Shown one piece after another: positions 1-64,000 of a stretch of 64,000 nucleotides of DNA. The position numbers were made by a program, and so were the translations under genes. The notes beneath the pieces were generated by a model. The model made no database searches. It worked only from the letters and a program-made list of their open reading frames with translations, and was not told where the DNA came from. Numbering within the stretch: position 1 is the first letter of the stretch; the number at the start of each line of letters is the position of its first letter. Source of the stretch: a virus. Taxonomy: Duplodnaviria > Heunggongvirae > Uroviricota > Caudoviricetes. Location of the stretch: positions 24,033 to 88,032 of IMG/VR virus record IMGVR_UViG_3300035208_002853; one strand, given 5' to 3'.

Positions 1-140
1 ATAGCGACGATCTTCTGAGCAATATCCTTATCGGATTCAGAAGCGGTCATTTCCTGTGCTTTATCATACAACGCCTGAGAAGTATTTCTCAACTTCTCGG
101 CACATGCCTTAATTTCATCGATAAATTGTTGGTCTAACAT
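1..140 (-). CDS. hypothetical protein, N-terminal part only (ORF runs off window start)
   Basis: Reverse-strand ATG at 138-140 reads MLDQQFIDEIKACAEKLRNTSQALYDKAQEMTASESDKDIAQKIVA... with no stop before position 1. Confidence 0.3.
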   Translation of the reverse strand, partial: MLDQQFIDEIKACAEKLRNTSQALYDKAQEMTASESDKDIAQKIVA

Positions 141-539
141 GTTTTATTCTCCGTTATCTGTATTAATTTAAGGTAAATTTGGTCGAGTTCTATGATTATA
201 GCAAGTACGCCGAAAAATATCATATATTTAATGTTCCCTATATAACATTCAACCGCGAATAACAAAAACGTCAAAAGGGATATCCAAGAAATAATCGGTA
301 TCAAATACTTGTTAATATTCGTCTTATCAATTAGCATTTTTTTTATTCTCCCTCAAATCCCATAAATTTTCTCCAACCCTCTGGACCGAAAAACTCTTCA
401 TCATCTAACGAATTCAGGGATTGAATAATTAGCTTAAGATACTTTTTTACCGCAAATTCGGTCATGTCGTCTACGATAGAAACAGATAACATAAAGACTC
501 CTAAAAATAAGACCTCGGATTCTGAAACGAATCCTACGG

Positions 540-1817
540 TTACCACGCATCCGCAGTGTTTTCCGCTGCGGTAGGCTCTTCATTAATCTTTATCGGCTCG
601 CTAGGCATCCCAGAAGAGATATCCTTTATGGCGTACACCCTAATTCCGGGAGTATCTCTTTCCTTGTTTATAAACACCTTTCCGATTACCTGTACGATTC
701 CAGCGAGGTTTCCTTTTGGACCTGTTACAGAGTCAAATATAGCCGCATCTCCGATAATATTAATGGAATTAGCACTCATATCTGAAATCGTAGTGTATCC
801 GATCTTAGTTCCCTTCTCTGGATTCTGCTTAACTTCTACAATTGCGTCCCCAAACATTGGCTGCAATTTCACAAACTTACCTGCGAAATTACGAACTCCA
901 TTTAGATCCGCCAGGATCTCGCACGCCATACTGTCATCTATTGTGATCTTCTCATTGGAAGTGTTTGGCTTACTATTAAGGTTCCAGTATGGCCCGTTTT
1001 CTCTAAGAACTCCCTTGTACGTGGCCCCAAAATCCACCTTATGGGCCATCCACTCATCGAATATTGTAGAAACAGTCCGAACCTCGGTAGTTCCGTTTGA
1101 GTTTAAAACGAGAATCTCCATCGAACGAGACATAAGAGGCTCTGCGGAGATCTGACCATCCCTAGTCTTCTTGTAGAGAGGCTCTTTTACGATCTTTCCA
1201 TCTTCTCCCTTTGTAACCTGTCCATCTGCGTCCTTTACGTTTCTCATTACGGGTTTGGGCTCATATGCTACTAGGATTTTAAATGGAGATCCCTGAGCGA
1301 TTGCGGGAACCGTAAAAGTCCTTTCGGTTGTACCGATATCATTGATCCCATAGTTTGTATACCCATCCCTAATAGACTTATTAAGCTTACCTCTATAAAA
1401 TCCCGGCCTAAAAGACTTGTTGTTCCAATGGGTAACCCGAATCCTTACACATCCTTCGGTCTGCGCCTCGCTGTGGAACATATCGGTATTGTTTCCAACT
1501 GGCACAATAATATATAGATTGGAAAACGCCTTGTTATTCTTGGTGAGCTTGGCATCGTCCTGTTGCTCCAAGTAGAACAAAACCTCTGTATCTCCCTTGG
1601 AAGCCGCCTTCTCACAAGAAATAACCTGATTAATAGCCATCTCTTCTACAGAAAGAACTTTTGCAACTCCTCCAACATTCAGATTAAAGGGCTTTGTACC
1701 CGCGTCCTTTAAAACCTTAAATTTTGCCGCATACTTATCCTTAAACGTATCTATAGCGAGTCCTGTAGCTTCAACGCCCTTGTTTAGGGCGGCTTCTATA
1801 TTAAATTTCTCTGTCAT
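540..1817 (-). CDS. hypothetical 425-aa protein; candidate abundant/virion structural protein
   Basis: Long ORF, strong SD (AGGAGC) and upstream promoter-like motif; no catalytic motifs recognised; Gly/Thr-rich, disordered acidic C-terminus. Confidence 0.4.
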   Translation of the reverse strand: MTEKFNIEAALNKGVEATGLAIDTFKDKYAAKFKVLKDAGTKPFNLNVGGVAKVLSVEEMAINQVISCEKAASKGDTEVLFYLEQQDDAKLTKNNKAFSNLYIIVPVGNNTDMFHSEAQTEGCVRIRVTHWNNKSFRPGFYRGKLNKSIRDGYTNYGINDIGTTERTFTVPAIAQGSPFKILVAYEPKPVMRNVKDADGQVTKGEDGKIVKEPLYKKTRDGQISAEPLMSRSMEILVLNSNGTTEVRTVSTIFDEWMAHKVDFGATYKGVLRENGPYWNLNSKPNTSNEKITIDDSMACEILADLNGVRNFAGKFVKLQPMFGDAIVEVKQNPEKGTKIGYTTISDMSANSINIIGDAAIFDSVTGPKGNLAGIVQVIGKVFINKERDTPGIRVYAIKDISSGMPSEPIKINEEPTAAENTADAW

Positions 1818-1854
1818 GAATTTATGCTCCTCTTGTTTGATACCATTACAATGG

Positions 1855-1877
1855 ATTGCTAGAATAAATAGTTTCTG
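1855..1877 (+). promoter_or_regulatory. plus-strand promoter-like element CTAGAATAAATAGTTtcTGGTAGG
   Basis: Near-identical 23-mer also at 63593, 54502, 40813 and 2831; the 40813 copy sits right upstream of the plus-strand resolvase gene. Confidence 0.35.
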
Positions 1878-1955
1878 GTAGGCGTTTCAGCCTACCATCA
1901 TAGCACGCCGTCTTTCAGGCGTGCGTACCGAGTGACTCCGCAGAGTCCGAGGTGA
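1873..1955 (+). ncRNA. candidate small structured RNA (three GC-rich hairpins) downstream of orphan promoter
   Basis: GGTAGGC-gtttca-GCCTACC, GCACGCC-gtctttca-GGCGTGC, GACTC-cgca-GAGTC in an ORF-free 290-bp gap of an AT-rich genome; no T-run after them. Confidence 0.2.
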
Positions 1956-2107
1956 TATTTATACCGTCTCCAACAACAAATTAGCCGCAAACATCGAAAA
2001 AGATGCAGCTATTATCCTTTCCGTATACGAGTTTTCCCTATTAATTGAAATATCTAATCCAACATAAATTACAATAATAAATATAAATCTAACCACGAAT
2101 TTCTCTA

Positions 2108-2710
2108 TCATAACCACCTCTCCAATCCAAGATTCCACACCTCTTCATGGTCTCCTAAATACTGACCAATTTTCTTTTCCTTTCTAACATATTTCGCCAT
2201 GAAATCAAGCTTTCCTTCCCTTTCGACTCTATAAACACAACCCTCAGCGAGTTCCAGCGCTCCATGATGACCAAACTCACCAAGTAAAATGTCCGCCTCT
2301 TGAGTAGTTATCGGACCTCCCTCATGGAGAACATAAGGTCTGGGGAAGAAGGACGGGACAATCGAATTAAAAACATCTAATGTTTTAGCTCCGCCAGGAC
2401 CTAATAGATCAAACGCTACGAAAGGTTCATGTTGTAATTCATATTTTGTTCCATGAGCCTGCGCCATCCACTCTCCACATAATCTTTGATTATTTTCTAA
2501 GAATTCAAATTCGTCCTGATTCTTATAGAACCAGTCAGAAAACAATCTATGCTGCTTAAATTTAGACGTATTTGCTTGCCAGCCTTTTCGTGTTACTGGT
2601 GTTAATATTCCATCAATTCGTGCGCCAGCACAGCTCGATCCGTCGCATTTCTCCTGTAGAATTATTTTGTCCTTCTTGTCGCGCAGTTTACGAGTACAAA
2701 TTCTGTCCAT
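2108..2710 (-). CDS. nucleotidyltransferase-fold, ligase-like protein (KxDG-like motif)
   Basis: LQEKCDGSS (motif I-like), EGCVYRVER (motif IV-like), DFMAKYVRKEKK (motif V-like); 200 aa. Confidence 0.35.
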   Translation of the reverse strand: MDRICTRKLRDKKDKIILQEKCDGSSCAGARIDGILTPVTRKGWQANTSKFKQHRLFSDWFYKNQDEFEFLENNQRLCGEWMAQAHGTKYELQHEPFVAFDLLGPGGAKTLDVFNSIVPSFFPRPYVLHEGGPITTQEADILLGEFGHHGALELAEGCVYRVEREGKLDFMAKYVRKEKKIGQYLGDHEEVWNLGLERWL

Positions 2711-2830
2711 TCCCTCATTTACAAAGAAATCTCCTTTCTCAGCGTGAGATCCTAGTAGGTGAGGAATTCGGTGATAGGCTTTTCTGCCTAGTGCTTTTGT
2801 GAGAATTTGGGATCACCTATGTAAAAAGAG

Positions 2831-2853
2831 CGGTATTAGAATAAATAGTTATC
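2831..2853 (+). promoter_or_regulatory. plus-strand promoter-like element TTAGAATAAATAGTTATCGG
   Basis: Member of the TAAATAGT motif family; followed by a 250-bp ORF-free plus-strand stretch. Confidence 0.3.
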
Positions 2854-3105
2854 GGAAAGTATGCAAAAAAAGACCTTGGTCTTTGGCGAGGCCAAGAAGC
2901 CACTAAGAAATTGATATATATAACAATCATCCTCGCTAAATAGGGAGAGATGTCCCAAGGGCGCGAATTATAGGCCCGCGAGGAGACATAAACGGACCGC
3001 CGTAGGTTTCATTTTTTCAGAAACAGAGGCACGGAGGGAAGAATGGAGACGAATTTCCCTTGGGACGTTTTGAATTATTGTTCTAATGGTATTTATAGAT
3101 TACGG

Positions 3106-3489
3106 TCAATCTTGGTTTGTGTACGAAGCTAAGGCTTGTTCCGCTAAGAATTCTCCAAACAAACCCTCCATTACCTCTTCGTAACCCCAATTCCACAAGA
3201 AATAATATGTGTCGCCCTCGAAGCGTTTTAGTTGAGCTAATTCACGTTTCCATTCTTGCCTTCTCTTGACCCTCATGCGCCAATCTTTCCAACCCCTCAT
3301 TCGACCCCAAGCGGCATAGGGATGGTATCCGATCCAAGTGGGCCAAAGAAGGTCGTTCGCGATAGGATCTATTAAATCTTCTGCTTTTAATTTCTGCGAA
3401 GAAATCCAACCACAGTATCCGGGACCGCCAATTATAGGGCGTTTGTTATAAATCCTTCTGGTTCTGGTCAAAGTTTTACTCTCCCACAA
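3106..3489 (-). CDS. hypothetical protein (Trp/Arg-rich)
   Basis: ORF in co-directional block; overlaps upstream gene by 14 nt. Confidence 0.35.
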   Translation of the reverse strand: MWESKTLTRTRRIYNKRPIIGGPGYCGWISSQKLKAEDLIDPIANDLLWPTWIGYHPYAAWGRMRGWKDWRMRVKRRQEWKRELAQLKRFEGDTYYFLWNWGYEEVMEGLFGEFLAEQALASYTNQD

Positions 3490-3835
3490 TCGACTCCACG
3501 CATTCCTTCAGCATTTCCCAACATTCCTCTTTCGATACTTCGCGATTTATACTCATTCCCCGCCCCAAATATTTATACCAAGAAACTTCAATATCTTTGT
3601 ATTTGAAATTAAATAGCTGATTATTTTCCTCATTCCAGTCGTGGGCGTTAACCTCAAAAATAGAATTATGCCATCGCGCACCAGTGTTTCTAAATGGATT
3701 TCCGTTAGAGATTTTCTTATTGTAAAAAAACTGAGCAAGATATTCTAATGCCGCAGCTATATGATCAGGACACTCAAATTTTTGTGGTTCCTGACCATAA
3801 AAGATTTGCCCCAATTCGGGCTCATATTCTTTCAT
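3476..3835 (-). CDS. hypothetical protein
   Basis: ORF in co-directional block. Confidence 0.35.
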   Translation of the reverse strand: MKEYEPELGQIFYGQEPQKFECPDHIAAALEYLAQFFYNKKISNGNPFRNTGARWHNSIFEVNAHDWNEENNQLFNFKYKDIEVSWYKYLGRGMSINREVSKEECWEMLKECVESIVGE

Positions 3836-4021
3836 CTAAACACTCCCAATAAAATCGCTCCACCAATGGCCATCGTTACTCCAAGAACTATCATACCAAG
3901 ATCTATGATAAAACAAATATGTTTAAACGTTTCTGGAAAAATTCTGGCCAACTTAGGATCAAATTCGGCTGGCTCATATTCGGTCCTTTTATCGGATGCC
4001 TCACGAGGCCTTCTTCCCATT

Positions 4022-4714
4022 TTATCCACCCTTCCATTCATAACATTCGCTATAGAGATCTCGTTTCTCATTCGAATCAAAAATCTCAACTACCCCATCT
4101 TTTATAACTGCATACCTAAATCTTCCAGAATCAAATCCTACTTTACAATACGGATCAATCATATAGAAATCTTTTATGGGACGACACCATGAAGGAGGTG
4201 TATGCCCCACTACCTGCACTATTTCAGGGTGAGGATTAACTCCTTCTCCAGGCCGGAACCACAAAATGTTATCTCCAGACCATAAGTTAACCAATGGAGT
4301 TCTATTTAGAGTTTCTTTGATAAGACCCACATCATTTTGCCTACTAAAATATACATCAGATAGTCCCGCATGAGTAATTAATACGCCATCATGTACCGCA
4401 GCCATTTTAAATTCGTTCTGGATTTTAATAATTTTTTCTTGTTCCTCATAATTTATCATATTCTGAGGCCAGATCTGTTTATTTAATATAATGGCAGCGT
4501 CATGATTCCCAATTAAAAGTTCTGCGTTATTTCTTTGTAGGATATCTATACATTCTAACGCTGAATATCCAATATCAACCAGATCTCCACAAAATACAAG
4601 TCTATCTGTATTTTTGTCATATCTAGAATGTTTTAAAACATTAGTAATAAGGTGAGGGCTTCCATGCGCGTCGGAGCAAATTATACATCTAATAGTAATC
4701 ATCCTCATATTCAT
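4022..4714 (-). CDS. calcineurin-like metallophosphoesterase (PPP-family Ser/Thr phosphatase / ApaH-like)
   Basis: Motifs CSDAHG, GDLVDIG (GDxxDRG), LIGNHD (GNHD/E). Confidence 0.7.
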   Translation of the reverse strand: MNMRMITIRCIICSDAHGSPHLITNVLKHSRYDKNTDRLVFCGDLVDIGYSALECIDILQRNNAELLIGNHDAAIILNKQIWPQNMINYEEQEKIIKIQNEFKMAAVHDGVLITHAGLSDVYFSRQNDVGLIKETLNRTPLVNLWSGDNILWFRPGEGVNPHPEIVQVVGHTPPSWCRPIKDFYMIDPYCKVGFDSGRFRYAVIKDGVVEIFDSNEKRDLYSECYEWKGG

Positions 4715-4933
4715 TATATGGCGGGTCTAACCAGTCTAAATAATCATACCACATTTCTACCGCGTAACCCATCGGGTCTTTAATTATCTCGGTCCAATTA
4801 ATATCTCCATCTCTGTTTTTAATTTCAGTCTCCTTAAACCTCCTCAAATTCTCCTTCCTGTGGCTCAAATATTGTTTTACTTTCCAAGAAAAACAATCTG
4901 GACAGGCATCGAACCTGTCGAAACGGGAACGGA

Positions 4934-5239
4934 TCATGGATATTCTCTTCTGTAGAACTTCATCACTTCGAGTTGAAATTTTTCCATTAATTCATCTTTT
5001 ATTGTCGGATATCGATCGACCTCTTTCCATAATTCCTCCAACATCTCTTCTTTGACGCGATCTCTTTCTAAATAATAGCTAACATCTATTTTCTGGAGAT
5101 CATCAATTAATTGTCGGATTGCTTGAAAATCCAAAGATATACTGTTTTCTTCTCCTGCGTCTATAATTACTTTTTCTCCCAAATAAGGTCCGTAATTGTG
5201 AATATAGACCTTTGCTGCACCAAAATCCTCGGTCACCAA
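4934..5239 (-). CDS. hypothetical protein
   Basis: ORF, TTG start per ORF track. Confidence 0.3.
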   Translation of the reverse strand: MVTEDFGAAKVYIHNYGPYLGEKVIIDAGEENSISLDFQAIRQLIDDLQKIDVSYYLERDRVKEEMLEELWKEVDRYPTIKDELMEKFQLEVMKFYRREYP

Positions 5240-5455
5240 TATGTATAACCCCTATCTTTTGTTACTGTAAAAATCTCTCCAAACTTCTTAAAATATTGTC
5301 GCTCGCGAATCCTAAACGCTTTGTTCTCTGCGCGACGCCATTTAGCTGGTGCGTGATGAGACCAGTATTTTGTATTCTTTATTGTATGAGACATAATTCG
5401 AACCGATTATTTCTAGATCTGGAATCTGGCGCATCTGCCTTGTCCCCAAAAATTT

Positions 5456-6208
5456 TTAAAGAGGGTTCGGCACCCTCGTACTATATACCTTCTTTAGAGG
5501 TTTAATATCAGATGACTCTTCTTTATTGAACGCGATTCTTAAATATATAGATGTCGCAGGTTCTGTGTACTCCAGTGCGTCCACCTCATTAAACTTTTGG
5601 TTGCTTTTCCCAGAGAGTCCAGTTCCTCCGCTGATTAAACTGCGAGAGGCATAGGAACAGTTATCGGAGGAAAATTTGGCGTCACTAGATGTTACCGCGG
5701 AAGATCCACCACTATTCGTCTCACAAGAGAAAGATGATACCGTATCCCAATCCGAGACTGCATAGGCGTAAACTCTGGGCGGATTCCAAGGTTTTTCTGG
5801 GGTTTTTGTGATATAAGGCCAAGGATCTACGACAATTGGATGTTGAATTATAGGAACACATATCTTATTCCCAGGTCTAAATACCGCGCGAATTAATCCC
5901 ATAGATTTGTTATGGTCAATCTTCGCGATTTTAGCCTCTTCTGAATCAATTCTATAGGCAGTAAATCTTTGATTAGAATGCTCTGGCCTTTCAAGGATCA
6001 TGCTTTGCCCACTCTCGATTCTGTAGATACCGCAGAATTCATCGTCGATATAGATTTCTACATCACAGGGTTTTCCATGACCGTCCTCTTTGTGATGATT
6101 AGAAAGTTTTAAAGAATACTGTTGTCTGTGCCGCATTATTACATAGCTCTCCGAAGTTTCACTTAAACACTCGGGAACTTTTACTGAAAATCCATTGAGA
6201 CTTGCCAT
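5456..6208 (-). CDS. hypothetical protein with Ser-rich C-terminal region
   Basis: 250-aa ORF preceded by TATAAATAG-type motif at 6267-6287. Confidence 0.4.
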   Translation of the reverse strand: MASLNGFSVKVPECLSETSESYVIMRHRQQYSLKLSNHHKEDGHGKPCDVEIYIDDEFCGIYRIESGQSMILERPEHSNQRFTAYRIDSEEAKIAKIDHNKSMGLIRAVFRPGNKICVPIIQHPIVVDPWPYITKTPEKPWNPPRVYAYAVSDWDTVSSFSCETNSGGSSAVTSSDAKFSSDNCSYASRSLISGGTGLSGKSNQKFNEVDALEYTEPATSIYLRIAFNKEESSDIKPLKKVYSTRVPNPL

Positions 6209-6305
6209 TTAAAACTCACATCCATATTACATCCGCTTGGGATGAGGATATCTTAAATATGAGATCGATACTATTTATATTTATTGGTCATCAGTATATT
6301 TTCAA

Positions 6306-6581
6306 TCACAGAAGTTCCTCGATTAGCATATCTATAAAATCGTTGTCATGCCGATCGTTATAGCGAAAACATAATGCCCATCCAGCACTCACACGTTCCC
6401 AGGATTCATCTAATTTTCCTAAATCGGTAAGATGTTCCAGCGCAAAATGAACATCCGTTTTACTCAATCCAGTCTGCACTACTAAATTAGAAAAATATGG
6501 AAGATAGCAGTACCTACATGCAACCGCAACCTTTAGATTTCTTGACAAAAGGTTCCATCTTTCTTGGTTGAAGCATTTCAT
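6306..6581 (-). CDS. hypothetical protein (possible winged-helix)
   Basis: ORF with ATGA overlap to upstream gene. Confidence 0.3.
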   Translation of the reverse strand: MKCFNQERWNLLSRNLKVAVACRYCYLPYFSNLVVQTGLSKTDVHFALEHLTDLGKLDESWERVSAGWALCFRYNDRHDNDFIDMLIEELL

Positions 6582-6802
6582 TTAGATTCCCACCACCGAC
6601 CTTCAACGCCACACGCGCCATCAAGGCGACACGAAATCCAACCACCAAGGAGAGACGACCTTTGGGTGCTGCAATAGTTATATCTTCTTTCTTCTTCAAA
6701 CCCAGTCTGTTTATTTATATTTTTCTTGTTTTGAGGAGCGCGACATTCAGCAAATTCTCCTGGATTTTTACACCATCTACATTCTTTGCAAAGTTTTATC
6801 AT
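6578..6802 (-). CDS. small Cys-rich protein (6 Cys) directly downstream of radical-SAM gene
   Basis: MIKLCKECRWCKNPGEFAECR...; likely start at the internal Met, giving a 4-nt overlap with the rSAM stop. Confidence 0.35.
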   Translation of the reverse strand: MIKLCKECRWCKNPGEFAECRAPQNKKNINKQTGFEEERRYNYCSTQRSSLLGGWISCRLDGACGVEGRWWESK

Positions 6803-7866
6803 TTCCACACCTCCGATTCCCAACAACTAAGTGCCGCTATATTCCAATCTGTAACTCCGTAAGACATCACATTACCGCCAAAGCAACCTCCATAGGAATC
6901 TCGCGGCTTGCGCTTAGTAGAAGAAGTTACTTCTTCAAAAATCTTTTGGACCTCTTCTGTCGTTAATTTTATCTCTTCCTTTTCTTCTGGGGTTATCTGT
7001 GGTTTAGGATGTTGACCGTGCTTTACTTTCTCTATGGGTGCAATAGTCGGCGTACATTCATCTATTTTGGGATACGAAACACAATTCCTACAGGACTTCG
7101 ACCAACCAGATCCGAACCTTATGTCTCTGAACTCGGTTTCCCATATATCTTTTAAAGACCTCTTAAATAAATTCCCTTGAACCGATATGCTTCCTGATGT
7201 TCTTTCGCTCAGACAAGGAATTACGTCTCCATCCACCGTAATCCCACATGAAACAATTCCTGCGGAGCATTTATGTTCATCCTGTAGATTATCTGCTAGG
7301 ATGTATTTTACGCCCTCTAATTCGCGAATTTTCTTTCTCAAGTAAGAAATCCCTTCAGAACTTAACATAAACTCCGATCCCGTAGTTAACTGAATCTGCC
7401 AAGATCTAAACGATTTAGCAATCTCGGCTAACGCATCGAATTCCCAAATGTTATGAGTTCCGAAATTTGTAACCATAACAATCTTGTTGTGTGGAATTTT
7501 CGGAAGATACATTGGGTATAAATGGTCTCTTGGGGTGTTCACAGATAACCCAATTATGGTAAACTTTTCCAGTAGTTCTTTACTATGAGCAAAAAATGTA
7601 CCATTTGTAATAATTCTTACGTCGCAGTTGTAAGACTTTAAAACATCAACTACTCTATTCAATTTATTGGACGAAAGCCCTCCGGGTTCTCCTCCACTTA
7701 GGGTGACTACATCGACTCCGTAGGAGCCAATTTCGTGCGCGATATGAATCATATGTTCCAAAGTCGGATGGTCTTCCCTCAAAACATCCTTCGAACCACA
7801 GTATTTACAACCTTTGTTACATCTAAGTGTAATTTCCCATATTATGTCCTTTAATTTAAGACTCAT
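6799..7866 (-). CDS. radical SAM / SPASM-domain enzyme
   Basis: CNKGCKYC (CX3CX2C), SGGEP (SAM-binding GGE), C-terminal CSAGIVSCGITVDGDVIPC and CRNCVSYPKIDEC auxiliary-cluster Cys motifs. Confidence 0.8.
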   Translation of the reverse strand: MSLKLKDIIWEITLRCNKGCKYCGSKDVLREDHPTLEHMIHIAHEIGSYGVDVVTLSGGEPGGLSSNKLNRVVDVLKSYNCDVRIITNGTFFAHSKELLEKFTIIGLSVNTPRDHLYPMYLPKIPHNKIVMVTNFGTHNIWEFDALAEIAKSFRSWQIQLTTGSEFMLSSEGISYLRKKIRELEGVKYILADNLQDEHKCSAGIVSCGITVDGDVIPCLSERTSGSISVQGNLFKRSLKDIWETEFRDIRFGSGWSKSCRNCVSYPKIDECTPTIAPIEKVKHGQHPKPQITPEEKEEIKLTTEEVQKIFEEVTSSTKRKPRDSYGGCFGGNVMSYGVTDWNIAALSCWESEVWK

Positions 7867-8134
7867 TTTCTCGTATCTCCTCTCTAATTTTACTTATTTC
7901 GTCCCAATGTCTTGATATAAGCCCCGCCATGTATTCTCTGGTTTCCATGTCAGAGAAAACCTCTAAGTCATTAAAATCTCGAAGTACTATATCCTTTATC
8001 TCCTGCCTCTCTAATAAACTTTTCTCTGCTTCCGGCACCGATCTTCCTATTCCATAGTTACCCGGACTATCCGTGTCAAAGGCATAGTATTTTTTATCCT
8101 TATCCTTCCAGGGTTTAATACATTTTATGGGCAT
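7856..8134 (-). CDS. hypothetical protein
   Basis: ORF; promoter motif TTTAAATAGT plus AGGAG SD immediately upstream (8135-8162). Confidence 0.4.
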   Translation of the reverse strand: MPIKCIKPWKDKDKKYYAFDTDSPGNYGIGRSVPEAEKSLLERQEIKDIVLRDFNDLEVFSDMETREYMAGLISRHWDEISKIREEIRENES

Positions 8135-8229
8135 ATCTCTCCTATCGCAAACTATTTAAATCATTAAAATAATATGGGTTTAATGGTCTAGTGGGTGGAT
8201 AGATCTAGAATTGATAGTCTCCCGATATA

Positions 8230-8439
8230 CTAGACCCTCACCTCTTCAATCTCGTTTCCAAGGAACCACTCTATTTTATCCTTAACTTTTAGGATCATCA
8301 GCCTGATTTTCCAATCCATCGGTTCGTTCTCTTGTTCCTCTAAATATTTAAGAGCATTTTCTAGGAGAGATAAACCATTATCTGTAATCCTATATTCTTT
8401 ATCTTCCATAATATTAAACCTCTTTCTTATTGATATCAA
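8230..8439 (-). CDS. hypothetical small protein (possible wHTH/RRE-like)
   Basis: ORF with GAGG SD. Confidence 0.35.
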   Translation of the reverse strand: MISIRKRFNIMEDKEYRITDNGLSLLENALKYLEEQENEPMDWKIRLMILKVKDKIEWFLGNEIEEVRV

Positions 8440-8579
8440 ATTTAGTTTTCACCCATTCAAATAATTCGTCTCGATCTTCTGAAGACAAACCTCCAACATA
8501 CAAACTCATATGTATATAGTGCTTACCTTCATTGTGAATATCTTCTCCAGATGTCCACGTAAATCCTCCAGGTTTTATT

Positions 8580-8837
8580 TTATCTACCACTTAAACCATA
8601 CTCCTTAATATCCTGTATCAAATCTACAAGTTTTTCATATTTAGATAATATCGCGATTCCCGCAAGGGATACGTTCGGGTCCCAAGATTCTTCTGCCTTC
8701 TTAATGGTCTCATAAAGATCTTTCTGGACCAGTTCTAAATAGACGCGATCTACGGGAGGCTTGGTGGGATAGGTGTGGGTGTGACTTGTTTTAAGGTAGT
8801 ACTCCTCGTCAAACTGCCCATTCATGTAGGGTTCCAC
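8580..8837 (-). CDS. hypothetical protein
   Basis: ORF between the two rSAM genes. Confidence 0.35.
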   Translation of the reverse strand: MEPYMNGQFDEEYYLKTSHTHTYPTKPPVDRVYLELVQKDLYETIKKAEESWDPNVSLAGIAILSKYEKLVDLIQDIKEYGLSGR

Positions 8838-8839
8838 GG

Positions 8840-9853
8840 TTACACCTCATATATCGGACAAACTCTTTCGTTCGCAATCAGTACTTTTCTAAACCATTTA
8901 AACTCTTCGCCGTACCATACGTCCTGTAACAGTCCATCACATTTAAGAAGATTTTCTTCGTTTAATCTCCCTTCGCAGAAACTACAGGGCAATACGTCTC
9001 CTCTTACGTTTATATACGCACTAAACAGCGTAGACTCACACGGCTCAATACTCTGTTTCATCTGTTTCTTTATGATGTCGTATTTCGGATGTCTGTCCAA
9101 ATACCGGAGAAACCGACCAGATGAGCAACTGTCGAACCCGAACCTGATCCAGTTATCGAGGCAATAACTTACTAGCGTATTAAACCTCTCTTGGCTCATC
9201 CGGGTGTAACCTTCTCCCCGGCCTTTCTTTTTAAGGGAAAGAAATACGATGGCATTTAAATCTTTGAGTCTAGGATCTGTTTCAATATCGTGGACGGTTT
9301 CTAGACAATTCGCGTAGGTCTCCTCCGCTACCAATTGGTGGATATTAACTTGTTTTAATCCTGCGGCAACCAATTTCTCGACAGCAGAGTAGCAAACATT
9401 TTTGTCGTCATATCTTGAAACGGCTATGGCTCCACAAACCTCCGCTAATTTAAAAACCCAGGCATCGGTTAATCCCCAGCCATTTATGGTAACGTTTGGT
9501 ACTACATTATGATCTCTGCAATACCAAAATATTTCCAATAAGTCGGGATTCGCGTTCAGATCTCCAAGTCCAAAGGCAATTTGCAAAACTGAATTTGGCA
9601 ATTTGTGGAATATGTTCCTGAAAGTCTCAAGACTCATATTCTCTCCAATACCTGTATTTGATTTATAGCAGTGAGAACATGGTTTTCCATTTATCCCATG
9701 ACAGATGGTGGAGACCTCACAATCTATGAGTTCTGGCCCTATCGGTGAAAACTGAGGATCATCGTTCTTGTCTAGGCCCCATCTACTAAACTTTCCCGTA
9801 ATATCATCAAAATCGTAGTTGTATGATGGTGTACGGACGGATTTAATGGACAT
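8840..9853 (-). CDS. radical-SAM-like / SPASM-domain enzyme with non-canonical Cys spacing
   Basis: N-terminal CEVSTICHGINGKPCSHC (CX5CX7CX2C, no CX3CX2C); C-terminal Cys-rich CSSG...PCESTL...VLPCSFCEG...KCDG...RVCP resembles a SPASM/twitch domain. Confidence 0.5.
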   Translation of the reverse strand: MSIKSVRTPSYNYDFDDITGKFSRWGLDKNDDPQFSPIGPELIDCEVSTICHGINGKPCSHCYKSNTGIGENMSLETFRNIFHKLPNSVLQIAFGLGDLNANPDLLEIFWYCRDHNVVPNVTINGWGLTDAWVFKLAEVCGAIAVSRYDDKNVCYSAVEKLVAAGLKQVNIHQLVAEETYANCLETVHDIETDPRLKDLNAIVFLSLKKKGRGEGYTRMSQERFNTLVSYCLDNWIRFGFDSCSSGRFLRYLDRHPKYDIIKKQMKQSIEPCESTLFSAYINVRGDVLPCSFCEGRLNEENLLKCDGLLQDVWYGEEFKWFRKVLIANERVCPIYEV

Positions 9854-9860
9854 TCGCGAC

Positions 9861-10106
9861 CTACCTCGCTATTGTAAACTCATTGGTCAACTCAATTAAT
9901 CTTTGATCCTTTAATTCTCTGGCACGTATTTTAATATTGATTAATGTATTTATTAACCTTGACACCATTTCATGATTAATCTCATACATCTCACATCCAG
10001 TACCAAATTCCTCTGTTTCTAAATACAATGGTTCTTCCTCATCTCTAAATTTTACAACAAAACTGGAAGAACTACTATTAGATACGAATCCGTCTCTAGT
10101 CTTCAT
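9861..10106 (-). CDS. paralog family member P1 (N-terminal MKTRDGFVSNSSSSSFVV)
   Basis: Shares N-terminal RxGFVSNSSSSSF motif with 5 adjacent ORFs; 81 aa. Confidence 0.5.
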   Translation of the reverse strand: MKTRDGFVSNSSSSSFVVKFRDEEEPLYLETEEFGTGCEMYEINHEMVSRLINTLINIKIRARELKDQRLIELTNEFTIAR

Positions 10107-10480
10107 GTTTTTATATACTCCTTCAATTCCGCATACGTCTTAAATTTTTCTTTAATCTCATCCTGCGCTATGTTGTAACTTACATTTCTAGATTTGAATA
10201 TGTATTTTAAAACTTCTTCAGAGTCAAAAGCCAGAAGATTACATACGGGACACAAAGTAGATGGAACTTCTCCTTCCCATTCGTCTTTATCTTTTATTTC
10301 GTTTATTAAAACTTTAATTTCTGAGGACAAACAAAATTCATGGAATAAATGCTCGTTTTCACATCCAACCATATCAAAATCGGAGGGTCCTACCTCGAAT
10401 CCCGCTTCTTCTTCACCACATATTGCGCACACAAACGAACTTGAACTTGAGTTCGACACAAATCCCAATCTAACTATCAT
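10103..10480 (-). CDS. paralog family member P2 (MIVRLGFVSNSSSSSFV) with Zn-ribbon-like Cys pairs
   Basis: Conserved N-terminus; CAICG...CPVCN; 4-nt overlap with P1. Confidence 0.5.
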   Translation of the reverse strand: MIVRLGFVSNSSSSSFVCAICGEEEAGFEVGPSDFDMVGCENEHLFHEFCLSSEIKVLINEIKDKDEWEGEVPSTLCPVCNLLAFDSEEVLKYIFKSRNVSYNIAQDEIKEKFKTYAELKEYIKT

Positions 10481-10655
10481 AAATATTTCCCTCTTTAAAA
10501 TCTTTTATGATTTTGGCTTCAACCATTTTGTTTAACATTTCTTCCAGTTTTTCTCTTTCTTCCTCGTATACTTCTAAGGATATTTCTACTCCTTTATATT
10601 TTACTATAAAAGAGGACGAACTAGAATTACTCACAAATCCTTGTCTAACCTTCAT
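10470..10655 (-). CDS. paralog family member P3 (MKVRQGFVSNSSSSSFIV)
   Basis: Conserved N-terminus; 61 aa. Confidence 0.5.
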   Translation of the reverse strand: MKVRQGFVSNSSSSSFIVKYKGVEISLEVYEEEREKLEEMLNKMVEAKIIKDFKEGNIYDS

Positions 10656-10959
10656 TATTGCAAATCTCCTCGATAATCTCGTCTACAGTTTTACCAGACT
10701 TCTTTAGCAGGTACTCCTTTAAAGAGTTTGCGCTTGCTCGGCAGAGTGGACAAAACTTCGACGCAACTCTTTGTGGATCAGGTTTTGTTTTCTTGAAAGA
10801 GAAATGTTCTCTACAAAGTAAGTGTCCTTTTTCGCACCTTAATAGATCTCCCATCGATGGTATCTCATCCCAATCCCATCCTTCTTCCATCTTTCCGCAA
10901 AGATTGCAGATAAAAGAACAGGAAGAAGAATTACTTACGAACCCAACTCTTTCTTTCAT
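10645..10959 (-). CDS. paralog family member P4 (MKERVGFVSNSSSCSFIC), Zn-ribbon-like
   Basis: Motif is internal to the track ORF 10645..11073; start re-assigned to the Met preceding the motif; CNLCG...CPLCR. Confidence 0.45.
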   Translation of the reverse strand: MKERVGFVSNSSSCSFICNLCGKMEEGWDWDEIPSMGDLLRCEKGHLLCREHFSFKKTKPDPQRVASKFCPLCRASANSLKEYLLKKSGKTVDEIIEEICNNEG

Positions 10960-10972
10960 ATTCGCTCCGCTT

Positions 10973-11407
10973 TCACCTATTATAAAAGTCAAATCTCCAC
11001 TTAAATCTCTTGGACTCTCCGCCGTCGCGAAGGATATAATCGTAAATTTCTCCCAAGAGAGTTCCCTGCTCATCTCCGAACTGGACAGAATTTTCTCCTG
11101 GCGCGAGAGCTTTGGTCTTTTTCGGGGACCAATACATTCCTCTGGATTCTTCTAGTTCTTTTGCCTCTTGGCACATAAGAGAGATTACGTCTTCGAGAGT
11201 CTTGAGATTTATCTTCTCGTCCTTATGACTTTTCCGAAATTCTTTTCCCACAATTGGAGAATATTCTTCCTCATATTTCTTTATAAGACGTGAGTTTTCT
11301 TTTACGAACTCACAAAGATGGAGTCTCTCTTTAGTTTTATTCTCAATAATAAAACTGGTGGAGCTACTATTAGACACAAATCCAGATCTAGTAATCACGG
11401 CGATCAC
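10973..11407 (-). CDS. paralog family member P5 (MIAVITRSGFVSNSSSTSFII)
   Basis: Conserved N-terminus; 144 aa. Confidence 0.5.
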   Translation of the reverse strand: MIAVITRSGFVSNSSSTSFIIENKTKERLHLCEFVKENSRLIKKYEEEYSPIVGKEFRKSHKDEKINLKTLEDVISLMCQEAKELEESRGMYWSPKKTKALAPGENSVQFGDEQGTLLGEIYDYILRDGGESKRFKWRFDFYNR

Positions 11408-11702
11408 CTATGTATATCCTTCCGATTTCTATGGTTTTTAATTCTAAGTTTTCTAACCGAGTCAACGAAGATTCGAATTTATCATCCGATTCGCTGGTTA
11501 TTGTAATCCGGACCTCTTTTAGATTCCCTCTGGCGTCATACTCTTCTAACCCATGCTCCTCAAATCTATTTGCCACCTTTTCAATCCAATTGGTCATCTC
11601 CTCTTTGAACCTGTTTATTAAATCAAATTTATCCGTTCCCTTTCCACTGATTATAAAGGAAGAAGATGACGAATTTGATACAAATCCAGATCTAGTAATC
11701 AT
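11388..11702 (-). CDS. paralog family member P6 (MITRSGFVSNSSSSSFIIS)
   Basis: Conserved N-terminus; 104 aa. Confidence 0.5.
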   Translation of the reverse strand: MITRSGFVSNSSSSSFIISGKGTDKFDLINRFKEEMTNWIEKVANRFEEHGLEEYDARGNLKEVRITITSESDDKFESSLTRLENLELKTIEIGRIYIGDRRDY

Positions 11703-11899
11703 TTTCTATTCTCCCAACCCATCAAGAATCCAAATACAGCAACAAAAACTATTCCTAATCCGAAACTCCAAGGTCTAAGATCAAATAATCCGTTAGGAGA
11801 CGGAATTGCATCTCCTAGATAAATAACCCTTAAAATTAGGAATCCTACGACACCTATAATTAAGGCGACGACTTCGTTATTTTTCATCTTCCCTCCCAT
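11699..11899 (-). CDS. small two-TM membrane protein
   Basis: Hydrophobic segments ALIIGVVGFLIL / GIVFVAVFGFLMG. Confidence 0.35.
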   Translation of the reverse strand: MGGKMKNNEVVALIIGVVGFLILRVIYLGDAIPSPNGLFDLRPWSFGLGIVFVAVFGFLMGWENRK

Positions 11900-12348
11900 A
11901 ACATATCAATAGCAACAGCATATTTCTTTCTCATTCTGTCCGCCGTCTCTGGCGGAAGTCCTCTCATTCGGCAGTCGCTTGAATTGTGCGCCACGTCTTC
12001 CCACTTTACGTTAACCGCTATTTTACCTGCGGCGAGGACTCTCTTAAGGTAGTCCACATACGGCTCGTTTTTAATATGAGTAAGAGCTACTAACGCACTC
12101 ACTTCCTCTTCTGTCATATCTATTCTGTCTGTGATATCAGAGATGGTTATCTGCGGGCAATCTTCGAGTACATCATGAAGGACCGCAATCACTCTTTCGG
12201 GTTCGGTTTTCATTTGGAGCATTACATATAACGGATGAAGTATATAAGGAAGTCCAACTTTATCTAACTGCCCCACATGGCCCGCAACAGCGATCATAAT
12301 CGCAATATCAAGTCTTGATGTTCCTTCGACGGGTTCTATTCTCGGCAT
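11884..12348 (-). CDS. HD-domain (p)ppGpp hydrolase-like protein (SpoT/Mesh1 small alarmone hydrolase family)
   Basis: AGHVGQLDKVGLPYILHPL ... VIAVLHDVLED matches the SpoT/RelA hydrolase-domain signature. Confidence 0.65.
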   Translation of the reverse strand: MPRIEPVEGTSRLDIAIMIAVAGHVGQLDKVGLPYILHPLYVMLQMKTEPERVIAVLHDVLEDCPQITISDITDRIDMTEEEVSALVALTHIKNEPYVDYLKRVLAAGKIAVNVKWEDVAHNSSDCRMRGLPPETADRMRKKYAVAIDMLWEGR

Positions 12349-12365
12349 ACCTACACCTTGTCTCT

Positions 12366-12380
12366 ACTACTATTTAATCC
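12366..12380 (-). promoter_or_regulatory. promoter-like GGATTAAATAGTAGT (minus sense) about 20 nt upstream of ATG with AAGGTG SD
   Basis: Recurrent (A/T)TAAATAGT(A/T) motif upstream of many genes. Confidence 0.4.
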
Positions 12381-12388
12381 TGGCGGCA

Positions 12389-13144
12389 CTAATATCTCAT
12401 CACGTAAGGCAATCTTTTCTCAACAATTCCTTTTGCCGATTCTACGTCCCCTCTATAGATATGTAACGAATCGTTTTTATCTAATAATCTATATATTTTA
12501 CAGTTGTTGGGTCCATACACGTATTTATTCATCATCCAGGTAATCGCGATTAGATTAGGTTGCCACGCATTAAATAGATCCCGAGACCTCCAATCTAAAT
12601 GAAGATCCGCGAAGTTAACTTCGTTTTCCTCTCCGATCCAGCGGGACCATATGCGCTGCATGCAGGGTGAAGCGTTATTTACAACATCCGCTTCTGGCTC
12701 CCATGTAATCGCCTGAGACCTGTTAGAGGCAATCCTATTGTTTATCTGATCTTCTAGTTGGTCTCTTAATACTTTTAGTTGGTCTACGGTTTTATTTTCG
12801 CTTTTATATTGAACTATCCTTTCTATGTACAAATATGTAAACTTCTTTTCTTCGGGCCAATCGTTATATCCAGCGAGAAAATCAACATCAAATTCTCGTT
12901 TATATTGGTCAATAGATTTAAAAGAAAAATCTGGATGTAAAACTCCATTAGACATCTGATCTATAGCATTTCCCGTTAATTCTATTACTTGACAGGAGTC
13001 TTTTATATATTTAGGTTCCTCCACAGAACCGAATATAACATCCGTATTTGATTTTAAGACATTATTTATTGCGGTTAACCACGCTACATTAAAATCTCCC
13101 GATTTTACCATATACATTTTAGATAGCTTCATCCCATTCCTCAT
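12389..13144 (-). CDS. thymidylate-synthase-family protein, divergent; resembles deoxypyrimidine-nucleotide hydroxymethylases
   Basis: ITWEPEAD...SPCMQRIW (cf. ThyA AWNP.D...PPCH catalytic Cys region) and WRSRDLFNAWQPNLIAITWM (cf. QRS.D..LGxPFNIAS); size 251 aa similar to T4 dCMP hydroxymethylase. Confidence 0.55.
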   Translation of the reverse strand: MRNGMKLSKMYMVKSGDFNVAWLTAINNVLKSNTDVIFGSVEEPKYIKDSCQVIELTGNAIDQMSNGVLHPDFSFKSIDQYKREFDVDFLAGYNDWPEEKKFTYLYIERIVQYKSENKTVDQLKVLRDQLEDQINNRIASNRSQAITWEPEADVVNNASPCMQRIWSRWIGEENEVNFADLHLDWRSRDLFNAWQPNLIAITWMMNKYVYGPNNCKIYRLLDKNDSLHIYRGDVESAKGIVEKRLPYVMRY

Positions 13145-15329
13145 ATTTAATAATAATTTTATTGATTTCTTCTTGCGTCCAAGGCGGTCTCTTGTATAAT
13201 GAATCTACCAATATTACATCTTTTTCTCTAAAAATTGAAACAATCAGATTGTTTAGAATCAACTTGTGAGAAACAGACATTTTACACCTCTCTTTTGGTT
13301 CACCCCACAAAAGAAATAGACGAATTAAAAAGACTTAAGACGAATGACATAGCAATAAATATAAAAATTAAATACATGCTAAGGGCAAATACGTCAGCGC
13401 AAAATTCTCTTTTATTCGGAACTAATATACCCGCAATAAAACTTATGGAAGCGGACCCAGTAAACCATAGAGCCATTTTAATGCAAGAAAGTTCTAGAAT
13501 CATCCGAATAACACTCCCATAAGCATTTCAAACAACCCTGTAACTATAAAAATCGCAGCAACAGCAACAGCGACGAGAAAATTAGACCTTTGGTGTAAAA
13601 ATATTGAAATCACATTAAAAATCATCCCAATCACTATTTGGATCATCCCAATCAAAACAAGATTCATATTAATTACCTCCTTATCATTTCCGATCTTTCA
13701 ATCATCTTTCTTTCGCCAGAAGAAATCCATCTCTCAATTCCATAATACAGAGAAATTTTACCTAAATCGGCATCAATATCTTCTTGAGTCCAAGGTTTAT
13801 TCATATAAATAGAATCTATTAAAATACCGACCTCATCACAAATTGAGATAACCATGTGGGAGGGAAATGTATCGCACACCGCAAGTATGGTCATGGCGCA
13901 CGCTCCACCACTTTTAACCACTCTTTGGGATAAAATAAATATTGATTAGTATCTAGGACTTTAATGTATACGTCCTTCGAGTTCGGAGTTAAAATGTTGT
14001 TAACTCTAGCCCGCTTCCCTGCCAGACTATTTCCATCGAAATCTTCTCCTTTAATTATGAGAACTATATCGCAAACTTGGAAGGACATGGATTATGCTCC
14101 ATATTTTGACAATTCGTCATCAATTGTCATTAAATCTCTCGCAATTGAAGATCTCTTTTGGAGAAGTTCCGATACCTCTTCAATGAAAAGGTATTCTCCT
14201 TTATCGAATATTTTTATTTTGCCTTTTTTCTCCTTTTTATTACTTCCATAAGATGTAATTATAAGAGTCGCATATTCGGCATCAGATCTAGATTTTAACC
14301 AACGGACCAGAACAAAATAGGGAAGAATCTTCCATAGAGAGCGATACAATTTTCACTCCTCCCCGTCGTCGTCATTCTCATAATACTCTTTATCGAAGTC
14401 TTTTGAATAAATTCCAGGCGACGCCATAATATCTCGTTCCTCGTCTACAAAATAAAATTGAATACCGACAAACTGCCATTTTCCGGGCATCACCCCTTCG
14501 GTTTGGCTCTTGAAAGACTCATACAATTCTTCTACGGTGATTCCTTTTCGCAGACGTTCCATGATTTCTTTCATGTTAGTACTTCCTTAACGCCGACAGC
14601 GCCCGCGAGAGGTCCATAGAAGCCCTTCTAACCGCACCAGATTCTTTGGGGCAGGACGGAATATGTGTATATTCCTTTTCTCCAACAAAATACCTTACCG
14701 TTATTTTCTGTTCGTTCTGGAGTTCTTTTACCCGATCTAAGAATCTTTTAGCCTCTTCGACCGCCGTTTTTAGTTTCTTTTCATCCATAAATTAATCTCC
14801 TCTTAAATACTTCTCTCTATCTTCCGTCACCATCCAAGAAAAATCATCCTTGATAATTCCAGAATCTACTTTAGACTTATAGCCATTAAAATTAGGATCT
14901 CTGCACCCGTGATCGCTCATCTCAAAGGAGAAATTTGTATTAGCGCATCCCGATCTACTTCTTATTTCATTCCAGATGGATTTATCAAGGATAAAACCTC
15001 TAATAATTTCAAAAAATGATTCAAAATCAATATTAAGTTTAGCCGCCTCCCTCATATAACAAAGATGATACTCCCCATTTTTATTAGTAGCGATCTCCTT
15101 CGCCATTTTATCGATAAACCAACTTCGGATTTCTTTGGACATACCCTCTCCCTCCTCAATTACTACAAAAATGTCTTATGTGTGAACTGCAACGTTCGGC
15201 AAATACCGAAAATAATTCTCCGGCTTCTCTATTTATTACGTGTCCACATACGGGACACTTAAATTTAGAAAGGTCTTCTATGTAGTGCCACACATCTAAC
15301 GCCATATTAAAGAATATGTGGGATTAGTA

Positions 15330-15653
15330 TTAATAGTTTGCGAGGCAATTACTACAACCAATTATATCGCCTTCGAAAGACAACATATCAATCCTTTTGC
15401 ACATCGGACACTCTTCTTCAACCCAAGAATAACATCCAATCTTTAAGCCTTCTAAAGGCTCAACAACGTGGCCTTCTTTGAATCTTGTAACATCTACGTC
15501 TCGCTGCCACAGAACCCTTATATCTATCCAATCGTAGAGGTCTAGCCCCGATTTCCAAGCTAACTTCTTGGCATCTCTCGCGGTCTTAGCGACAATAGAA
15601 AACCCCTCACATTCGTCCGGATCGGGTTTAACGAAATAACACTTAAGGGTCAT
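15330..15653 (-). CDS. hypothetical Cys-containing protein
   Basis: ORF; CPMCK...CSNC. Confidence 0.35.
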   Translation of the reverse strand: MTLKCYFVKPDPDECEGFSIVAKTARDAKKLAWKSGLDLYDWIDIRVLWQRDVDVTRFKEGHVVEPLEGLKIGCYSWVEEECPMCKRIDMLSFEGDIIGCSNCLANY

Positions 15654-16069
15654 TAAACACCACGTTCTGTAGTTGAAATTTAGGTTCCGTCCTGGTTATT
15701 ACCAAGATCCCATTATATCTCTTCAAATCAGATTTAATTAAGATATTTGTATAATCTCGCAAGTCTAGTCTCATATCTTTTGGGTAGTCTCTTGGTATGT
15801 AGGAAATGTAGTCTCCCTCTGAGATTAATTCTTTTAACTCCTTTGGTGCATTGTTGAAGTTCCAAAATTGGATGAATTCTTTCATAGCTTTTTCTCCCTT
15901 ATTTGATTATGCGAGTCCATTAACACTTTAGAGTGAGGTTCCCCATCGGGACCTAATAGAGTAAAAACTTCTCCACACGCCAGACTTTCTAGGTTAACCT
16001 CGGATATATTTTCTCCCCATTTTAGGGTTCTTGCGTTATCAAAATAATATTTCGGATTATAACCTTCGT

Positions 16070-17770
16070 TCATCTCATCACCTCCCTCGCTAATACTCTT
16101 TCTGATAACTTCTCCTTCTTTTCGAGGATTTTATTTATGCGGGCCTCGATTACACTGTTACTGTTTAATTCATAAAAAGTCATAGGGTGAAGTTGGCCGC
16201 GCCTATCGATTCTTCCTCGGAGCTGCTCCATACGGCTAAATGTCCATGAAGAATTTATAACAATCATTGATGAACAAAATTGAAGATTTAAACCTTCCTG
16301 GGCTTTTTCTGAAGCTAAGAGAATCCTAGTATCTCCTCTGAACTTCTCAAGTTCGTCTTCAGTGTCATAACTCCCGGCAACCATAGCGCAGTCCTCATTT
16401 GTAAGACACCTTTTTACGAGTTCCAGAGCTTTTACATAGGTTGAAAATACAATGATTTTTTCTCTGCCCGATTCTTCCAAAATATCTTTTACCTCTAGAA
16501 GTCTTGGTGTTAATTCTATGTCTTCTGGTTTAATTTTGCCTTCTAATAGTTCTTGAACTTTGCTTGGAATATATTCAATAGACTCATTGCTATTCCCCTC
16601 GATCTGACTCCACAAGTCTAGACCTCTCGGTGCGTCCAAAACCGCTATCGGGAGGAGCGATGGGCTTATGAGATTTTCGCGGCTATACGTGAAGTATTTA
16701 AGAACATTATTTGGGTCCTCTTTTGCCAGTTCCAAGAGTCTTTTTTCTATTCGTTTCTGCTCCTTGGAGAGTTCTACGGTTCTTGTAATTATTGAAGTTG
16801 GTGGCAAATTTAATACTTCGCGTTTTTCTTTCCGGATCATAAGGGGTTTAATAAGTTCTCGGAACTCGTCTACATTACGTTCTCCCCGGATTTGCCAGTA
16901 AGATCTCCCGTTAGAACCTTGTCTTAGTTCTCTGACAAGGAACATTTCTGCAAATTTTTCATAAGACGGGATAAAGCCCGGACTAACTATATTTAATATT
17001 GTATAAAATTCTCCTAAATTATTATCAATTGGTTGTCCCGTTAAACCTATACAAGAGAACGTCTTGCTTCTTAGATCTATGCAGGCTTTTGTTCTCTTGG
17101 ACTCCCTGTTTTTTATACGCATAACTTCGTCAAATATTAATAATCCATTCCTGTTTAAATACAATTTAGCTTTATCAAGATCTGTTTTTTGTCTCATTAA
17201 GTCATAAGAGCAGATAACATATTGGCACTCTTTTGCGAGTTTCCACTGCTTCTCTCTTTTCTCTCTTGATCCATCGATTACTATTCTACTTGGATCTAGA
17301 TTATTAAACTTTTTTAATTCTTCATACCACTGGCCTCTTAATGAAGCGGGGCAAACAACAAGATTTCTTTGTCCCAAGTAATCTGCATACCCTATTGCGG
17401 TCGGTGTCTTGCCGAGGCCTATTGATAGGGCTATTACGCAAGATTGGGCATTTTTAGTAAACTCCAAAGCCTCTTTTTGATAGTCAAGTAACATTTCATA
17501 TTTAAAATTGTCTTCAAAAATTCTAATGGGTCTAAACGCTGTTTTTTGATTGTATTCCTCTAATACAGCTTTTGAAGGTTGTATCCCAAAAGACTCCAAC
17601 ACTTTAATTACGTGAGGTTGAAACTCTCCTCCGCGAGCCCAGAAATGACCCAATGGATTGAATGTGAATCCTAATACAGATAATTTATTTCGTAGAGAGG
17701 TAGAGCTATCTGTAAGGACAGCTAAAACTCTCTCTTTGAAGCCTTGAGGCGTTCCAAATTTCATTTCCAC
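16070..17770 (-). CDS. SNF2-family DNA-dependent ATPase/helicase
   Basis: DYQKEAL, GLGKT (Walker A), LIFDEVMRIKN (DExx), GLTGQPIDNNLGEFYTILN (SNF2 motif III), C-terminal helicase lobe. Confidence 0.8.
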   Translation of the reverse strand: MEMKFGTPQGFKERVLAVLTDSSTSLRNKLSVLGFTFNPLGHFWARGGEFQPHVIKVLESFGIQPSKAVLEEYNQKTAFRPIRIFEDNFKYEMLLDYQKEALEFTKNAQSCVIALSIGLGKTPTAIGYADYLGQRNLVVCPASLRGQWYEELKKFNNLDPSRIVIDGSREKREKQWKLAKECQYVICSYDLMRQKTDLDKAKLYLNRNGLLIFDEVMRIKNRESKRTKACIDLRSKTFSCIGLTGQPIDNNLGEFYTILNIVSPGFIPSYEKFAEMFLVRELRQGSNGRSYWQIRGERNVDEFRELIKPLMIRKEKREVLNLPPTSIITRTVELSKEQKRIEKRLLELAKEDPNNVLKYFTYSRENLISPSLLPIAVLDAPRGLDLWSQIEGNSNESIEYIPSKVQELLEGKIKPEDIELTPRLLEVKDILEESGREKIIVFSTYVKALELVKRCLTNEDCAMVAGSYDTEDELEKFRGDTRILLASEKAQEGLNLQFCSSMIVINSSWTFSRMEQLRGRIDRRGQLHPMTFYELNSNSVIEARINKILEKKEKLSERVLAREVMR

Positions 17771-18264
17771 GGTACGAACCCCAATATACCCATATACGTA
17801 TATCCAATTAACCCATCTGGATTAGTAGTAATAATGTGGTCTCCAATGCCTTCTCCACCATAATCTTCTCCACTTACAAGTTGAGTAGTTCTATAGAATT
17901 TATATAATGCTCGCGTTCCGCTCATGTGAGTGGCATATACCCACATCTCAGGCTCAGTTGCATTAACCCAACATTTACTATTAAGTAATTCTTTTAGACT
18001 ATCCGTACTCGTTACAAATGTATTATCATAGTTCTCTGTAAAAGGAGCAACTACGTGATACAGTCGCACCATCCCTGGTTCCCACGACGAGTATACTTCG
18101 CAGACCGGTTTAACCGAATATAAATGATTTCCTATATGGGTGGTTGTTTCAGTTATTTCAACCGTCGTCTGCGTGCCATCGACCATGTTCATCATAAAAA
18201 TGAACACAAGCGCTCCAATTATTTTCCTCATGGTATATCCTCTCTTAATCAAATTCGTGTCCAC
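17761..18264 (-). CDS. secreted/signal-peptide protein
   Basis: MRKIIGALVFIFMMNMVDG signal-like N-terminus (probable start at the internal Met). Confidence 0.4.
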   Translation of the reverse strand: MDTNLIKRGYTMRKIIGALVFIFMMNMVDGTQTTVEITETTTHIGNHLYSVKPVCEVYSSWEPGMVRLYHVVAPFTENYDNTFVTSTDSLKELLNSKCWVNATEPEMWVYATHMSGTRALYKFYRTTQLVSGEDYGGEGIGDHIITTNPDGLIGYTYMGILGFVPWK

Positions 18265-18375
18265 ATCTTTTGCAGGCCCAAAAAGCTTGCGAATAATCCA
18301 TTTCTATAAGTAACTCGATCCAAGTATATCCGCATTTAGGACATTTAGCTGGAAAATTAATTAAACACATTAGGG

Positions 18376-18912
18376 TCACCTAAAACAATTATGTTCCGCC
18401 CTTTCTTCCATCTCTTGTATATAAGAAATAGTATATTGACTCATTAACCAATCATACCTATATTTAATCTCGCGAGCATCCCACAGTGCATGATGTTCAA
18501 TTTTATCTGGCAGATTGGGTAATACAGGATTTACACATTCTGTTGCCATCTGCTTTAAATCTAAACAATACTTTGGCCATCCCACGGGCAAATCGATCAT
18601 GCGTCCGAATAATTGGCACAATACAACCCAATCATAGTCACTGTAGTACCCAATCCAACTGGGATTGCTCTTCTGACTAACAAATTCCACAATCTCTTTA
18701 GCGATAACCCTTCTTCTCTTCCCTTTACTAAAATCCAGGTGCTTTATCACATTATCATAGACCCAATCATCCGCAAGGCTTAATGCGAGTTCAATCTGAT
18801 CCACTACAGCATAATATTCTCTTCCGTCTTCCGCAACAATTCCTATACTCAAAAGCTGAATGGGATAATCGGGACCCGCTTCTATGAATTCGGTGTCTAA
18901 AAAGTATTTCAT
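18376..18912 (-). CDS. DEDDh-type 3'-5' exonuclease
   Basis: FLDTEF (Exo I DxE), YSDYDWVV (Exo II), HHALWDARE (Exo III H-x4-D). Confidence 0.6.
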   Translation of the reverse strand: MKYFLDTEFIEAGPDYPIQLLSIGIVAEDGREYYAVVDQIELALSLADDWVYDNVIKHLDFSKGKRRRVIAKEIVEFVSQKSNPSWIGYYSDYDWVVLCQLFGRMIDLPVGWPKYCLDLKQMATECVNPVLPNLPDKIEHHALWDAREIKYRYDWLMSQYTISYIQEMEERAEHNCFR

Positions 18913-19623
18913 CTTTTTGCCTTCTTTCTGTTTCCAATAATATCATAGTCATGTGTATTTTTTTCAGGAACATCACACCTATGAGCATACTCAGTTGTCT
19001 TCCCGTTAATTTTACATTTACCTACATGATCAAAAGTATATAGTTCTTTCCACAATTCACAATTTCCACAAATTCCTTGAACAGGTTTCGCTCTAAAAGC
19101 AACTAGCACATCTCCATCTCCTTCTCCAGCCAATTTAAGAAATCTGCCACATGTTCCAAACCATACCCCGCTTTCCTCGCTCCAGGGCTCAGGAATTCTC
19201 TATGGGCGAATTCATTGAGAACCATTGGATAAGTTCTCCCTTTATTTTCGGGGCGGTCTAGTTCGTCCTGAAGGGCTCCTTTCAATTCCTCTTTGTGTTT
19301 CTTGCGAAGGATTTTAGAGCTATCTGAGTTTTCCATTAATTCGAATATTAAAGCGTATATTCTTCCCTTATTCATTGCTGAACCTCGTCTCAATTATTAT
19401 TCCTTGTTTTTCGGCGTGTCTATATGTAGAAAATTCACACTCTTTTAAAAGAAAAAGTTCCGAGTCAGAAACAAAAACTTTTTCTCCTAATCGAACAACC
19501 AGGGCCGTGATAATGCTTTTCGTAAATTCTAACTCTGCTTTTAAATGTTTTGTCTCAATGATTTCTTCACAAAATCCCGCTTTTAAGGCTTCAATTTCAT
19601 TTTCTAGATCTTTGGACGACATC

Positions 19624-19905
19624 TCAAATCTCCATTTGCATCTGTTTTATCTCCTCAATCAATCTATTTAACTTTTCTGATCCTTTTATTTTTAATGTTT
19701 TATCTCCTAACTTCTTCCACCAAAATTTGTGAGGTTTAAACAATCGATGAATTTCTTCATGACAATGGGAACAAACCCACATTTTGTTAGAAACCGTAGG
19801 GTTGAAATAATATTTCATCGCTTTAATTATAGCAATAGGAATAATATGATGTTTTTCTATATTGTCGTGAAGAACGGAAGATTTACATTTTTCACATATG
19901 GGCAC
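19624..19905 (-). CDS. small HNH endonuclease
   Basis: EKHHIIP ... N ... CSHCHEEIH HNH signature. Confidence 0.6.
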   Translation of the reverse strand: MPICEKCKSSVLHDNIEKHHIIPIAIIKAMKYYFNPTVSNKMWVCSHCHEEIHRLFKPHKFWWKKLGDKTLKIKGSEKLNRLIEEIKQMQMEI

Positions 19906-20209
19906 ATGGATACCTCCTATTCGTCTCTTCGGATCTCCATATCTATATCGGTATATAACTTATAGGCGATTTCGGAATTTGGTCCAAATAGTACTTTTTT
20001 GGAATACCAATGCAGCAATTCCCTTAAAAATTTAGCATCTTCGTCACTAAATGTTATACCGATCATTCTTCTCCTCCAATAGCCCGATCTATTTCAGCGT
20101 GTAAACGCAGGGTCGTGTAAGACTCATGTCCAAGGGCAACCGCAGAGTGTTTGAATAACAACGCTCTTAGAAATCTGGCATCCTCATTATTTAAAGTTAT
20201 GTTAACCAT

Positions 20210-20671
20210 TCAAACCGTCTCCGGAGCGTTCCTATAATACTTTATCGCATCCACAAAACACCTTTGTTCTATCATAAGTTCAATAATTTCCGAGTCCGAC
20301 AAATTCTCCTTAATACCATCATTTATTGTTTCAAGCGAACACGCTGCAACCTCGCCAAATTCTAACGTTTCGTGTAAAATTTTATGCTCCGCGTCGAATT
20401 CTTTCCAAGAAAGTTTCCGTGGTCTGAGAAGGTGGTCGTATCCAAGCTTTTTAGAAAGAATTCGTACTACTTTATCGGCGTATTCCGAATCCCCACACTC
20501 TCGCTCTATAAATGTACCAATTAATTCTATAAAGGATATGTCGTCTTCATATTTGTCTCCCCAGTCTTCTATTTTGATGTCTTCAGAATTTGGTTTATTG
20601 GTTCCGATAACATATGATTTCGTTATTCCATAAAACCAATCGAGAGGGCTAACGGGTCTCATATAGCTCAT
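20210..20671 (-). CDS. hypothetical protein
   Basis: ORF with two upstream TAAATA elements and AAGGTG SD. Confidence 0.4.
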   Translation of the reverse strand: MSYMRPVSPLDWFYGITKSYVIGTNKPNSEDIKIEDWGDKYEDDISFIELIGTFIERECGDSEYADKVVRILSKKLGYDHLLRPRKLSWKEFDAEHKILHETLEFGEVAACSLETINDGIKENLSDSEIIELMIEQRCFVDAIKYYRNAPETV

Positions 20672-21786
20672 TTAGAATCACCTTAATTTATAGGGCATAC
20701 GTTTTAATACTATTTATTCCTTCTGGCTTGAAATATGTGGTACCTCTTCTACCCAGATTCTAACATCATATCTAGAACCCGGCGCTAACCATCCTAGTTT
20801 GTTTGCGATATCATACGCCCCTCTATAGGCCTCATCATATGTATCTGCCGTACAAAGCGGACTATCATTAGCCATACCCACAAATTTTGTTACCAATTAT
20901 TCCACACTCCCCTGATATTCATCGCTTCAAAGAAAACATATGTGGCCACCATAAACCAATTTCTATCCTTGTAAAACCCAATAGCAATAATCCCATTGGA
21001 AATCAACCACACACCGAAACCGATAGCCCTGAATAGCGCCGTAGGGTCTGACGTTAAATACGCCCCACTCATACTTAAAACCATCGCTAGGGCATACCAA
21101 GGTTTAGTTTTTATTTCATGGATTAATTCCTTCCATACCATCCACTTCCTCCCACTTCTTTTTAAATTTATCAAGTTCCTCACGGGATTTATCTAGTGAG
21201 TTATTTAAATTTTGAAGATAATAAGTAGTATTATCCAACAAAGCGCTGATTACCCCAAGGTTATAACTTCTCTTTTTGATTACTTCTAACTCTTCTTCGG
21301 CAATTTCCATCTCAATACCCCTTCCTCGGGCGCCCATTGTCACATAAATCAGCGTTGCAATTCTTTTCGGCGCATAATTCATAATAATGGCAATCTTCGG
21401 GAAACGGGCAATAGGAAAACGCCTTATTAATTTTAAGAGATCTAAAGATTTCTATCTTTGGAAGAAATATGGAATCTTCAAAGTAATCAAAATTTCGACT
21501 TTTTAGCTCTTCTCTTAAAATAGAGAAGATCTTCCCGTAAGCGGTGCAAATATCTTCCAAGTTTTTAACATCGGATGAAAGGGACATGAAACCACCTATC
21601 CAGAAATACTAAGTATTAAAGAGTCACCTGCTCTAGCATTAGAGATCATTCTGTCTAATTCGGAAATAATATCAGATTTTGTAGCGTAGTCCTTTGACAG
21701 GAAACTTACGTCAAATCCACGTTCCTTTAGTGTTGCTGCAAAATTAATCATTTCGTCTTTATAGGTTGTTACGAATAGAGCGCGTT

Positions 21787-22113
21787 TCATGTTGACTCGC
21801 CCTGAGTAAACGTAGTAGTTTTTGAGCAGTCTTTACAGTGCCATCTCGCTATAGGTTTGTTGCATTCCTCGACCCAGAAATTCCCTCTGACAGAACCGCA
21901 ATGGCTGCATCTTAAATTGGCCTGGTCTGCATCTATACAAGTTTTACATCTATATGCGCCGCCAGCCGATGTTAGGCTTAAATCCTCGTTAAATACTCCG
22001 CAAGACGGATCTTTAAATTTACCCGTTCCATATAAGTCTACATATCCTAGCGACTGACAGTTTTCGCACAACTCAACGTCGTTCGTATCTATTTTAACCA
22101 GAATTTGCCTCAT
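21787..22113 (-). CDS. Cys-rich Zn-binding protein
   Basis: CENCQ...CKTCIDADQANLRCSHCG...CKDCS. Confidence 0.35.
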   Translation of the reverse strand: MRQILVKIDTNDVELCENCQSLGYVDLYGTGKFKDPSCGVFNEDLSLTSAGGAYRCKTCIDADQANLRCSHCGSVRGNFWVEECNKPIARWHCKDCSKTTTFTQGEST

Positions 22114-22451
22114 TTAATAACCCCTCTTCCTTCATCCTCTCAATATCTTTTGTCGAAACTCCAGCCGAAAGTAACATAGCTTCTGAGCGCTCTCCGGGAC
22201 AATCAAAAACAGAGACAAGGCACTTAAAGCCTTTACCTTGTCTCCTATCACAATCTAGTTTAGAACAGAGTCTCATTGGATATAATCCTCAATTCTCGTA
22301 ATCTGCGAGATATTAATAATACTACCATCATCTAATTCGTGCCATCTAACGGGACCTAATCCTATATGTTTAAGAAAATCGTCTACCGAATCATAATTAA
22401 TATCCCGAAAATAAGTTTTATCCGAGAGATAAATAAGAATAGCCATCTTCC

Positions 22452-22892
22452 TCAGATCCTATACGTCGTAATCTCTAGTTCTCTAATATTCGCTGCCTCT
22501 TTCTCTCTAAATCTTCTGTTTATCTCAGACAATCTCTTCCCTGCTTTATAAGCAATATTCATCATATCTTCCATGTCGCTAATAGAAATTGCTTCATTAA
22601 AGGCAGGTACGTCCTCCTTGCAGACTTTAATCTTGTAAGTAACAAAATTAGACTCCTCAAAGAGATCACAATTATAACTAGACTTATCCATAAAGAGAAT
22701 TACTTCTCCAGACTTATAAACTCGGGGATAACCTCTAAGATATTCTTCGGGAAGATGTTCCTTTGGTAGAACTCCATCTGCTTTTATAAGAACCCTGTAG
22801 TTCTCCACAAATGGCTTGTAGTCTCCACATTCATACACTACCTTCTCAGGAACATCTCTTGGAAGGTCCCACTTAAATTCCATGTTGGTCAT
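22452..22892 (-). CDS. hypothetical protein downstream of AbrB/MazE-like gene
   Basis: 146-aa ORF. Confidence 0.4.
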   Translation of the reverse strand: MTNMEFKWDLPRDVPEKVVYECGDYKPFVENYRVLIKADGVLPKEHLPEEYLRGYPRVYKSGEVILFMDKSSYNCDLFEESNFVTYKIKVCKEDVPAFNEAISISDMEDMMNIAYKAGKRLSEINRRFREKEAANIRELEITTYRI

Positions 22893-22898
22893 GTCGTC

Positions 22899-23126
22899 TC
22901 ATTCCTCCAATTTTCTTAACGGAAGCGCTCTGTTCTCCTGCGATTTATCCCATTCAGATCTGAGCATCACGGAAACTTCAAAAGTTTTCGAATCCTCGAT
23001 TGGTTTGTTAGGATGGTCTGGTTCCAACCACTCTTCAAAAACTAGGTTGTCTCCGGGTTTACCTTCCATATTTTTCACAATTTCTTTTGGAATAGTAATT
23101 GTCCCGTCAGAATTAATTTGTGGCAT
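22899..23126 (-). CDS. AbrB/MazE/SpoVT-type DNA-binding protein (antitoxin-like)
   Basis: GTITIPKEIVKNM swapped-hairpin-like N-terminus. Confidence 0.4.
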   Translation of the reverse strand: MPQINSDGTITIPKEIVKNMEGKPGDNLVFEEWLEPDHPNKPIEDSKTFEVSVMLRSEWDKSQENRALPLRKLEE

Positions 23127-23478
23127 TATACCGCACTTCTCCTCACTGTTCTCTTCTTATATTTGCGTTTTATTGGTGCAAGATTTTCAATCTCAGAGGA
23201 GTCTTCCTCTGAATCGTCCTCTTTCCTCAACGTCCCTTTTATCCTGCTATGTTCTATATAGTTTTCTGCCGTGACGAGTTCAGACGCGAATTTTCCATGA
23301 TCTAATACAGATTTTATAGTTAATAAATGTTCCGCTTGAAGTTCTCGGATAGCGTTGGCGAGCTTTTCCGTTGCTTTATATGTTTTATTCTCATATAGGG
23401 AATCTGCGGTTACTATTCCTTTTTTGTTTTTCTCTTGAATGCGGAGGTAGAGACGAGAGGCGTAAGAGGACAACATAA

Positions 23479-23961
23479 TTATACTCCCTTAAGATCAAAT
23501 GTGGAAATTCTAGTCTCTCCATTGTGTTTCTCAAACACGACAAGAGCCAATGGTTGAGGCAGTCCCTGCGTCGCTCCGCTAAATTTAGGACGACCACGGA
23601 TAAACTTAATTTCTTTGGCCTTCATACAATATTCATGCCACCAATTGGTATTTGTCCTGGCGGGAATCAACATCACAATGGTTGTAGTACAATATTTCTG
23701 AGATTCTTTATAACTCTTTATTACCCAATCCTTTAGTTTTCCGTTTTTATCTCCATAAGGCGGGTTTAACCAACAAGATCCTTTCCATTCTTGTATTAGG
23801 GCGTTATCTGTCTCGGAATAAAAAAGATCACACTTCTTGTTAGACTCACTCGCGGCCAAATCCCAATTAAAGTGAAACTCCTCATCCAATTTATTAAAAA
23901 GTTCATCTGGCGTCTCCCAATCTTGTTTTACAGAATTAAATTTACTATCAAAGTTTACCAT
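23479..23961 (-). CDS. DNA N6-adenine methyltransferase (phage Dam-type)
   Basis: WETPDELF N-terminal motif and NPPY catalytic motif. Confidence 0.75.
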   Translation of the reverse strand: MVNFDSKFNSVKQDWETPDELFNKLDEEFHFNWDLAASESNKKCDLFYSETDNALIQEWKGSCWLNPPYGDKNGKLKDWVIKSYKESQKYCTTTIVMLIPARTNTNWWHEYCMKAKEIKFIRGRPKFSGATQGLPQPLALVVFEKHNGETRISTFDLKGV

Positions 23962-24720
23962 TTACAATCTCTCCATAACTTCTAAAATTCTATTGGCTAA
24001 AAATTCAATTACAGGTGGACAAACTGCGTTTCCATAGGATTTTACTCTATGTCGAGCCAACCGTAAGGGAACCCCATCGCCCATTCGTATATTTGGGATA
24101 TTCTTAAACCACCAAGACCCGCAAGCAATACTTCGGTTGCCAAACTCGGTTGATGCCTGTTTCTCGACGCTGCATATGCCTCCTTCAAAGAAAGGTCTCT
24201 GTAGTCCCTTGCTGACGGGGTAGGCAACGACAAAGATCCGATCCCTCTTGTGAGGCGCACCAAAGGCTCTCGCCGGAAGCACTTCCCATTCTGCATTATA
24301 CCCGATGGAGGCCAAGTCTGATAAGATTCTCCCGAAGATTTCCCCTTTTTCTGCGGTAAGCAGCCCTCTAACATTTTCCAGGATAAACCAGTCTGGTCTA
24401 AGACCGCAAATAACGTTAAAGGTTTGGGGCCACAAGTATCTATCGTCGCTTGATCCATTGCGTCTTCCGGCGAAAGAATAGGGTTGACACGGCATTCCTG
24501 CGCAGATAATGTTGGGTTTTTCAAGTTCATTAATATCAACTTCTTTAATATCAGTATATCTTTTGGTGTTTGGATAGTGCTTTTCTAATATAGAAATACA
24601 AAATGGATCGTTTTCTATTTGCCATATGGTTTTAAAAAGGTTAGAAGTGCTCTGAAATCCAAGTTCGAATCCACCTATACCAGAAAAGAGGGAGCCAAGG
24701 GTTAAAGTGATATTCTTCCC
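23962..24720 (-). CDS. DNA cytosine-5 methyltransferase, compact; no canonical start codon in frame
   Basis: In one frame: LFSGIGGFELGF (motif I), PCQPYSFAG (IV), ENVRGL (VI), HKRDRIFVVA (VIII), GNAVCPPVIEFLANRI (X). Frame opens at a stop at about 24832 and has no ATG/GTG/TTG before motif I; it overlaps the nrdG TAA. Confidence 0.65.
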   Translation of the reverse strand, partial: GKNITLTLGSLFSGIGGFELGFQSTSNLFKTIWQIENDPFCISILEKHYPNTKRYTDIKEVDINELEKPNIICAGMPCQPYSFAGRRNGSSDDRYLWPQTFNVICGLRPDWFILENVRGLLTAEKGEIFGRILSDLASIGYNAEWEVLPARAFGAPHKRDRIFVVAYPVSKGLQRPFFEGGICSVEKQASTEFGNRSIACGSWWFKNIPNIRMGDGVPLRLARHRVKSYGNAVCPPVIEFLANRILEVMERL

Positions 24721-25286
24721 TCCTGTTTCTTCCAGTTTAAACCGTTTCTCTCCACTAATCCTTTTATTTCGTCCAAACTTTCTAAATCTGGATAATCTGG
24801 AAAAACCGTTGTGCGGATCTGTAGTGGAATATCATACCATTTGCACAACAAAATTACATTTTCCGCATTTTCCCAAGAATCCTCAACACCAGTAAGTTTA
24901 AAATAATTCTCTTCTCCATAAGTTTTCATATCCAGGAAAACTTCATCAATTAATTTCTCCCTCATTAAAAGATCTAATTTTCCCGAATTATATCCAGATG
25001 TTTCCAACCCCACTTTGAATCCTATTAGGTGACAAAATTTAGCAATTTCTTCTACAGCCGCAGGCTGGAGCATTGCTTCTCCGCCGGAGAAAATCACCTC
25101 TGAAATCAAATAATTATCTAATATTTGTTTCGTTATATCTCTAATGTCTACGAAACTTTCCCCAGATTGTAACTCTTTGTTGTGGCAATAAAAACATTTA
25201 TAAGGACAACCTCGGAAAAATAAAATTAATGAGGAATGATTGGAATCCGAACATGAGAGTTGGGACCCTCCAAAATTAACTAGCAC
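24702..25286 (-). CDS. nrdG: anaerobic ribonucleotide reductase activating protein (radical SAM)
   Basis: GCPYKCFYCHN CX3CX2C; small activase size; adjacent to nrdD. Confidence 0.8.
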   Translation of the reverse strand: MLVNFGGSQLSCSDSNHSSLILFFRGCPYKCFYCHNKELQSGESFVDIRDITKQILDNYLISEVIFSGGEAMLQPAAVEEIAKFCHLIGFKVGLETSGYNSGKLDLLMREKLIDEVFLDMKTYGEENYFKLTGVEDSWENAENVILLCKWYDIPLQIRTTVFPDYPDLESLDEIKGLVERNGLNWKKQEGRISL

Positions 25287-25530
25287 GCTCGATTACTCCT
25301 TTAATTCCCCTAAATTTCTCTCCATCGAACATATCATTTACGGTATAAAATTTGTCATCAACCTGTAGAACCGGAGCAGACATAGTAAAAACTCCGTTGG
25401 AGTATAGCTCGGTTTGCGATTCGGGGGTTCCCATATCTACTACTTCAAAAGACTCTCCCGCTCTCATTAGGATATCTTTCAAAAACGAACATTTTGGACA
25501 ATTCTTTGTAAAAAAAAGTTTATATTTCAT
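25276..25530 (-). CDS. glutaredoxin-like thioredoxin-fold protein
   Basis: CPKC active-site motif in an 84-aa protein between nrdD and nrdG. Confidence 0.6.
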   Translation of the reverse strand: MKYKLFFTKNCPKCSFLKDILMRAGESFEVVDMGTPESQTELYSNGVFTMSAPVLQVDDKFYTVNDMFDGEKFRGIKGVIERAS

Positions 25531-25544
25531 ATTTCAGTCTCCTC

Positions 25545-27755
25545 TTAAATTGAATATCTCTTTCGGTCCATCAACTCTTCTTTCTTGCCTGCATTCCATC
25601 CGCTCACAGCTTGCAGGTAGCCCGTAACTCGGCTGATAAAATCTACATTTTTAGAGCCGCAGTTTGGGCAAACATGCCTTAATCCCTTGTTTGTTTTTGA
25701 GCAGTCCAAGCAAATTGTCATATCTCTAGTAACATCAAAATAGCCAATTTGAGTATTCCGAGCAGTCTTGTTTACGAGATCATAGAGCGCTTCGGGATCG
25801 GGATCTTTCTCCCCAAGGAATATATGGAAAATATTCCCACCGTCGAGGATAGGGAAAAATGTTTGTTCATAATTCATCCGCTCAACAAGAGAAACGTCGG
25901 CATTTGGCGGTAGCATTGTGCCATTCGTATAATATATTGGTAAATCGTTCATCTTGTTTATACGAGACAACGCCCCATTTACATCTCCCTGGACAATATT
26001 TTGTGTAAAAGGTCTGTATTTTTCGTTAAGAAGATCGGCCACCGCAAATCGTTGTGCCACTGATTCGGCAGGCGTTCTTGCTACCGCAATTTTGATCCCG
26101 CTCTCTTTCTCTAACTCTCTAGCATAATTTTTCATCTCCAAAAGAGCGCGAATAGCTAATCTATATGCATCCTTGCTTTCATGTAAGGCAAACCCCGTAT
26201 GATGCTTTACCATTTCATTAATTCCCACGACGCCAATCGTATAAACAAGGTCTTTTAGCAAATATGCATCTGGAAACCGTTTTCCGCTTTCGTGATCTAG
26301 TGATTTTTGGGTAAGGAATGGAAGCCGATCCGCCTGTAAAATCCTTTTCATCCAAGATTGTTTGATCTTAAAAACCTTAATAGCATCGTCCATTATCGAT
26401 TTCAAGTTCTCGAATAATAGATTGTCATCTCCATTAGATTTATAGGAAGCTCTAGGGGCGTTTACGGTAACTACCTGCCACGAACCCATTGAAAAATGTT
26501 TTCCATCAACAAAGTTTAACTTGTCTTCAAATTCGTTATCCGTTTCCTCATTATCCGAGAATTGATACGCGCAACATTGATAGCAAGAAATTCCCTTCCC
26601 CGCTCCTCGGTATTCCGGCATCTGGTTATCGAAATATGGAGTTCCAAATTTCGCTGCCAACTCTATTGATAATCTATATAAATCATCATATTCCGAGTTG
26701 TTCATAAAAAATGGTTCCATATTAATTTCGGGTTTTGGGAAATTAAACGGCTTCCCAAGATAGTCCCCTTCCAACATTACTTCCATTAAAGCCCTAAAAG
26801 TGGTTTGAGCCTCAGTCTCGAAATCTCCATAGGTCTGATTGTTCCAAATTTTTCCCTTATAAACTGGAGAAATATCGCGCCACATTTCCGGAATACCAGG
26901 AGACAGTTGTAGAGAAGAAAATACTATCTGGCCACCGCGAGCGACCTGGACCTGGGATGTCTCGTAGATTAATTCTTGCATAAGCTGTTTTATTTCTTTA
27001 TACTCTAGCCCGCGCATGTATGGAGCAATAAATGGTATAAAATTATAAAATCCTTGTCCGCCCGCGCAATTTGTTTGTCCCGCGGCAAGTATTTTTACTG
27101 CATGGAGAATAGCCACGGAAGGTTTCATTGCAGGACCAGCTACCGCGGCACGAATACCTTTTCCGTCGGGAAGAAATCCCGTCTTAAAGAAATAACGCAA
27201 ATCCCAGTCAGCGCAAAAAGGTCTTGTGCCAAAATATTCAAGGTCGTGGATGTGTAGATCTCCGCCTAAATGTTTGTCCGCTAACTGAGGCGGCATAAGC
27301 AACAAATATTGTTCCTTTGAAACCTTGTCGGCCTTCTTCTTGTGGCTCGTTTCAGGATTTCCCTGAACGTTGGCGTTCTCGTTCCGCTCAAATGAATTTT
27401 GGTCTCCCACATCGATCATGAAGGCGTCGTATACCGGCAATCCTACCCGTGTTGATCTTTTTCTGTAGGAATCATATCTCATTATGTCTTCTTTGTTTTT
27501 AGATTTTTGGCTTTTTTCAAGTAAAATTTGATTCGCAATTTCTCGGACCAACGAAGAATTTATTATTGAGTGTTTCTTGAAATTAATTCTCCTTTCTACT
27601 TCTATCGCTATTCCTTCTGCTTCTTCTCTAGAAATTCCATCAATTTCAAAGAACTCTTTAAGCGCGGCGGTTTCCTTTATAAGTTGATTAGAAATAGCGG
27701 CGCGGTCCCAAGGTCGATGTAGGCCACTAGACGTTCGTACAAAAATATTATCCAT
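25545..27755 (-). CDS. nrdD: anaerobic ribonucleoside-triphosphate reductase (class III)
   Basis: N-terminal ATP-cone-like region, C-terminal CLDCS...CPNCG Zn ribbon followed by the glycyl-radical motif SRVTGYLQ. Confidence 0.9.
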   Translation of the reverse strand: MDNIFVRTSSGLHRPWDRAAISNQLIKETAALKEFFEIDGISREEAEGIAIEVERRINFKKHSIINSSLVREIANQILLEKSQKSKNKEDIMRYDSYRKRSTRVGLPVYDAFMIDVGDQNSFERNENANVQGNPETSHKKKADKVSKEQYLLLMPPQLADKHLGGDLHIHDLEYFGTRPFCADWDLRYFFKTGFLPDGKGIRAAVAGPAMKPSVAILHAVKILAAGQTNCAGGQGFYNFIPFIAPYMRGLEYKEIKQLMQELIYETSQVQVARGGQIVFSSLQLSPGIPEMWRDISPVYKGKIWNNQTYGDFETEAQTTFRALMEVMLEGDYLGKPFNFPKPEINMEPFFMNNSEYDDLYRLSIELAAKFGTPYFDNQMPEYRGAGKGISCYQCCAYQFSDNEETDNEFEDKLNFVDGKHFSMGSWQVVTVNAPRASYKSNGDDNLLFENLKSIMDDAIKVFKIKQSWMKRILQADRLPFLTQKSLDHESGKRFPDAYLLKDLVYTIGVVGINEMVKHHTGFALHESKDAYRLAIRALLEMKNYARELEKESGIKIAVARTPAESVAQRFAVADLLNEKYRPFTQNIVQGDVNGALSRINKMNDLPIYYTNGTMLPPNADVSLVERMNYEQTFFPILDGGNIFHIFLGEKDPDPEALYDLVNKTARNTQIGYFDVTRDMTICLDCSKTNKGLRHVCPNCGSKNVDFISRVTGYLQAVSGWNAGKKEELMDRKRYSI

Positions 27756-27770
27756 AATGATTAACCTCTA

Positions 27771-27795
27771 TAAATTAAATTAAATTAAATTAAAT
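27771..27795. repeat. (TAAAT)5 pentanucleotide microsatellite abutting the nrdD SD
   Basis: taaattaaattaaattaaattaaat directly upstream of TAGAGG SD and the nrdD ATG. Confidence 0.7.
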
Positions 27796-28298
27796 CGTCC
27801 TCAAATTCGGGCAGCCTTCAAGATAGCTTTACGATGTTATAAACTTGTCGCTCAGAAATCTAACTCAGTAAAATACTTATCAAATTCTTCTTTGTTTATT
27901 AAATCATCTCCCAAGGCACATTCTAAAATCCAATTCTTTACGAATTCTCCCTCGTATGTATGTTCTGGATATTCTTCATAACGTTCATCATACGCCCACA
28001 AGTATAACATTAAACGGTCTAGAGGAATTACGGTAACAGTTGTTAGAGTCCCATTACTGATATTACCGTCGCCTATTAAACCGTTTAACATCTCTACCTC
28101 ACCCATCCCACAGTCTTACTCGCTCGGACCTGCTCACTATCAGATAATTGAGACTTCTTAAGTTTCATTCTTTCCGCAAAATAATCTCCGACTTCTCCCT
28201 GAAACAAAACGGCTCCTATGGGAGCGAACCTCCACGCTCTAAGCATTTGCTCATAATTCATGGTATCAATTCGATTCTTTGTAGACTCGTCTATCATT

Positions 28299-28655
28299 TT
28301 AAATCACTCCCAATCTTTGCGCTTCACAATCCGCTGCGGCTTGTTCATTTCTTATTTGCCACTGGAGGCATTCTATCTCGTCGGAGACCAATGAATATTC
28401 CAGGTCTAAAGACCTCTTTTTAGCCTCCAAAGATTCAAGGGCAAGGACTTCAGCCAAGGTCTGATCGATTATATAAGCCTCTCTTTCCTTATCGTTGGTT
28501 CCCAACTTCTTTTTGTCCGTCGTGTTAATAATACGTGCCCTTAACTTTTTAAGATCGGCTTGAGCAGTCAACACATCTTCGTTGATTTTGTGTAGAGATT
28601 TTTTTGTAGCGCCTTTCTTGGCGTATATTTCCTTTATTTCTTGGTTGGTTGGCAT
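28299..28655 (-). CDS. coiled-coil hypothetical protein
   Basis: ORF, heptad-like charged sequence. Confidence 0.35.
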   Translation of the reverse strand: MPTNQEIKEIYAKKGATKKSLHKINEDVLTAQADLKKLRARIINTTDKKKLGTNDKEREAYIIDQTLAEVLALESLEAKKRSLDLEYSLVSDEIECLQWQIRNEQAAADCEAQRLGVI

Positions 28656-28656
28656 A

Positions 28657-29376
28657 TTAATTACTCCTCTCGTAGTCTTTAAATCTTATCTTAGCTATCC
28701 TAGACCGATCCGCAGATCGGACAACAATTCCCTCTGGTCTCCCGCCACCACCATCATCTAACGCGGCCTGCGTCCTAGAAATCTTAGTCTTGAGCCAATC
28801 ATAGGTATCTACTAATCCAGTCGGAATCAAATCTTCACCGATTCTTGGAGTCACAGGAAGTCCTAGACTTTGTAATAGAAATTCATCATAAAATTTCTGC
28901 CCTCCGTTATCTCTCCAAGATGCAATTTTTTCTACAGGCATCTCAAGAATTTCGTCTGAGTTTGCAATCATGGCAACATCAAATAGTCGAGCACCCAACA
29001 ATCCAGTTCCGGTATATTGTTTCCCATTTTTAGTTGTTTTTCCCCCGTATACTTCAAAATAGAATATAGTAACCCAAAGACGAGGGGCTAATCTCTCCGC
29101 AATTGGCTTCAAAGTCTCCACTATTCCTAATTGTGGATTCCCTATAAGATCACCTTTAGCATACAACAATTCTTCCCTACTACCAATAATGTATAATCCG
29201 TCGGGGAATATAATAATTCTTCCGTTTACCCCATCTATCTTTTCCGTGAGAATTGCTGTCGCGCCATCAAACGGAACCTGCACTTCATCAAGTAGTCTTC
29301 CACGATCCTCACCTATTTTATGATAAGTGAGGATGGAAGGATACTTGGTCATGGAATTTACTTTGGAAAGGTCCAT
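28657..29376 (-). CDS. ATP-dependent polynucleotide ligase, RNA-ligase (Rnl2)-like nucleotidyltransferase domain
   Basis: TEKIDGVNGR (motif I KxDG), EGIVVR (motif IV), KIRFKDY (motif V); 239 aa, no OB domain. Confidence 0.6.
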   Translation of the reverse strand: MDLSKVNSMTKYPSILTYHKIGEDRGRLLDEVQVPFDGATAILTEKIDGVNGRIIIFPDGLYIIGSREELLYAKGDLIGNPQLGIVETLKPIAERLAPRLWVTIFYFEVYGGKTTKNGKQYTGTGLLGARLFDVAMIANSDEILEMPVEKIASWRDNGGQKFYDEFLLQSLGLPVTPRIGEDLIPTGLVDTYDWLKTKISRTQAALDDGGGGRPEGIVVRSADRSRIAKIRFKDYERSN

Positions 29377-29918
29377 GTTTTAAATCTCCTTCGCACACGC
29401 TTCCAATTTCACAATGTCGAGACCCGAAAGAATTGTGGCACTATGGGTATAATTATGGCAGTGAGGACAATGTATTTTAAAATATTTAATCTCTACGTCT
29501 GTGGTTGGTTTCTCACTCGTATATTTAATAATTTCAATGTCAGGCGATCTACAAGCCTGACAGACAAGAACTATTCTGGCGTACATTTAAGTTACCTCCA
29601 AATTTGCCACCATTTCTTCGCGGGTTTGGGTTCGAACCAAAGACCTTCTTTTCCGCAAATATCTACGCCCGGAACGTGGTACCCATAATCTAGTCCCACG
29701 CGCAGAGATCTGCAATATTCGGAAAGTTTTGATTGTTTGCATTTTCGTCCTGACTTCCCAGAAACATAACAAGATTCGGGGATCTCTTTATACTCTCCTT
29801 CGTTATAAAAAACTTTTGGGTTAGAACACTTGTCTAACGAACCATAGTTATAACTATTCGGTTTATCCCATCTACAATCTCTACAAATTCTATCGACTTT
29901 AGGACAGGTCATTTGAGA

Positions 29919-30884
29919 TCAACTCTCGTTAGGATTATAGACACAATCTATTGCATTCTTATCCGACCTAAATCTCAAGAAGCGCGGATGTCTAAAGCGC
30001 CCTGTTGGAAATCTGTCATTCGCCTTTATTTCGATAACCTTTCCCAGATACCTCTCTTTATTGTTACTGATCTCTTCCCTAAGAGCGTCGTCCATTCCCG
30101 AGCAAGTGCCAAATTCTATTAGTTTTTCGTCGTAAAACTGCCCAAATTTAATGGCCCCAATCCAACCATTATCGTATAATCTAGATGTTGATTCCTCCCC
30201 GGAAGATTTCTTTGTAATCTTGGTTGGATCTTCAAAACCCATTATGACGCAATCATGCGTGGCCTCTTTTTTAATTTTAATCCAATCCTTCGCATATGGA
30301 GATTTGGTATTTTTCAAAATTATACCCTCTCCTCCATTAGCCACGATTGTATTAAAATATTCTTCCTTGTCTTCGGTGATCGCCGGAACTATACTAAAGT
30401 GTTTACTCTCGGCGGCAGAGAAATTGTCCACCAAGACACTTCTCCTTTCTTCATATGAACGGTCTCGTAGATCTTGACCCTTGAAATATAAAATGTCGAA
30501 TACTCGGTAATCTACCCAGATATTCTCATTTTGAAGTCTTATAGCCTTTTCTGGGAGGGCTCCCATAATTTTTGACACGCGAGTACTTTGACTTTGATCT
30601 CCAACTACAATTTCGCCATCCAAAACCGTTCCTTCAAACTCTATATCCATCCCGTTACTCGTAAACAAATCTCTTAAATGCGGGACATTTTCAGTTTTTT
30701 CCACAAAAAGGTTATTTTTCACGGAAATATGTCTACTTGTGAACCTGTTTTTACCAATTCCGCAATGTAAAAGGAACCTTTCTCCGTCGAGCTTTTCCTC
30801 TCCTACAAATAAATTGGATTTTAACATCTTCTCATTAAATTTACCCCTAGCTTTTCCAGGAGTTAGTTGCTGCAATGGTTCCAT
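29919..30884 (-). CDS. ATP-dependent DNA ligase
   Basis: EEKLDGERF (motif I), EGIILK (IV), WIKIK (V), HPRFLRFRSDK (VI). Confidence 0.8.
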   Translation of the reverse strand: MEPLQQLTPGKARGKFNEKMLKSNLFVGEEKLDGERFLLHCGIGKNRFTSRHISVKNNLFVEKTENVPHLRDLFTSNGMDIEFEGTVLDGEIVVGDQSQSTRVSKIMGALPEKAIRLQNENIWVDYRVFDILYFKGQDLRDRSYEERRSVLVDNFSAAESKHFSIVPAITEDKEEYFNTIVANGGEGIILKNTKSPYAKDWIKIKKEATHDCVIMGFEDPTKITKKSSGEESTSRLYDNGWIGAIKFGQFYDEKLIEFGTCSGMDDALREEISNNKERYLGKVIEIKANDRFPTGRFRHPRFLRFRSDKNAIDCVYNPNES

Positions 30885-30914
30885 ATTCGTCTCCTCTACT
30901 CACATATCTACCTT

Positions 30915-30937
30915 GCTACTATTTATACTTATCCTAG
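30915..30937 (-). promoter_or_regulatory. promoter-like CTAGGATAAGTATAAATAGTAGC (minus sense) upstream of DNA ligase
   Basis: TAAATAGT family; followed by GTGAGTAGAGGAG SD. Confidence 0.4.
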
Positions 30938-31531
30938 TTTAAATGCGCCTTACTCTTCAAAAATTCCCACCTAAAAATTGAGTCTCCGATTACGGGTTCT
31001 GGACTCCACCCAAGGAATTCCCTAGCCTTTTTAATGGTTCTCATATTATTAAAAACGGCCCTTTCAAGATACTCAATTTCCGACTCGGAAGAGTCCTCAC
31101 CCGTATCTTCGTCACTACAGGAAATTATTCCATCTTCTATTCCTGTCTTCAGATCCCTTTGAAAAGCGACTTTAGACTCTATCTCTTTCACTAATTGAGG
31201 AAGATCTTCTTGAGATTCCAAGAAATTATCTATGTTGGTAATCTCAAATTCCTTTTCAAGTCCAGTTTCATCGTGAGTATAAATAAAATAGTTACTTTCG
31301 TCCACAGTAGCACCCATCTTTTGTGATCTCTCGCGGAACTATACACCCATCCATAATCTTTCTTATTCTCCCAATAAGAATGGGAGGATTATGATCCGTA
31401 CAATAAAAATCTTCCCCAACCATTGGGACCCGCTCGGTCAAAAGATCTATACAGCCCCAACAGGGACGACCCGTGGGGATTATAGTTACACCACATTTGA
31501 TGTCGGACATAAAAAAATGATGGGTAGGTTT

Positions 31532-32455
31532 TCACCTACCCAAAGGAACTATCTTCTCCGATCCTGTCAGATCCGATACAAGGGTGGTTACGTTGGTACC
31601 CTGCGGGACTATTATCTTGGAGTTACTCTTAAAGATCACTTCTCCAACTTCCAATTGTTTTAACGTTACTGAAGGTCCCGTAAAAGTTTCATTTGCGGCG
31701 GCGTTTACGGTTCGAATCGCTTCTGCTTTAGCCGTAGCGTTCACCGTAATAGCATTTGCATTAGCTTCTGCGGCAATCGTAACCGACTTAGCCAATCCCT
31801 CTGCCTCTTTAATAGCGGCCCTCTTTTTACCATCCGCCTGAGTCTCAACTGCGGTAGCAAAATCAATCGCGGCCCTCTTCTCTGACTCGGCCTTAACAAT
31901 CTCATTCATGGCCTTTTGAACATCTGCGGGTGCGTCAATCTCAGCGATTTCGGTACGAACCACGTCAATACCCCAACTAGAGGTCTCTGATGCAATGGTA
32001 TCCTTAAGGCTTGTATTAAGTCCCGCCCTCTTACTGTTTGCGTCCCTCAGAGTTAGTCCTCCTACTACATTTCTAAGAGTTGTCTGAGCTAGAGAAACTA
32101 TCTGAACAGCGATGTTGTCTACATTATACTGAGAATTTTTAACACTCTGTTCATCCCCCTTGATTCTGTAATATACCTGTGCAGATACACCCGCATTAAG
32201 ATTATCTCCAGTGATTACTTCCTGGCGCTGACAAGTAACCATCTTCTCGGTTACATTTACGAGTCGGATTCTCTCAATTATCGGGATACAGATAGCGAGA
32301 CCAGAATCAACGTATCTATTAAACCTTCCTGCTCTCTCAATGAGCGCTCTATGTGTTGGTCTCACAAACTTTACACTACTAGACATTATAGCCGCGAATA
32401 TTCCTGTAAGGAATACGAGAACGACTACCCAAAGTAGTACTTCAAATATTTCCAT
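31532..32455 (-). CDS. SPFH/band-7 (stomatin/prohibitin/HflKC-like) membrane protein
   Basis: N-terminal TM helix then SPFH-like core (VRPTHRALIERAGRF...IIERIRLVNVTEK...VITGDNLNAGVSAQVYYRI), Ala-rich coiled-coil tail. Confidence 0.7.
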   Translation of the reverse strand: MEIFEVLLWVVVLVFLTGIFAAIMSSSVKFVRPTHRALIERAGRFNRYVDSGLAICIPIIERIRLVNVTEKMVTCQRQEVITGDNLNAGVSAQVYYRIKGDEQSVKNSQYNVDNIAVQIVSLAQTTLRNVVGGLTLRDANSKRAGLNTSLKDTIASETSSWGIDVVRTEIAEIDAPADVQKAMNEIVKAESEKRAAIDFATAVETQADGKKRAAIKEAEGLAKSVTIAAEANANAITVNATAKAEAIRTVNAAANETFTGPSVTLKQLEVGEVIFKSNSKIIVPQGTNVTTLVSDLTGSEKIVPLGR

Positions 32456-32499
32456 GTTGAATCTCCTCTAAACAAATTCCCATTACACTTTAATACTAT

Positions 32500-33183
32500 T
32501 TAATCCTTCCGCAGGTATTTTTTTGGAATACCCTCACCCTGGTATTGTCCGTTATAAACACTATCAGTCGGAGTTCCTTCAAAGAATATCATCTGTCCAA
32601 ATGAATCTCCCGGTTTAATTTGAAGGGGAACCTCAGAAGTTCTTACGAACACAACCCCAGATCCCTTATATCCCGCGTCCCACCATGCAGAGTGGACCGA
32701 AATACCTCTGCGCGAGAGGGAAGACTTGGGAAGGACAAGGGCGTTAATCGTGGGGACTTTTAAAGATTGTTTCCCTAAGAACAAACTCAGAGTATCCGCC
32801 ACGAGCTTTTGTTCTGGGTCACAGTCGGCACCATTAAATCGCTGTAACGGGTCATAGGTCTTCTTCGACAGATCTACCGTCTCCATCAACTTGAAAAGAA
32901 CGGAGGACTCTGGAGGTATCCAGTAATAGAGAAGATTTCCGGCGTCATTCCAAACCTGAGCTATACAGGTTTGTCTAAAAGATTTCTCATAATACCGAAC
33001 CGGCTCCACATAATCCTCTTCCTTAATCTTTTGGCCCCAAGGCTTATTCACACATCTATAAACCTTATCTAGTCTCACATCCCATCCCTGAGCTTGCATG
33101 TTCGATTCTTCCGCATTTAGAAGAAGATTATACTTTTTAATATCTTGTCCACTAAGAATCATAGCATCTCCATTTGATTCCAT
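32500..33183 (-). CDS. dCTP deaminase / dUTPase superfamily protein
   Basis: N-terminal MILSGQDI (Dcd-like) and DAGYKG motif (cf. DxGYxG). Confidence 0.55.
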   Translation of the reverse strand: MESNGDAMILSGQDIKKYNLLLNAEESNMQAQGWDVRLDKVYRCVNKPWGQKIKEEDYVEPVRYYEKSFRQTCIAQVWNDAGNLLYYWIPPESSVLFKLMETVDLSKKTYDPLQRFNGADCDPEQKLVADTLSLFLGKQSLKVPTINALVLPKSSLSRRGISVHSAWWDAGYKGSGVVFVRTSEVPLQIKPGDSFGQMIFFEGTPTDSVYNGQYQGEGIPKKYLRKD

Positions 33184-33518
33184 AAATTTGAGGCCAATCG
33201 GTGTCCTACGTGGTCAGCTATATCCTTTCTCTTTTCAATATCTAGAAGATCCGAGAACGGAACCATGTCGGGATGAGTTTTCCTTTCGAAGTCTTTTACG
33301 GGGCCATAAACCCATCCCTGTGATGCTTTCATTTTCATCCAATTGTCATGATTTTGTTCTGGTGTCATGTCTGAATGTTCATCAGCATACTTGATGCCAT
33401 CCAAAAGGCTCTTAATTTGGTCTCCGTTGGCTACCTCGTTATATTGTTGTCCCGCCGCAATTTGATAATAAACCCACCCAATGTGCCGAACTGCCGCGAT
33501 AAACTTTTCGCGATTCAT
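33159..33518 (-). CDS. RyR-domain protein
   Basis: EQNHDNWMKMKASQGWVYGPVKDFERKTHPDMVPFSDLLDIEKRKD matches the RyR-domain consensus seen in phage proteins. Confidence 0.45.
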   Translation of the reverse strand: MNREKFIAAVRHIGWVYYQIAAGQQYNEVANGDQIKSLLDGIKYADEHSDMTPEQNHDNWMKMKASQGWVYGPVKDFERKTHPDMVPFSDLLDIEKRKDIADHVGHRLASNLWNQMEML

Positions 33519-33708
33519 CTTTACTCCACCTCCATAAACAATTTCAGTCCCTCGATCAACTTTGGTATATCTGATTTAGGAACGTAATACTCGGCTTCGG
33601 TTCCCTCTAGAGTGTCGATATCGCGAATAATTACGCTATCTCCATCCTCTACAATTTCTATTCCAACCATATCTTCAGTTTCTTCCGAAACTACAAAATT
33701 ATCTCTCG

Positions 33709-34164
33709 TCAACAAAAATCAACTCCTATAGAACTATAAAATCTTATGGGACACTCTTCAAGAATTTGCTTAAATTCCTCAATAGTAAATCTCCTCCCAT
33801 ATTCATCTTTTACAACCTTTATTCTCTTCAACTCAGATTCGGGGATCGCCCAAGAAAACGAGGAACAAGATGAGACACCCGTCTTCTTTCCGTAGGGTTC
33901 ACTATTAAATCCCAATTCCCTTCCTACCGCGGAACTATTTAAGTCTTCCTCTCTTGGAAGATCACCACAAATGGGACATTTATCGTACCACTCTCTTTTG
34001 TGCGCTTCTTGATCAAATGGATTTGCTCTGGAACTATTGACAAGAGATTCTCCACCAATTCTTAATGATTTCATACATGTCCAGCAAAAGAGCCCGCTAG
34101 CTGATTTCTTCCCAAGATGTTTTCTCTTTGCGCGGCTTCCTAATGTGTAGTAATTAGTTCCCAT
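33709..34164 (-). CDS. hypothetical Zn-ribbon protein
   Basis: CWTC...CPIC. Confidence 0.35.
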   Translation of the reverse strand: MGTNYYTLGSRAKRKHLGKKSASGLFCWTCMKSLRIGGESLVNSSRANPFDQEAHKREWYDKCPICGDLPREEDLNSSAVGRELGFNSEPYGKKTGVSSCSSFSWAIPESELKRIKVVKDEYGRRFTIEEFKQILEECPIRFYSSIGVDFC

Positions 34165-34519
34165 CTTTACTCATACTCCAGCGCTTCTAGCAACTCCCGA
34201 GATCTTAAAATTATCGATTCAATAGAGTCCCAAAGACGACTTTCAAAGCTTTTGTTTATGACCGCTTTAATCTCAGGCGACCTTGGTTCGTGATTAATTT
34301 CAAGCCGTACATGTGTGGTCTGGTCTTCTAAAACAAGAAAATGGCCCAAAACCTTTTCATGAACACAATCTCTTTCTCTGACTATAAGAACCCAACCTTT
34401 GAGATCGTAATAGATATCTTCGGGTCCAGGTTTTAACTCTAGAGAAGCAATAAAATTTATACCCTTCGAGATATAAAGGGTATCATTAAATTTTTTAAAG
34501 TCACTCATCATTTCGTCTC

Positions 34520-35440
34520 TCACTCCCACGGTAATCTCGGAGATTTCCAATTAAATCCCGCGGCCTTCTGATGTCCATTTCCCTTGTATTTCTTCGCTAG
34601 AACCGATAGGTCTATGTCATCTCTGACGGTCCTCAAGCTTACCTCCCAAGATTCTCCTTTTATATTTGCGTAATTAATAGCGATGTCGCAACCATCAAAT
34701 TCTTTGCTTCGGGTCATATAGTTAGCAATATACGGATCGCTATTAACTACGAGACAGGTATAGCCTTCCCAGTCGATTTTATAGGATCTATCTGTGAGGG
34801 TGGATTTGAAGCGGTCTTCGACGTAAGACCGGACTATTTTACCGTCACTAGATATGGATTTGACAACGGAGAACTGGTCGTTTTCATTAAATTTGTTAGT
34901 ATTAAACCAATTCGCCCAAAATATTATATCATCTTTAGGATCTCTTGATTGAGCTTTAAATCCGTACTGGAACGCCTCGATAAAGGCCCAATCAAATTCT
35001 TTGTCATCGTGCCGCCATACATCATAGCAACTCAATAATCTAATAAACATTGGGGTTTTTGATCCAAACAAATACCACCACGTCAACTCACAGGCTGCGA
35101 CTCCCGATTGCCGATACCCTTTAATCCATACTCCGTTGTGAGCAGTCTCTTTCTTCTCCATTTCGTCAATTATGCCCTTATGATGGTCTATCCAGAAGAA
35201 GTTTTGACTCGCTTTATTCTCTTTTAACCCCAAATACCTTGCGAGTTTTTCCATGTCATCAACGGACAAACTAAAATCCACCATATAAACTACATCATCG
35301 GTTTTTATCTCATCCCACGGAAATTTATCTCCATAATTAATCGGAAACATCTTCGCTTCTGGAAATTTATGTTTTACAATCGAACCACTGGCCCAACCAT
35401 CGAGGTCTTTGCCGTGGTAGAATACTTTTATGTTAGACAT
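34520..35440 (-). CDS. DHH-family phosphoesterase (NrnA/RecJ-like)
   Basis: HGKDLDGWAS (motif I), VYMVDFS (II), WIDHHKG (DHH), GNGHQKAAG (GGGH-like). Confidence 0.65.
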   Translation of the reverse strand: MSNIKVFYHGKDLDGWASGSIVKHKFPEAKMFPINYGDKFPWDEIKTDDVVYMVDFSLSVDDMEKLARYLGLKENKASQNFFWIDHHKGIIDEMEKKETAHNGVWIKGYRQSGVAACELTWWYLFGSKTPMFIRLLSCYDVWRHDDKEFDWAFIEAFQYGFKAQSRDPKDDIIFWANWFNTNKFNENDQFSVVKSISSDGKIVRSYVEDRFKSTLTDRSYKIDWEGYTCLVVNSDPYIANYMTRSKEFDGCDIAINYANIKGESWEVSLRTVRDDIDLSVLAKKYKGNGHQKAAGFNWKSPRLPWE

Positions 35441-35775
35441 TTCTTCTCCTCTCTAATCTTATCTTCCAGAATTTTCTGGATTTTCCGCTCAGACTCATAA
35501 AAGTTAGTTTCTCTGTTTTTTAGAGCGTCCATCTCATCGTATAACGACATCAACTTCTTAAATTCTTTTGGTGGATTCGCAATGCATTTATTGCAGAATT
35601 GGTTACCACTACTGGAAATATGTAATTCAGCAGTCCTTTCCGTAAAATGATCTTTCTTACATTCATAACAAGCGTGAGCACCACATATAGGACATTCTCC
35701 ATAAGTTTCCTTATTCTCATCTTCACAATAATCACAAACATTTCTTTCTTCTGTTATAGTTACCACTTTCTTCAT
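35428..35775 (-). CDS. Zn-finger hypothetical protein
   Basis: CDYCE...CPICGAHACYEC...CNKC. Confidence 0.35.
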   Translation of the reverse strand: MKKVVTITEERNVCDYCEDENKETYGECPICGAHACYECKKDHFTERTAELHISSSGNQFCNKCIANPPKEFKKLMSLYDEMDALKNRETNFYESERKIQKILEDKIREEKKCLT

Positions 35776-36215
35776 TTCCTATCCACCACCATAATCTCTC
35801 TATTCAGTCTCTGTCCCTCTACTTCCCTCGTCTTGAAAAATCGATCTTGTTCTCTTTTAAATTCCAAAAATTCCCTACTTGGAACCACCTTATCAAGAAT
35901 TCCGTTAGTTTCCATAATGGTTTTACTCTGTGAATTATAATGTTTTGATCTTCCGGGCAGCACATTGTCGCCATTAGTTCCTTTCAATATATAACGACAC
36001 CCTGATCTGGAAATAATTTTTGCATCTCCAAACCCATATCCAATCTTGAGTACTTCCCTTCGAACTATTCTCCCTTTATGGAGTCTGACGATATGAATCT
36101 TTTCTCCATTATCAATCACATCAACTATTCCTGCATTAAATACCTTCCCATTTCCTAGCGCGATTTTCACGGTATTCTCTTCCTTTGTGGCTTCTTTCGG
36201 GGTATAGTTGCACAT
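35772..36215 (-). CDS. hypothetical protein
   Basis: ORF with TATAAATAGTAGTA promoter motif and AGAGGAG SD upstream. Confidence 0.4.
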   Translation of the reverse strand: MCNYTPKEATKEENTVKIALGNGKVFNAGIVDVIDNGEKIHIVRLHKGRIVRREVLKIGYGFGDAKIISRSGCRYILKGTNGDNVLPGRSKHYNSQSKTIMETNGILDKVVPSREFLEFKREQDRFFKTREVEGQRLNREIMVVDRK

Positions 36216-36484
36216 GACAATTCTCCTCTATCATATAGGTGGGTGTACTACTATTTATACTTTACGTATGATCTTAGATATCCCGATCATCAAAAAGCCG
36301 ATACTCACCATGAGTATCATCACTGGCCCCATAAGATCTATATTTGTAAAATCTCGCATGGGATATACAAAGTTTGGGGTATAAAAATCAACAATTCCCA
36401 AATAAGCGGCGTATATCATCTCCATAATTGCAATAAGTGCAGAAAACAATATTAATCCGAATCCGACTGAGCCGATGTATCGCG

Positions 36485-36847
36485 TCATGTGGCCTCTTTT
36501 GCATTAATGTAGGCTATGAGAAGGGCCTGGGCGGGCGTATCTCCATGCGCCCGAAACATATCATATGGCCGATATACATTCGCTCTGATCTCATCTCGGA
36601 AGGCCTCGACTGAATAGCTCCAAGTGTCGGTCGTCTTTTCTGTGTTGGGATCGATTTGGCTGCTTATCGCTCTCTGCAATTCTCCCTGTAAGCTGTCCAA
36701 GACGCATTCGCCCATGTGGATATCTTGCGGCGACCCTTCCAGACTGCATACATCTTCCCAACATATGGTACGGATACCGATCTTATCATTGATCTTATTC
36801 CATGTGGCGGGATCGCATTTTTGCAAGCGGACGAGCAATTCCTTCAT
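36485..36847 (-). CDS. hypothetical protein (GC-rich island)
   Basis: ORF; local GC clearly higher than the window average. Confidence 0.4.
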   Translation of the reverse strand: MKELLVRLQKCDPATWNKINDKIGIRTICWEDVCSLEGSPQDIHMGECVLDSLQGELQRAISSQIDPNTEKTTDTWSYSVEAFRDEIRANVYRPYDMFRAHGDTPAQALLIAYINAKEAT

Positions 36848-37011
36848 AGATCATCACATCCTTTTATTTTAAAAAATGCTGAAATACATCCGTCGGGGCC
36901 TTCCAAATATACAAATTGATCATCTTCATCAATTTTCTTGGAGCCGTCCGGTCGAGTGCATATATATCATATAAACATTTATTTATCTCACATAATAGAT
37001 CTTTGTTCATG

Positions 37012-37698
37012 TTACTTGCCCTCTCGAATCCTGTCCAAGGCGGCTTGCGCCGTTCGGTCAATCACTTCTTGCATGTTCTCTCCTCGTTTGCATCTATAAT
37101 GGAACGCAATTAGACGCTTTTCGGCTACCAAATAGGCAGCTTCCAACCTCTCTACATATCCGGCTTCTTTGGCCGCCTCTAGCTGAAGCTCTTTAGCGGC
37201 ACGTGCTCTGAAATCTCGGACAAAACGGTCATTAATCTGCGTGCCGTTCCCCGGTTGTGCTTTTACGCTCCACGGAGTGTATGCCAATTTACATTTTTCA
37301 ATTTTATCGAAATACCAGTTACCTCTCGCTCGCTCCTCTATGGCGACCTGTTCCAGCTCGGCTATGCGGGCCTTCATTTTCCTGACGGCCTCTATAGCCT
37401 GCGTTTGGCTCCAATCGCATCCGATCACGTCGGTGATGGCGCGCGAGCTTGCTTCCAGTCCTAGTTTATCGCATTCTAGTGTCCTTATGAGCACATCCCT
37501 GGCGGCAAGTTGCTCTTTCATTTGTCGTATATCGTTGAATGCGGCATTTGCCGTATCAGCATGGCTAGCAGCAAGGCTCTTTAGTTGCGATTCTCTTTCT
37601 CGGAGCCGCTTGATCTCGGACACTAAATCAGGTCTTTCCTTGATCGAAAAGACGCCGATGCACATCGCTTCGACCTCCTGCAAAATATCCTCGCTCAT
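37012..37698 (-). CDS. coiled-coil hypothetical protein (GC-rich island)
   Basis: Probable start MSEDILQ (ATGA overlap with upstream ORF); the track ORF is extended by an Arg-rich out-of-context N-terminus. Confidence 0.4.
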   Translation of the reverse strand: MSEDILQEVEAMCIGVFSIKERPDLVSEIKRLRERESQLKSLAASHADTANAAFNDIRQMKEQLAARDVLIRTLECDKLGLEASSRAITDVIGCDWSQTQAIEAVRKMKARIAELEQVAIEERARGNWYFDKIEKCKLAYTPWSVKAQPGNGTQINDRFVRDFRARAAKELQLEAAKEAGYVERLEAAYLVAEKRLIAFHYRCKRGENMQEVIDRTAQAALDRIREGK

Positions 37699-38342
37699 AT
37701 CAAACCTACCTTTATTAGCGGAGTTCCTTTGTCCGCATGAAACGGCTCGTCGAAGTCTACAGTAAACCTTCCTTTGGCCCATCTATTCTCCGGAGTTATT
37801 CCAGGGTTGGAATCATACGCTAATCTATTTCTTATTACTTGATGCATGTCCCACAATGTTCTTGCTGTATCCGGAACTTCCAAAGAAAATATTCCATAAC
37901 TGGCATTTGAAGACATTCCCCACCAAGATTTTAGTCTATTTAGATTGCCTCTAAATTCCCAAAGTTTCTTAAAGTCTGGATCGAGGCCAGATGGCTCTAT
38001 TATGTCGGCTATCCTATCAAACTGGCAGATCTGGATTCGAGAAATAAGATCGCAGGACCAAGATAGGGTTCTTAGTTGGGACTCATTGCAGGTTATGGTG
38101 TTATTTACGATAGTAAACACCTCTCTGTTGCCTTCTATTGGCAGCGTAGAAAAATATTTTAACTTCAACCTTGAAATATCAGATTTAAGTCCCTCCAGTT
38201 TAGACCCATCTAAGTCGTTAAAAGGTTGAATTATCTCTGCAATTAATTCAATTTTCCCGTTTCCAATACGGTAAACAAAGTCATACGCCTCCAACAGGAG
38301 ATTTAGCTGGTTTGACGTTCCCTCAATAACGTATTCGTCCAT
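37695..38342 (-). CDS. hypothetical protein
   Basis: ORF behind TTAAATAGTATTAGTG promoter motif. Confidence 0.4.
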   Translation of the reverse strand: MDEYVIEGTSNQLNLLLEAYDFVYRIGNGKIELIAEIIQPFNDLDGSKLEGLKSDISRLKLKYFSTLPIEGNREVFTIVNNTITCNESQLRTLSWSCDLISRIQICQFDRIADIIEPSGLDPDFKKLWEFRGNLNRLKSWWGMSSNASYGIFSLEVPDTARTLWDMHQVIRNRLAYDSNPGITPENRWAKGRFTVDFDEPFHADKGTPLIKVGLI

Positions 38343-38363
38343 ACTACCTTATCAGCACTAATA

Positions 38364-38933
38364 CTATTTAATCTCATCGCTGGTCGAAATTATGGTAAAA
38401 GGCTTCCTTACGTGACAATTAAATTGAGCGGAGGCACGTAGGGCTTTTATTAATTTGCCTTGTGGACTTATTTCTAGGTCAGGTGAATCCTCTAGTCCAT
38501 ATAAACATCCAAGGGCCACAGCCATCCCACACCCCACGGCATTATAGTTTAGGGCGCTCTCCGAAACATGAAAATAGGATTCCAAGACAAACAACCTTCC
38601 TTGATAGCCAATTAAAACCCACGCATCACTAGATGTAATTTCATCCTGTTTTATGAGTACTCCATTTTCCTCGAGGCATTCTTTTAGATCGGGTATAAAA
38701 CATTGATGCATATATTCAAGCGCGTCTTGGCCATCATAAGTCGGTAATGGAATATTGAAATTATACCTCAATACATCACTCATCCGCGGGTTTCCACTGA
38801 CCCCAAAAATAAATTCTCCTAGTTTAAAAACCTTGGAGCCTTTAATAGTTTGAATCGATGAATCATCTGTCGCTGCGGAGTCTCCGCCGATATAAACTAC
38901 GCCGTTTTCTATGAGACCTACAATACAAGTCAT
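38364..38933 (-). CDS. HslV/proteasome-beta-like Ntn-hydrolase peptidase
   Basis: MTCIVGLIENGVVYIGGDSAAT (Thr at position 2 as N-terminal nucleophile, cf. HslV [22 protein letters not shown]), later GxSG-like AVGCGMAVALG. Confidence 0.55.
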   Translation of the reverse strand: MTCIVGLIENGVVYIGGDSAATDDSSIQTIKGSKVFKLGEFIFGVSGNPRMSDVLRYNFNIPLPTYDGQDALEYMHQCFIPDLKECLEENGVLIKQDEITSSDAWVLIGYQGRLFVLESYFHVSESALNYNAVGCGMAVALGCLYGLEDSPDLEISPQGKLIKALRASAQFNCHVRKPFTIISTSDEIK

Positions 38934-40435
38934 TTTAAAAACCCTCTTCTAAAAGAAGTTTTTCAATTTCTTCGGTAGCTTGCTCCTTATATTCCTGAAA
39001 CGTTTTACTCGGAAAACCGGAGTCTTTAATTTTTTCAATTAATATGATAACTTTACATCGTTCATCTATCGCGATCTCTAATAATTTCTTCTCTTTACTA
39101 CTCACACTTATCACTCTCCTGATCCATTTTATCTACACATTCACTGGAACAAAAATATCCTTGATAGTTAATCTCGACAAAGTGTGTCGGAAATCCACAA
39201 ATAGAACATGGTTCAACTACATTACTATAAATTAAACCCTCGCGAACTTCCTCTAGGTGTTTTGCGACAGAGAACAAGGTCTCAAAAATCAATAATTCTC
39301 ACTCCTTAAAAATCGCTATTTTACTCGCGATGTTGGTATGCAACAAAAATATTCCTATCATTACTTTTTCTTTGTCGTCGAAGTCGTTCAATTGTATAAA
39401 ATTTTGGACATAATTTTTATCTGGTGGGGCAGTTTTTATATGCGCGGCCCACAAAGAATTAAATCTACTGATTGATTCTTGCGAGATTTCCAGGGAGCGA
39501 AATACGTCTTGAAGACTAGAATCAAGAACAAAGGTATAAAAAGTCTGAAGAGTACTCATTCACCCACCTTAAATGGACAATTTTCTTTTTGACATTCGTT
39601 GTTCTCTAGACGATTTTCTTCCCGAATTAGACAACCTATGTATTCCGCGGGATAGTATATAAATGGACACCTGACATTGTTTAGTTTAATTATCACGGTC
39701 CAGTTCTCTTTTGGATATTTAACATCTACCATGCGTATCCTCCCTTATTCGGTCTCCGTCACACATAATTTTCTCAGCTAAGATATCTGTCTCGCTTCTG
39801 TAATAAGTAGTACCACTACAAATTGATTTCTCCGATAGATACTTTTGAGACGGTTTCCGCCAGCCTATCGGCAATTCATAGACGGATGCAATATCATGAT
39901 GCCAATTTCTTGCTCCTGCGGGATCTGCATAAGATAATTTTGCTTTTTCTTCCAATGCAGCCAGGATAGCCTTCTTAGATATAGTAAATTCTATTCTAGA
40001 ATTGGGACTCCTAGAATCAGTACTTTGCCGAATAATGGCATATCTTCTTCTCATAGTTTCATCTCCATAAATTCTTTTAATTCCTCGGGACTCAAATAAC
40101 TTTCCCAGGGTTTTTCATAAATCAAAGATTTATATCTTATTGGAAATCCACAAAGAGTTCCTTTTACCACGACGCTTAATTCCAAAATTTCATTATTAAC
40201 TACGTCCATTTCAAGACCAAAATCATATTCTATCTTACATTTTAAGGTAAATGACTTCATACTCTAAACACCACCGCGCCACTTCTAAAGAATATTCTTC
40301 CCGCATTAATTTGCTGGGTTGGATATTTCTCTTTTTGATAAATTAACTTCTTTTCCCTTAAAGGAACCCTACATTTAGGACACTCATCTCTGGATGAAGA
40401 AAAGAAATGGCCACACGAGGAACAATATCCCATAA

Positions 40436-40840
40436 TTACTCCTCCAGAAATCTTTTAGGAATCATGCTTGTCTCATTAAATATACCTTTCAATTCAGTTT
40501 GAATATGAGAAATCCTCTCCGCCAGAAATAATCTCATCTCGTTTTGATAATCCTTCTCTGCCAATAGGTCTCTATACATCGCATCTTTATCTTCTATGGT
40601 CAGGTCCGATCTCATTTCTCCCACGGATAACTCTATAGCGGAAAGGGACTCTTCCATAGATTTTAAAACATCTTTGTACACCTTGTCAGATTCCATATTA
40701 TGAGCCGAAATGTAATCCAATCTCTGGATATCTTGGATCATGTGAGCGCAGGCGGTTCTCATTTTCTCCGTAGTAAAGACATCGCATTTCATGTTATATC
40801 TCTGAACCAGCAGAGAATAAATAGTTGGCGGTGGGAACAT
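40436..40840 (-). CDS. hypothetical protein
   Basis: ORF; its 5' end contains the plus-strand promoter of the resolvase gene. Confidence 0.35.
   Translation of the reverse strand: MFPPPTIYSLLVQRYNMKCDVFTTEKMRTACAHMIQDIQRLDYISAHNMESDKVYKDVLKSMEESLSAIELSVGEMRSDLTIEDKDAMYRDLLAEKDYQNEMRLFLAERISHIQTELKGIFNETSMIPKRFLEE
40813..40833 (+). promoter_or_regulatory. plus-strand promoter AGAATAAATAGTTGGCGGTGG driving the resolvase gene
   Basis: Same 23-mer family as 1855/63593; followed by TTAGTACATATT leader-like element and ATG at 40874. Confidence 0.45.
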
Positions 40841-40873
40841 TTAAATATTATTAGTACATATTCATTTCTTGTT

Positions 40874-41350
40874 ATGACGCAAATGGAAGCAAATTTAGTC
40901 AAGTCTTTAAATTCTTTTTTTATAGAACAAAAAATTAAAGCCTTTGCCTTCCGCCAGTACCAGGCTAAATTTGGCCTCGGTCAAGTTGCGGACATTCTTT
41001 GTGACAGCTTAGACAAAAGGTTTTACTCTATGATTGAAGCCAAATCAATGGATACGTCAACAGGAGTTAAAACATTTAACTTTAAATCGCGCTTTGATGA
41101 AAGTAAAGAAGGGTTTCAGCTTGTAAGGGAAAACGCTTTTTGCGAATTAACGGGAAGAAAAGGAATTCTTGCTTTAGAATTAAGAAATGGCGTAGGAAAA
41201 TCGCGGGATTGTTATTTTATCCCATTATGTGAGGTCTATAACCTCTGGAAATCAGGCGAAAAATCACTAAAAATGAAAGATATAATCAGTTATCCAAAAT
41301 TAAAAAGAAAAAAAAGTTTATATGTGGTTGACGAAGAAATATTTATGTAG
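40874..41350 (+). CDS. Hjc-like (archaeal-type) Holliday-junction resolvase / PD-(D/E)xK nuclease
   Basis: GQVADILCDSLDKRFYSMIEAKS resembles Hjc catalytic D...E.K core; lone plus gene in minus block. Confidence 0.45.
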   Translation: MTQMEANLVKSLNSFFIEQKIKAFAFRQYQAKFGLGQVADILCDSLDKRFYSMIEAKSMDTSTGVKTFNFKSRFDESKEGFQLVRENAFCELTGRKGILALELRNGVGKSRDCYFIPLCEVYNLWKSGEKSLKMKDIISYPKLKRKKSLYVVDEEIFM

Positions 41351-41654
41351 GAACCGAACTCCCTACATAGGCTCTCTTTGGACTCACATTTCCCATAGGC
41401 TTTCCATCTCTTTCGTCATTCTCCATAAAGGCTCTCTGAGAGGGAGTCCACTGAGACATTAGGCCGCCGCTCATAAACCAATATCCATCTCCACCACTAA
41501 AAATCGCATCAATTTCTTCCAACGAAAGATTACCAAGTTCTTTCACTACTGGCATTCCACCGTTAGTCTTAATGAAATCCTCGGCGGAAACTATACTCAT
41601 AGCCATAATAGAGGCTATTATAAACATCGTAGTCAAAATCTTCTTCATCATCAT
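41343..41654 (-). CDS. secreted small protein
   Basis: MMMKKILTTMFIIASIMAMSIVSA signal peptide. Confidence 0.4.
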   Translation of the reverse strand: MMMKKILTTMFIIASIMAMSIVSAEDFIKTNGGMPVVKELGNLSLEEIDAIFSGGDGYWFMSGGLMSQWTPSQRAFMENDERDGKPMGNVSPKRAYVGSSVPT

Positions 41655-41933
41655 TTATACACCTTTTTGTTAATTCTAAGTTTGAATTTATTCTATTTAT
41701 AGGTTGCGGTTGTTTCTGTTGTAACACTCTTCTCTGGTAGTCCAAGATTTAACTTTCTTCGAAAAACAAATAGAGCAAATCAACTCATCGTGAGGCTTTA
41801 AATGCCAGTTACACTGGAGAAAGGCTCGCATGGAGAATCAAATAATCAAGAACTAAAAAGAGAGATTTTAAAAAAGTGAATTAAATCATGGTGCCGTCCA
41901 CAGTCACACGTCTCTCCCAATTCAAGCCATCTC

Positions 41934-42023
41934 CTAATTTTCAGTAATTGACCGTATGTATACAACATTTCCTACAGTGCAATACTCAGATACATCATCA
42001 GATTTATTTTTTTTCCATTCCAT
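41934..42023 (-). CDS. 29-aa small ORF with near-perfect SD (AAGGAGGTGA, 7-nt spacer)
   Basis: MEWKKNKSDDVSEYCTVGNVVYIRSITEN; below the 60-aa cutoff of the ORF track. Confidence 0.3.
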   Translation of the reverse strand: MEWKKNKSDDVSEYCTVGNVVYIRSITEN

Positions 42024-42052
42024 TTTTTTATCACCTCCTTCCAACAAAAAAC

Positions 42053-42340
42053 TTAGTTTCTCGTAAAACTATCCGGCAGCGGAGTCCATTCATTGGACCA
42101 ATTTTGAAGCTCTGGATCTGAAGGAGTATTATTCTGCCTGACAACCTTCGGGTCCCACACATAATGAGACGGCCCAAGAGGTCCAACATCAAATGCAGAT
42201 GAGTTAAAGACGCTTCCATTTATTCCAGAAATGGAAATTGTTGGGGTATCCGCTGGTCCCGTCTGCAATACTACTCCCGCGGGTCCACTTACTGCTCCGG
42301 CCATTCCTATCAGGGCAAAAAGGATTAGAAGGAACTTCAT
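42053..42340 (-). CDS. secreted small protein
   Basis: Start re-assigned to MKFLLILFALIGMAGAVSG (signal peptide); ATGA overlap with upstream ORF. Confidence 0.4.
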   Translation of the reverse strand: MKFLLILFALIGMAGAVSGPAGVVLQTGPADTPTISISGINGSVFNSSAFDVGPLGPSHYVWDPKVVRQNNTPSDPELQNWSNEWTPLPDSFTRN

Positions 42341-42858
42341 CCCGTAACCACCCCAGGACCAGCTATCTTTCTCCTTATCTCTCCAGTAGCCCACACTCTC
42401 AACCCGTCGCGACCAAAATCCTTGTACCAAGATAGTCGGGTCCATTCCATCCGACCTTTTGCATCAGAAAGAAGAATTGCGTCAGAATCGCCCTCATAGA
42501 GTTCTCCTATGAGATCTTCATCCAGAATGGCTTTAATAACCATATCACCCTTCTTGACCGGAAGATTACCTTCCTCATCGGACTCTATGGTAATAATCTT
42601 CTTCCCGCGCTTTACTTTAACGGCGGCAACCAAATCTACCACATGCCAACCTTGGGGCATCTTGCCTCCGGTGGGGTCTTTCGCTCCTGGTCCAGAATAT
42701 TCCAAACACGAATTCCAATCGTCTCCAGACTCGGTGGTGGGGATATTGTCGGTGTTCCCAATCTCGTTTACGGTTCCGCAAGGACACTTCCAAGTGCCAC
42801 AAGTGACGCAATCGGGTATTTCCGATTCCATCTTACATTTCGTGCATATATATTTCAT
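42337..42858 (-). CDS. Zn-ribbon hypothetical protein
   Basis: CTKCK...CVTCGTWKCPCG. Confidence 0.4.
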   Translation of the reverse strand: MKYICTKCKMESEIPDCVTCGTWKCPCGTVNEIGNTDNIPTTESGDDWNSCLEYSGPGAKDPTGGKMPQGWHVVDLVAAVKVKRGKKIITIESDEEGNLPVKKGDMVIKAILDEDLIGELYEGDSDAILLSDAKGRMEWTRLSWYKDFGRDGLRVWATGEIRRKIAGPGVVTG

Positions 42859-43030
42859 TTGTTTCGCATCTCCTCAGAGACTAAAACTAGATTATGGTTT
42901 AAGATGTATTTAAGGTTTGGGGAGAATTTCTACCAATACTGGTTCTTGTTTACCGGGAGGTTGTCTCGTCCACAAGACTTTATATTCCTTCCCGTCTTCA
43001 CTTTCGATAACTTGTTCTTTCATGAGGACC

Positions 43031-43639
43031 TCAAATTACTATGATCAGCGGTAAAATATCTACAATCTTTTTATTGTAGGGATCGTAATACACCCTTGTC
43101 TTTTCGTCCAGCCAAAACACATTGTATGCCGCTCCGGGTTCGCCTTCTTTATATCCTCCCGCTACTCCTATGGGACACCCCGCAAACTTTTCCTTTACCT
43201 TATCTCTAATTTCATAGGGATCGACCGTTTCCAGTCCCTCCAAGAACATAAGTAGAGCTTCGCGAGAGCAGAGTTGATACTCGGCGGGGAATATCCCTAT
43301 GTAGCAATTTTTGGGGAACATTAACCCAGAGGAACCAAATGTTCTTTCCTTCTTCTTAGGTTCCTGAAAACTGAATCCAGAGTCCACAAATAGCGTATCT
43401 GAGTACGGAGGTCTTCCAGTCTCTATCACACTATTTATAATATCTTGAACGAGAAGAGTGGCAGGAGATACTTCCTCTGTTCTGTGTGAAACATCTATAG
43501 GATACTCCACATCTAATTTAATCGGATCTACCTGCGGGTCAGGAACTATACCCAGTATCCTCTCGGAGAAACTTTTCTTCTTGGACGACATAATCTCGAA
43601 TAAACGCAGTGATAGTATTTTAAGGTTTCGGTACGGCAA
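43031..43639 (-). CDS. hypothetical protein
   Basis: ORF with GGTTTAAATAGG promoter motif upstream (43652-43665). Confidence 0.4.
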   Translation of the reverse strand: MPYRNLKILSLRLFEIMSSKKKSFSERILGIVPDPQVDPIKLDVEYPIDVSHRTEEVSPATLLVQDIINSVIETGRPPYSDTLFVDSGFSFQEPKKKERTFGSSGLMFPKNCYIGIFPAEYQLCSREALLMFLEGLETVDPYEIRDKVKEKFAGCPIGVAGGYKEGEPGAAYNVFWLDEKTRVYYDPYNKKIVDILPLIIVI

Positions 43640-43715
43640 GATTCCTAGCGAAACCTATTTAAACCATTGGGACAAAACTCAAGGTTCACCTCTTTATAGG
43701 TAGGTTAGGTTTACA

Positions 43716-46124
43716 ATGGTCTCTCTTATTCAACAATATATAGACAAAGGTTGGGGCATTATCCCCATTCGGCCCAAAGGACATATAAATGAAAAAACAG
43801 GGGAGTCGGATGAAAAAGCACCCTTTGTCACCTGGGGAGGCTATAAAAGTAGTAATGGGCATAAACCTGATGAAGACCAAATTCTTCAGTGGTTATCTCA
43901 ATTTGATCGCGCAGACTGGGCCGTGCTAACAGGTTATGATAATCTTGTTTTAGTAGACATAGACGACCCCAATCTTTATGATCTCTATCTTTCTGATTTT
44001 AAAAAGTGTTTAATGAGAACCCCATCTGGCGGGATGTCTTTTCTTATTAGGAGTACGGTAGTTCCTAAATTTCATGCCCGTATAAATGGAGTCGCCGTAG
44101 ATATTAAAGGTATAGATGGGTATGCCATTCTTCCGTCTCGCGACTTGAGTCAAGAAGAAATAGATCTGGAAGAGAAAGAAGAAAAAGAAGGGACCAAAAG
44201 AGATTTTATACGTCATTGGATTAACTCTGAAGAGCCAGAAGAAATAGAAGACATCTATAGACACCTTGAATCGGTGTTACCTCTCATTAAGCCGGATGTT
44301 AAACCGGGAAAAGGAATTCCTACTGCTCTGGCATGGGCAAGAGAACATAATTTACAAATTGCTTATGATGGTGGAAGATATATCCAAGTTTTGTGCCCCC
44401 ACCATGAGGATACAAAACCATCAATGAGTATATATGCAGATGGATATTTTTGTCACAGCTGCCGGGCAACGGGTGGGTTGTTTTCTCTCATTAAATCTTT
44501 CAGTAATAAAACCGACGATGAGATCTATGCCGATTTTCCAGGGATTAAAAAGCAAAAGAAGACAATAACAGATAATGTAATAGAAATCGTGGGGAACAAC
44601 GTATCATTAGTAAAGGATCAAAACAATAACAGCTACTTCAAACTTCACGACTATTCTGAAATAGGAATAAATCTATTACCAATTACTTCTAAGATCACAA
44701 AATATTGGATTGCAACCACCGCAGAAAAAGTTATAGATAAGCTCCCATCTGAAAGCGTTTTATCCTATGTAATAAAATATTATGATGGAAAATGTATGGC
44801 TACCGGAGAAAAAGCAAAAATATTCCGCCGAGTGGGAGGGGATCTAGCTGGAAAGGTGGTCTGGTATGATCTCGGAAATAACAATTTTGTAAAAATAACA
44901 CCTGATGGGATTGGGGTATATCCTTACTCAGATGTTACTTTTATTAGAGAAACCAATCAAGGGACTCAGAATGTTCCAACAAAGAAAAATATTAAAAGTA
45001 TCTTTAAGTTATTTAATATCATAAACGTAAAAGACGAGGCACAAAAAGTTTTACTTCTAACGTGGATAGTCAACTCGTTACTTCCCTGGGCTCAGAGTCC
45101 CATTCTTCTGTTGTGTGGTACTCGAGGTTCGGGAAAATCTTTTATGGGACGTATAATTAAAAGAACTCTAGATCCCGTGGAAGGAAACGCATCTGAGCTA
45201 TTGGTAAACAAACCGCAGGATTTAAATTATTTAATAGGATTACTTTCGCATAACGCCGTTGCTGTTTTAGATAACATCAGCAGAATTGATAGAGCTACGG
45301 GTGACGTACTATGTAACGTGGTTACTGGTGGTGTAATTTCTACTAGGGAATTGTATACCACCAATGATCAAATATTAATTGATATCCGTTCAAAATTAAT
45401 TATTACAGCCATCAATTCTCAAATATTTGATACCGGAGCAGGAGATCTCGCGGAAAGGACCGTAAGCATAGAAATTTCCAGACCTGAATCAAATTATTTA
45501 TCCGAAGAATGGCTAAATGAGGAATTTGAAACCTATAGGAGCGAAATATTTGGTGCGATCCTTGAACTCATACGCGGATACCTACAGAAAGGAATTCCCA
45601 GAAAGGGCGAGGTATCCGAATTTAGACTGACTACGTTTGCTTCCGTAGGGCGCTATATTTCAGACGTACTAGGATTAAAACCTAGCTTTGATGTCGCTTA
45701 CAGACTGAGCCAGGCTGGAATGTGCCAGACCTCATTGGAAGCAGAACCCGTTACTGAATTCTTTGTTGATTTCGTAAGAAAATATGGAGGCGTAGACTTC
45801 AACAACAATTCAGGATGGGGTATTTCTTCGGATGTATTATTCGGTAAATATTTCAACCAATGGATGATAGAAAACAATAGCGGTGGCATGGACAAAAAGT
45901 TACCTGCAACATCAAGCTCTCTATTAAATAGATTAAAGAGAATAGAACCTGATCTAAAGAGAATCTACTCAATTGTTATTGAGCCCCAAGGAGTCCATAG
46001 AGGAAAGAAGTGGTACAGGTTGTATTGTAAGGACCTTGAAATGCTTAACGAGGGAGCAGAGGAAGAGATCTTGGAGAAACAAACATCTATCGAGAAAGAT
46101 AGTAACGAGGAAGCGGGATGGTAA
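43716..46124 (+). CDS. primase-polymerase (prim-pol) / CHC2 zinc-finger / SF3 (D5-like) helicase fusion replication protein
   Basis: N-terminal prim-pol-like region (VLVDIDDP...), CPHHEDTKPSMSIYADGYFCHSCRATGG (CHC2 Zn finger), Walker A LLCGTRGSGKS with downstream SF3-like region; 802 aa. Confidence 0.75.
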   Translation: MVSLIQQYIDKGWGIIPIRPKGHINEKTGESDEKAPFVTWGGYKSSNGHKPDEDQILQWLSQFDRADWAVLTGYDNLVLVDIDDPNLYDLYLSDFKKCLMRTPSGGMSFLIRSTVVPKFHARINGVAVDIKGIDGYAILPSRDLSQEEIDLEEKEEKEGTKRDFIRHWINSEEPEEIEDIYRHLESVLPLIKPDVKPGKGIPTALAWAREHNLQIAYDGGRYIQVLCPHHEDTKPSMSIYADGYFCHSCRATGGLFSLIKSFSNKTDDEIYADFPGIKKQKKTITDNVIEIVGNNVSLVKDQNNNSYFKLHDYSEIGINLLPITSKITKYWIATTAEKVIDKLPSESVLSYVIKYYDGKCMATGEKAKIFRRVGGDLAGKVVWYDLGNNNFVKITPDGIGVYPYSDVTFIRETNQGTQNVPTKKNIKSIFKLFNIINVKDEAQKVLLLTWIVNSLLPWAQSPILLLCGTRGSGKSFMGRIIKRTLDPVEGNASELLVNKPQDLNYLIGLLSHNAVAVLDNISRIDRATGDVLCNVVTGGVISTRELYTTNDQILIDIRSKLIITAINSQIFDTGAGDLAERTVSIEISRPESNYLSEEWLNEEFETYRSEIFGAILELIRGYLQKGIPRKGEVSEFRLTTFASVGRYISDVLGLKPSFDVAYRLSQAGMCQTSLEAEPVTEFFVDFVRKYGGVDFNNNSGWGISSDVLFGKYFNQWMIENNSGGMDKKLPATSSSLLNRLKRIEPDLKRIYSIVIEPQGVHRGKKWYRLYCKDLEMLNEGAEEEILEKQTSIEKDSNEEAGW

Positions 46125-46366
46125 ATAAATGTATTTGGTGCGGCTCGGAGGATACGTACTTCGAGCAAGATACGCATAATAAAACAACTAAGGATGGAAC
46201 GGATTACGGAGTCTTTATTTGTAACAACTGCCATCAAATTCAATTTTGGTTTTTTAAGATTAAAGGAGGAGTTAATGTTGCAAACGGAAAACTTACCATA
46301 AAACATAAGGAACCAAAAATTGTTTTTATAAATCAATGGGATGGTCCAGTAACTCAATTTCTTTAG
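46118..46366 (+). CDS. Zn-ribbon small protein
   Basis: CIWCG...CNNCH; ATGA-type coupling to replication gene. Confidence 0.4.
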   Translation: MVNKCIWCGSEDTYFEQDTHNKTTKDGTDYGVFICNNCHQIQFWFFKIKGGVNVANGKLTIKHKEPKIVFINQWDGPVTQFL

Positions 46367-46894
46367 AATCACATAGAGCAATCCTCAAAATTAACTGGAA
46401 GACCCATAGATACTTACTATACACATATTATTATTAAAAACGCGAAAGAAATGTTTGCGAGAAGATTAGATTTTACTGAAGTAATCGACGCTTTTAATAA
46501 AAAGGTTTTGAAGGAAATCGCGGAGGAGAGATGATCACTAAAGAAGAGACAAAAATTGTTGCCTCCTTGGCACCAATTACAGAAGAATTTTTAAGGGAAA
46601 ATGTTACAGATATGAGTGAGGCGTGTTTCCTGGCGGCAATGGCGACTATGGGATTCCACAAAAGCGTGATGATAGAATTACTCGAAAAATATAATAGGTT
46701 ATTCCTTTATGCAATACAAAGGCGTTATCCTTAAGTAGGATTAAGTAGTGGTTAGAGGTATGATATTCGAACCTGGGGATTCCGACGAGTTAGACTTTGC
46801 GATGGACGTTGTGGGCGAAAGCGTAGGCGATCCTGAGCCAACAATGGCAGTTCTAAGGCGCTTGAGAGATGCAGCAAAAATGGAGGGATATTAG

Positions 46895-47140
46895 ATGGAA
46901 GAAGATGTTATTATAGGGGAAGACGATTGGGCTCCAATCCCACCAATCCGAAGTTACAAAATGGTAATGGTCCCGCCAGAGAAATATGCGACGCTAAAAT
47001 CTATTACCGAAGAAATTGTTAATAGAAGTTGGTTCTCGGCGGACTGGCCGATGGAATGTAAAATATGCGGAGAGGTTTATCCGAACCATTATGAGTTTTG
47101 TTTAGTGTTAAAGGCTAAGAAGGTATTGGAGGAGGTATGA
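46895..47140 (+). CDS. hypothetical protein
   Basis: ORF; its stop overlaps the ATG of the disrupted small gene (GTATGA). Confidence 0.4.
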   Translation: MEEDVIIGEDDWAPIPPIRSYKMVMVPPEKYATLKSITEEIVNRSWFSADWPMECKICGEVYPNHYEFCLVLKAKKVLEEV

Positions 47141-47235
47141 AGAAATGTTTGATCTATTATCATGGGTGTTGGGGGTTGCGCTTGGTGTGTGCGGCACGTA
47201 TTTTGTCATCGCAGGTCGGAGATGAATTGAAATAA
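47137..47235 (+). pseudogene. 5' fragment of small Zn-ribbon gene disrupted by the TnpB element
   Basis: GGAGGAGG SD + ATG AAG AAA TGT TTG ATC TAT then reads into the element; joins in frame with 48666..48800 to give MKKCLIYCESCGY...CPEDTDCGSG. Confidence 0.4.
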
Positions 47236-47297
47236 TCTCGCGCCTATAATTAAGCGAAACCTTTAAATACTATTACAGCATAAATCAAACTACTTCT

Positions 47298-48455
47298 ATG
47301 AAGAAATCCTATAAATTTCGGGTGTTTCCAACTAAGGCTCAACAACATCTCTTAGAAGAAACTCTCGATCTTTGTAGGTGGACCTACAATCAAACCTTGG
47401 CCTACAGAAAGAACATGTGGGAATCAGAGAAAAAGAACGTTTCTAAGTACGATTCCCATCTTTTGCTTCCAACATGGAAGGCTGAAAGGCCAGAGTTGAA
47501 AGGCGTATTTTCTCAGGTTCTACAAAACGCCCAAGAAAGGATTGACCTCGCTTTTAAGGCTTTCTTTAGACGAGTCAAAAACCATGAAAATCCTGGATAT
47601 CCTAGATTTAAAGGAAAGGGGAACTATGACTCGTTTACGTACCCTCAAAGCGGATTCTCTGTAAAGGATAACAAAACTCTTTACCTCTCCAAAATCGGAG
47701 ATGTCAAGATAAAGATTCATAGAGAAATTGAGGGCCAAATAAAAAGGTTGACCGTCCTTAGAACCATACGGAACAAATGGTATGTTACGTTCTCCGTAGA
47801 ACAAGAAACTATATTCATACCTTCTGATAACGGTCCAGTAATCGGAATTGATCTTGGGTTAGAAAGCTTTTTAACATTCTCAGATGGCAGCAAGGTTGAT
47901 AATCCAAGGTTCTTCCGATCTGAAGAACATTTATTGGCTAAGAAACAGAGTCGAAGAGACAAACTCCCTAAAGGCTCCGTAGAAAGGAAGAAAACAACAA
48001 GGGTTATCCAGAGAATTCATGAGAGAATAACCAATAAACGTTCTAATTTTGCCCATCAACTCAGTCATAAATTAGTAACAAAATATTCTGTAGTTTGCTT
48101 AGAAGATCTTAATATAAAATCAATGCTCAGAGATGGAACACGCGGACTGTCTAAGTCTATCTCAGACGCTTCTTGGAATCTTCTACTCCGATTAATTTCC
48201 TACAAGGCTGAAAGTGCCGGTTCGAAAGCGATCTTTGTAGATCCTCGAAATACGTCTCAGATGTGTTCTTTCTGCGGAGCGATGGTTCCGAAGCAGTTAA
48301 AGGACCGAATCCATAAATGCCCATTCTGCGGCTTAGAAATGGACCGAGACAAAAACGCTGCTATAAATATACTCAGATTGGGATTACAATCTGTCGGTAA
48401 AACCGATCTTAGATCGGAAGTCCGTAGAAGCCCCATCTTTCAGGATGGGGAATGA
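47298..48455 (+). CDS. tnpB: TnpB (IS605 OrfB-type RNA-guided RuvC-like nuclease)
   Basis: IGIDLGLESF (RuvC-I), CLEDLNIK (RuvC-II), CSFCG...HKCPFCG Zn finger, DRDKNAAINIL (RuvC-III). Confidence 0.85.
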   Translation: MKKSYKFRVFPTKAQQHLLEETLDLCRWTYNQTLAYRKNMWESEKKNVSKYDSHLLLPTWKAERPELKGVFSQVLQNAQERIDLAFKAFFRRVKNHENPGYPRFKGKGNYDSFTYPQSGFSVKDNKTLYLSKIGDVKIKIHREIEGQIKRLTVLRTIRNKWYVTFSVEQETIFIPSDNGPVIGIDLGLESFLTFSDGSKVDNPRFFRSEEHLLAKKQSRRDKLPKGSVERKKTTRVIQRIHERITNKRSNFAHQLSHKLVTKYSVVCLEDLNIKSMLRDGTRGLSKSISDASWNLLLRLISYKAESAGSKAIFVDPRNTSQMCSFCGAMVPKQLKDRIHKCPFCGLEMDRDKNAAINILRLGLQSVGKTDLRSEVRRSPIFQDGE

Positions 48456-48665
48456 TCACGAACCCAGATTTATTACCAGATGATATTATTTCCGACCTAT
48501 GTAACAATCTCGGAATCGACCCAGGAGATGACAAAAGTTCTAAAATCATAGAAGAAATGACTCCAGATCAAGTACTTAAATGCGTCTGTAATTGGAACGG
48601 ATTGATAGGATATTCTCAGAAAATAAAATATTGGGTTGATAGCATTTATCAGAGGGGAGTTTAAT
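48456..48665 (+). ncRNA. candidate omega-RNA / right-end region of the TnpB element
   Basis: By analogy with IS200/605 elements, where the guide RNA is encoded at the 3' end of tnpB plus RE; the track ORF 48452..48664 here ends exactly at the element boundary and may be fortuitous. Confidence 0.25.
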
Positions 48666-48800
48666 TTGATCTATTGTGAATCCTGCGGGTACTCTGAAGA
48701 TAGACCGCTCTATAATTTAAAAATATGGTGTTCCTTATGGAAGATTTCTGTATGTCCGGAAGATACAGACTGCGGAAGCGGGATACCAAAAGGGGAATAA
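48666..48800 (+). pseudogene. 3' fragment of the disrupted small Zn-ribbon gene
   Basis: TTG ATC TAT TGT GAA TCC TGC GGG ... CPEDTDCGSGIPKGE*; in frame with the 5' fragment once the element is removed. Confidence 0.35.
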
Positions 48801-48825
48801 TCTTTTTTTAAAAGGGGAGATTTGA

Positions 48826-49278
48826 TTGGTAAATAAAATAAAGATCACTATTACATCAATAGACAGAGAGCCTTCTTTTTTGGTAGATGAGTATACCTCA
48901 TCTAGAGAGATAGAGGAATATATTAAAAATAGATATGGGGCTCAGGCACCTCCCAAGAAAGGTATGCAGGCTAAGAAACATGAGTGGATTTCTCAAAAGT
49001 CCGAGAGGACTAGAGATAACAGCCTATATCTAGAAGAAGAGATTTCACAATTAAGAGAGCAGATCGCGCTACAGGAAAGGGAAGAAAAGAGATTAAAACA
49101 AGCAATTAAAAACCTGAATAAATGTCTAGTGCAGGCCCACACAAAGATATACTACATAGATAGGACACAAAACATCAATTGGTTAGATAACGTTCCATCT
49201 AAAGAAGACATAAAATCAGCAAAGTTGAAAACAGAAGAGATTCTAATTAGACTGAAATTGGAAGACATAGAAAAATAA
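48826..49278 (+). CDS. coiled-coil hypothetical protein
   Basis: TTG start per ORF track; Glu/Lys/Arg-rich heptads. Confidence 0.4.
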   Translation: MVNKIKITITSIDREPSFLVDEYTSSREIEEYIKNRYGAQAPPKKGMQAKKHEWISQKSERTRDNSLYLEEEISQLREQIALQEREEKRLKQAIKNLNKCLVQAHTKIYYIDRTQNINWLDNVPSKEDIKSAKLKTEEILIRLKLEDIEK

Positions 49279-52200
49279 TATTTTTTTTAAATCCTGCGAG
49301 GTCGGAAAATCTCCTGCGGATGTTTTTGGGTCCGTATTAGGGGCTGTTTAAATTTATAAATTTTAATTAAAATAGTATGTTTTTTTTAAATGGTTTATTT
49401 ATAACGATTGTTCATAATTTCCCAGACTTTTATTCTTCCTCTTCTTTATTTCTAAAGAATATTCCTTTTTTCTCCTTAGAATATCGTCCTTTATAGATGC
49501 TTCTAATCCGTTTAAGAGGTGAAGCAAGTACTGACTAGGAAGAGTCTTCGCGACTTCGGGTAGGTCGATAAATAGTCTACTATATTGAGATATTAGACGA
49601 ACCCTGTCATTTGGATGCCTATTGGGGACACTAAATTCTTCTTCAAAGTAAAGTAGCTCACCTACTGGATCTAATAAAAAAGAATCTTTAATTTGCATTA
49701 TTCCTTCTCCCCTTTAATCTTCTTTTCAATCATTTCTATCTCTGCCGAATTTGCAGCGCCAAGAGTGTCATGTAGAAATTCATTAATACTCAGGGCCGCA
49801 TTATAATCTATAAGTGCATTTTTCTTATAAGTCGGATCTTTAAGGACTTCTGAGATCTCAATACCATAATCCGCTCTATTGACACATGCCACGGAATATT
49901 CCTTTAAAATGTTTATAGCTGTCCTCTTGTGAGATTGAACATTGCTATCATACTCCTCTTTGGCACTAAATATTGCGTCTTTTACCATTTCAAGAGCCAT
50001 AGGTTTAGTCCTCCTTTATTGTAACATATTTTATATCTTTAACGCCCCAGCTAAGATGCTCGTATACTTCAATTATATCCCGATAAATCCATATTCGAGT
50101 CCCATCTTGTCTCATTCTTTCCGTTGTTATTCTGGTTGCACCATCTCTTAAGAGGTGATAATAATCTCTAGAATCTACAAGGCTCCATTTTTCATCACTC
50201 ATTTTAATCACTTCCAATTGAATATAGCCTTGCATCATCAGGTTTCTTTAGTCTGTTCCCGTCTTTATCATAAAATCCCTCCAGATCTAATCCGACAACC
50301 GCATCAAGAAATTCTTGGTCCTTAGAGGCTACCGTATCCAATCCTATTAAACCTAGAGATACAATTCTTTTAACCCCTAGTCCCTCATTTAACATATGTT
50401 TAATCTCAATTATTTCAAGACCACGTATAACACCAATCATTTCCTCATAAATATGCAAATTCTTAAGACTCATGTTTTATTTCTCCTTTTATTTTTGCCA
50501 TTATCAAACTGACATCATCATCTCTTCTGAGATCGTGAAGCCTCCATTTTAAATAAGCGGCCTCTAAAGCATGTTTTCTAGTGAAATAAATATCCCCTCT
50601 TCTCAAATATCCAGACCATCCAGTTTTTGGTTCATCTACGAATACCCATGTTTCACTATCAGCAGGAGTACATTCCTGAGAGATTACATAAGGTTCCGGC
50701 TCTTGGACTTCCCAATATCTTATTGGGACCCTAAAAATGGGAGAACCTATGGGGTAATTGGTCATTTTTGGGACTCCAATAATCCGTTATATGCCTTTTC
50801 TAGAGCCACCAACGGACTAATACTATCATATCCTAAACTACAATCATAAATTGTCGGGCCATAATTAATTTGGGATCTCCAGATTGGAGAACCATTAGCA
50901 TCCTCAATGATAGAAATAGAAGGAAAAAATCCTTCCTCTTTTATCTTGTTTAATAATTGTTCCATTTTTAATCACTCTCCGCCATCGTCTTATCTTCTTT
51001 GGGAGCTAAAGTAATTTCTTTCAATATTCTAATCACTTCCCTAGATTTTTCGTGATAATGCTCATCAAGGCAGGTAAATTCGCCTCCATCATCATAAATT
51101 CTAGTTACTATTTCAAGTAGCAAATCTAGTGTGAAGTCCCGATCGCTCATCTCAGCATCCATATCGAGAATGAATTCAATCATCTCTTTATCTGAGAATT
51201 TATGAACTAGGGAATAAATTAGATCATCCCTGTCAATTTTTGCTTCTACGGGAACCATCATCTCAACACCGCCATCAACATTCCTAATGGGTCTAATTCT
51301 TGGACGTTTTCTTCCTTAAACTCTTCGTCCTTAAACGGACAAGAGGAGCAAACAAAACCCTCATTAAATTGGTAGGGCCATATTCCTGCGTGAGATGGCA
51401 ATCTCCGAAGGGAAATTGAAAACTCCATATATTTATCTGGATTCGCTTTAATTTCATCCACATCAAACTTTCTTACACATGAGATGTGACAATCTCCCGG
51501 AACTGGTTTTGAATATTTACACATGATTAACCTCCACTTCAATGTTAAACCTATCTTTGTTGTGATACACGAGATCTCCAACCGCTTCTAGGATGTTTAT
51601 TCCAGATCCGTAAACGAACGGATTCTCTTTAAGATGGGCTCGGAAAGCGTTACGGTTAAAATCTGGATCTAACTTCTCTATTGTAATCGCTATTGTCACA
51701 TTCAAAACTCCTTGTTAAGGATCATTTCTATTAAGTTTATTTCTACATCTCTCATTAATTGATATCCTGCGGCCATTTCATCGCATCGGTCATCCTCGTT
51801 TCTCGCCCTTTCTTTTTCCTCTTTAAGTCCTCGAAGTTTTTCAAATTTTGCTTCATATTTTTGAAGACTAGCTATGGCTTCATTGAGTATATATTTATTG
51901 CATTCAGGAATTATTACCGACATATCTAAGGTTGATTGTGCTTTAAGTGATCCGTACATTTTTTATCTCTCCTCTTTCAATTTTCCTGCGGGAATAAATT
52001 AGGTCCGTATAAGGACCATTTTCCTAAATTCTAAAATTTAAAGATAATTCGCAAACTCCCATTTGTTAATGGTTTCTCCTTTTCCGTTTTTTAGTACGGC
52101 TATATTAAAGTTGTTAACTCCTGGAATATTTTGGGCATCCAACAGAGTTGAAAACACTTGTTCCGCCTCTTCTACGCTATTAACTTTAATTTCTCCAGGG

Positions 52201-52483
52201 GCATAACCCTTTTGGTTTACATAGAGGGTCATGGGTTGCTGTTGAGACTCACTAACCTTCTCTATTAATTGGAAGGTTCCAGATAGTCTAAGCATTACAG
52301 ATAATTCCCCGCATCTCTGAGTAAAATCCGCGAAAGTATTCTTTGGAATTTTCCAAGATGGGTCCATTCCGATTAGAATTCTCTTCTTAGATTCCTCCAG
52401 ATCGGCCATTATTCCGTCTATTTGCCGCCCTAGAGATTCCTGCAACATTTTAGTTTCGAAATCGTGTTCTTCCTTAGTTCTTG

Positions 52484-52948
52484 TCATTTTTCAGCCACCA
52501 TATCAATATACCAATTTCCATCAATTGCGCTTTCACAAGTTCGATTCACTCGAATCTTCGGCCTCTCATGGATTATCTCAAAATGTTTGCAATACCTGTA
52601 GAACTCTCCTCTATATTTATTATGTTCGGGATAATATTCTGTGTAATCGTGGCCTTTATGGGCCTCTCCTTCGCAGACTAAATACTTATAGGGGCAAGTA
52701 TTTGGACACCCCTCGCTGATTATGGGAGTCAACCAGGACTCTTTACTATTAAGAGATCCAGTATAGAATTCTCCATAATGGCGGCATTCGCCGCCCTTGG
52801 CGAGACAGACTAATTTTTCTATGCCTCCGGCTGCGCCTTCGGTTTCTAGCGTATGCGACCTCTTTTTATCTGGATTTGTGAGAAATCCCGCTCTGCCTGT
52901 AGGATCTTGAAGGATCATTGCCTGTAGTAAACCTGCTTCTTCGGACAT
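52484..52948 (-). CDS. Cys-rich hypothetical protein
   Basis: 154-aa ORF with many Cys/His. Confidence 0.35.
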   Translation of the reverse strand: MSEEAGLLQAMILQDPTGRAGFLTNPDKKRSHTLETEGAAGGIEKLVCLAKGGECRHYGEFYTGSLNSKESWLTPIISEGCPNTCPYKYLVCEGEAHKGHDYTEYYPEHNKYRGEFYRYCKHFEIIHERPKIRVNRTCESAIDGNWYIDMVAEK

Positions 52949-53177
52949 TTAATCCCACTTCCTCCCGCCTCTTTCCAGTTGTTCGATCTGGATTAATCCT
53001 GCGCCAGTTAAAGTACCGTCAACTACGTACTCTTTGTCTATATTAATTTGACACCGATCTACTTTAGCTCCCAAATTAGTTAAGGTGGTCCAAGCCTCTT
53101 CTCTCGATTTGGAAAATACTATAAGATACAAATTCCCATCGCCATTTCCCAAAAATTTATTAATTCTTCTCTCCATC

Positions 53178-54464
53178 TTAAATCACCATCCTCCTCTTAT
53201 ATTCTTCAACTTCTGCCCTTACTTCATCTGGATTGTTAACATGAGTTAAATAGTCTTCCAGAAGATCCGCCTCACCCGCGAGTTCTGCAATCCATTCTAT
53301 ATGTTTTTCCTTCTTCTCCTGTTCATCCGCGAGAGACGAAATATCTCTCATAAAGTCGGACAAATGGGGAAGATTGAACTCGTTATAGATTAGAGTACCA
53401 TATATTCCTCTCAATTGAATTGCATCGGGAGATCTGGTTACTCCCATCGGATTTACAAATAATTGCCATCCTGAGAGGGTTACTATGAATGATCCCTTAT
53501 TTTCTTCCTTATACTGTATTGTACCATCCCAGAACTTTGTATCGTCCCAGAACAAAACCATCTTGTTCTTTTCTTTGGATTCTATATTATAATTTTGTGA
53601 TCTAGAGTAGTACCCGTTGAGAGTATCTTCTCTTATCAGTCTGAAGTCAAACACAGATTCTAAATCATCACTTGCAGATTGAACCTCGTCATTAAATTTT
53701 TCAATTTGTGATCTAGAGTAGTACCCGTTGAGAGTATCCTCTCCTATCAGTCTAAAGTCAAATACAGATTCTAGATCATCACTCGCAGATTGGACCTCAT
53801 CATTAAATTTTTCAATTTGAGGAATCCACTCTTGGATAATTTTGTTTTTATTCCTGTCGTTGTATACCTTCGCATCCTCTAGAGTTTTAAAACTCTTAAA
53901 TTTAAGAATAGCATCATGTTCAGGAAAATGCTCATTAAATTGGGTTGCGATCCCGAGCATTCTATTGATCATGTCCTTAAATCTATAATGGGCGTAGATA
54001 CCTACTACGTAGTCTATTTTGTTGGTGGGCTTGTCGGTTAGTGAGTAGGTTGCAATAACCTTCACCAAGGGGGTTTCATACAATACCTCTTCATTGGCTG
54101 ATCCTGAAGAATTACAACGGTACGAAATATGGCTATCCCGCTGGAAATTACCCATAGTCGGAATGGAATGTTTCAAACTCGCGAGGGTTATTTGTTTCCT
54201 GAATAAATCCTCTTGATCTGAGAGAAAATTCCTAATTCCATCAATTTGTTCGTTCTTCGCCCTATAAGATTTATCCCTCTGGAGGTGATTTTCTCCCTCT
54301 AGGGACTGAATAGCCCATCTCTGCTCTTGGAGTTGGGATGCCCTAGAATTAAATCCAAGTTCATCAATAGTCCACTGAGATTCAATGGCTTTCTTCTCTT
54401 CATCGGACTTAATTCTCTGCTCTAGGATTTCTTCAATGGTGGGTATCATAACTTCAGTCTCCAA
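53178..54464 (-). CDS. hypothetical 428-aa protein containing an internal 37-aa tandem duplication
   Basis: ...IEKFNDEVQSASDDLESVFDFRLI(G/R)EDTLNGYYSRSQ x2; upstream ATGTATAGTATATACTG motif. Confidence 0.45.
   Translation of the reverse strand: METEVMIPTIEEILEQRIKSDEEKKAIESQWTIDELGFNSRASQLQEQRWAIQSLEGENHLQRDKSYRAKNEQIDGIRNFLSDQEDLFRKQITLASLKHSIPTMGNFQRDSHISYRCNSSGSANEEVLYETPLVKVIATYSLTDKPTNKIDYVVGIYAHYRFKDMINRMLGIATQFNEHFPEHDAILKFKSFKTLEDAKVYNDRNKNKIIQEWIPQIEKFNDEVQSASDDLESVFDFRLIGEDTLNGYYSRSQIEKFNDEVQSASDDLESVFDFRLIREDTLNGYYSRSQNYNIESKEKNKMVLFWDDTKFWDGTIQYKEENKGSFIVTLSGWQLFVNPMGVTRSPDAIQLRGIYGTLIYNEFNLPHLSDFMRDISSLADEQEKKEKHIEWIAELAGEADLLEDYLTHVNNPDEVRAEVEEYKRRMVI
53598..53819. repeat. 2 x 111-bp in-frame tandem duplication inside CDS
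   Basis: Second copy starts at 53709; about 10 mismatches in 111 bp. Confidence 0.7.
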
Positions 54465-54509
54465 CGCGCCCTCGCCTTTCAGGCTCAGTATATACTATAC
54501 ATGGCTAGG

Positions 54510-54833
54510 TTAAATAGTTGTTGGTAGTAGACTTTTAAGAAACTCAATTTCCATTTTAACTAACCTCTCACACTCTGGACAATAAATAACATCTCCATCT
54601 ATATAATCCATTTCGTGTTCATCGGTAATATGTTCCTGCCAGTCGTTATAAGGAGTGTTTTCACAACACCTTTCTCCTGTTTTATTAGAAATCGGGCACC
54701 CATCACATTCTATGTCCCAAAACAGTTGACACAGAGGGCAATTAGAGGGTCCCTTATCCCTTCCAATTCCCGCCAAAATGTTTTCATGTTTTTTAATGCT
54801 GCCCTGTAGGGCTTCTAATGTTTCAGCGTCCAT
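54510..54833 (-). CDS. Zn-binding hypothetical protein
   Basis: CPLCQ...CDGCP...CPECE. Confidence 0.4.
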   Translation of the reverse strand: MDAETLEALQGSIKKHENILAGIGRDKGPSNCPLCQLFWDIECDGCPISNKTGERCCENTPYNDWQEHITDEHEMDYIDGDVIYCPECERLVKMEIEFLKSLLPTTI

Positions 54834-55498
54834 GTTTATTCTCCTCTTTAAATTTTCTAAACTGCTCAGTATTCCTACAAGTCTCCTCTAGGAAAGAAGA
54901 AACTTTTCCCTTTTCCAAAGAGTCCAAAAATCTATGGAATTCTCCAGAAAACGATACTTGTCGATTGGTATGTTTCTTGTCTGGATCTAGAAGGCGGACG
55001 GCACTCATGGCAGGGCCACCTTCGCGGGACAATGTATTTTATAATTGCATTCATAACATTCTTGGATATCGGTCCCATCTGGACGGCAACATCCTTCTAC
55101 TTTTCCCAAATCATTATACATTTCGCGGTAAATAACGCCATCGAGTAAAAAATTTACCATAATTTAGATCTCCTCCGGCCAATGTCTAACTCCGGGAAAT
55201 ACACCATCGCACTTTTCACATTCCACTTGGCACTCCGTCCAAGAATCAAAAACTTTAGATCCTAATTGTAGATGACCTCGACCGTTTCTCCACGCTATTT
55301 TATATTTCTTTTGGGGAGGAAATTTTAGAGCATATAAAACCCAATTATTATGAGTAGCTTCTCCGTTCGCAATAGACAAATCGATAAATTCTCTAAGCCT
55401 TCGGTCGCAGTCCTCGTATTTACTCTTCCATTGGTCCCTCTCTATCCTTAATCGGTCAATCTCTTCGCAGAGATCGGACACAACGACATCAATTGATT

Positions 55499-55930
55499 TC
55501 ATCCATTTATCACCCGATCGATCTCTTTAATTTTCGCGTTGATTTCTGATTTAGGCGCGTTATTTTTTCGTAATGTATTTAATTCGGTTTCTAAATCATA
55601 AATCCGTTTTCGCTCGTTTTGAAATAGTGGCGCTACTTGCCGCTTGGTAGGGCATTTCTCGTTTGCCCGATGAGAGTAGGCACAATGCGGGCAAGGCGAT
55701 TCGGACGCATCGTCTTCAGATGCCTGATATGTTTCATAATTACCACCGTCTAGCCACCCAGTATCTAGCGCCTTAGTTTCTGGTCCGATTACTGTTTCTA
55801 TTCTGTCTGGTCTAAAACGCGAATCGTTAAAGTCGCGAGCAACTTTCGCCCAGAATTCGCTTGTAACCATAAATTTTTTGTGACCGTCCAGAATTTTAAT
55901 CTGGAGATAACCTTCTATTCCTGTAGCCAT
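55499..55930 (-). CDS. hypothetical protein
   Basis: ORF behind composite promoter AACTATAAATAGG ... ACATATTAGAGG. Confidence 0.4.
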   Translation of the reverse strand: MATGIEGYLQIKILDGHKKFMVTSEFWAKVARDFNDSRFRPDRIETVIGPETKALDTGWLDGGNYETYQASEDDASESPCPHCAYSHRANEKCPTKRQVAPLFQNERKRIYDLETELNTLRKNNAPKSEINAKIKEIDRVING

Positions 55931-55995
55931 ATTACTTGCCTCTAATATGTATAGTATAGTCTATCCTATTTATAGTTAACGGGACCTAAAAAAAA

Positions 55996-56030
55996 AATGA
56001 AATAGAGATGAGTTTACAACTCATCTAGCA
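55996..56030 (-). terminator. rho-independent-type terminator (minus strand) overlapping the stop of 56014..56397
   Basis: 9-bp stem AGATGAGTT/AACTCATCT with 3-nt loop, followed on the minus strand by a T10 run. Confidence 0.4.
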
Positions 56031-56397
56031 TCTTCTTCAGGTCTGCCTCTGAAAGGCTCTGTAGGGCTTCGTCCTGCTTTGCTACAAGGATACCCATGAT
56101 CTTCTGTCTCTTCTGTTTCTTCTCCTTCTCTAGTTCTCTAGCGGTCATCTCAGCGAGCTTAACTTCTACAATATGCCTAACTATAGCTATCTGAAGTTCA
56201 AGGTCCGTATCAGCCTTATTCTTTGTGCCAAGTAAACTTTCTCCCTCGGAAGTCTTTAGGCTCTTATTCAAAAACTTGAAGATCTTATCAAGTTCCTGAA
56301 CCGACAGGTCCCAAAGATCCTCTACCGATACTATCCCCTTGTAAGGGAATCTAATTCTGTTTCTTGTTGCCTGCTCAAAAATATTAATCTCTACCAT
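56014..56397 (-). CDS. hypothetical protein
   Basis: 127-aa ORF, charged helical C-terminus. Confidence 0.4.
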   Translation of the reverse strand: MVEINIFEQATRNRIRFPYKGIVSVEDLWDLSVQELDKIFKFLNKSLKTSEGESLLGTKNKADTDLELQIAIVRHIVEVKLAEMTARELEKEKKQKRQKIMGILVAKQDEALQSLSEADLKKMLDEL

Positions 56398-56399
56398 TT

Positions 56400-58460
56400 C
56401 TAAAACACCACCTTAATTACTCTGTTTACGTGGCCTTCTACGTGGACCACTAATTCGTTCCTTTGCGTCGATGAGAATCCAAGGCCCGATAACTGATCCT
56501 CGGACGGGGCGACTCTCATCTTAGATCCAAGGGCTTCAAATACCCTTTTATGGACCAATAGATCTTCTTTCAAATACTCGTTAAAGAAGCCGTTGGGTTG
56601 TTCCTCGTTTTTACATCCCTTCAACATGAAGAAATAATGCTTATTTCCTATGCCTTCTTGGTTGTTCCAATGATTGGGGGAGTACATTATTGCCTGTACT
56701 GGCTGGAATTGGTTTGTATCCAGGCCCCACAGATTTCTTGAAGCGAAACTAAAGGGGATTTTTTCTGTGAGAGTAAACTGTCCCGTCTTTTTACTGTAAG
56801 TAACTTCTGCTACTTGAACTTTTTCTCCATGCCGAAGTTCCTTATTGTATGCAAAGCTATAAATTTGCCCATTAAATTCTATTTCCGCTGTAAATCCGGA
56901 TCTTCCTCCGTTATGACTATAGTTGTGGACATAGAATATATATGTTCCCTCTGGCATCTTGGATTTGTTAGACCAAGTAATGTTTTCTACGGCTATTCCG
57001 TCTTTGGTCTGAGTTCGCGGGGATATAATATCTACGTCCAGTTCGCCACTAGAAGGATGCCCTCTTTTTCTTGCAAAGTAGATCTCGTTTCTTCCTGGCT
57101 CTATGCAATGGGCATCAAAGTCATTCTGGTTATCGCCTTCGGTGTTCCACTGGATAGAGAATCTAAGAACCCCTGTAACATCACCACCCAAAGCTTTTAC
57201 TCTTTGCTTCATAGAGTCCGCTATGTTGCCTCTATAAGCCCACGAAAAGGGATTGTTCCACTTAAACATAGAAGGAGAATCCTTATTTATGGGAGCTATT
57301 AGACTTACAAGATTGCTTCCGTGCTTGTTTTCCAACAGGATTTCAATATTACTTGCAGTTGGCAGGATTTCAGACACAAATGTATCTATCGATACCTCTT
57401 CTACTCTATCAAAGTTCTTAACTTTTACGGGAACTTCTTTCTTTAGATCTGAGAAGGGGTTAGTTCCACCTAATTTCTTCGTTACATCGCGATTTGCAAA
57501 TAAGATATCGTTTATACTGATATCTCCTAGAGTGGCGTGTCTTCTTCCCAAAGAATCAAGATAACCAAGTTCAGTAATTTGTTTCTCGGCAGACTCGATC
57601 ATTCTTGGTGTAACTATTGCCTTGGGACGCTTGTAATTCGTCGGGGCAACTATGGCTTCATATTTTCTTACGGCTTCGTCGAGATCTACACCTTTGGAGA
57701 GATCAATCAAGAGGACACCTATAGAATGGTTCCTAATTTTTCCTACCACAGGCCCGGCGAGAACGGATTGTTCCCAAGTATAAATCTCTTTGCCTCCGGG
57801 CGACAGGAGATCATAATTCGCTTGATGTTTTCCGAATTCAGTAAGAACTCCTTTCCATTCCTCGCCCTTATACAGAGAATTTTGGGAAATTAGCTCAAGT
57901 ACGGATAGTACAGAATCTTCCGTGATTTCGTCCAAAGATCTTTTAAAGACTCCTCTCAGCTCGCTTGCGCGACCACGTACTGTTGCCGCCGTAGCTCTGG
58001 AGCAGTTTACGAGCCTCGCGGGGATCTTAATGTGTAGATGCCCCCATGTAATTATATCACCATTCTCTGTTTTCTCAAAGTTCTTCTCCACCCCAATTTG
58101 AGAAGAATCTATCGTCGCAATGTCTATAACGGGTTGACTGTTAACATATTCTGCCAGGGCCTCAACTACGGGTGCGTATCTTGAATCCTGTGGTAGATCA
58201 AAGTCCCAGATTGTAGTTATTACTCCGTTCTTAATCGAGACTGCGTTGCCGAATTGCTTTACGAAGTGTCGGCAGGAAGAACAGTCATGTTCTGTTCTGG
58301 TCTTTACTATTTCGTTAGTTCCCTTCGGGAAACTACTTAGATACAGGTTCCAGAGAGTATCTCTATCTGCCGATGTTACAAACAGAGATTTTACATCTTT
58401 CGTCATGAGGTTTACGTGTTCCCTCATGGCGGATTCTAGTGTCGAAAAGTTGTCTTTCAT
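56400..58460 (-). CDS. large hypothetical protein (686 aa), candidate late/structural gene
   Basis: Strong composite promoter (AACTATAAATACTAATC ... TAGTACATATTAG) and GTGAGGAGA SD; no motif recognised. Confidence 0.45.
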   Translation of the reverse strand: MKDNFSTLESAMREHVNLMTKDVKSLFVTSADRDTLWNLYLSSFPKGTNEIVKTRTEHDCSSCRHFVKQFGNAVSIKNGVITTIWDFDLPQDSRYAPVVEALAEYVNSQPVIDIATIDSSQIGVEKNFEKTENGDIITWGHLHIKIPARLVNCSRATAATVRGRASELRGVFKRSLDEITEDSVLSVLELISQNSLYKGEEWKGVLTEFGKHQANYDLLSPGGKEIYTWEQSVLAGPVVGKIRNHSIGVLLIDLSKGVDLDEAVRKYEAIVAPTNYKRPKAIVTPRMIESAEKQITELGYLDSLGRRHATLGDISINDILFANRDVTKKLGGTNPFSDLKKEVPVKVKNFDRVEEVSIDTFVSEILPTASNIEILLENKHGSNLVSLIAPINKDSPSMFKWNNPFSWAYRGNIADSMKQRVKALGGDVTGVLRFSIQWNTEGDNQNDFDAHCIEPGRNEIYFARKRGHPSSGELDVDIISPRTQTKDGIAVENITWSNKSKMPEGTYIFYVHNYSHNGGRSGFTAEIEFNGQIYSFAYNKELRHGEKVQVAEVTYSKKTGQFTLTEKIPFSFASRNLWGLDTNQFQPVQAIMYSPNHWNNQEGIGNKHYFFMLKGCKNEEQPNGFFNEYLKEDLLVHKRVFEALGSKMRVAPSEDQLSGLGFSSTQRNELVVHVEGHVNRVIKVVF

Positions 58461-58495
58461 ATATATGTCTCCTCACTAATATGTACTATACATAC

Positions 58496-58518
58496 GATTA
58501 GTATTTATAGTTTACGAC
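58496..58518 (-). promoter_or_regulatory. promoter-like AACTATAAATACTAATC (minus sense) for the 686-aa gene
   Basis: TAAATA family plus conserved downstream TACATATTAG element shared with the 55930 gene. Confidence 0.4.
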
Positions 58519-58691
58519 ACGTCCAAAGACTATAAATAGAACAAACGCCATATCTTAGAATTAGAGGCTAGGGCAGAGGGATACCCTTCCCACGATCAGC
58601 CGTTTGGTCCCTGGCCTCTCGTTATTCTCTTTTTTTAATGTTTATTTGGTAGACCGACAGGTATTTAAGCTTGGGATGTATAGTATATGGT

Positions 58692-58946
58692 ATGCCGACA
58701 AGGAAGGAATCGTTCTCGACAGTAATAGAAACGTGCTGCCACCATGTAAAAATCGCATACTGGGACATCGAACAAGAATTGACTGAGGATTTAAAAGAAT
58801 CCTTGACCGAACACGGAGAGGAGAGAGCGAAAGAACGTATAAACAACGACTGTAGCAGCGGGGAACTCAACTGCTATTATGTAGATCATGACGGAAACGA
58901 TGAAGAAATCCGCGGCTGGTGGAAGATTATTACTGAGGAGGATTAA
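58692..58946 (+). CDS. hypothetical acidic protein
   Basis: Start re-assigned to ATG right after the ATGTATAGTATAT motif (track used an upstream TTG). Confidence 0.35.
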   Translation: MPTRKESFSTVIETCCHHVKIAYWDIEQELTEDLKESLTEHGEERAKERINNDCSSGELNCYYVDHDGNDEEIRGWWKIITEED

Positions 58947-58958
58947 ATTATGTCTAAA

Positions 58959-59129
58959 AATGAATTTCCGTGGCAAATAATTGATGACGAGGGAGTTATT
59001 GAAGAAGGGACTGAGGAAGAAGTTCACACTACTTGGATGAGAATGATAAGGGGAGACTACGATTTTTCTGGAATGGCCCCGGCAAGATCGGGAGATATTA
59101 AATTGGTTCAAGTACATGGGGTGATTTAG
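58959..59129 (+). CDS. 56-aa small protein
   Basis: GAGGAGGAT SD, ATG; MSKNEFPWQIIDDEGVIEEG...; overlaps next gene start. Confidence 0.35.
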   Translation, partial: NEFPWQIIDDEGVIEEGTEEEVHTTWMRMIRGDYDFSGMAPARSGDIKLVQVHGVI

Positions 59130-59627
59130 ATGGAATATAACGATAAATTTGACCCCGAAACCCAATTAGAAATCGAGGAAAGAATAGCCTCAATAATATT
59201 TGATACTCTACAAGGAGAGCCGATTACAGAAGAGGCGGCAAACGAATTGGGTAAAATAATTCTGCACTCCATCGTTCCAGACCTCCGCCCAGATCTAGTA
59301 GCAAGAAAATGGATTATATCAGATGGAAATGCGGCGGAAACTCATGAGGACTGGGAACTTCTCTTGCGGACTGCGGAGGAATGGTATATGTATTTGTCGG
59401 AAGAGTCCGCAATTGATGACGACGGGATGGATATCGCCGTCTATGCTCGAAATTTCGATGACATCATAGAGGGCGACCTTGACTCCCTTAATAGCGCAAT
59501 AAAACTTTGGGAAGAAAGAATCGCAGAGGCGGCGGGGTATACGACTTTTACGGGTACTGGGAATTATTCAGTGTCCGCCGCATCGAGGATGGGATTGAAT
59601 TTGACAGTGAGAGAGGTGGAGGAATGA
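59130..59627 (+). CDS. hypothetical acidic protein
   Basis: 165-aa ORF. Confidence 0.4.
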   Translation: MEYNDKFDPETQLEIEERIASIIFDTLQGEPITEEAANELGKIILHSIVPDLRPDLVARKWIISDGNAAETHEDWELLLRTAEEWYMYLSEESAIDDDGMDIAVYARNFDDIIEGDLDSLNSAIKLWEERIAEAAGYTTFTGTGNYSVSAASRMGLNLTVREVEE

Positions 59628-59815
59628 ATCTAATACTATATTTTATAGCCATGATTTTTATCGGGCGATGGGTGACACAAATTCCAATAGCACTTATTAG
59701 AGGATATAATTTAGATGATTTTATTGGAATGTATAAGATGTGTCCCTGGTTTCTTGCCCTAGATATAATTCTAGCAGCGGGATTTGTGGGGTTTGTAATA
59801 TCGACAACTATTTAA
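59624..59815 (+). CDS. small two-TM membrane protein
   Basis: MNLILYFIAMIFIGRW...FLALDIILAAGFVGFVI; ATGA overlap with upstream gene (track ORF over-extended). Confidence 0.4.
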   Translation: MNLILYFIAMIFIGRWVTQIPIALIRGYNLDDFIGMYKMCPWFLALDIILAAGFVGFVISTTI

Positions 59816-59853
59816 GTTAGAAATGTATAGTATATACTGGAGATGTAAATCAC

Positions 59854-60249
59854 ATGGACCTAATTCTAGAAATCAAAAATCAAGAGGATAGGACGCTAAG
59901 TCTATCGAGCGGGAACCAAGTTATTATTGCCACTCCAGACTTAAATGAGAATTATTGGTCTTACAGAGTTAGATTGTCCGATAACCAGGCCGTCCTTGGC
60001 TTTCCAAAAATGGCAACAATTGGAATCGGATTTGAAAAAGAAGAAGATTGGAATACTAATTTGCCTTGGTGGGCTCCTTCAGATAAGATATTGAAGCACA
60101 TAATAGTCAACAAAGGAGATTCGTCTATCGAGAATAAAGATGTCTTAACTGCAATTAAGATGATTAGAGAGTTCATATATCAAAATCTTTCTTGGGCGGA
60201 TCAAGAAAGAGCGTGGAAGTTGAATAGTAATTTAATAGAGGAGGAATAA
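59854..60249 (+). CDS. hypothetical protein
   Basis: ORF preceded by ATGTATAGTATATACTGGAGATG. Confidence 0.4.
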   Translation: MDLILEIKNQEDRTLSLSSGNQVIIATPDLNENYWSYRVRLSDNQAVLGFPKMATIGIGFEKEEDWNTNLPWWAPSDKILKHIIVNKGDSSIENKDVLTAIKMIREFIYQNLSWADQERAWKLNSNLIEEE

Positions 60250-60251
60250 AT

Positions 60252-60803
60252 ATGTCTAAAACTTACTACATTGTCCTTAATCAAGACAAAGTAATCAACG
60301 CTCTCGCGGATGAAGTATTCGATGAAGTGGGTGGACAAAATGGTTATCACGGGATTCATATTCATCCTGCGGTATTGGATGCATATGAACATGGGACTCT
60401 CGATTACCCTTGGGTTACAAAAGTAACTTGGCACCAGAACGGGAACTACTATCCGCCTGGATCAGGCCACATATCACAGTTCGGACTAATGGATTTCTTT
60501 AATGAGGATGCGCTTCACGATTCAGGCGTAATGAGTGAAACCCTCTCAGAGGTTCGTTCCGATGCAAGGCGGGAATGGGCATTAGAGAATAATTTCGAAT
60601 TTGAGGATGTAGAGGAAAATTTCTTGGATGAGGATTGGAGATATTATGAGGCCGTCCAGGAAATTATAGAGGAATGGGAACAGACAACTCTAGATTTATT
60701 TAGAGAACAGGCGGCGGTTAATAGGCTGGAAGAGGTAGTGGACGAACCAGAAAGCGAGTCTGAAAATCAGATAACTTATATTTATAAAATTATATGGGAG
60801 TAA
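60252..60803 (+). CDS. hypothetical highly acidic protein
   Basis: 183-aa ORF. Confidence 0.4.
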   Translation: MSKTYYIVLNQDKVINALADEVFDEVGGQNGYHGIHIHPAVLDAYEHGTLDYPWVTKVTWHQNGNYYPPGSGHISQFGLMDFFNEDALHDSGVMSETLSEVRSDARREWALENNFEFEDVEENFLDEDWRYYEAVQEIIEEWEQTTLDLFREQAAVNRLEEVVDEPESESENQITYIYKIIWE

Positions 60804-60809
60804 TCTCAG

Positions 60810-61019
60810 GTGAAACAAATTAGTACCGAGGAAGAAGAGATCTTGAAACTTCTTCCTAATAAACCTTTTATGTCCCGCAATATAAAATCAGACAAAGGAA
60901 GCGTTAAGGTTGCTTTCATCTTAAGATCTCTGGAAGAAAGAGGGTTGGTGAAGCGGGCGGGGAGATGTGGTAAACTTGGGAGGTATATACTATGGAAGAG
61001 GACAGGTAAAATAATGTAA
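60810..61019 (+). CDS. small winged-helix DNA-binding protein
   Basis: SDKGSVKVAFILRSLEERGLVKR recognition-helix/wing-like; GTG start. Confidence 0.4.
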   Translation: MKQISTEEEEILKLLPNKPFMSRNIKSDKGSVKVAFILRSLEERGLVKRAGRCGKLGRYILWKRTGKIM

Positions 61020-61247
61020 TTATTTTTTTTTAAAAAAATATTATTTCAATTCTTCCTTTTCAATCTCTTCTAGTAGCCGATCCGTGGCGCGAAGGGTATT
61101 AGATTACTCGTCAGGAACAAGCTTAAGTCTCTTCGAACTCCCCGGAATAAATAAGTCATTATAGCGGGCCAAGGCTGCATCGAGATCATCTTTTAATTTT
61201 AGGTCTTGCATCACGCAGCCGACGCTTACTAAAAAATTATTAGGCAT

Positions 61248-61454
61248 TTAGGATACCTCCGCTGGCTCAGTATCGTACTGGTCCCATCCATCGGGAGCGT
61301 TTAAACCCTCGGTGCTGCCTGTGTGACCGTCCGAGCCAGATATTTCTCGACCCAACTGCTCTAAATTCTCGGCGGTATAATCGTCATCTGTCAGGCTTCT
61401 ACCTATAATAACTCCCGCGAAGTTATACCAAATTATCTGTATTTTAGAGGTCAT
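61248..61454 (-). CDS. hypothetical small protein
   Basis: ORF. Confidence 0.3.
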   Translation of the reverse strand: MTSKIQIIWYNFAGVIIGRSLTDDDYTAENLEQLGREISGSDGHTGSTEGLNAPDGWDQYDTEPAEVS

Positions 61455-61781
61455 CTAAATCCCCTCATCCATCGATATAATTGATATCGCTCCAAGAGTA
61501 ACCGCGCACCCGCCAGAGACGATAACTGCCCACATTGCGCCACCCGTACCTAATCCGTAGATTGCAATTATTGTGGCTACGCCAGCCATGAGGCCGTTAA
61601 AACGGGATGGGATGAGGAGGGCCATTTAGATCACCTCGCCCCTCATTGATCCGCGATACATACAATCTTTTCCGCAGACAACGCAAATACATCTCCTCTC
61701 GTCTTGCGATACGCACCCGATTACATCGTCATTTTCATTCGATTCTTCGAGTTGTTGGTCAAAAATAAATCTGGCTGGCAT

Positions 61782-62423
61782 TTAGATTACCTCCCCACCT
61801 GCCAACTTCGCCCTCGCATTTCTGGCCATCTTCGTATCCAGTAGCGGGCTTCCTTCCGGAATACCCTCACCAATAGCCAATTCATATTCTCCGTCGCTCA
61901 TAGCCAAAGCGCGACGCTTGGCACGGTACTCCACTATCGGCACGGTCCGCTCTTCGACCACACCTCGGCAGAACGAAAGACATCCATACCCGTCGTGGAT
62001 ATAGCCCTCTACCAGCTCGCCAATTGCGGCCACGCCGCCAAGATCTACTGCGTATTTTCCGTCTTTCCAATGGATCTCGTGGTTTCCGTTAGATACCATT
62101 ATTCTACCGTCTGGCATTCTGTACCCGAAATTTTCCTTGACCAACAGACCCGTTGGAAGGTAGAGATTGATATCGTCTGGAAGATTCCACTTCCGGGCCG
62201 CCTCCTTTGTGAGCGGCCAGATATACCATTTTCCGCCCTCAAATTCCGGAAACATTCTAGGATAATTGGGAGTGTGGCGATCTACTAGATCTTCCTTGGC
62301 GAGAGCCGTCCCTAACCCATTTGGACCATCGATCCCAGTAAACCCTTCCTGAATAGCCAATTCCCAAGGCCACGCGGCGTTGTCACGGACTTCCCGGACG
62401 ATCCGGGTAATATCGTGGGCCAT
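61782..62423 (-). CDS. hypothetical protein (GC-rich island)
   Basis: 213-aa ORF; local GC roughly 50-55%. Confidence 0.4.
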   Translation of the reverse strand: MAHDITRIVREVRDNAAWPWELAIQEGFTGIDGPNGLGTALAKEDLVDRHTPNYPRMFPEFEGGKWYIWPLTKEAARKWNLPDDINLYLPTGLLVKENFGYRMPDGRIMVSNGNHEIHWKDGKYAVDLGGVAAIGELVEGYIHDGYGCLSFCRGVVEERTVPIVEYRAKRRALAMSDGEYELAIGEGIPEGSPLLDTKMARNARAKLAGGEVI

Positions 62424-63074
62424 TTAAGCCACCCCATCAGGCCCGAATTCCACATACCACCCATAACCAACAGGTGGTTCTGGGGTCCAAAACATCTTAA
62501 ACGCCTCCACAGGGGTAATCTCTCCTCGCCAGCAATGGGCTTCGTGATCAGAATTAAATTCTGCGTCGGAGATATAGAATCCCCGATTCAATTTCGGGAC
62601 CCAAACATAGGTCGTCCCGTTAGAACGAGCCCAAAGGGCCTCATCCATGTAAGGGGCGAATTCTGCGGGGAGAGTCCGATTCGCCAGTCCCTTGTCTCCT
62701 GATATACAAATCCTTGTTCCTGGGAGGATTAGTCCCTTTATGGCTCCTTCGGTGAGGAACGGGAACCATGCGGTTATCTGCTCATACGGAAACTGAGCCC
62801 ACATAGATACGTGGAATTTCGGAGAATTCATAATTTCGTGATGACTCATAAGTCCGTCAGGAGTTACATAAATCGAGCCCTCGTCATCCCAAACGCTCAT
62901 GATCCAAGCCGCATATCCGCCGTAATTCTGTCGAACCATTTCTAGGGCATCTTCTCTAGAGATCTTCTTTGGAACTGCGGGAAACGTTCCTCTTAGAGAG
63001 AATTTTCCCGTCTCACTGTAGTCGAGAATTGCAGTACCATTTTCGCTTCCTACTGGAATAGTTAAAAACGACAT
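62424..63074 (-). CDS. hypothetical protein (GC-rich island)
   Basis: 216-aa ORF. Confidence 0.4.
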   Translation of the reverse strand: MSFLTIPVGSENGTAILDYSETGKFSLRGTFPAVPKKISREDALEMVRQNYGGYAAWIMSVWDDEGSIYVTPDGLMSHHEIMNSPKFHVSMWAQFPYEQITAWFPFLTEGAIKGLILPGTRICISGDKGLANRTLPAEFAPYMDEALWARSNGTTYVWVPKLNRGFYISDAEFNSDHEAHCWRGEITPVEAFKMFWTPEPPVGYGWYVEFGPDGVA

Positions 63075-63076
63075 TT

Positions 63077-63538
63077 TTAAGCCACCTCCCCATTCAATAT
63101 AGCCGCCATCTTTTCCGCCTTCTCTGAGATCTCTTCATATTCTTTCGCATATTTTTCAAGTTCGAGAGCATACAATCTCAAGAATTCTGGCAGTCTCTTA
63201 ATGGCGGCTTTCTTAATTGGCCTTCCGCAGTCTGTAATGACTTCGTTATCCACTTCCATTGTATCCGAAACGGAGTAGAGGCCCCAATCTTTTCTTACGG
63301 AAAGCCTATAATTTACTTTCCCGAAATATTCATGATTATCAGTATAAAATATTTCTGGATCTATAAATTTGATCCCCGCCTTCGGGCCTATAATCTCAAA
63401 ATACCTGTCGATTGATTTCAAAGCGGCACTGAGTTTATCGCTGTAGCGGACCAAGTTTTCTGCTCGCTCGTTTATGTACTGTACGGTTTCTGTAGCGATT
63501 CCTGTTTCGACTTCCGTCATCTCAATATTTCCATTCAT
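63077..63538 (-). CDS. hypothetical protein
   Basis: Start re-assigned to second ATG (MNGNIEMTEVE) behind AAGAGGAAAT SD. Confidence 0.4.
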   Translation of the reverse strand: MNGNIEMTEVETGIATETVQYINERAENLVRYSDKLSAALKSIDRYFEIIGPKAGIKFIDPEIFYTDNHEYFGKVNYRLSVRKDWGLYSVSDTMEVDNEVITDCGRPIKKAAIKRLPEFLRLYALELEKYAKEYEEISEKAEKMAAILNGEVA

Positions 63539-63592
63539 AGTATTTCCTCTTGGTATGGGACTTCCGCCCCACATCCAATACCTATAGAGGTG

Positions 63593-63615
63593 CTACTAGA
63601 ATAAATAGTTGTTGG
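63593..63615 (+). promoter_or_regulatory. plus-strand promoter-like ACTAGAATAAATAGTTGTTGGTATG pointing into the tandem repeat array
   Basis: 20/23 identical to copies at 1855 and 54502. Confidence 0.35.
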
Positions 63616-63625
63616 TATGTGCTGA

Positions 63626-64000
63626 CCTTAATTTTTCAAACCCAAAATCTAAGAAACTGAGATTAATTTTTCAAACCCAAAATCTAAGAAACTGAGATTA
63701 ATTTTTCAAACCCAAAATCTAAGAAACTGAGATTAATTTTTCAAACCCAAAATCTAAGAAACTGAGATTAATTTTCAGACTGGAAATCTAAGAAACTGAG
63801 ATTAATTTTCAGACTGGAAATCTAAGAAACTGGGATTAATTTTCAGACTGGAAATCTAAGAAACTGGGATTAATTTTCAAACTGGAAATCTAAGAAACTG
63901 GGATTAATTTTCAAACTGGAAATCTAAGAAACTGGGATTAATTTTCAAACTGGAAATCTAAGAAACTGGGATTAATTTTCAAACTGAAAATCTAAGAAAC
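63626..64000. repeat. tandem direct repeat array, at least 11 copies of a 34-35-bp unit, running off the window end
   Basis: Unit GATTAATTTT(T)-[CAAACCCAAAA | CAGACTGGAAA | CAAACTGGAAA]-TCTAAGAAACTG(A/G). Copies 1-4, 5-7 and 8-11 form three sub-families; no unique spacers. Confidence 0.9.

Follow-up and report, generated by a model that had tools for sequence, protein, structure and literature searches.

Two adjacent genes in a 64,000 nt stretch of a phage contig (hereafter the window) raise the question of whether this phage replaces or decorates the bases of its DNA. A preliminary description had read one as a ThyA-family enzyme diverging towards the T4-type dCMP and dUMP hydroxymethylases, and its HD-domain neighbour as a (p)ppGpp hydrolase acting on host alarmones. 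Our analysis indicates that the ThyA-like protein is probably a thymidylate synthase (TS) of the archaeal/Patescibacterial ThyA branch, and the HD neighbour a separate alarmone hydrolase of the Aph1 type. The interval 11884-13144 contains exactly two ORFs, both on the minus strand and 40 nt apart, and both ORFs are real. The ThyA-like ORF (12389-13144, minus strand) is 251 aa long as the longest ORF, and translation probably begins at an ATG at 13132, which gives a protein of 247 aa; a GAGGA Shine-Dalgarno motif lies upstream of this ATG, and an identical database protein is 247 aa in length. It had rightly been called divergent, since its Pfam PF00303 score barely passes the cut-off (24.4 versus 24.3 bits). 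The SPCMQ motif (residues 159-163) and the Arg-Ser-x-Asp segment (RSRD, 186-189) are present as described, while the reported 'N-I-A' is actually N-L-I-A (197-200), and the spacing between Asp189 and Asn197 (8 residues) is that between Asp169 and Asn177 in E. coli ThyA. The protein has the ThyA alpha/beta fold with equivalents of the catalytic Cys, Arg-Ser-x-Asp, His-x-Tyr and Tyr94, and Pro160-Cys161, Arg186-Ser187-Arg188-Asp189, His228-Ile229-Tyr230 and Tyr104 are invariant across 32 family members.

The best-scoring curated family for the ThyA-like protein was TIGR03283 (69.9 bits, below the equivalog cut-off of 174.55 bits), and eight other members of its clade, cellular and uncultivated, scored 55-92 bits, all far below this cut-off, so that the window-type ThyA represents a separate clade, sister to TIGR03283. 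Comparison with hhalign gave a full-length match to ORF59 of Methanobacterium virus PhiF1, a 'methanogen-type thymidylate synthase' (E 6e-13), with E-values of 4.9e-4 for the M6-like dUMP hydroxymethyltransferase, 2.3e-3 for E. coli ThyA and 0.096 for T4 gp42. In a neighbour-joining (NJ) tree the sister of the window protein was a gene from Patescibacteria (bootstrap 100; 54% identity), and the two were inside a group of Patescibacteria, ANME and viruses within a clade characterised by 'WRSRD' (bootstrap 99-100), with the methanogen-type TS as the next outgroup. The T4 gp42, SPO1-like and M6-like hydroxymethylases were all outside this archaeal-type clade, with the known dUMP hydroxymethylases forming a branch of their own. 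As the tree groups the protein with cellular archaeal and Patescibacterial ThyA, the proposed resemblance to T4-type hydroxymethylases was not borne out.

Searching PDB sequences with the ThyA-like protein (phmmer) found nothing, and the family profile matched canonical TS alone, with E-values no better than 1e-4. The top structural matches were compact non-TS members of the superfamily (MilA and dCMP hydroxylase), at only 12-17% structural identity. Canonical ThyA (E. coli, L. casei, phage T4 Td) shares only 11-17% identity with the window protein, which differs from it at five active-site positions (His147 to Met, Gln165 to Trp, Cys168 to Arg, Leu143 to Ala and Arg126 to Asn, in E. coli numbering) and has lost the last 45-50 residues, the C-terminal part which in canonical ThyA closes over folate. 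Methanogen-type TS (TIGR03283, PhiF1 ORF59), likewise found in viruses of methanogens, shares the W-R-S-x-D motif, the short C-terminus and, with members of the clade other than the window protein (Met), Leu at position 147, but the PhiF1 enzyme has Glu at 143 and Arg126, in contrast to Ala/Ser at 143 and Asn126 in the window clade. A megablast search with 12 kb around the gene pair gave no match among 50,697 phage records.

The clade is well represented on cellular chromosomes, with at least 567 matching stretches in a species-representative genome collection, and the 80 matches listed were mostly from Patescibacteria and ANME/Methanoperedens. In four Patescibacteria, one with a 655-kb Saccharibacteria chromosome, the gene order is M50 peptidase, ThyA-like gene and SDR-rpsL-rpsG-fusA, while the gene of Ca. 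Yanofskyibacterium is near rpmA, pyrG and rplI, and that of a Methanospirareceae MAG is near the TiaS and LysRS genes. [quoted passage not shown] Methanospirareceae were reported to encode ThyX (PMC9894754), so the ThyA-like gene may not be the sole synthase in that lineage. The chromosomal proteins of Patescibacteria (Ca. Yanofskyibacterium parasiticum, Saccharibacteria, Minisyncoccales), the ThyA-bearing ANME-1 subgroup and ANME-2c are 42-54% identical to the window protein over the full length and similar in size (about 240-270 aa). They share its Cys, W-R-S-R-D, Asn177, small residue at 143, Asn126/Arg127 and His-x-Tyr, with the Cys, Arg-Ser, His-x-Tyr and Tyr94 equivalents identical, and only position 147 varies among the active-site positions compared (Met in the window protein, Leu or Phe in the others). 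The setting differs, since the window gene is phage-borne in a block of replication and nucleotide-metabolism genes, and the cellular copies have housekeeping genes as neighbours.

For the pyrimidine and product determinants we used the rules given for the ThyA superfamily in PMC13326640, in which Asn at E. coli position 177 indicates uracil (also Hardy & Nalivaika). The window protein has Asn197 at this position, invariant in the family, which points to a uracil and not a cytosine substrate, and Asp189 at position 169, which argues against a 5-hydroxy-dCMP (5hodCMP) synthase. An enzyme acting on cytosine nucleotides, be it a dCMP hydroxymethylase (T4 gp42), dCMP methylase (Xp12), 5-hydroxy-dCMP synthase (RB69) or CMP hydroxymethylase (MilA), is therefore extremely unlikely. 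T4 gp42, the Xp12 enzyme and a 'pyrimidine hmase' all have Asp at 177, as reported for MilA, and an RB69 gp48-type 5hodCMP synthase needs Asn at 169 (D169N) together with Asp at 177. An O2-dependent flavin hydroxylase is also improbable in a phage relying on NrdD/NrdG, and neither the hhalign comparison with T4 gp42 nor the structural matches, at the values given above, favour such an activity. The residue test at Asn197 and Asp189 thus brings the cytosine-nucleotide readings close to refutation. A separate argument, that a C5-cytosine methylase of the phage implies unmodified cytosine, was weakened because its ORF starts at motif IV and is without the SAM-binding motif I.

Asn at 177 fits a dUMP hydroxymethylase equally well, in which water would attack the exocyclic methylene to yield 5-hmdUMP, a replacement for T that is perhaps modified further. 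Such an enzyme could receive dUMP from the Dcd/Dut-fold gene described below, and the replacement of Leu143 by a small residue, the absence of the canonical C-terminal lid and the appearance of MilA and dCMP hydroxylase as top structural matches are all consistent with it. The known phage hydroxymethylases (SPO1 gp29, M6, T4 gp42) resemble the window protein in having the ThyA fold and the catalytic Cys and in being phage-borne, and the dUMP enzymes (SPO1 gp29; M6/Yuavirus; 350-380 aa) also have Asn177. They differ from it by an Asp at 143 and by Asn residues at positions of the 147/165/168 type. The Asp at 143 is found in 4/4 hydroxymethylases compared, including both dUMP hydroxymethylases and T4 gp42 (which has Asp at both 177 and 143), whereas the window protein has Ala158 at this position, with Ala or Ser throughout its subclade. 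The phylogeny and specificity-residue check proposed in the preliminary description, when run, thus placed the protein outside the T4 gp42, SPO1-type and M6-type branches, with Asn197 and Ala158 where Asp was at issue. Its active-site residues are moreover those of chromosomal genes of Patescibacteria and ANME archaea, organisms that need a TS and have no known use of hmU, and we consider a dUMP hydroxymethylase quite improbable.

The bulky hydrophobic residue at 143 that is said to exclude water is absent from the window protein. In the presumed archaeal TS (methanogen-type and Methanoperedens ThyA) position 143 is Glu or Asp, so this water-exclusion rule does not transfer to the archaeal superclade. 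The missing lid and the Leu143 to Ala and Arg126 to Asn replacements do stand against the TS reading, as water might in principle enter a less closed site. The small residue for Leu143, the presence of one of two partner-subunit arginines and the lack of a C-terminal lid are also the basis for a broader idea, to which we give a slim chance, that in this phage the window-clade ThyA might release hydroxymethylated or otherwise C5-modified dUMP, leading to a thymine substitute in the phage DNA, with the adjacent HD protein reshaping the nucleotide pool.

Genomic context was also informative on hydroxymethylation. The dUMP hydroxymethylase genes of Lydia and ct3Et533 are flanked by genes for a 5-hmdU DNA kinase, a YfbR-type HD protein, a nucleotide kinase and a dCMP deaminase, and the T4 gp42 gene by that for beta-glucosyltransferase. 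Using tblastn, the 5-hmdU DNA kinase, YfbR-type dNMP nucleotidase, T7-type nucleotide kinase, dCMP deaminase, Tmk, beta-glucosyltransferase and DHFR were not found in the window, with no match for the hydroxymethylase partners below E 0.04 (E 2.1 for T4 beta-gt), in a search of limited sensitivity covering 64 kb of the 145-kb contig. Similarly, no glycosyltransferase was recognised by Pfam among about 50 window ORFs scanned (64 of 145 kb). In ten viral contigs that are more distant, a census of the ORFs lying up to 6 kb from the gene did show six glycosyltransferase-family ORFs and single sugar-nucleotide-enzyme ORFs, which would favour a dUMP hydroxymethylase, but some of these contigs look cellular (thermosome and RecA matches), so their glycosyltransferases may be cell-surface genes. 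Clustering suggests that the census glycosyltransferases belong to contig L026.

The remaining genes cited earlier as an enzyme set for 5-hydroxymethyl-pyrimidines can be explained equally well in another way. The dCTP-deaminase/dUTPase-family gene at 32500-33183 (minus strand, 227 aa) was confirmed by matches to Pfam DCD (1.6e-14) and dUTPase (2.8e-06), to the phrog_1663 dCTP deaminase (2.5e-18) and, in PDB, to an archaeal dUTPase (2YZJ) and dCTP deaminases as best matches, and its product is predicted to supply dUMP or dUTP. In a related contig of 110 kb, a DCD gene and the start of the ThyA-like gene overlap. Radical-SAM (rSAM) genes are indeed present, as three rather than the two reported, and one of these (24702-25286, minus strand, 194 aa; Radical_SAM 7e-18, Fer4_12 6.7e-09) encodes a predicted NrdG-like activase, an assignment that rests on its size and its position beside NrdD. 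Of the other two, the one at 6799-7866 is an rSAM/SPASM gene by its Pfam matches, and the one at 8840-9853 matched the SPASM domain only. NrdD itself, the anaerobic (class III) ribonucleoside-triphosphate reductase responsible for the first dNTP step, is encoded at 25545-27755 (minus strand; Pfam NRDD 5.4e-154). NrdD/NrdG would make dNTPs without oxygen, the Dcd/Dut-fold enzyme would turn dCTP or dUTP towards dUMP, and the ThyA-type enzyme would then supply dTMP for a genome of 39% G+C. Together with ThyA, these genes are an ordinary anaerobic dTTP supply route, and as the same set forms this standard route and the accessory genes were not found in the window, the proposed enzyme set was not upheld and the hypermodification reading is not supported. 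The ThyA-like gene is located within the nucleotide and replication region of a large phage of an anoxic habitat; a promoter and terminator scan performed no better than on shuffled sequences, and a tRNA search gave none.

None of the archaeal ThyA proteins identified has been purified and assayed (PMC9931769), and as its clade has no such member, we infer 'thymidylate synthase' from the distribution of the clade. On this sequence-based reading, the window-type clade would have TS chemistry with a methyl and not a hydroxymethyl product. Cys161 would attack C6 of dUMP as in other ThyA enzymes, a reduced pterin carrier, either tetrahydrofolate or methanopterin-like, would donate the methylene, and its reduction to methyl would give dTMP. 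For the ThyA cluster of ANME-1/2c/2d, H4MPT was proposed as the C1 carrier (PMC9012536). A milder version of the C5-modification idea, likewise given a slim chance, would be a true synthase with a non-folate pterin carrier, in which the Patescibacteria-like sequence would mark the 145-kb phage as infecting ultra-small CPR bacteria. The SDR encoded beside the four Patescibacteria genes has FabG and glucose dehydrogenase as best solved relatives, and not PTR1 or FolM. Coupling to DHFR or SDR as a test of TS function was thus set aside, as DHFR was not found in the window and the SDR is FabG-like, which supports neither side.

The second gene of the pair (11884-12348, minus strand) encodes a single HD domain of 154 aa, and its neighbours are the ThyA-like gene on one side and, on the other, an ORF of 66 aa that has hydrophobic stretches. 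The protein matched the small alarmone hydrolase Aph1 (PDB 7SMG) with E 2.7e-16 over residues 11-144 (33% identity over 134 columns), phrog_990 (7e-35) and the N-terminal hydrolase region of TIGR00691. Residues H24, H38-P, H58-D59, E62-D63, D118 and N122 form the RelA/SpoT-hydrolase pattern, and these align with H19, H33, H53-D54, E57-D58, D110 and N114 of Aph1, so in domain content, size (about 140-155 aa) and catalytic residues it has the features of the Aph family. Five of the six Aph signature residues are kept (D24, R96, R119, K133 and Y134 as D29, R103, R127, K141 and Y143), while the sixth, D116, is replaced by Ser124 with Asp125 adjoining. The adenine specificity of Aph1 is set by D24 and R119, and both had to be mutated for ppGpp cleavage (PMC10083569); their equivalents Asp29 and Arg127 are invariant in 28 homologues of the HD protein. 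The Arg-Arg-Ser that contacts guanine in Rel, after G-Q (R43, R44 and S45 in TtRel), is absent, with D29-K30-V31 in the window protein and D24-K25-A26 in Aph1. These residues point to (p)ppApp as the predicted substrate, of Aph type rather than Mesh1/SpoT type, and the enzyme would act as a 3'-pyrophosphohydrolase on (p)ppApp and possibly on related pyrophosphorylated nucleotides.

The preliminary description was thus right in recognising a RelA/SpoT-type alarmone hydrolase, and it is the assignment to (p)ppGpp that the specificity residues speak against. That the protein cleaves (p)ppGpp as Mesh1 and SpoT do, switching off the host stringent response, is rather unlikely. This reading would account for the HD, ED and D..N motifs of RelA/SpoT hydrolase domains and for the source annotation of relatives as '(p)ppGpp synthase/HD superfamily hydrolase', and the loss of the D116 signature residue is compatible with it, as is the modest ppGpp hydrolase activity of two tested homologues of Aph1, an enzyme which itself showed no (p)ppGpp hydrolysis (PMC10083569). 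Against this, Rel/SpoT enzymes matched with E 6e-08 or weaker compared with 2.7e-16 for Aph1, by far the best solved relative, the guanine-stacking Arg of Rel is replaced by Asp29 with Arg127 present, and the Pfam HD_4 score (13.6 bits) is below the cut-off of 27.2 bits.

Phage-encoded small alarmone hydrolases are documented, with PaSpo of Salmonella phage SSU5, that of phage Adele and Aph1 of a Bacteroides prophage as examples. Aph1 (Bacteroides caccae prophage; PMC10083569) is likewise a phage-borne single HD domain of about 150 aa with the same catalytic residues, and differs in having D116 where the window protein has Ser. It is also an immunity gene directly downstream of a MuF-fused (p)ppApp synthetase toxin, whereas no (p)ppApp synthetase, RelA_SpoT or MuF domain was detected among the window ORFs scanned with Pfam. 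PaSpo, likened here by description only, is a stand-alone phage hydrolase of RelA/SpoT type that neutralises toxic small alarmone synthetases, but the neutralisation described for it is broad, whereas Aph-specific residues are present in the window protein. Most likely, the HD protein would neutralise a (p)ppApp-synthesising toxin, either of host defence, a competitor or the phage itself.

The proximity of the two genes suggested a further explanation, in which the HD protein is a nucleotide-pool phosphohydrolase coupled to ThyA (a dTTPase/dTMPase or dUTP/dCTP pyrophosphatase), comparable to the HD nucleotidase of M6-like phages. In addition to the 40-nt distance on one strand, there are parallels in Pseudomonas phage Lydia, where a YfbR-like HD 5'-deoxynucleotidase directly follows the dUMP hydroxymethyltransferase, and in an SPO1-like phage with a 'phosphatase' two genes downstream of dUMP hydroxymethylase. 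The window HD protein is not similar to the Lydia HD protein or the SPO1-like phosphatase (E 1.7 and 18) and belongs to a different HD subfamily. The arrangement itself was found in only four contigs, all from one phage lineage and with ThyA identities of 75-100%, and one of them has an extra gene in between. It was missing from the other 18 viral loci and from the 80 cellular loci examined. Such a coupled nucleotidase is therefore very improbable, and a functional ThyA-HD link was rejected because the adjacency is limited to four contigs of near-identical lineage.

The ThyA-like and HD proteins appear to be ordinary representatives of known kinds, and the overall significance of the locus is modest. 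Its main value is negative, in that a divergent ThyA together with Dcd and rSAM genes is not evidence for DNA hypermodification. Large phages of anoxic habitats are also carriers of the archaeal/Patescibacterial ThyA branch, and a phage copy may be easier to express for a first biochemical study of the clade. Sister genes in methanogen-parasitising Patescibacteria hint at gene flow between archaea, bacterial parasites and phages, and this relationship may also help to indicate the host. The Aph-type HD protein adds a case of a phage 'orphan' (p)ppApp hydrolase, in keeping with the idea of an important role for (p)ppApp-making toxins in the conflict between phages and their hosts.

The interval 11884-13144 holds two minus-strand ORFs separated by 40 nt, one encoding a ThyA-like protein (251 aa, 12389-13144) and one an HD-domain protein (154 aa, 11884-12348), which confirms the pairing of a ThyA-family gene with an HD hydrolase gene noted in the preliminary description. 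Translation of the ThyA-like gene probably starts at the ATG at 13132, since a GAGGA motif precedes that codon and the database entry with the identical sequence has 247 aa. Identical ThyA-like proteins are encoded by a contig of 145,414 bp that is classed as a 'Proteobacteria' MAG (protein M0R80_03685) and by a viral contig of IMG/VR, and a megablast search with 12 kb around the two genes against 50,697 phage records gave no near-identical deposited phage. The G+C content is 37–44% across the window, the minus strand carries almost all genes, and no tRNA genes were found in the window. Its content is that of a phage replication and nucleotide-metabolism block, with the Pfam/PHROGs scan detecting NrdD, an NrdG-like activase, an ATP-dependent DNA ligase, two RNA-ligase-family proteins, an SNF2 helicase, a PrimPol-helicase, an SPFH protein and an HslV-like peptidase.

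The description of the 251-aa product as a divergent ThyA-family protein was borne out, as it passed the Pfam PF00303 cut-off by only 0.1 bit and as a single sequence matched none of the PDB sequences; its PHROGs match was 'thymidylate synthase' (1e-4), and the last 45–50 residues of canonical ThyA are missing. The best curated family was the methanogen-type thymidylate synthase TIGR03283 (69.9 bits, versus a cut-off of 174.55), and because eight relatives score similarly (55–92 bits), these proteins form their own clade beside the methanogen type. The family is of moderate size, with 93, 522 and 1258 clusters at E ≤ 1e-30, 1e-10 and 1e-3, respectively (50% identity clusters among 1.84 billion representatives).

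The preliminary description likened this protein to the phage pyrimidine hydroxymethylases. We aligned it with references from annotated phage genomes (T4 gp42, the M6-like deoxyuridylate hydroxymethyltransferase of phage Lydia, the SPO1-like enzyme of phage Adastra, a 'pyrimidine hmase', Xp12 gp59 and the methanogen-type thymidylate synthase of Methanobacterium virus PhiF1), with E. coli ThyA and with members of the family from cells and viruses. In E. coli ThyA numbering, Asn at residue 177 specifies uracil and Asp cytosine, 5-hydroxy-dCMP synthases carry Asn at residue 169, and residue 143 is bulky and hydrophobic in thymidylate synthases versus acidic in hydroxymethylases (PMC13326640; PMC8670742). 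The window protein has Asn197, Asp189 and Ala158 at these three positions, which points to uracil, lacks the Asn of 5-hydroxy-dCMP synthases, and differs from the Asp found at residue 143 in all four hydroxymethylases (4/4). The rule for residue 143 cannot be applied to this superclade either way: Ala or Ser stands there in the window subclade, but the PhiF1 thymidylate synthase has Glu, and Asp is present in Methanoperedens, Nitrosotalea and Aminicenantes. Cys161, Arg186-Ser187, His228, Tyr230 and Tyr104 are kept in the window protein, with family-specific changes of His147 to Met/Leu, Gln165 to Trp, Cys168 to Arg and Arg126 to Asn. The Patescibacteria and ANME genes encode the same residues at the sites compared, except at position 147 (Met in the window protein versus Leu/Phe), so the active site of the phage copy has not diverged from that of its cellular relatives.

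Profile and tree comparisons placed the hydroxymethylases further away than the methanogen-type enzyme. With hhalign, the family profile matched the PhiF1 thymidylate synthase over its full length (E 6e-13), followed by the Lydia enzyme (4.9e-4), E. coli ThyA (2.3e-3) and T4 gp42 (E 0.096). A neighbour-joining tree paired the window protein with its Patescibacteria relative L028 (bootstrap 100), nested this pair in a Patescibacteria/ANME/virus group and a 'WRSRD' clade (99–100), and gave the PhiF1 enzyme as next outgroup (99), leaving all hydroxymethylases and Xp12 outside. From residues, profiles, tree and the cellular distribution described next, the ThyA-like protein is a predicted thymidylate synthase.

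A search through species-representative genomes gave at least 567 stretches that encode a relative, and nearly all full-length matches among the best 80 of these are from Patescibacteria (Saccharibacteria, including a 655-kb chromosome, Minisyncoccales, Paceibacterota and Ca. Microsyncoccus) or from Methanosarcinales-related archaea (Methanoperedens, ANME-2c Methanogaster, ANME-1 Methanophagales and Methanospirareceae, and Argoarchaeum). Among the matches listed, the nearest cellular relatives are Patescibacteria with 54% identity (L028; Ca. Yanofskyibacterium, P0011). The cellular contexts are housekeeping ones: the Yanofskyibacterium gene neighbours rpmA, CTP synthase, rplI, a prenyltransferase-family gene and an amino-acid-kinase-family gene, a Methanospirareceae MAG has TiaS and lysyl-tRNA synthetase genes nearby, and four Patescibacteria loci (L038, L043, L051 and L053) share the order M50 peptidase, archaeal-type thyA, FabG-like SDR, rpsL, rpsG and fusA. 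This order spans ~9.2–14.7 kb in the three full-length loci (locus coordinates) and 0.2–5.8 kb in L051; the best solved relatives of the SDR are FabG and glucose dehydrogenase, not pteridine reductase. Chadwick et al. reported ThyA in ANME-2a, 2b, 2c, 2d and ANME-3 and ThyX in most ANME-1, with ThyA replacing ThyX in a small ANME-1 subgroup and H4MPT as the probable cofactor of the ANME-1/2c/2d ThyA cluster (PMC9012536). Such a distribution is that expected of an organism's thymidylate synthase, with the caveats that Laso-Perez et al. described ThyX in ANME-1c (PMC9894754), and that no archaeal ThyA identified so far has been assayed in purified form (PMC9931769). A further branch of about 320–370 aa, found in ordinary bacteria (L094-L107; Aminicenantes, Holophagae, Eubacteriales and similar) and on viral contigs of 350–460 kb (L021, L024, L025 and L027), resembles the family in its C-terminal catalytic half only (WRSRD, PCLQR), differs in its N-terminal half and has Asp at position 143.

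The preliminary description also proposed 5-hydroxymethyl-pyrimidine hypermodification of the phage DNA, which the gene context does not support. Real hydroxymethylases are surrounded by genes for 5-hmdU DNA kinases, a YfbR-like HD nucleotidase, a T7-type nucleotide kinase, dCMP deaminase, Tmk and an NTP pyrophosphatase, or in T4 by a beta-glucosyltransferase instead; tblastn of these accessory proteins and two DHFRs against the 64-kb window gave nothing under E 0.04, and no glycosyltransferase was present among ~50 window ORFs scanned with Pfam. A census of gene neighbours in ten distant viral contigs speaks for hypermodification, with six ORFs matching glycosyltransferase families and single ORFs matching sugar-nucleotide enzymes, but some of these contigs may be cellular, as thermosome and RecA are among the neighbours. 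The IMG/VR contigs L009-L026 carry ThyA-like genes of 38–43% identity, with a family-B DNA polymerase within 6 kb in 6/10 of these loci, and with GT1 and GT2 glycosyltransferases, GDP-mannose dehydratase and DegT aminotransferase as further neighbours; these glycosyltransferase and sugar genes are probably concentrated in L026, which may itself be cellular. The window genes are more simply read as plain dTMP supply, in which NrdD/NrdG would reduce NTPs anaerobically, the Dcd/Dut-fold protein would supply dUMP and the ThyA enzyme would convert it to dTMP. A dCTP-deaminase/ThyA gene pair is found on the 110-kb related contig L118 (7435-8717), where a 189-aa DCD gene overlaps the ThyA-like start by 4 nt.

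Two rSAM genes had been counted towards the hypermodification set; three genes come into question, one being the NrdG-like activase and the other two a pair of minus-strand SPASM-domain genes (6799-7866 and 8840-9853, with a Radical_SAM match in 6799-7866 only) with no visible link to nucleotide modification. Both SPASM genes are kept in four related contigs (L001 and L006-L008) and are not NrdG-like. Between this pair and the HD gene, the latter accompanied by a 66-aa ORF with hydrophobic stretches, lie six tandem paralogous small genes (9800-11702, minus strand), each starting with the motif M-x(2-6)-GFVSNSSS[SCT]SF[IV] (10059-10091, 10433-10465, 10608-10640, 10912-10944, 11351-11383 and 11655-11687), followed by variable sequence with CxxC pairs in some. 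The six had no PDB sequence match, and the copies on a related contig lack Pfam annotation; they could be peptide substrates for the SPASM enzymes or a multi-copy phage family.

Elsewhere on the minus strand, a Dam-type N6-adenine methylase gene (23479-23961) directly adjoins a 177-aa C5-cytosine methylase ORF (23962-24495), which begins at motif IV (PCQ) without the SAM-binding motif I and is either truncated or part of a split enzyme. A TnpB gene (IS605 OrfB/Cas12f-like TNB; 47298-48455, plus strand) is a neighbour of the PrimPol-helicase gene, within a short run of plus-strand genes in a genome that otherwise uses the minus strand. Six genes (2108-2710, 4022-4714, 18376-18912, 28657-29376, 29919-30884 and 34520-35440), comprising the two RNA-ligase-family genes, the ATP-dependent DNA ligase, a metallophosphoesterase, an Rv2179c-like 3′-5′ exoribonuclease and a DHHA1-like gene (a weak match, under the Pfam cut-off), are a possible nucleic-acid repair set, which might act against host nucleases that attack tRNA or other RNA.

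The HD gene follows the ThyA-like gene in four contigs of one phage lineage only (ThyA identity 75–100%), one of which has an 89-codon gene in between, and was absent from the other 18 viral loci and all 80 cellular loci compared. Kinship with the HD proteins beside real dUMP hydroxymethylases was rejected, as these fall in a different subfamily and have no similarity to it. Common descent of a tightly packed early region, rather than a joint pathway, is the best explanation for the two genes lying side by side.

The HD protein matches phrog_990 (7e-35) and the N-terminal hydrolase part of RelA/SpoT, which agrees in kind with the alarmone hydrolase proposed earlier, although the likely substrate is a different one. 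Its strongest match among solved structures, by a wide margin, is to Aph1, a (p)ppApp hydrolase encoded by a Bacteroides prophage (E 2.7e-16, residues 11–144 aligned, 33% identity), with Rel/SpoT hydrolase domains next (E 6e-08 or weaker). Ahmad et al. defined a six-residue Aph signature and showed that D24R with R119A makes Aph1 cut ppGpp (PMC10083569). The window protein keeps D29, R103, R127, K141 and Y143 of this signature, the sole change being Aph1 D116 to Ser124, and a set of 28 homologues shows no variation at D29, R127, K142 and Y143. There are more than 1000 homologues of 140–155 aa, a large share of them from Pseudomonas, Rhizobium and other bacteria, in agreement with the published distribution. 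Small alarmone hydrolases are already known from phages: phage SSU5 encodes PaSpo, which neutralises alarmone synthetases that are toxic, phage Adele carries one, and Aph1 itself is prophage-borne. Hydrolysis of (p)ppGpp, as first proposed, is possible but less likely, since D29 and R127 are kept as in Aph1. Given the Aph1 match, the signature residues and the phage-borne precedents, we read the HD gene as encoding a predicted Aph-type (p)ppApp hydrolase. Both genes belong to already known kinds, and the probable role of the HD protein would be to counter a (p)ppApp-making toxin.

Follow-up and report, generated by a model that had tools for sequence, protein, structure and literature searches.

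Organization of the locus

Our analysis shows that, in a large uncultured virus, the array of early/replication genes harbors a TnpB element of the IS200/IS605 type, as had been claimed in an earlier reading made from the sequence alone (the sequence-only reading). The features of the locus are collected in Table 1. All coordinates refer to the window, i.e., the entire 64,000-nt stretch of viral DNA that was analyzed, and L numbers denote the collected loci with which it was compared. As the earlier reading also held, tnpB is intact. Its product possesses three Pfam domains (OrfB_IS605, Cas12f1-like_TNB and HTH_OrfB_IS605), and residues 3-371 align to the TnpB of ISDra2 (8bf8/8exa; E = 2.9e-52). 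The RuvC Asp/Glu/Asp triad and the CxxC...CxxC zinc finger expected of an IS200/IS605 TnpB are retained relative to ISDra2 TnpB, and the motifs IGIDLG, CLEDLN and MDRDKNAA and both CxxC pairs match that protein. Judged on sequence, the window TnpB appears competent.

Table 1. Coordinates of features at the TnpB locus
Feature	Position	Strand	Basis
Upstream 81-aa phage gene (left flank)	46895..47140	+	Homologues in L001, L022 (79 aa) and L027 (79 aa)
32-aa ORF (MKKCLIYYHGCWG...), behind GGAGGAGG, with ATGA overlap	47137..47235	+	No conserved relatives
Left copy of TTTGATCTATT, includes TTGAT at 47149-47153	47148..47158	+	Sequence
GC-rich segment where the left-end tip and 5′ hairpin arms are expected, 58 nt	47154..47211	+	No similarity to other copies
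Surviving left end: hairpin 3′ arm (CAGGTCGGAGATGAATTGAAATAAT) and tnpB leader	47212..47297	+	Homology to other copies
tnpB, 385 aa, uninterrupted	47298..48455	+	Pfam domains and ISDra2 TnpB alignment
Predicted omega-RNA scaffold, overlaps the tnpB 3′ end	48269..48459 (start about)	+	Conserved fold
Right-end hairpin CCCCATCT-TTCA-GGATGGGG, then AATGATCAC	48431-48450 (hairpin)	+	Nine-copy comparison
Conserved 70-aa phage gene, native ATG displaced	48452..48664	+	Five homologues
Predicted guide portion of the omega-RNA, GAACCCAGATTTATTACCAG	48460..48479	+	Directly 3′ of the right end; role from TnpB mechanism
Right copy of the 11-mer: 1 nt plus first 10 nt of the Zn-ribbon gene (TTG ATC TAT T)	48665..48675	+	Orthologous gene starts
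Small Zn-ribbon gene (MIYCESCGY..., 44 aa), intact, TTG start	48666..48800	+	Protein alignment with L021, L027 and L001

No Y1 (HUH) TnpA gene was seen inside the element, which measures at most 1.3 kb; tnpB takes up 1158 bp of this, and there is no further ORF between the ends. By gene content, then, the element does not belong to the autonomous IS605/IS608/ISDra2 type (tnpA plus tnpB); it is a non-autonomous TnpB element of ~1.25-1.3 kb. A second copy was not found inside the window, where the left-end motif occurs once, and megablast of 45000-51000 against deposited phages returned no match.

The right end and the predicted omega-RNA

The right end was located by comparing nine copies in differing contexts: those of the window, L004, L005/L008, L006, L018, L019, L020 and L027, the last in reverse orientation. 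They have ...CGTAGAAGCCCC..GGGGARTRRTCAC in common and then diverge immediately, so that all nine terminate in ...GGGGARTGATCAC. Their final bases are GATCAC, AATCAC or AGTCAC, positioned 3′ of a hairpin of the form CCCCxxCx-TTCA-GGxxGGGG. A sharp right end with a subterminal hairpin, common to copies in unrelated flanks, is what this family should show. In the window this places the right end at 48459, which is 206 bp short of the right copy of the 11-bp repeat that the sequence-only reading had used as the element boundary.

Upstream of this end lies a conserved structured region, which includes a stem-loop of variable sequence and conserved shape. The consensus fold of the region comprises 58 pairs, among which 7 show compensatory changes, and the fold z-score is -2.66. 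An Rfam search of 46800-49200 gave chance-level matches only, and no Rfam family fits the region. It is the best-conserved non-coding feature across the copies, while left ends decay. The interval 48400-48690, proposed earlier as the source of an omega-RNA, proved to be mostly a phage protein-coding gene. We infer that the omega-RNA would be encoded by the right end together with the 3′ end of tnpB, with the adjacent GAACCCAGATTTATTA... as its guide. Apart from the missing AT of the ATG, the predicted guide sequence is that of the first seven codons of the native 70-aa gene.

Displacement of a native start codon

The segment bounded by the repeat was said to hold tnpB alone; the conserved 70-aa gene also lies inside it. 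Five homologues of this gene all begin MNP(D/E)(L/S)LPDD, and the window protein begins MIT-NPDLLPDD, its MIT being derived from the last 8 bases of the element (ATGATCAC). In other words, an ATG in the element terminus (ATGATCAC|G) now stands in for the native one; it lies within the right end, in frame, and shares bases with the tnpB stop codon (ATGA). L021 and L022 possess a homologue with no TnpB nearby, and in L006 a 69-aa homologue is found ~0.8 kb upstream of that locus's own TnpB copy, unjoined to it. Going by these homologues, the 206 bp past the right end are a conserved phage gene and not cargo.

Taken together, these analyses identify a TnpB-only IS200/IS605-type element (IS1341-like) whose right end falls on the start codon of a 70-aa phage gene, with the 11-bp repeat being incidental. 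We put the probability of this reading at roughly 80%. The element belongs to a known category and is one further phage-borne TnpB.

Position 48452, the first base of the present ATG, is A in the window copy only and G in the 8 others, and the difference is silent in tnpB (GAG to GAA). Translation of the 70-aa gene is now probably coupled to that of tnpB. A more ambitious proposal is that insertion at the start codon was repaired via the right-end ATG through this unique silent G-to-A change, which would make the 70-aa gene translationally dependent on tnpB and lock the element into the phage; separately, the family, with its three sites in one module, its copies more alike than the phage backbones and its left ends decaying beside a retained nuclease and guide module, would act as a homing element among co-infecting relatives. 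We advance this proposal tentatively and consider it possible but doubtful; only one base, the A at 48452, has been substituted, and this change could be neutral. If the proposal is true, an essential or useful phage gene is tied to tnpB translation.

On the left side, DNA homology with L001 and L027 stops at ~47134, just before the ATG of the 32-aa ORF. Among 1.84 billion representative proteins this ORF found itself alone as a significant match, and tblastn against all collected related loci gave none; one candidate relative, P0130, was rejected as an unrelated repeat protein. The 32-aa ORF is, on these searches, no conserved gene; the region of the ORF's ATG may be where the displaced 70-aa gene formerly began.

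The 11-bp repeat

The exact repeat TTTGATCTATT was confirmed at both of its reported positions. The sequence-only reading saw in it the limits of a 1.5-kb TnpB element that had split a 48-codon Zn-ribbon gene, having arrived by TnpB homing or a target-duplicating route. Several of its observations were reproduced. Deletion of 47159-48675 joins 47158 to 48676 (MKKCLIYCESCGY) and yields the in-frame 48-codon ORF, and this fused ORF has a good ribosome-binding site, since the GGAGGAGG Shine-Dalgarno sequence (47129-47136) and the overlap of the ATG at 47137 with the TGA of the 81-aa gene are as described. The prior for an in-frame fusion is 1 in 3. The repeat itself has a chance probability of 2-4%: for two zones, of 200 nt on the left and 350 nt on the right, separated by the tnpB gap, a common word of at least 11 nt occurred at 4.4% of positions when this geometry was slid along the window and in 2.0% of the resamples drawn from a Markov-1 model. 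Also present in the window are 53 exact 11-mer pairs spaced 1-2 kb apart; the sequence around the left copy (75 nt) matches other parts of the window exactly over 11-13 nt, and two exact 12-mers are repeated within the same 2.1 kb. The repeat is likely due to chance.

The Zn-ribbon gene was found to be whole rather than split. Its homologues in L001, L021 and L027 all start M-I-Y-C at the position of TTG 48666, which in the window follows a GGGGAG ribosome-binding site by 6 nt. Directly upstream of the start in these relatives is a stop codon (L021) or a ribosome-binding site. The MKKCL prefix of the fused ORF therefore lies outside the Zn-ribbon gene. At the DNA level the orthologous start reads ATGATCTATTGTGAG in L021 and ATGATATACTGTG in L027 and L001, and the right repeat copy sits inside the longer conserved coding sequence (A/T)TGATCTATTGTGA shared by L021 and the window. 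Because the Zn-ribbon start is conserved in relatives, the right copy is conserved coding sequence unrelated to insertion, an outcome that the sequence-only reading had itself named as grounds for abandoning its claim. In a target-site duplication, direct repeats abut both ends; this repeat does not abut the right end, hence it is not a target duplication. Against a right end fixed in nine copies, a conserved phage gene at 48460-48664 that is TnpB-free in L021 and L022, and MIYC starts in three relatives, an exact repeat and an in-frame fusion leave an element bounded by the 11-mer extremely improbable.

A different origin for the repeat would be recombination. In this scenario, the ancestor had the MIYC gene immediately after the 81-aa gene, and a cassette comprising the TnpB element, the 70-aa gene and the first part of the MIYC gene, as a circle or from another phage, recombined with it through the 11-bp microhomology, which was thereby duplicated to either side. 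Exactly this module is strongly mosaic in these phages, with gene order differing among L001, L006, L021, L022 and L027, and the 11-mer is somewhat rarer than would be expected by chance; however, similarity does not extend past 11 nt on either side, the MIYC gene adjoins the 81-aa gene in no relative, and an extra event is needed for the 70-aa gene to have lost its ATG to the right end. We consider such a history very improbable.

The left end and the TAM

The left end of the window copy is degenerate: the 5′ hairpin arms have been lost and the 3′ arm remains from 47212. Homology to other left ends begins at 47212 with L004, at 47242 with L018 and at 47250-47252 with L005, L006 and L008. A two-tier left-end hairpin folds in L004, L018 and L006 and does not fold in the window. 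Thus, of the subterminal hairpins that the sequence-only reading had proposed to look for, the one at the right end is present and the one at the left end keeps its 3′ arm only. The subterminal left-end hairpin typical of the family is present in L004, L018, L006 and L054, and on this feature the family assignment rests on these relatives, the window copy itself being, on its sequence, a left-end-defective derivative. With the 5′ arms lost, TnpA-driven transposition of the window copy is probably dead.

The GC-rich left end noted earlier was confirmed (54% GC at 47151-47200 versus roughly 38% nearby). No relative of 47154-47211 was found in the window, in other element copies or in any collected locus, and the segment shows no significant fold; a weak terminator-like hairpin lies within it at 47175-47195. 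Since the left end is degenerate, the left junction is uncertain within 47138-47211. The native ATG would be restored by a junction at any of three candidate sites ending in AT, namely 47138 (GGTAT|), 47153 (TTGAT|) and 47160 (ATTAT|), and TTGAT|CT (47153/47154) is the most likely candidate.

Strict left-end pattern searches recovered only the contig of L004, and looser searches added L054 and L053. L053 was discarded as a chance match to the looser pattern, and TTTAT|CC in L005 and L020, considered as short alternative left ends, was rejected as it is homologous to internal L018/L006 sequence. TTTAT|CT adjoins the left end in all four relatives with an intact one (L004, L018, L006 and L054). 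For L006, an empty site in L001 (which has TTTGT there) indicates insertion after TTTAT without duplication. An ISDra2-type TAM would place TTGAT immediately 5′ of the left end, and the four intact copies have TTTAT instead. The residue aligned to K76 of ISDra2 TnpB is Ser in the window and in 85 of 86 clade members, and the K76S change in ISDra2 TnpB moves recognition to TYKAT, a class covering both TTTAT and TTGAT. These data suggest TTTAT/TTGAT as the likely TAM class of the element. The earlier identification of TTGAT as an ISDra2-type TAM thus holds in part: the motif marks the best left-junction candidate, but intact copies and the K76 equivalent differ from ISDra2.

Both the TAM and the left junction of the window copy had to be inferred because no element-free allele of the exact site was found in the collections searched, which was the comparison with related phages that the sequence-only reading had called for. 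Viral contigs were searched with the 150-aa, 70-aa and 81-aa proteins and yielded none. Metagenome contigs searched with the 70-aa family alignment gave one 99.8% identical fragment with the element present. The 81-aa protein retrieved from the protein database three contigs, identical or nearly so, in which the arrangement is the same, together with L027, which has other genes there.

Maintenance of the element

The insertion had been described as recent. With half of the left-end hairpin gone, the nearest other copies only 84-87% identical and the arrangement shared by four near-identical assemblies, this description is not supported. Is the element then an inert relic, with the anatomy given above but with TnpB and the omega-RNA inactive and the copy simply inherited with the phage? 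The degenerate left end, the single copy in the window and the lack of presence/absence polymorphism among the four assemblies would fit, but the 385-aa ORF is uninterrupted with all catalytic and zinc ligands kept, and the right-end/omega-RNA region stays conserved whereas left ends decay. Furthermore, the family occupies three different sites in one module of related phages, and its copies are more alike (84-87%) than the phage backbones (69-76%). We therefore regard inertness as rather unlikely.

As for how the element might persist, TnpB in complex with its omega-RNA would cleave alleles that lack the element and have a TAM of the TTTAT/TTGAT class beside the guide sequence. During co-infection, such cutting would favor retention of the element or its copying by recombination. 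Occupation of three sites while the TnpA-dependent left end decays is a mildly interesting addition, and the pattern fits maintenance via an RNA-guided nuclease rather than transposition.

The host signal is mixed. A representative-genome scan gave a best match of at most 54% identity, in an Anaerolineaceae MAG; named relatives at ~62% came from Methanothrix, and the NCBI bin containing the phage's 81-aa protein is labelled 'Proteobacteria bacterium'. TnpB relatives are encoded in 443 of 50,697 phage records, the best match (54.5% identity) being that of Caudoviricetes sp. vir525, a virus with Methanosarcinales as host.

For annotation, these results mean that the element ends at 48459, that the two adjoining small phage genes are intact, and that the predicted guide can be read directly beside a likely TAM class. 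The biological gain is modest, as phage-borne TnpB genes are already known to be common (PMC12607003). What is added is a clear case of an element's right end supplying the start codon of the gene on which it landed.

Comparison with known systems

Among the TnpBs of deposited phage genomes none is closer than 55%, and start-codon insertion with a replacement ATG from the right end is specific to the window locus. Of the natural TnpBs whose structures have been solved, that of ISDra2 from Deinococcus radiodurans (PDB 8bf8/8exa/8h1j) is the closest. In both elements the omega-RNA (predicted here) overlaps the 3′ end of tnpB. In contrast, ISDra2 carries tnpA and reads TTGAT via K76 among other residues, whereas the window element lacks tnpA and its clade has Ser at that position, with intact copies beside TTTAT.

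By description, the element also resembles the solo-tnpB elements of Sulfolobus islandicus (PMC10640517), which are likewise tnpB-only. Those elements have a conserved 5′-TTTAT-3′ at the left end, a TAM established experimentally for Sulfolobus solo tnpB, and their right ends are conserved save for the extreme 3′ guide. Unlike the window element, they are archaeal and chromosomal.

A further parallel, again by description, is the ISGst2 TnpB2 element of Geobacillus stearothermophilus (Meers et al. 2023; 10.1101/2023.03.14.532601), an IS200/IS605-family TnpB whose experimentally established TAM, TTTAT, is the motif found beside the left end of the window element's relatives. In ISGst2, as predicted here, the omega-RNA comes from the right end and the guide from the flank. 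The window element differs in residing in a virus rather than a chromosome, in having no TnpA partner that we could see and in its degenerate left end, where its own motif would be TTGAT, not TTTAT, if the junction is at 47153. The role proposed for ISGst2 TnpB is to cut the element-free allele, such that the element is retained.

Results

The insertion is, as judged from its sequence, a TnpB-only element of the IS200/IS605 family that is left-end-defective, with a nuclease predicted to be intact and a conserved omega-RNA (predicted TnpB guide RNA) region. It interrupts the start codon of a small phage gene, which now begins within the right end of the element. The sequence-only reading, which placed tnpB between 11-bp direct repeats inside a split Zn-ribbon gene, had made a real observation, but its boundaries, direct repeat and split gene were wrong.

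Coordinates of the features in the window and of the element in two related phages (L006, L027)
Feature	Position	Strand	Remark
Helicase	16070-17770	-	large ORF
NrdD	25545-27755	-	large ORF
Ligase	29919-30884	-	large ORF
Element, window	47154-48459	+	at start codon of 70-aa gene; left limit probable
GC-rich segment, 58 nt	47154-47211	+	replaces left-end tip and 5' hairpin arms
tnpB	47298-48455	+	385-aa ORF; Pfam OrfB_IS605, Cas12f1-like TNB, HTH_OrfB_IS605
Predicted omega-RNA	about 48269-48459	+	last ~190 nt of element; conserved structure, nine copies
70-aa ORF	48452-48664	+	phage gene by homologues in L006 and related loci L021, L022
Element right end	48459	+	shared 3' terminus; 4 bases past tnpB stop
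Element, L006	2280-3586		after 158-aa gene
Element, L027	5717-6476	reverse	about 20 nt after Zn-ribbon gene

Other copies of the element were gathered from the protein database and contig collections (L004, L005, L006, L008, L018, L019, L020 and L027; L004 and L007 are one contig). Their DNA is 77-87% identical to the window copy and their flanks are unrelated. Common to every copy is ...CGTAGAAGCCCC-hairpin-GGGGA(G/A)T(G/A)(A/G)TCAC, with divergence from the very next base. Since this right end lies 206 bp before the right repeat copy, the repeat does not bound the element. The 11-mer TTTGATCTATT was indeed read at both claimed places, 47148-47158 and 48665-48675. However, it is unusual to a mild degree only: when this geometry is placed elsewhere along the window, a shared exact 11-mer turns up in 4.4% of cases, and in Markov-1 resamples in 2.0%; 53 exact 11-mer pairs at 1-2 kb spacing occur in the whole window, and exact 12-mers are also repeated in the same 2.1 kb.

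Deleting 47159-48675 does give the quoted 48-codon ORF. Its ATG (47137) has GGAGGAGG directly 5' and forms an overlap with the stop codon TGA of the 81-aa gene upstream. Nevertheless, the Zn-ribbon gene is intact. It starts M-I-Y-C in L027 and in the related loci L001 and L021, as ATG ATC TAT TGT GAG in L021 (an in-frame TAG immediately before) and as ATG ATA TAC TGT in L027 and L001, and the MKKCL prefix of the proposed fused ORF has no counterpart in any relative. The orthologous window codon, at 48666, is TTG and follows GGGGAG by six bases; thus, the right 11-mer copy is the start of conserved coding sequence (its first ten bases, with a single intergenic base before them). That the repeat might prove to be part of a longer conserved sequence is an outcome which the sequence-only reading had itself named as one that would refute it.

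The segment was also said to carry only tnpB, but it includes the 70-aa ORF, a phage gene rather than element cargo. L006 has a 69-aa homologue ~0.8 kb upstream of its own TnpB copy and not joined to it, while L021 and L022 have homologues without TnpB nearby. The N-terminus reads MNP(D/E)(L/S)LPDDIISD in 5/5 homologues and MIT-NPDLLPDDIISD in the window, where the DNA is ...GGGGA ATG ATC AC/G AAC CCA GAT... (slash, junction) versus ATG AAY CCA GA in relatives. The native start codon is therefore interrupted by the element after AT and before G, and a new in-frame ATG, overlapping the stop codon of tnpB (ATGA), appears to be supplied by the final eight bases of the element. At 48452, the window copy alone has A, whereas 8/8 other copies have G, which would give GTG; the A is silent in tnpB (GAG to GAA) and converts GTG to ATG for the 70-aa gene. 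This A may have been selected. Separately, L022 has at 1975-2110 a ~66-nt tandem duplication over the 3' end of its 68-aa gene homologue, repeating ...GGTCCAAAACAATTAAACATTGGGTTGAAGAGATCTATAAAAATGGCCAATAGATTGATTTCAT.

Canonical left ends (L004, L018, L006 and a further left-end copy, L054) form a two-tier hairpin, ATTTCAA...CCCCGCGCC-TTCA-GGCCGGGG...TTGAAAT, preceded by 17-21 nt beginning CT, with TTTAT directly before those. L001 15000-15030 is an element-free allele of the L006 site (...AATTTGT/CGTTCCAC... versus ...AATTTAT/[element]/CGGTCCAC...), with no duplication. Together, these comparisons point to TTTAT as the target-adjacent motif (TAM) of the clade. A TTTAT TAM has been established by experiment for ISGst2 TnpB2 (10.1101/2023.03.14.532601), and TTTAT is conserved alongside solo tnpB elements of Sulfolobus (PMC10640517). 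The residue aligned to K76 of the reference ISDra2 TnpB was found to be Ser for the window protein and for 85/86 clade members scanned; in ISDra2, K76S and similar changes widened recognition from TTGAT to TYKAT.

The window shows homology to the other copies from 47212 onward only, a position within the loop of the hairpin at the left end. For the GC-rich segment before this position, neither a relative nor a significant fold was detected, and no homologue was found for a 32-aa ORF across it. This makes the window copy left-end-defective, with a left junction that is unreadable by homology. Inside the segment, a weak terminator-like hairpin (47175-47205) reads GTTGCGC...GTGCGGC then ACGTATTTTG; such sites in the region are not above shuffled expectation in number. 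Three junctions ending ...AT/ (47138, 47153 and 47160) would each restore the native ATG, and TTGAT/CT at 47153/47154 is closest to the clade's TTTAT/CT (6/7 bases; ~2% by chance in the 75 nt concerned, a rough estimate). The left junction is probably located there. The proposal of TTGAT as target and TAM thus holds as the best-fitting junction candidate, but the intact left ends of the clade show TTTAT.

The omega-RNA had been placed at 48400-48690, an interval that is mostly the 70-aa gene; the conserved structure spans about 48269-48459. The consensus fold of nine copies has 58 pairs, seven with compensatory changes, including the terminal hairpin and a CAGATTG/CAATCTG stem, and the predicted fold of the window sequence is better than those of its shuffled versions (z = -2.66). 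Between CTGTCG and CGTAGAAG, hairpins unlike in sequence are carried by window/L018 (CCGATC/GATCGG, window 48394-48422), L005, L006 and L027, and none is present in L004 and L019. An RNA expansion stem would be expected to vary in this way. The stretch 48394-48422 also codes the variable C-terminal tail of TnpB. No Rfam family matches the predicted region. If the established TnpB mechanism applies, the flank GAACCCAGATTTATTA... would serve as the guide.

Discussion

The window is viral. Its genes include a helicase, NrdD, a DNA ligase, a DHH phosphoesterase and PHROG-only proteins, and it has relatives in IMG/VR and no tRNA genes. A short plus-strand island at 43716-49278 holds the primase-helicase, small genes and tnpB; all large ORFs outside it are on the minus strand. 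Among relatives, the module that follows the primase gene downstream is mosaic, and related phages carry this one element family at three different sites within it. Since identity between these phages is 84-87% in the element versus 69-76% in the backbone, the element would seem to have spread after the phages diverged. The insertion had been called recent, but this is not demonstrable, because half of the left end is gone, no other locus has an identical copy and 4/4 near-identical assemblies from different samples carry it.

In most copies (L005/L008, L019, L020 and window 47154-47211), the left end has diverged strongly or has been replaced or lost, unlike the right-end/omega-RNA region, which is conserved in 9/9. 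This suggests selection on the nuclease and guide module, not on TnpA-dependent mobility.

It has been stated explicitly that TnpB is often encoded by phages (PMC12607003), and 443/50,697 deposited phage records have a TnpB relative. The window TnpB has named relatives in Methanothrix (about 62% identity), and its best deposited-phage match is a Methanosarcinales virus (54.5%). These matches hint at an archaeal link, to Methanosarcinales or Methanothrix; against it, an NCBI bin with the 81-aa protein of the window phage is labelled 'Proteobacteria bacterium'. As originally claimed, tnpB is an uninterrupted ORF. Its product aligns with ISDra2 TnpB over nearly the full length (E = 2.9e-52) and, like it, keeps the RuvC Asp/Glu/Asp residues and both CxxC pairs.

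Follow-up and report, generated by a model that had tools for sequence, protein, structure and literature searches.

The stretch of DNA analyzed here (the window, 64 kb) encodes a phage replication and nucleotide-metabolism module that includes an SNF2 helicase, an ATP-dependent ligase, an RNA ligase, NrdD, thymidylate-synthase-like, dCTP-deaminase-like and DHH-family proteins, and TnpB. A Prim-Pol/Zn-ribbon/P-loop protein is encoded 17.5 kb from the tandem repeat array that occupies the end of the window, and DNA polymerase III alpha is encoded just outside the window. The window contains no tRNA. The TnpB / IS605 OrfB-type gene (47298-48455, +), with HTH_OrfB_IS605, OrfB_IS605, and Cas12f1-like TNB domains, lies in a short plus-strand gene block beside the Prim-Pol/Zn-ribbon/P-loop gene (43716-46124).

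The 686-aa DUF8224 protein is 53-55% identical to proteins of Bastille-like Bacillus phages and of Clostridioides phage pCD1602_4. Among the cultured distant relatives sharing DUF8224 (Bacillus phage TsarBomba and Clostridioides pCD1602_4), no array was found within 12 kb. When the region was compared with 50,697 phage records by megablast and blastn, no DNA-level match was obtained, and the two adjacent proteins gave no match to the same records by tblastn. Exact-pattern scans of IMG/VR for the repeat were negative, and a genome-collection scan returned only an unrelated Flavobacterium low-complexity repeat.

The tandem array and its two flanks

On the near side of the array lies a leftward operon (Table 1). 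A search for Pfam and PHROG domains in the flanking genes gave no match. The AlphaFold model of the 153-aa neighbor (pLDDT 88) has a helix-sheet-helix arrangement, and its comparison with the PDB gave no significant fold match and no match to a DNA-binding fold.

The original prediction had placed a spacer-less, head-to-tail array of at least 11 repeats of 34-35 bp at 63593-64000. TRF bore this out from 63628 onward (period 34, 10.9 copies in the window, 97% matches, score 563), but the part from 63593 to 63627 is a unique leader. The array is by far the top-scoring repeat of the window, and both TRF and unit splitting place its units strictly head-to-tail without spacers. The proposed 23-bp constant part was recovered as well, TCTAAGAAACTGRGATTAATTTT being present in 10 exact copies versus 0.00 expected from shuffles; one position of the constant part alternates between A and G. 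As for the three blocks of variants that had been counted as 4+3+4, the blocks exist but the counts do not hold, unit splitting giving 4+3+3+1. The CTGA of the junction resembles the 3' end of the unit, and the junction is, judged from its sequence, a partial flanking repeat.

Table 1. Features of the array locus in the window and of the corresponding loci in related phages
Feature	Position	Strand	Description
Second gene of the leftward operon	62424..63074	-	216 aa; otherwise found only in L009, the closest relative (92% identical)
First gene of the leftward operon	63077..63538	-	153 aa; ATG at 63538, RBS GAGGAAA; conserved array neighbor in relatives
Conserved promoter-like element	63578..63617 (core 63597-63617)	-	reads TACCAACAACTATTTATTCTAGTAGCACCTCTATAGGTAT toward the 153-aa gene
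Further copies of the element	1860-1880, 2837-2857, 40813-40833, 54506-54526 (plus coordinates)	-	strand given is the functional one
Further copy of the element	59799-59819	+	strand given is the functional one; matches the originally predicted orientation at 59819 on the minus strand
Junction	63618..63627	.	10 bp, TGTGCTGACC, between the promoter-like element and the first unit (read from sequence)
In-window array	63628..64000	.	units 1-4, 35 bp; units 5-11, 34 bp
Array units 1-4			4 x 35 bp, TTAATTTTTCAAACCCAAAATCTAAGAAACTGAGA (with ..TTTTTCAAACCCAAAA..)
Array, first block of 34-bp units			3 x 34 bp, variant CAGACTGGAAA
Array, second block of 34-bp units			3 x 34 bp, variant CAAACTGGAAA
Array, last in-window unit			1 copy, cut by the window end, variant CAAACTGAAAA
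L009 / L010 array			34/35-bp unit as in the window, 3.2 and 4.3 copies in two samples; 153-aa homologue 84%; spanned; directly upstream of the exonuclease gene
L048 array			18 bp x13.4, perfect; 153-aa homologue 75%; complete
L021 array			17 bp x7.9, perfect; 153-aa homologue 75%; complete
L022 / L024 array			17-bp array of L021; 153-aa homologue 75%; contigs start inside the array
L013 array			17 bp x4.4 or more, perfect; 153-aa homologue 68%; at contig end
L011 array			16 bp x6.9, perfect; 153-aa homologue 80%; spanned
430-aa HNH gene	L009 3044-4336; L010 3027-4394; L011 8530-9828	-	six ~45-aa HTH modules in tandem, with an HNH motif at the C-terminus

No other 370-bp stretch of the 64-kb window has a GC content as low as that of the array (27.8%) or is thermodynamically as unstable. 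The plus strand of the array is A-rich (A 43%, T 29%). GC skew in the window tracks gene orientation, and the array sits at the window end. A coding repeat was rejected: all six reading frames are interrupted by stops, and the period is indivisible by 3. We found no unit of the array elsewhere in the window, where tandem repeats are otherwise rare: only one other array scored above 60 in TRF, and it is coding. This only other sizeable tandem repeat (53594-53819) is a 111-bp x2 duplication, 93% identical, which makes a 37-aa coding repeat within a 423-aa ORF (53178-54449, -).

The source contig of the window (ENA ERZ27247350 k141_1016568, 88,173 bp) ends inside the array. As predicted, the array continues beyond the window; it runs for another 127 bp to the contig end (units 12-15), bringing the total to at least 14.6 units. 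Such a break is expected for a MEGAHIT k141 contig within a repeat of this kind. By a spaced pattern scan of JGI metagenomes, we found the same repeat in a second, independent contig, Ga0172381_10014539 (L004), which also ends within the array and shows its far side. There, the last partial unit TTAATTTTCAGGCCCAAAA is followed by 66 bp of unique sequence and then by the start of a gene for a 184-aa Rv2179c-like 3'-5' exonuclease, which is directed rightward and reads away from the array. Since the 153-aa gene on the near side is leftward and the exonuclease gene on the far side is rightward, the array fills the spacer between divergent genes.

The presence of the repeat in the independent JGI contig, together with shorter versions that are fully spanned with unique flanks in relatives, sets aside the possibility of an assembly artifact. 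The array is real; its function is what we infer below. It also accounts for the assemblies of these phages breaking at this point.

A second Rv2179c-like 3'-5' exonuclease gene lies in the window (18376-18912, -), and its product is about 50% identical to that of the far flank. The far-flank exonuclease has an 85% identical copy in another phage (L051), beside a D5_N primase-helicase. A homologue search with the far-flank exonuclease returned no identical protein. No array was found upstream of the exonuclease gene in L005, whose product is 84% identical, and the closest long contig with an exonuclease homologue carries that gene in a different context and has no array.

Orientation of the promoter-like element

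A promoter at 63593-63615 had been predicted to point into the array. The sequence in question is the conserved promoter-like element of Table 1, and its functional orientation is most probably the opposite one. We scanned the window and nine related loci for AACTATTTA, allowing one mismatch, followed by TATAG. The layout that emerged is AACTATTTA...TATAG...RBS-ATG toward a gene. When read as AACTATTTA->, all bona fide copies have an RBS and a start codon 45-121 nt downstream, and nine copies of the form AACTATTTA-N9-ATGTATAGTATAT stand 45-51 nt before the start codon. The reverse reading of the copies almost never leads to a start codon; in the window, every copy read in the predicted orientation immediately precedes a gene encoded on the other strand. 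The cassette, which also has the alternative form AACTATTTATnCTA-N7-9-CTATAGGTAT, is common to all related metagenomic loci.

In L021 and L048, whose arrays are complete, the element stands on both sides of the array in inverted orientation, so that each copy faces its own gene, and in L013 a tandem pair of copies is seen, each ahead of a gene. At the window locus, the conserved element is found in one flank, and in the other there is a promoter-like sequence of a different kind. Only 10-14 bp separate the array end from the upstream edge of the flanking element in the window, L013, L021, and L048. A promoter directed into the array was thus not borne out: bona fide copies are all directed toward genes, and those around complete arrays form an outward inverted pair. 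Most probably, as far as its layout indicates, the element at 63578-63617 drives the 153-aa operon and is directed away from the array.

A consensus scan found no plus-strand sigma-70-like site upstream of the window array. The element itself does not fit the sigma-70 -35 consensus and may require a phage-encoded factor. Its CACTATAGG part resembles, in what we take to be a likeness, the initiation region of T7-type promoters. With the orientation corrected, AACTATTTA-N9-ATGTATAGTAT, located 45-51 nt before start codons, is a usable promoter model for annotation.

Other promoter-like pairs were seen in or near the arrays. A sigma-70-like TTGATA-17-TAGAAT is directed into the array of one relative, and the composite unit of the window contains a weak TTGAAA-16/17-TAGATT on the minus strand (7 hits vs 2.6 +/- 1.6 expected). 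The CAGAC units have lost the intra-unit pair, the L048 and L021 arrays do not contain it, and neither pair is conserved across arrays.

RNA folds of three units gave z-scores of -0.36, +0.37, and +0.73 relative to shuffles. An Rfam search of the window and the relatives, at gathering thresholds and at E<=10, returned only chance-level alignments to snoR64 and RAGATH-12. The RAGATH-12 alignment (63544-63598, -; E = 10, 13 bits, not significant) covers the UAGUAGCAC..UAUAGG promoter-like segment and a small GC hairpin of the 153-aa leader.

Arrays at the same place in related phages

We found 30 homologues of the 153-aa neighbor in metagenomes. Five related lineages, in which this protein is 68-84% identical, carry arrays at the same place (Table 1). 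Distant homologues (55-64% identical) have no array at the locus, and the group at 64% identity has a short palindrome at the corresponding position. All arrays are A-rich on the same strand. The copy numbers of 3.2 and 4.3 in two samples of one relative support the earlier suggestion of expansion by local duplication.

Gene content downstream of the 153-aa gene varies from lineage to lineage. We looked across the lineages for a co-varying DNA-binding gene beside the arrays and found none, the downstream genes being unrelated. In L009, L010, and L011, a 430-aa homing-endonuclease-like gene, absent from the window, lies exactly between the promoter element of the 153-aa gene and the array, with its stop codon in or next to the first unit.

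Three further observations concern the surroundings of the locus. A long hairpin (GCTGAGATG...CATCTCAGC) is conserved in three relatives (L021 150-245, L048 about 5535-5630, L011 about 8290-8365), where it sits in the leader of about 110 nt of a 129-aa-family gene on the other side of the array; it has no Rfam match and may be a structured 5'UTR. In two distant loci without an array (L014 7958-9416 and L035 2592-3841), the 153-aa homologue forms a co-directional group with genes of Csf3-like, PAPS-reductase/DUF3440, and ParB_N-like type, possibly for DNA modification or anti-defense. A tRNA-Gln gene (anticodon TTG) lies at 669-745 (+) of L013, between two genes that follow the 17-bp array.

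To compare the units, we aligned them in the plus orientation of the window and calculated p-values against shuffles. The L048 18-mer, in the rotation ATTAATTTTCAAACTGGA, is an exact 18/18 substring of the 34-bp window unit (p<0.0005). The L021 17-mer shares TCTAAGAAAC with the window unit (14/17, p about 0.002), and the L021 and L013 units match at 13/17 positions (p 0.007). The L011 16-mer has no significant similarity to any other unit, and comparison on the opposite strand gave no comparable match. The L048 and L021 matches imply that the window 34-mer joins an 18-mer of L048 type to a 16-mer of L021 type; AAACTG is present in both halves.

Apart from the promoter-like element, the 5'UTRs adjoining the arrays have diverged beyond recognition or alignment. 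Related units beside such diverged 5'UTRs favor constraint, or recent exchange, over simple neutral drift. Taken together, the comparisons show, at the level of sequence, a single array locus with conserved place and strand polarity and with rapid unit turnover in one clade of uncultivated phages.

Possible functions of the array

Our leading reading, unproven as it is, takes the array for an iteron-type origin or a multivalent DNA-binding-protein site. Tentatively, and short of calling it probable, we regard the array as an iteron-like protein-binding and unwinding region and a candidate replication origin; both the protein binding and the origin function are what we infer. The array could then be a fast-evolving cluster of iteron-like sites that recur at a basic interval of about 16-18 bp, and in the window two diverged sub-units would have been fused into the 34/35-bp unit. 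Acting as DNA, it would offer a putative sequence-specific DNA-binding protein a multivalent loading platform within the spacer between two divergent promoters, an arrangement seen in the relatives with complete arrays. As the most easily melted DNA of the region, it may be opened more readily when divergent transcription on both sides adds negative supercoiling. The leading specific role would be that of a replication origin or unwinding region. Copy number would shift by slippage or unequal recombination and appears non-critical.

The evidence for the iteron-like reading starts with position, between the leftward 153-aa gene and the rightward exonuclease gene, and with the recurrence of perfect arrays at this place in relatives whose neighbor protein is 68-84% identical. 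The units are related and keep a constant polarity even though the 5'UTRs are diverged beyond alignment. The array is also the lowest-GC and least stable 370 bp of 64 kb, its unit is found nowhere else in the window, and the window is a replication and nucleotide-metabolism module. In addition, there is a precedent in T4 oriE (PMC3016281).

Several observations count against it. No recognizable initiator, Rep-like, ParB-like, or other DNA-binding gene is adjacent, and the 153-aa neighbor, which has no DNA-binding fold match, is also present in distant relatives without an array. DnaA boxes are not enriched at the array. Perfect copies in numbers from 3 to at least 15 are equally typical of neutral slippage repeats, and the 16-18-bp spacing is not helically phased, unlike that of classical 22-bp iterons. 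Finally, the other units show no significant similarity to that of L011, and the similarity of units across lineages could reflect recent recombination rather than constraint.

We compared the array with known systems. Iteron origins such as R6K gamma, P1 oriR, and lambda ori contain direct repeats of 17-22 bp in one orientation together with AT-rich, meltable DNA. In such origins the initiator gene adjoins or overlaps the repeats, which usually number 3-9, are non-identical, and keep helical phase; DnaA boxes are often present too. The array is like them in combining one-orientation direct repeats with AT-rich, easily melted DNA. Where at least 3 direct repeats of about 17-22 bp in one orientation characterize an iteron region, the array has at least 14.6 units, each with two 16-18-bp sub-units. 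It differs in that an adjacent initiator, non-identical phased copies, and DnaA boxes were not found at the array, and none of the flanking genes is a recognizable initiator (Rep) gene adjoining or overlapping the repeats.

The closest precedent for the array would, by analogy, be the iteron cluster of T4 oriE, where clustered direct repeats lie near an early promoter at a strand-switch region (PMC3016281). A role of this cluster in replication is suspected but unproven, and similar repeats occur at the syntenic place in relatives (PMC3016281, which also mentions R6K). Both are direct-repeat clusters of a large lytic phage, located beside an early-type promoter at a switch of the transcribed strand, with syntenic repeats in relatives. 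The T4 repeats, however, are 12 nt long and spaced, whereas the array units are 16-35 bp long, head-to-tail, perfect, and highly variable in number. The two have no sequence similarity, and we identified no repE-like genes here.

The main rival explanation, possible though doubtful, is that the array is a hypervariable minisatellite (VNTR) with no sequence-specific function, which would have arisen from local sequence within a dispensable promoter spacer and been homogenized by slippage or unequal recombination. The 100% unit matches in L011, L013, L021, and L048, the copy numbers of 3.2 and 4.3 in two samples of the same relative, and the turnover of unit type between lineages are all consistent with this. 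So are the next clade, which has a short palindrome instead of an array, and the failure to find a cognate protein. Borg repeats are perfect intergenic tandem repeats that are A-rich, have partial flanking units, and have unit lengths not divisible by three (PMC9879509); the array shares all of these features with them, as well as fast change between close relatives. A perfect head-to-tail order with partial flanking units, A bias, and variable copy number is what the array displays, and function is still compatible with it. Unlike the array, which is a single locus kept in several lineages of a bacterial-type phage, Borg repeats are found all over the genome, each locus having acquired them independently. 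Tandem repeats other than the array are rare in the phage genome, which argues against a genome-wide repeat-making tendency as in Borgs. Moreover, one locus and one polarity are kept across lineages whose neighbor protein is only 68-84% identical, and the 18/18 unit match and the shared 10-mer outlast the diverged adjacent non-coding DNA.

We consider it unlikely that the array is operator- or centromere-like, with a phage regulator polymerizing on the repeats and co-regulating (silencing or activating) the two outward promoters. Known arrays of this type are F sopC (12 x 43 bp, SopB-sopC), R1/pSK41 parC (ParR-parC), and the omega-protein heptads of pSM19035. Like them, the array is spacer-less, head-to-tail, and in a promoter region, and its variable copy number has a counterpart in systems such as sopC and parC, whose function tolerates copy-number change; its ends, in the window as in L013, L021, and L048, also come as close as 10-14 bp to promoter-like elements. 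Those systems, however, adjoin genes for a partition NTPase and a centromere-binding protein, and no such pair, nor any ParA, ParM, TubZ, ParB, or RHH gene, was found in the flanking operons of the array. In addition, the downstream operon genes vary between lineages, and in L009 and L011 the HNH endonuclease gene puts 1.3 kb between the array and one promoter, with the array retained.

A further reading, which we rate as quite unlikely, makes the array a fast-evolving specificity cassette. The turnover between 18-mer, 17-mer, and fused 34-mer would then re-tune recognition by a putative initiator or regulator, so that closely related co-infecting phages would gain distinct, incompatible origins or control regions. 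The multi-HTH HNH homing endonuclease at the promoter/array junction of some lineages might contribute to such turnover.

That the array marks a genome terminus, a packaging region, or a terminal-repeat boundary, as had also been proposed, is very unlikely. The idea draws on the many contigs that stop in or at the array (the window contig, L004, L013, L022, L024, L012, L023, and L047) and on the cluster of small early-type genes beyond it, of a kind that recalls the terminal-redundancy regions of SPO1-like phages. Contig breaks, however, are expected at any repeat longer than the assembler k-mer, in relatives five contigs cross shorter arrays completely and reach the same two flanks, and there is no terminase gene in the vicinity.

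Least probable of all, to the point of being hardly credible, is a transcript from the predicted promoter that would be a repetitive non-coding RNA or would mimic CRISPR repeats: a 34-35-bp unit falls within the CRISPR-repeat length range, the element read toward the array contains what we take to be a T4-late-like TATAAATA, and the sigma-70-like pair of one relative and the weak minus-strand pair of the composite unit could be cited for it, but bona fide elements face genes rather than the array, the intra-unit pair is not kept, the unit folds no better than shuffles, Rfam gave no match, and every frame contains stops. A CRISPR-repeat or Cas12a-like mimic was rejected, as the array lacks spacers, Rfam with its CRISPR-DR families gave no match, and the 16-18-bp units of the relatives are too short.

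An iteron-like or VNTR array in a phage control region is a kind already known; what is added here is the far flank, the relatives, and the ancestry of the units. If it is only a minisatellite, the array is an ordinary feature whose main value is that of a strain marker. If it is an origin or loading platform, it would mark the replication or control center of a clade of uncultivated large phages from anaerobic-type metagenomes that has no cultured relative at the DNA level, and it would offer a natural series of iteron variants (16, 17, 18, 34, and 35 bp) for the study of how binding-site arrays evolve.
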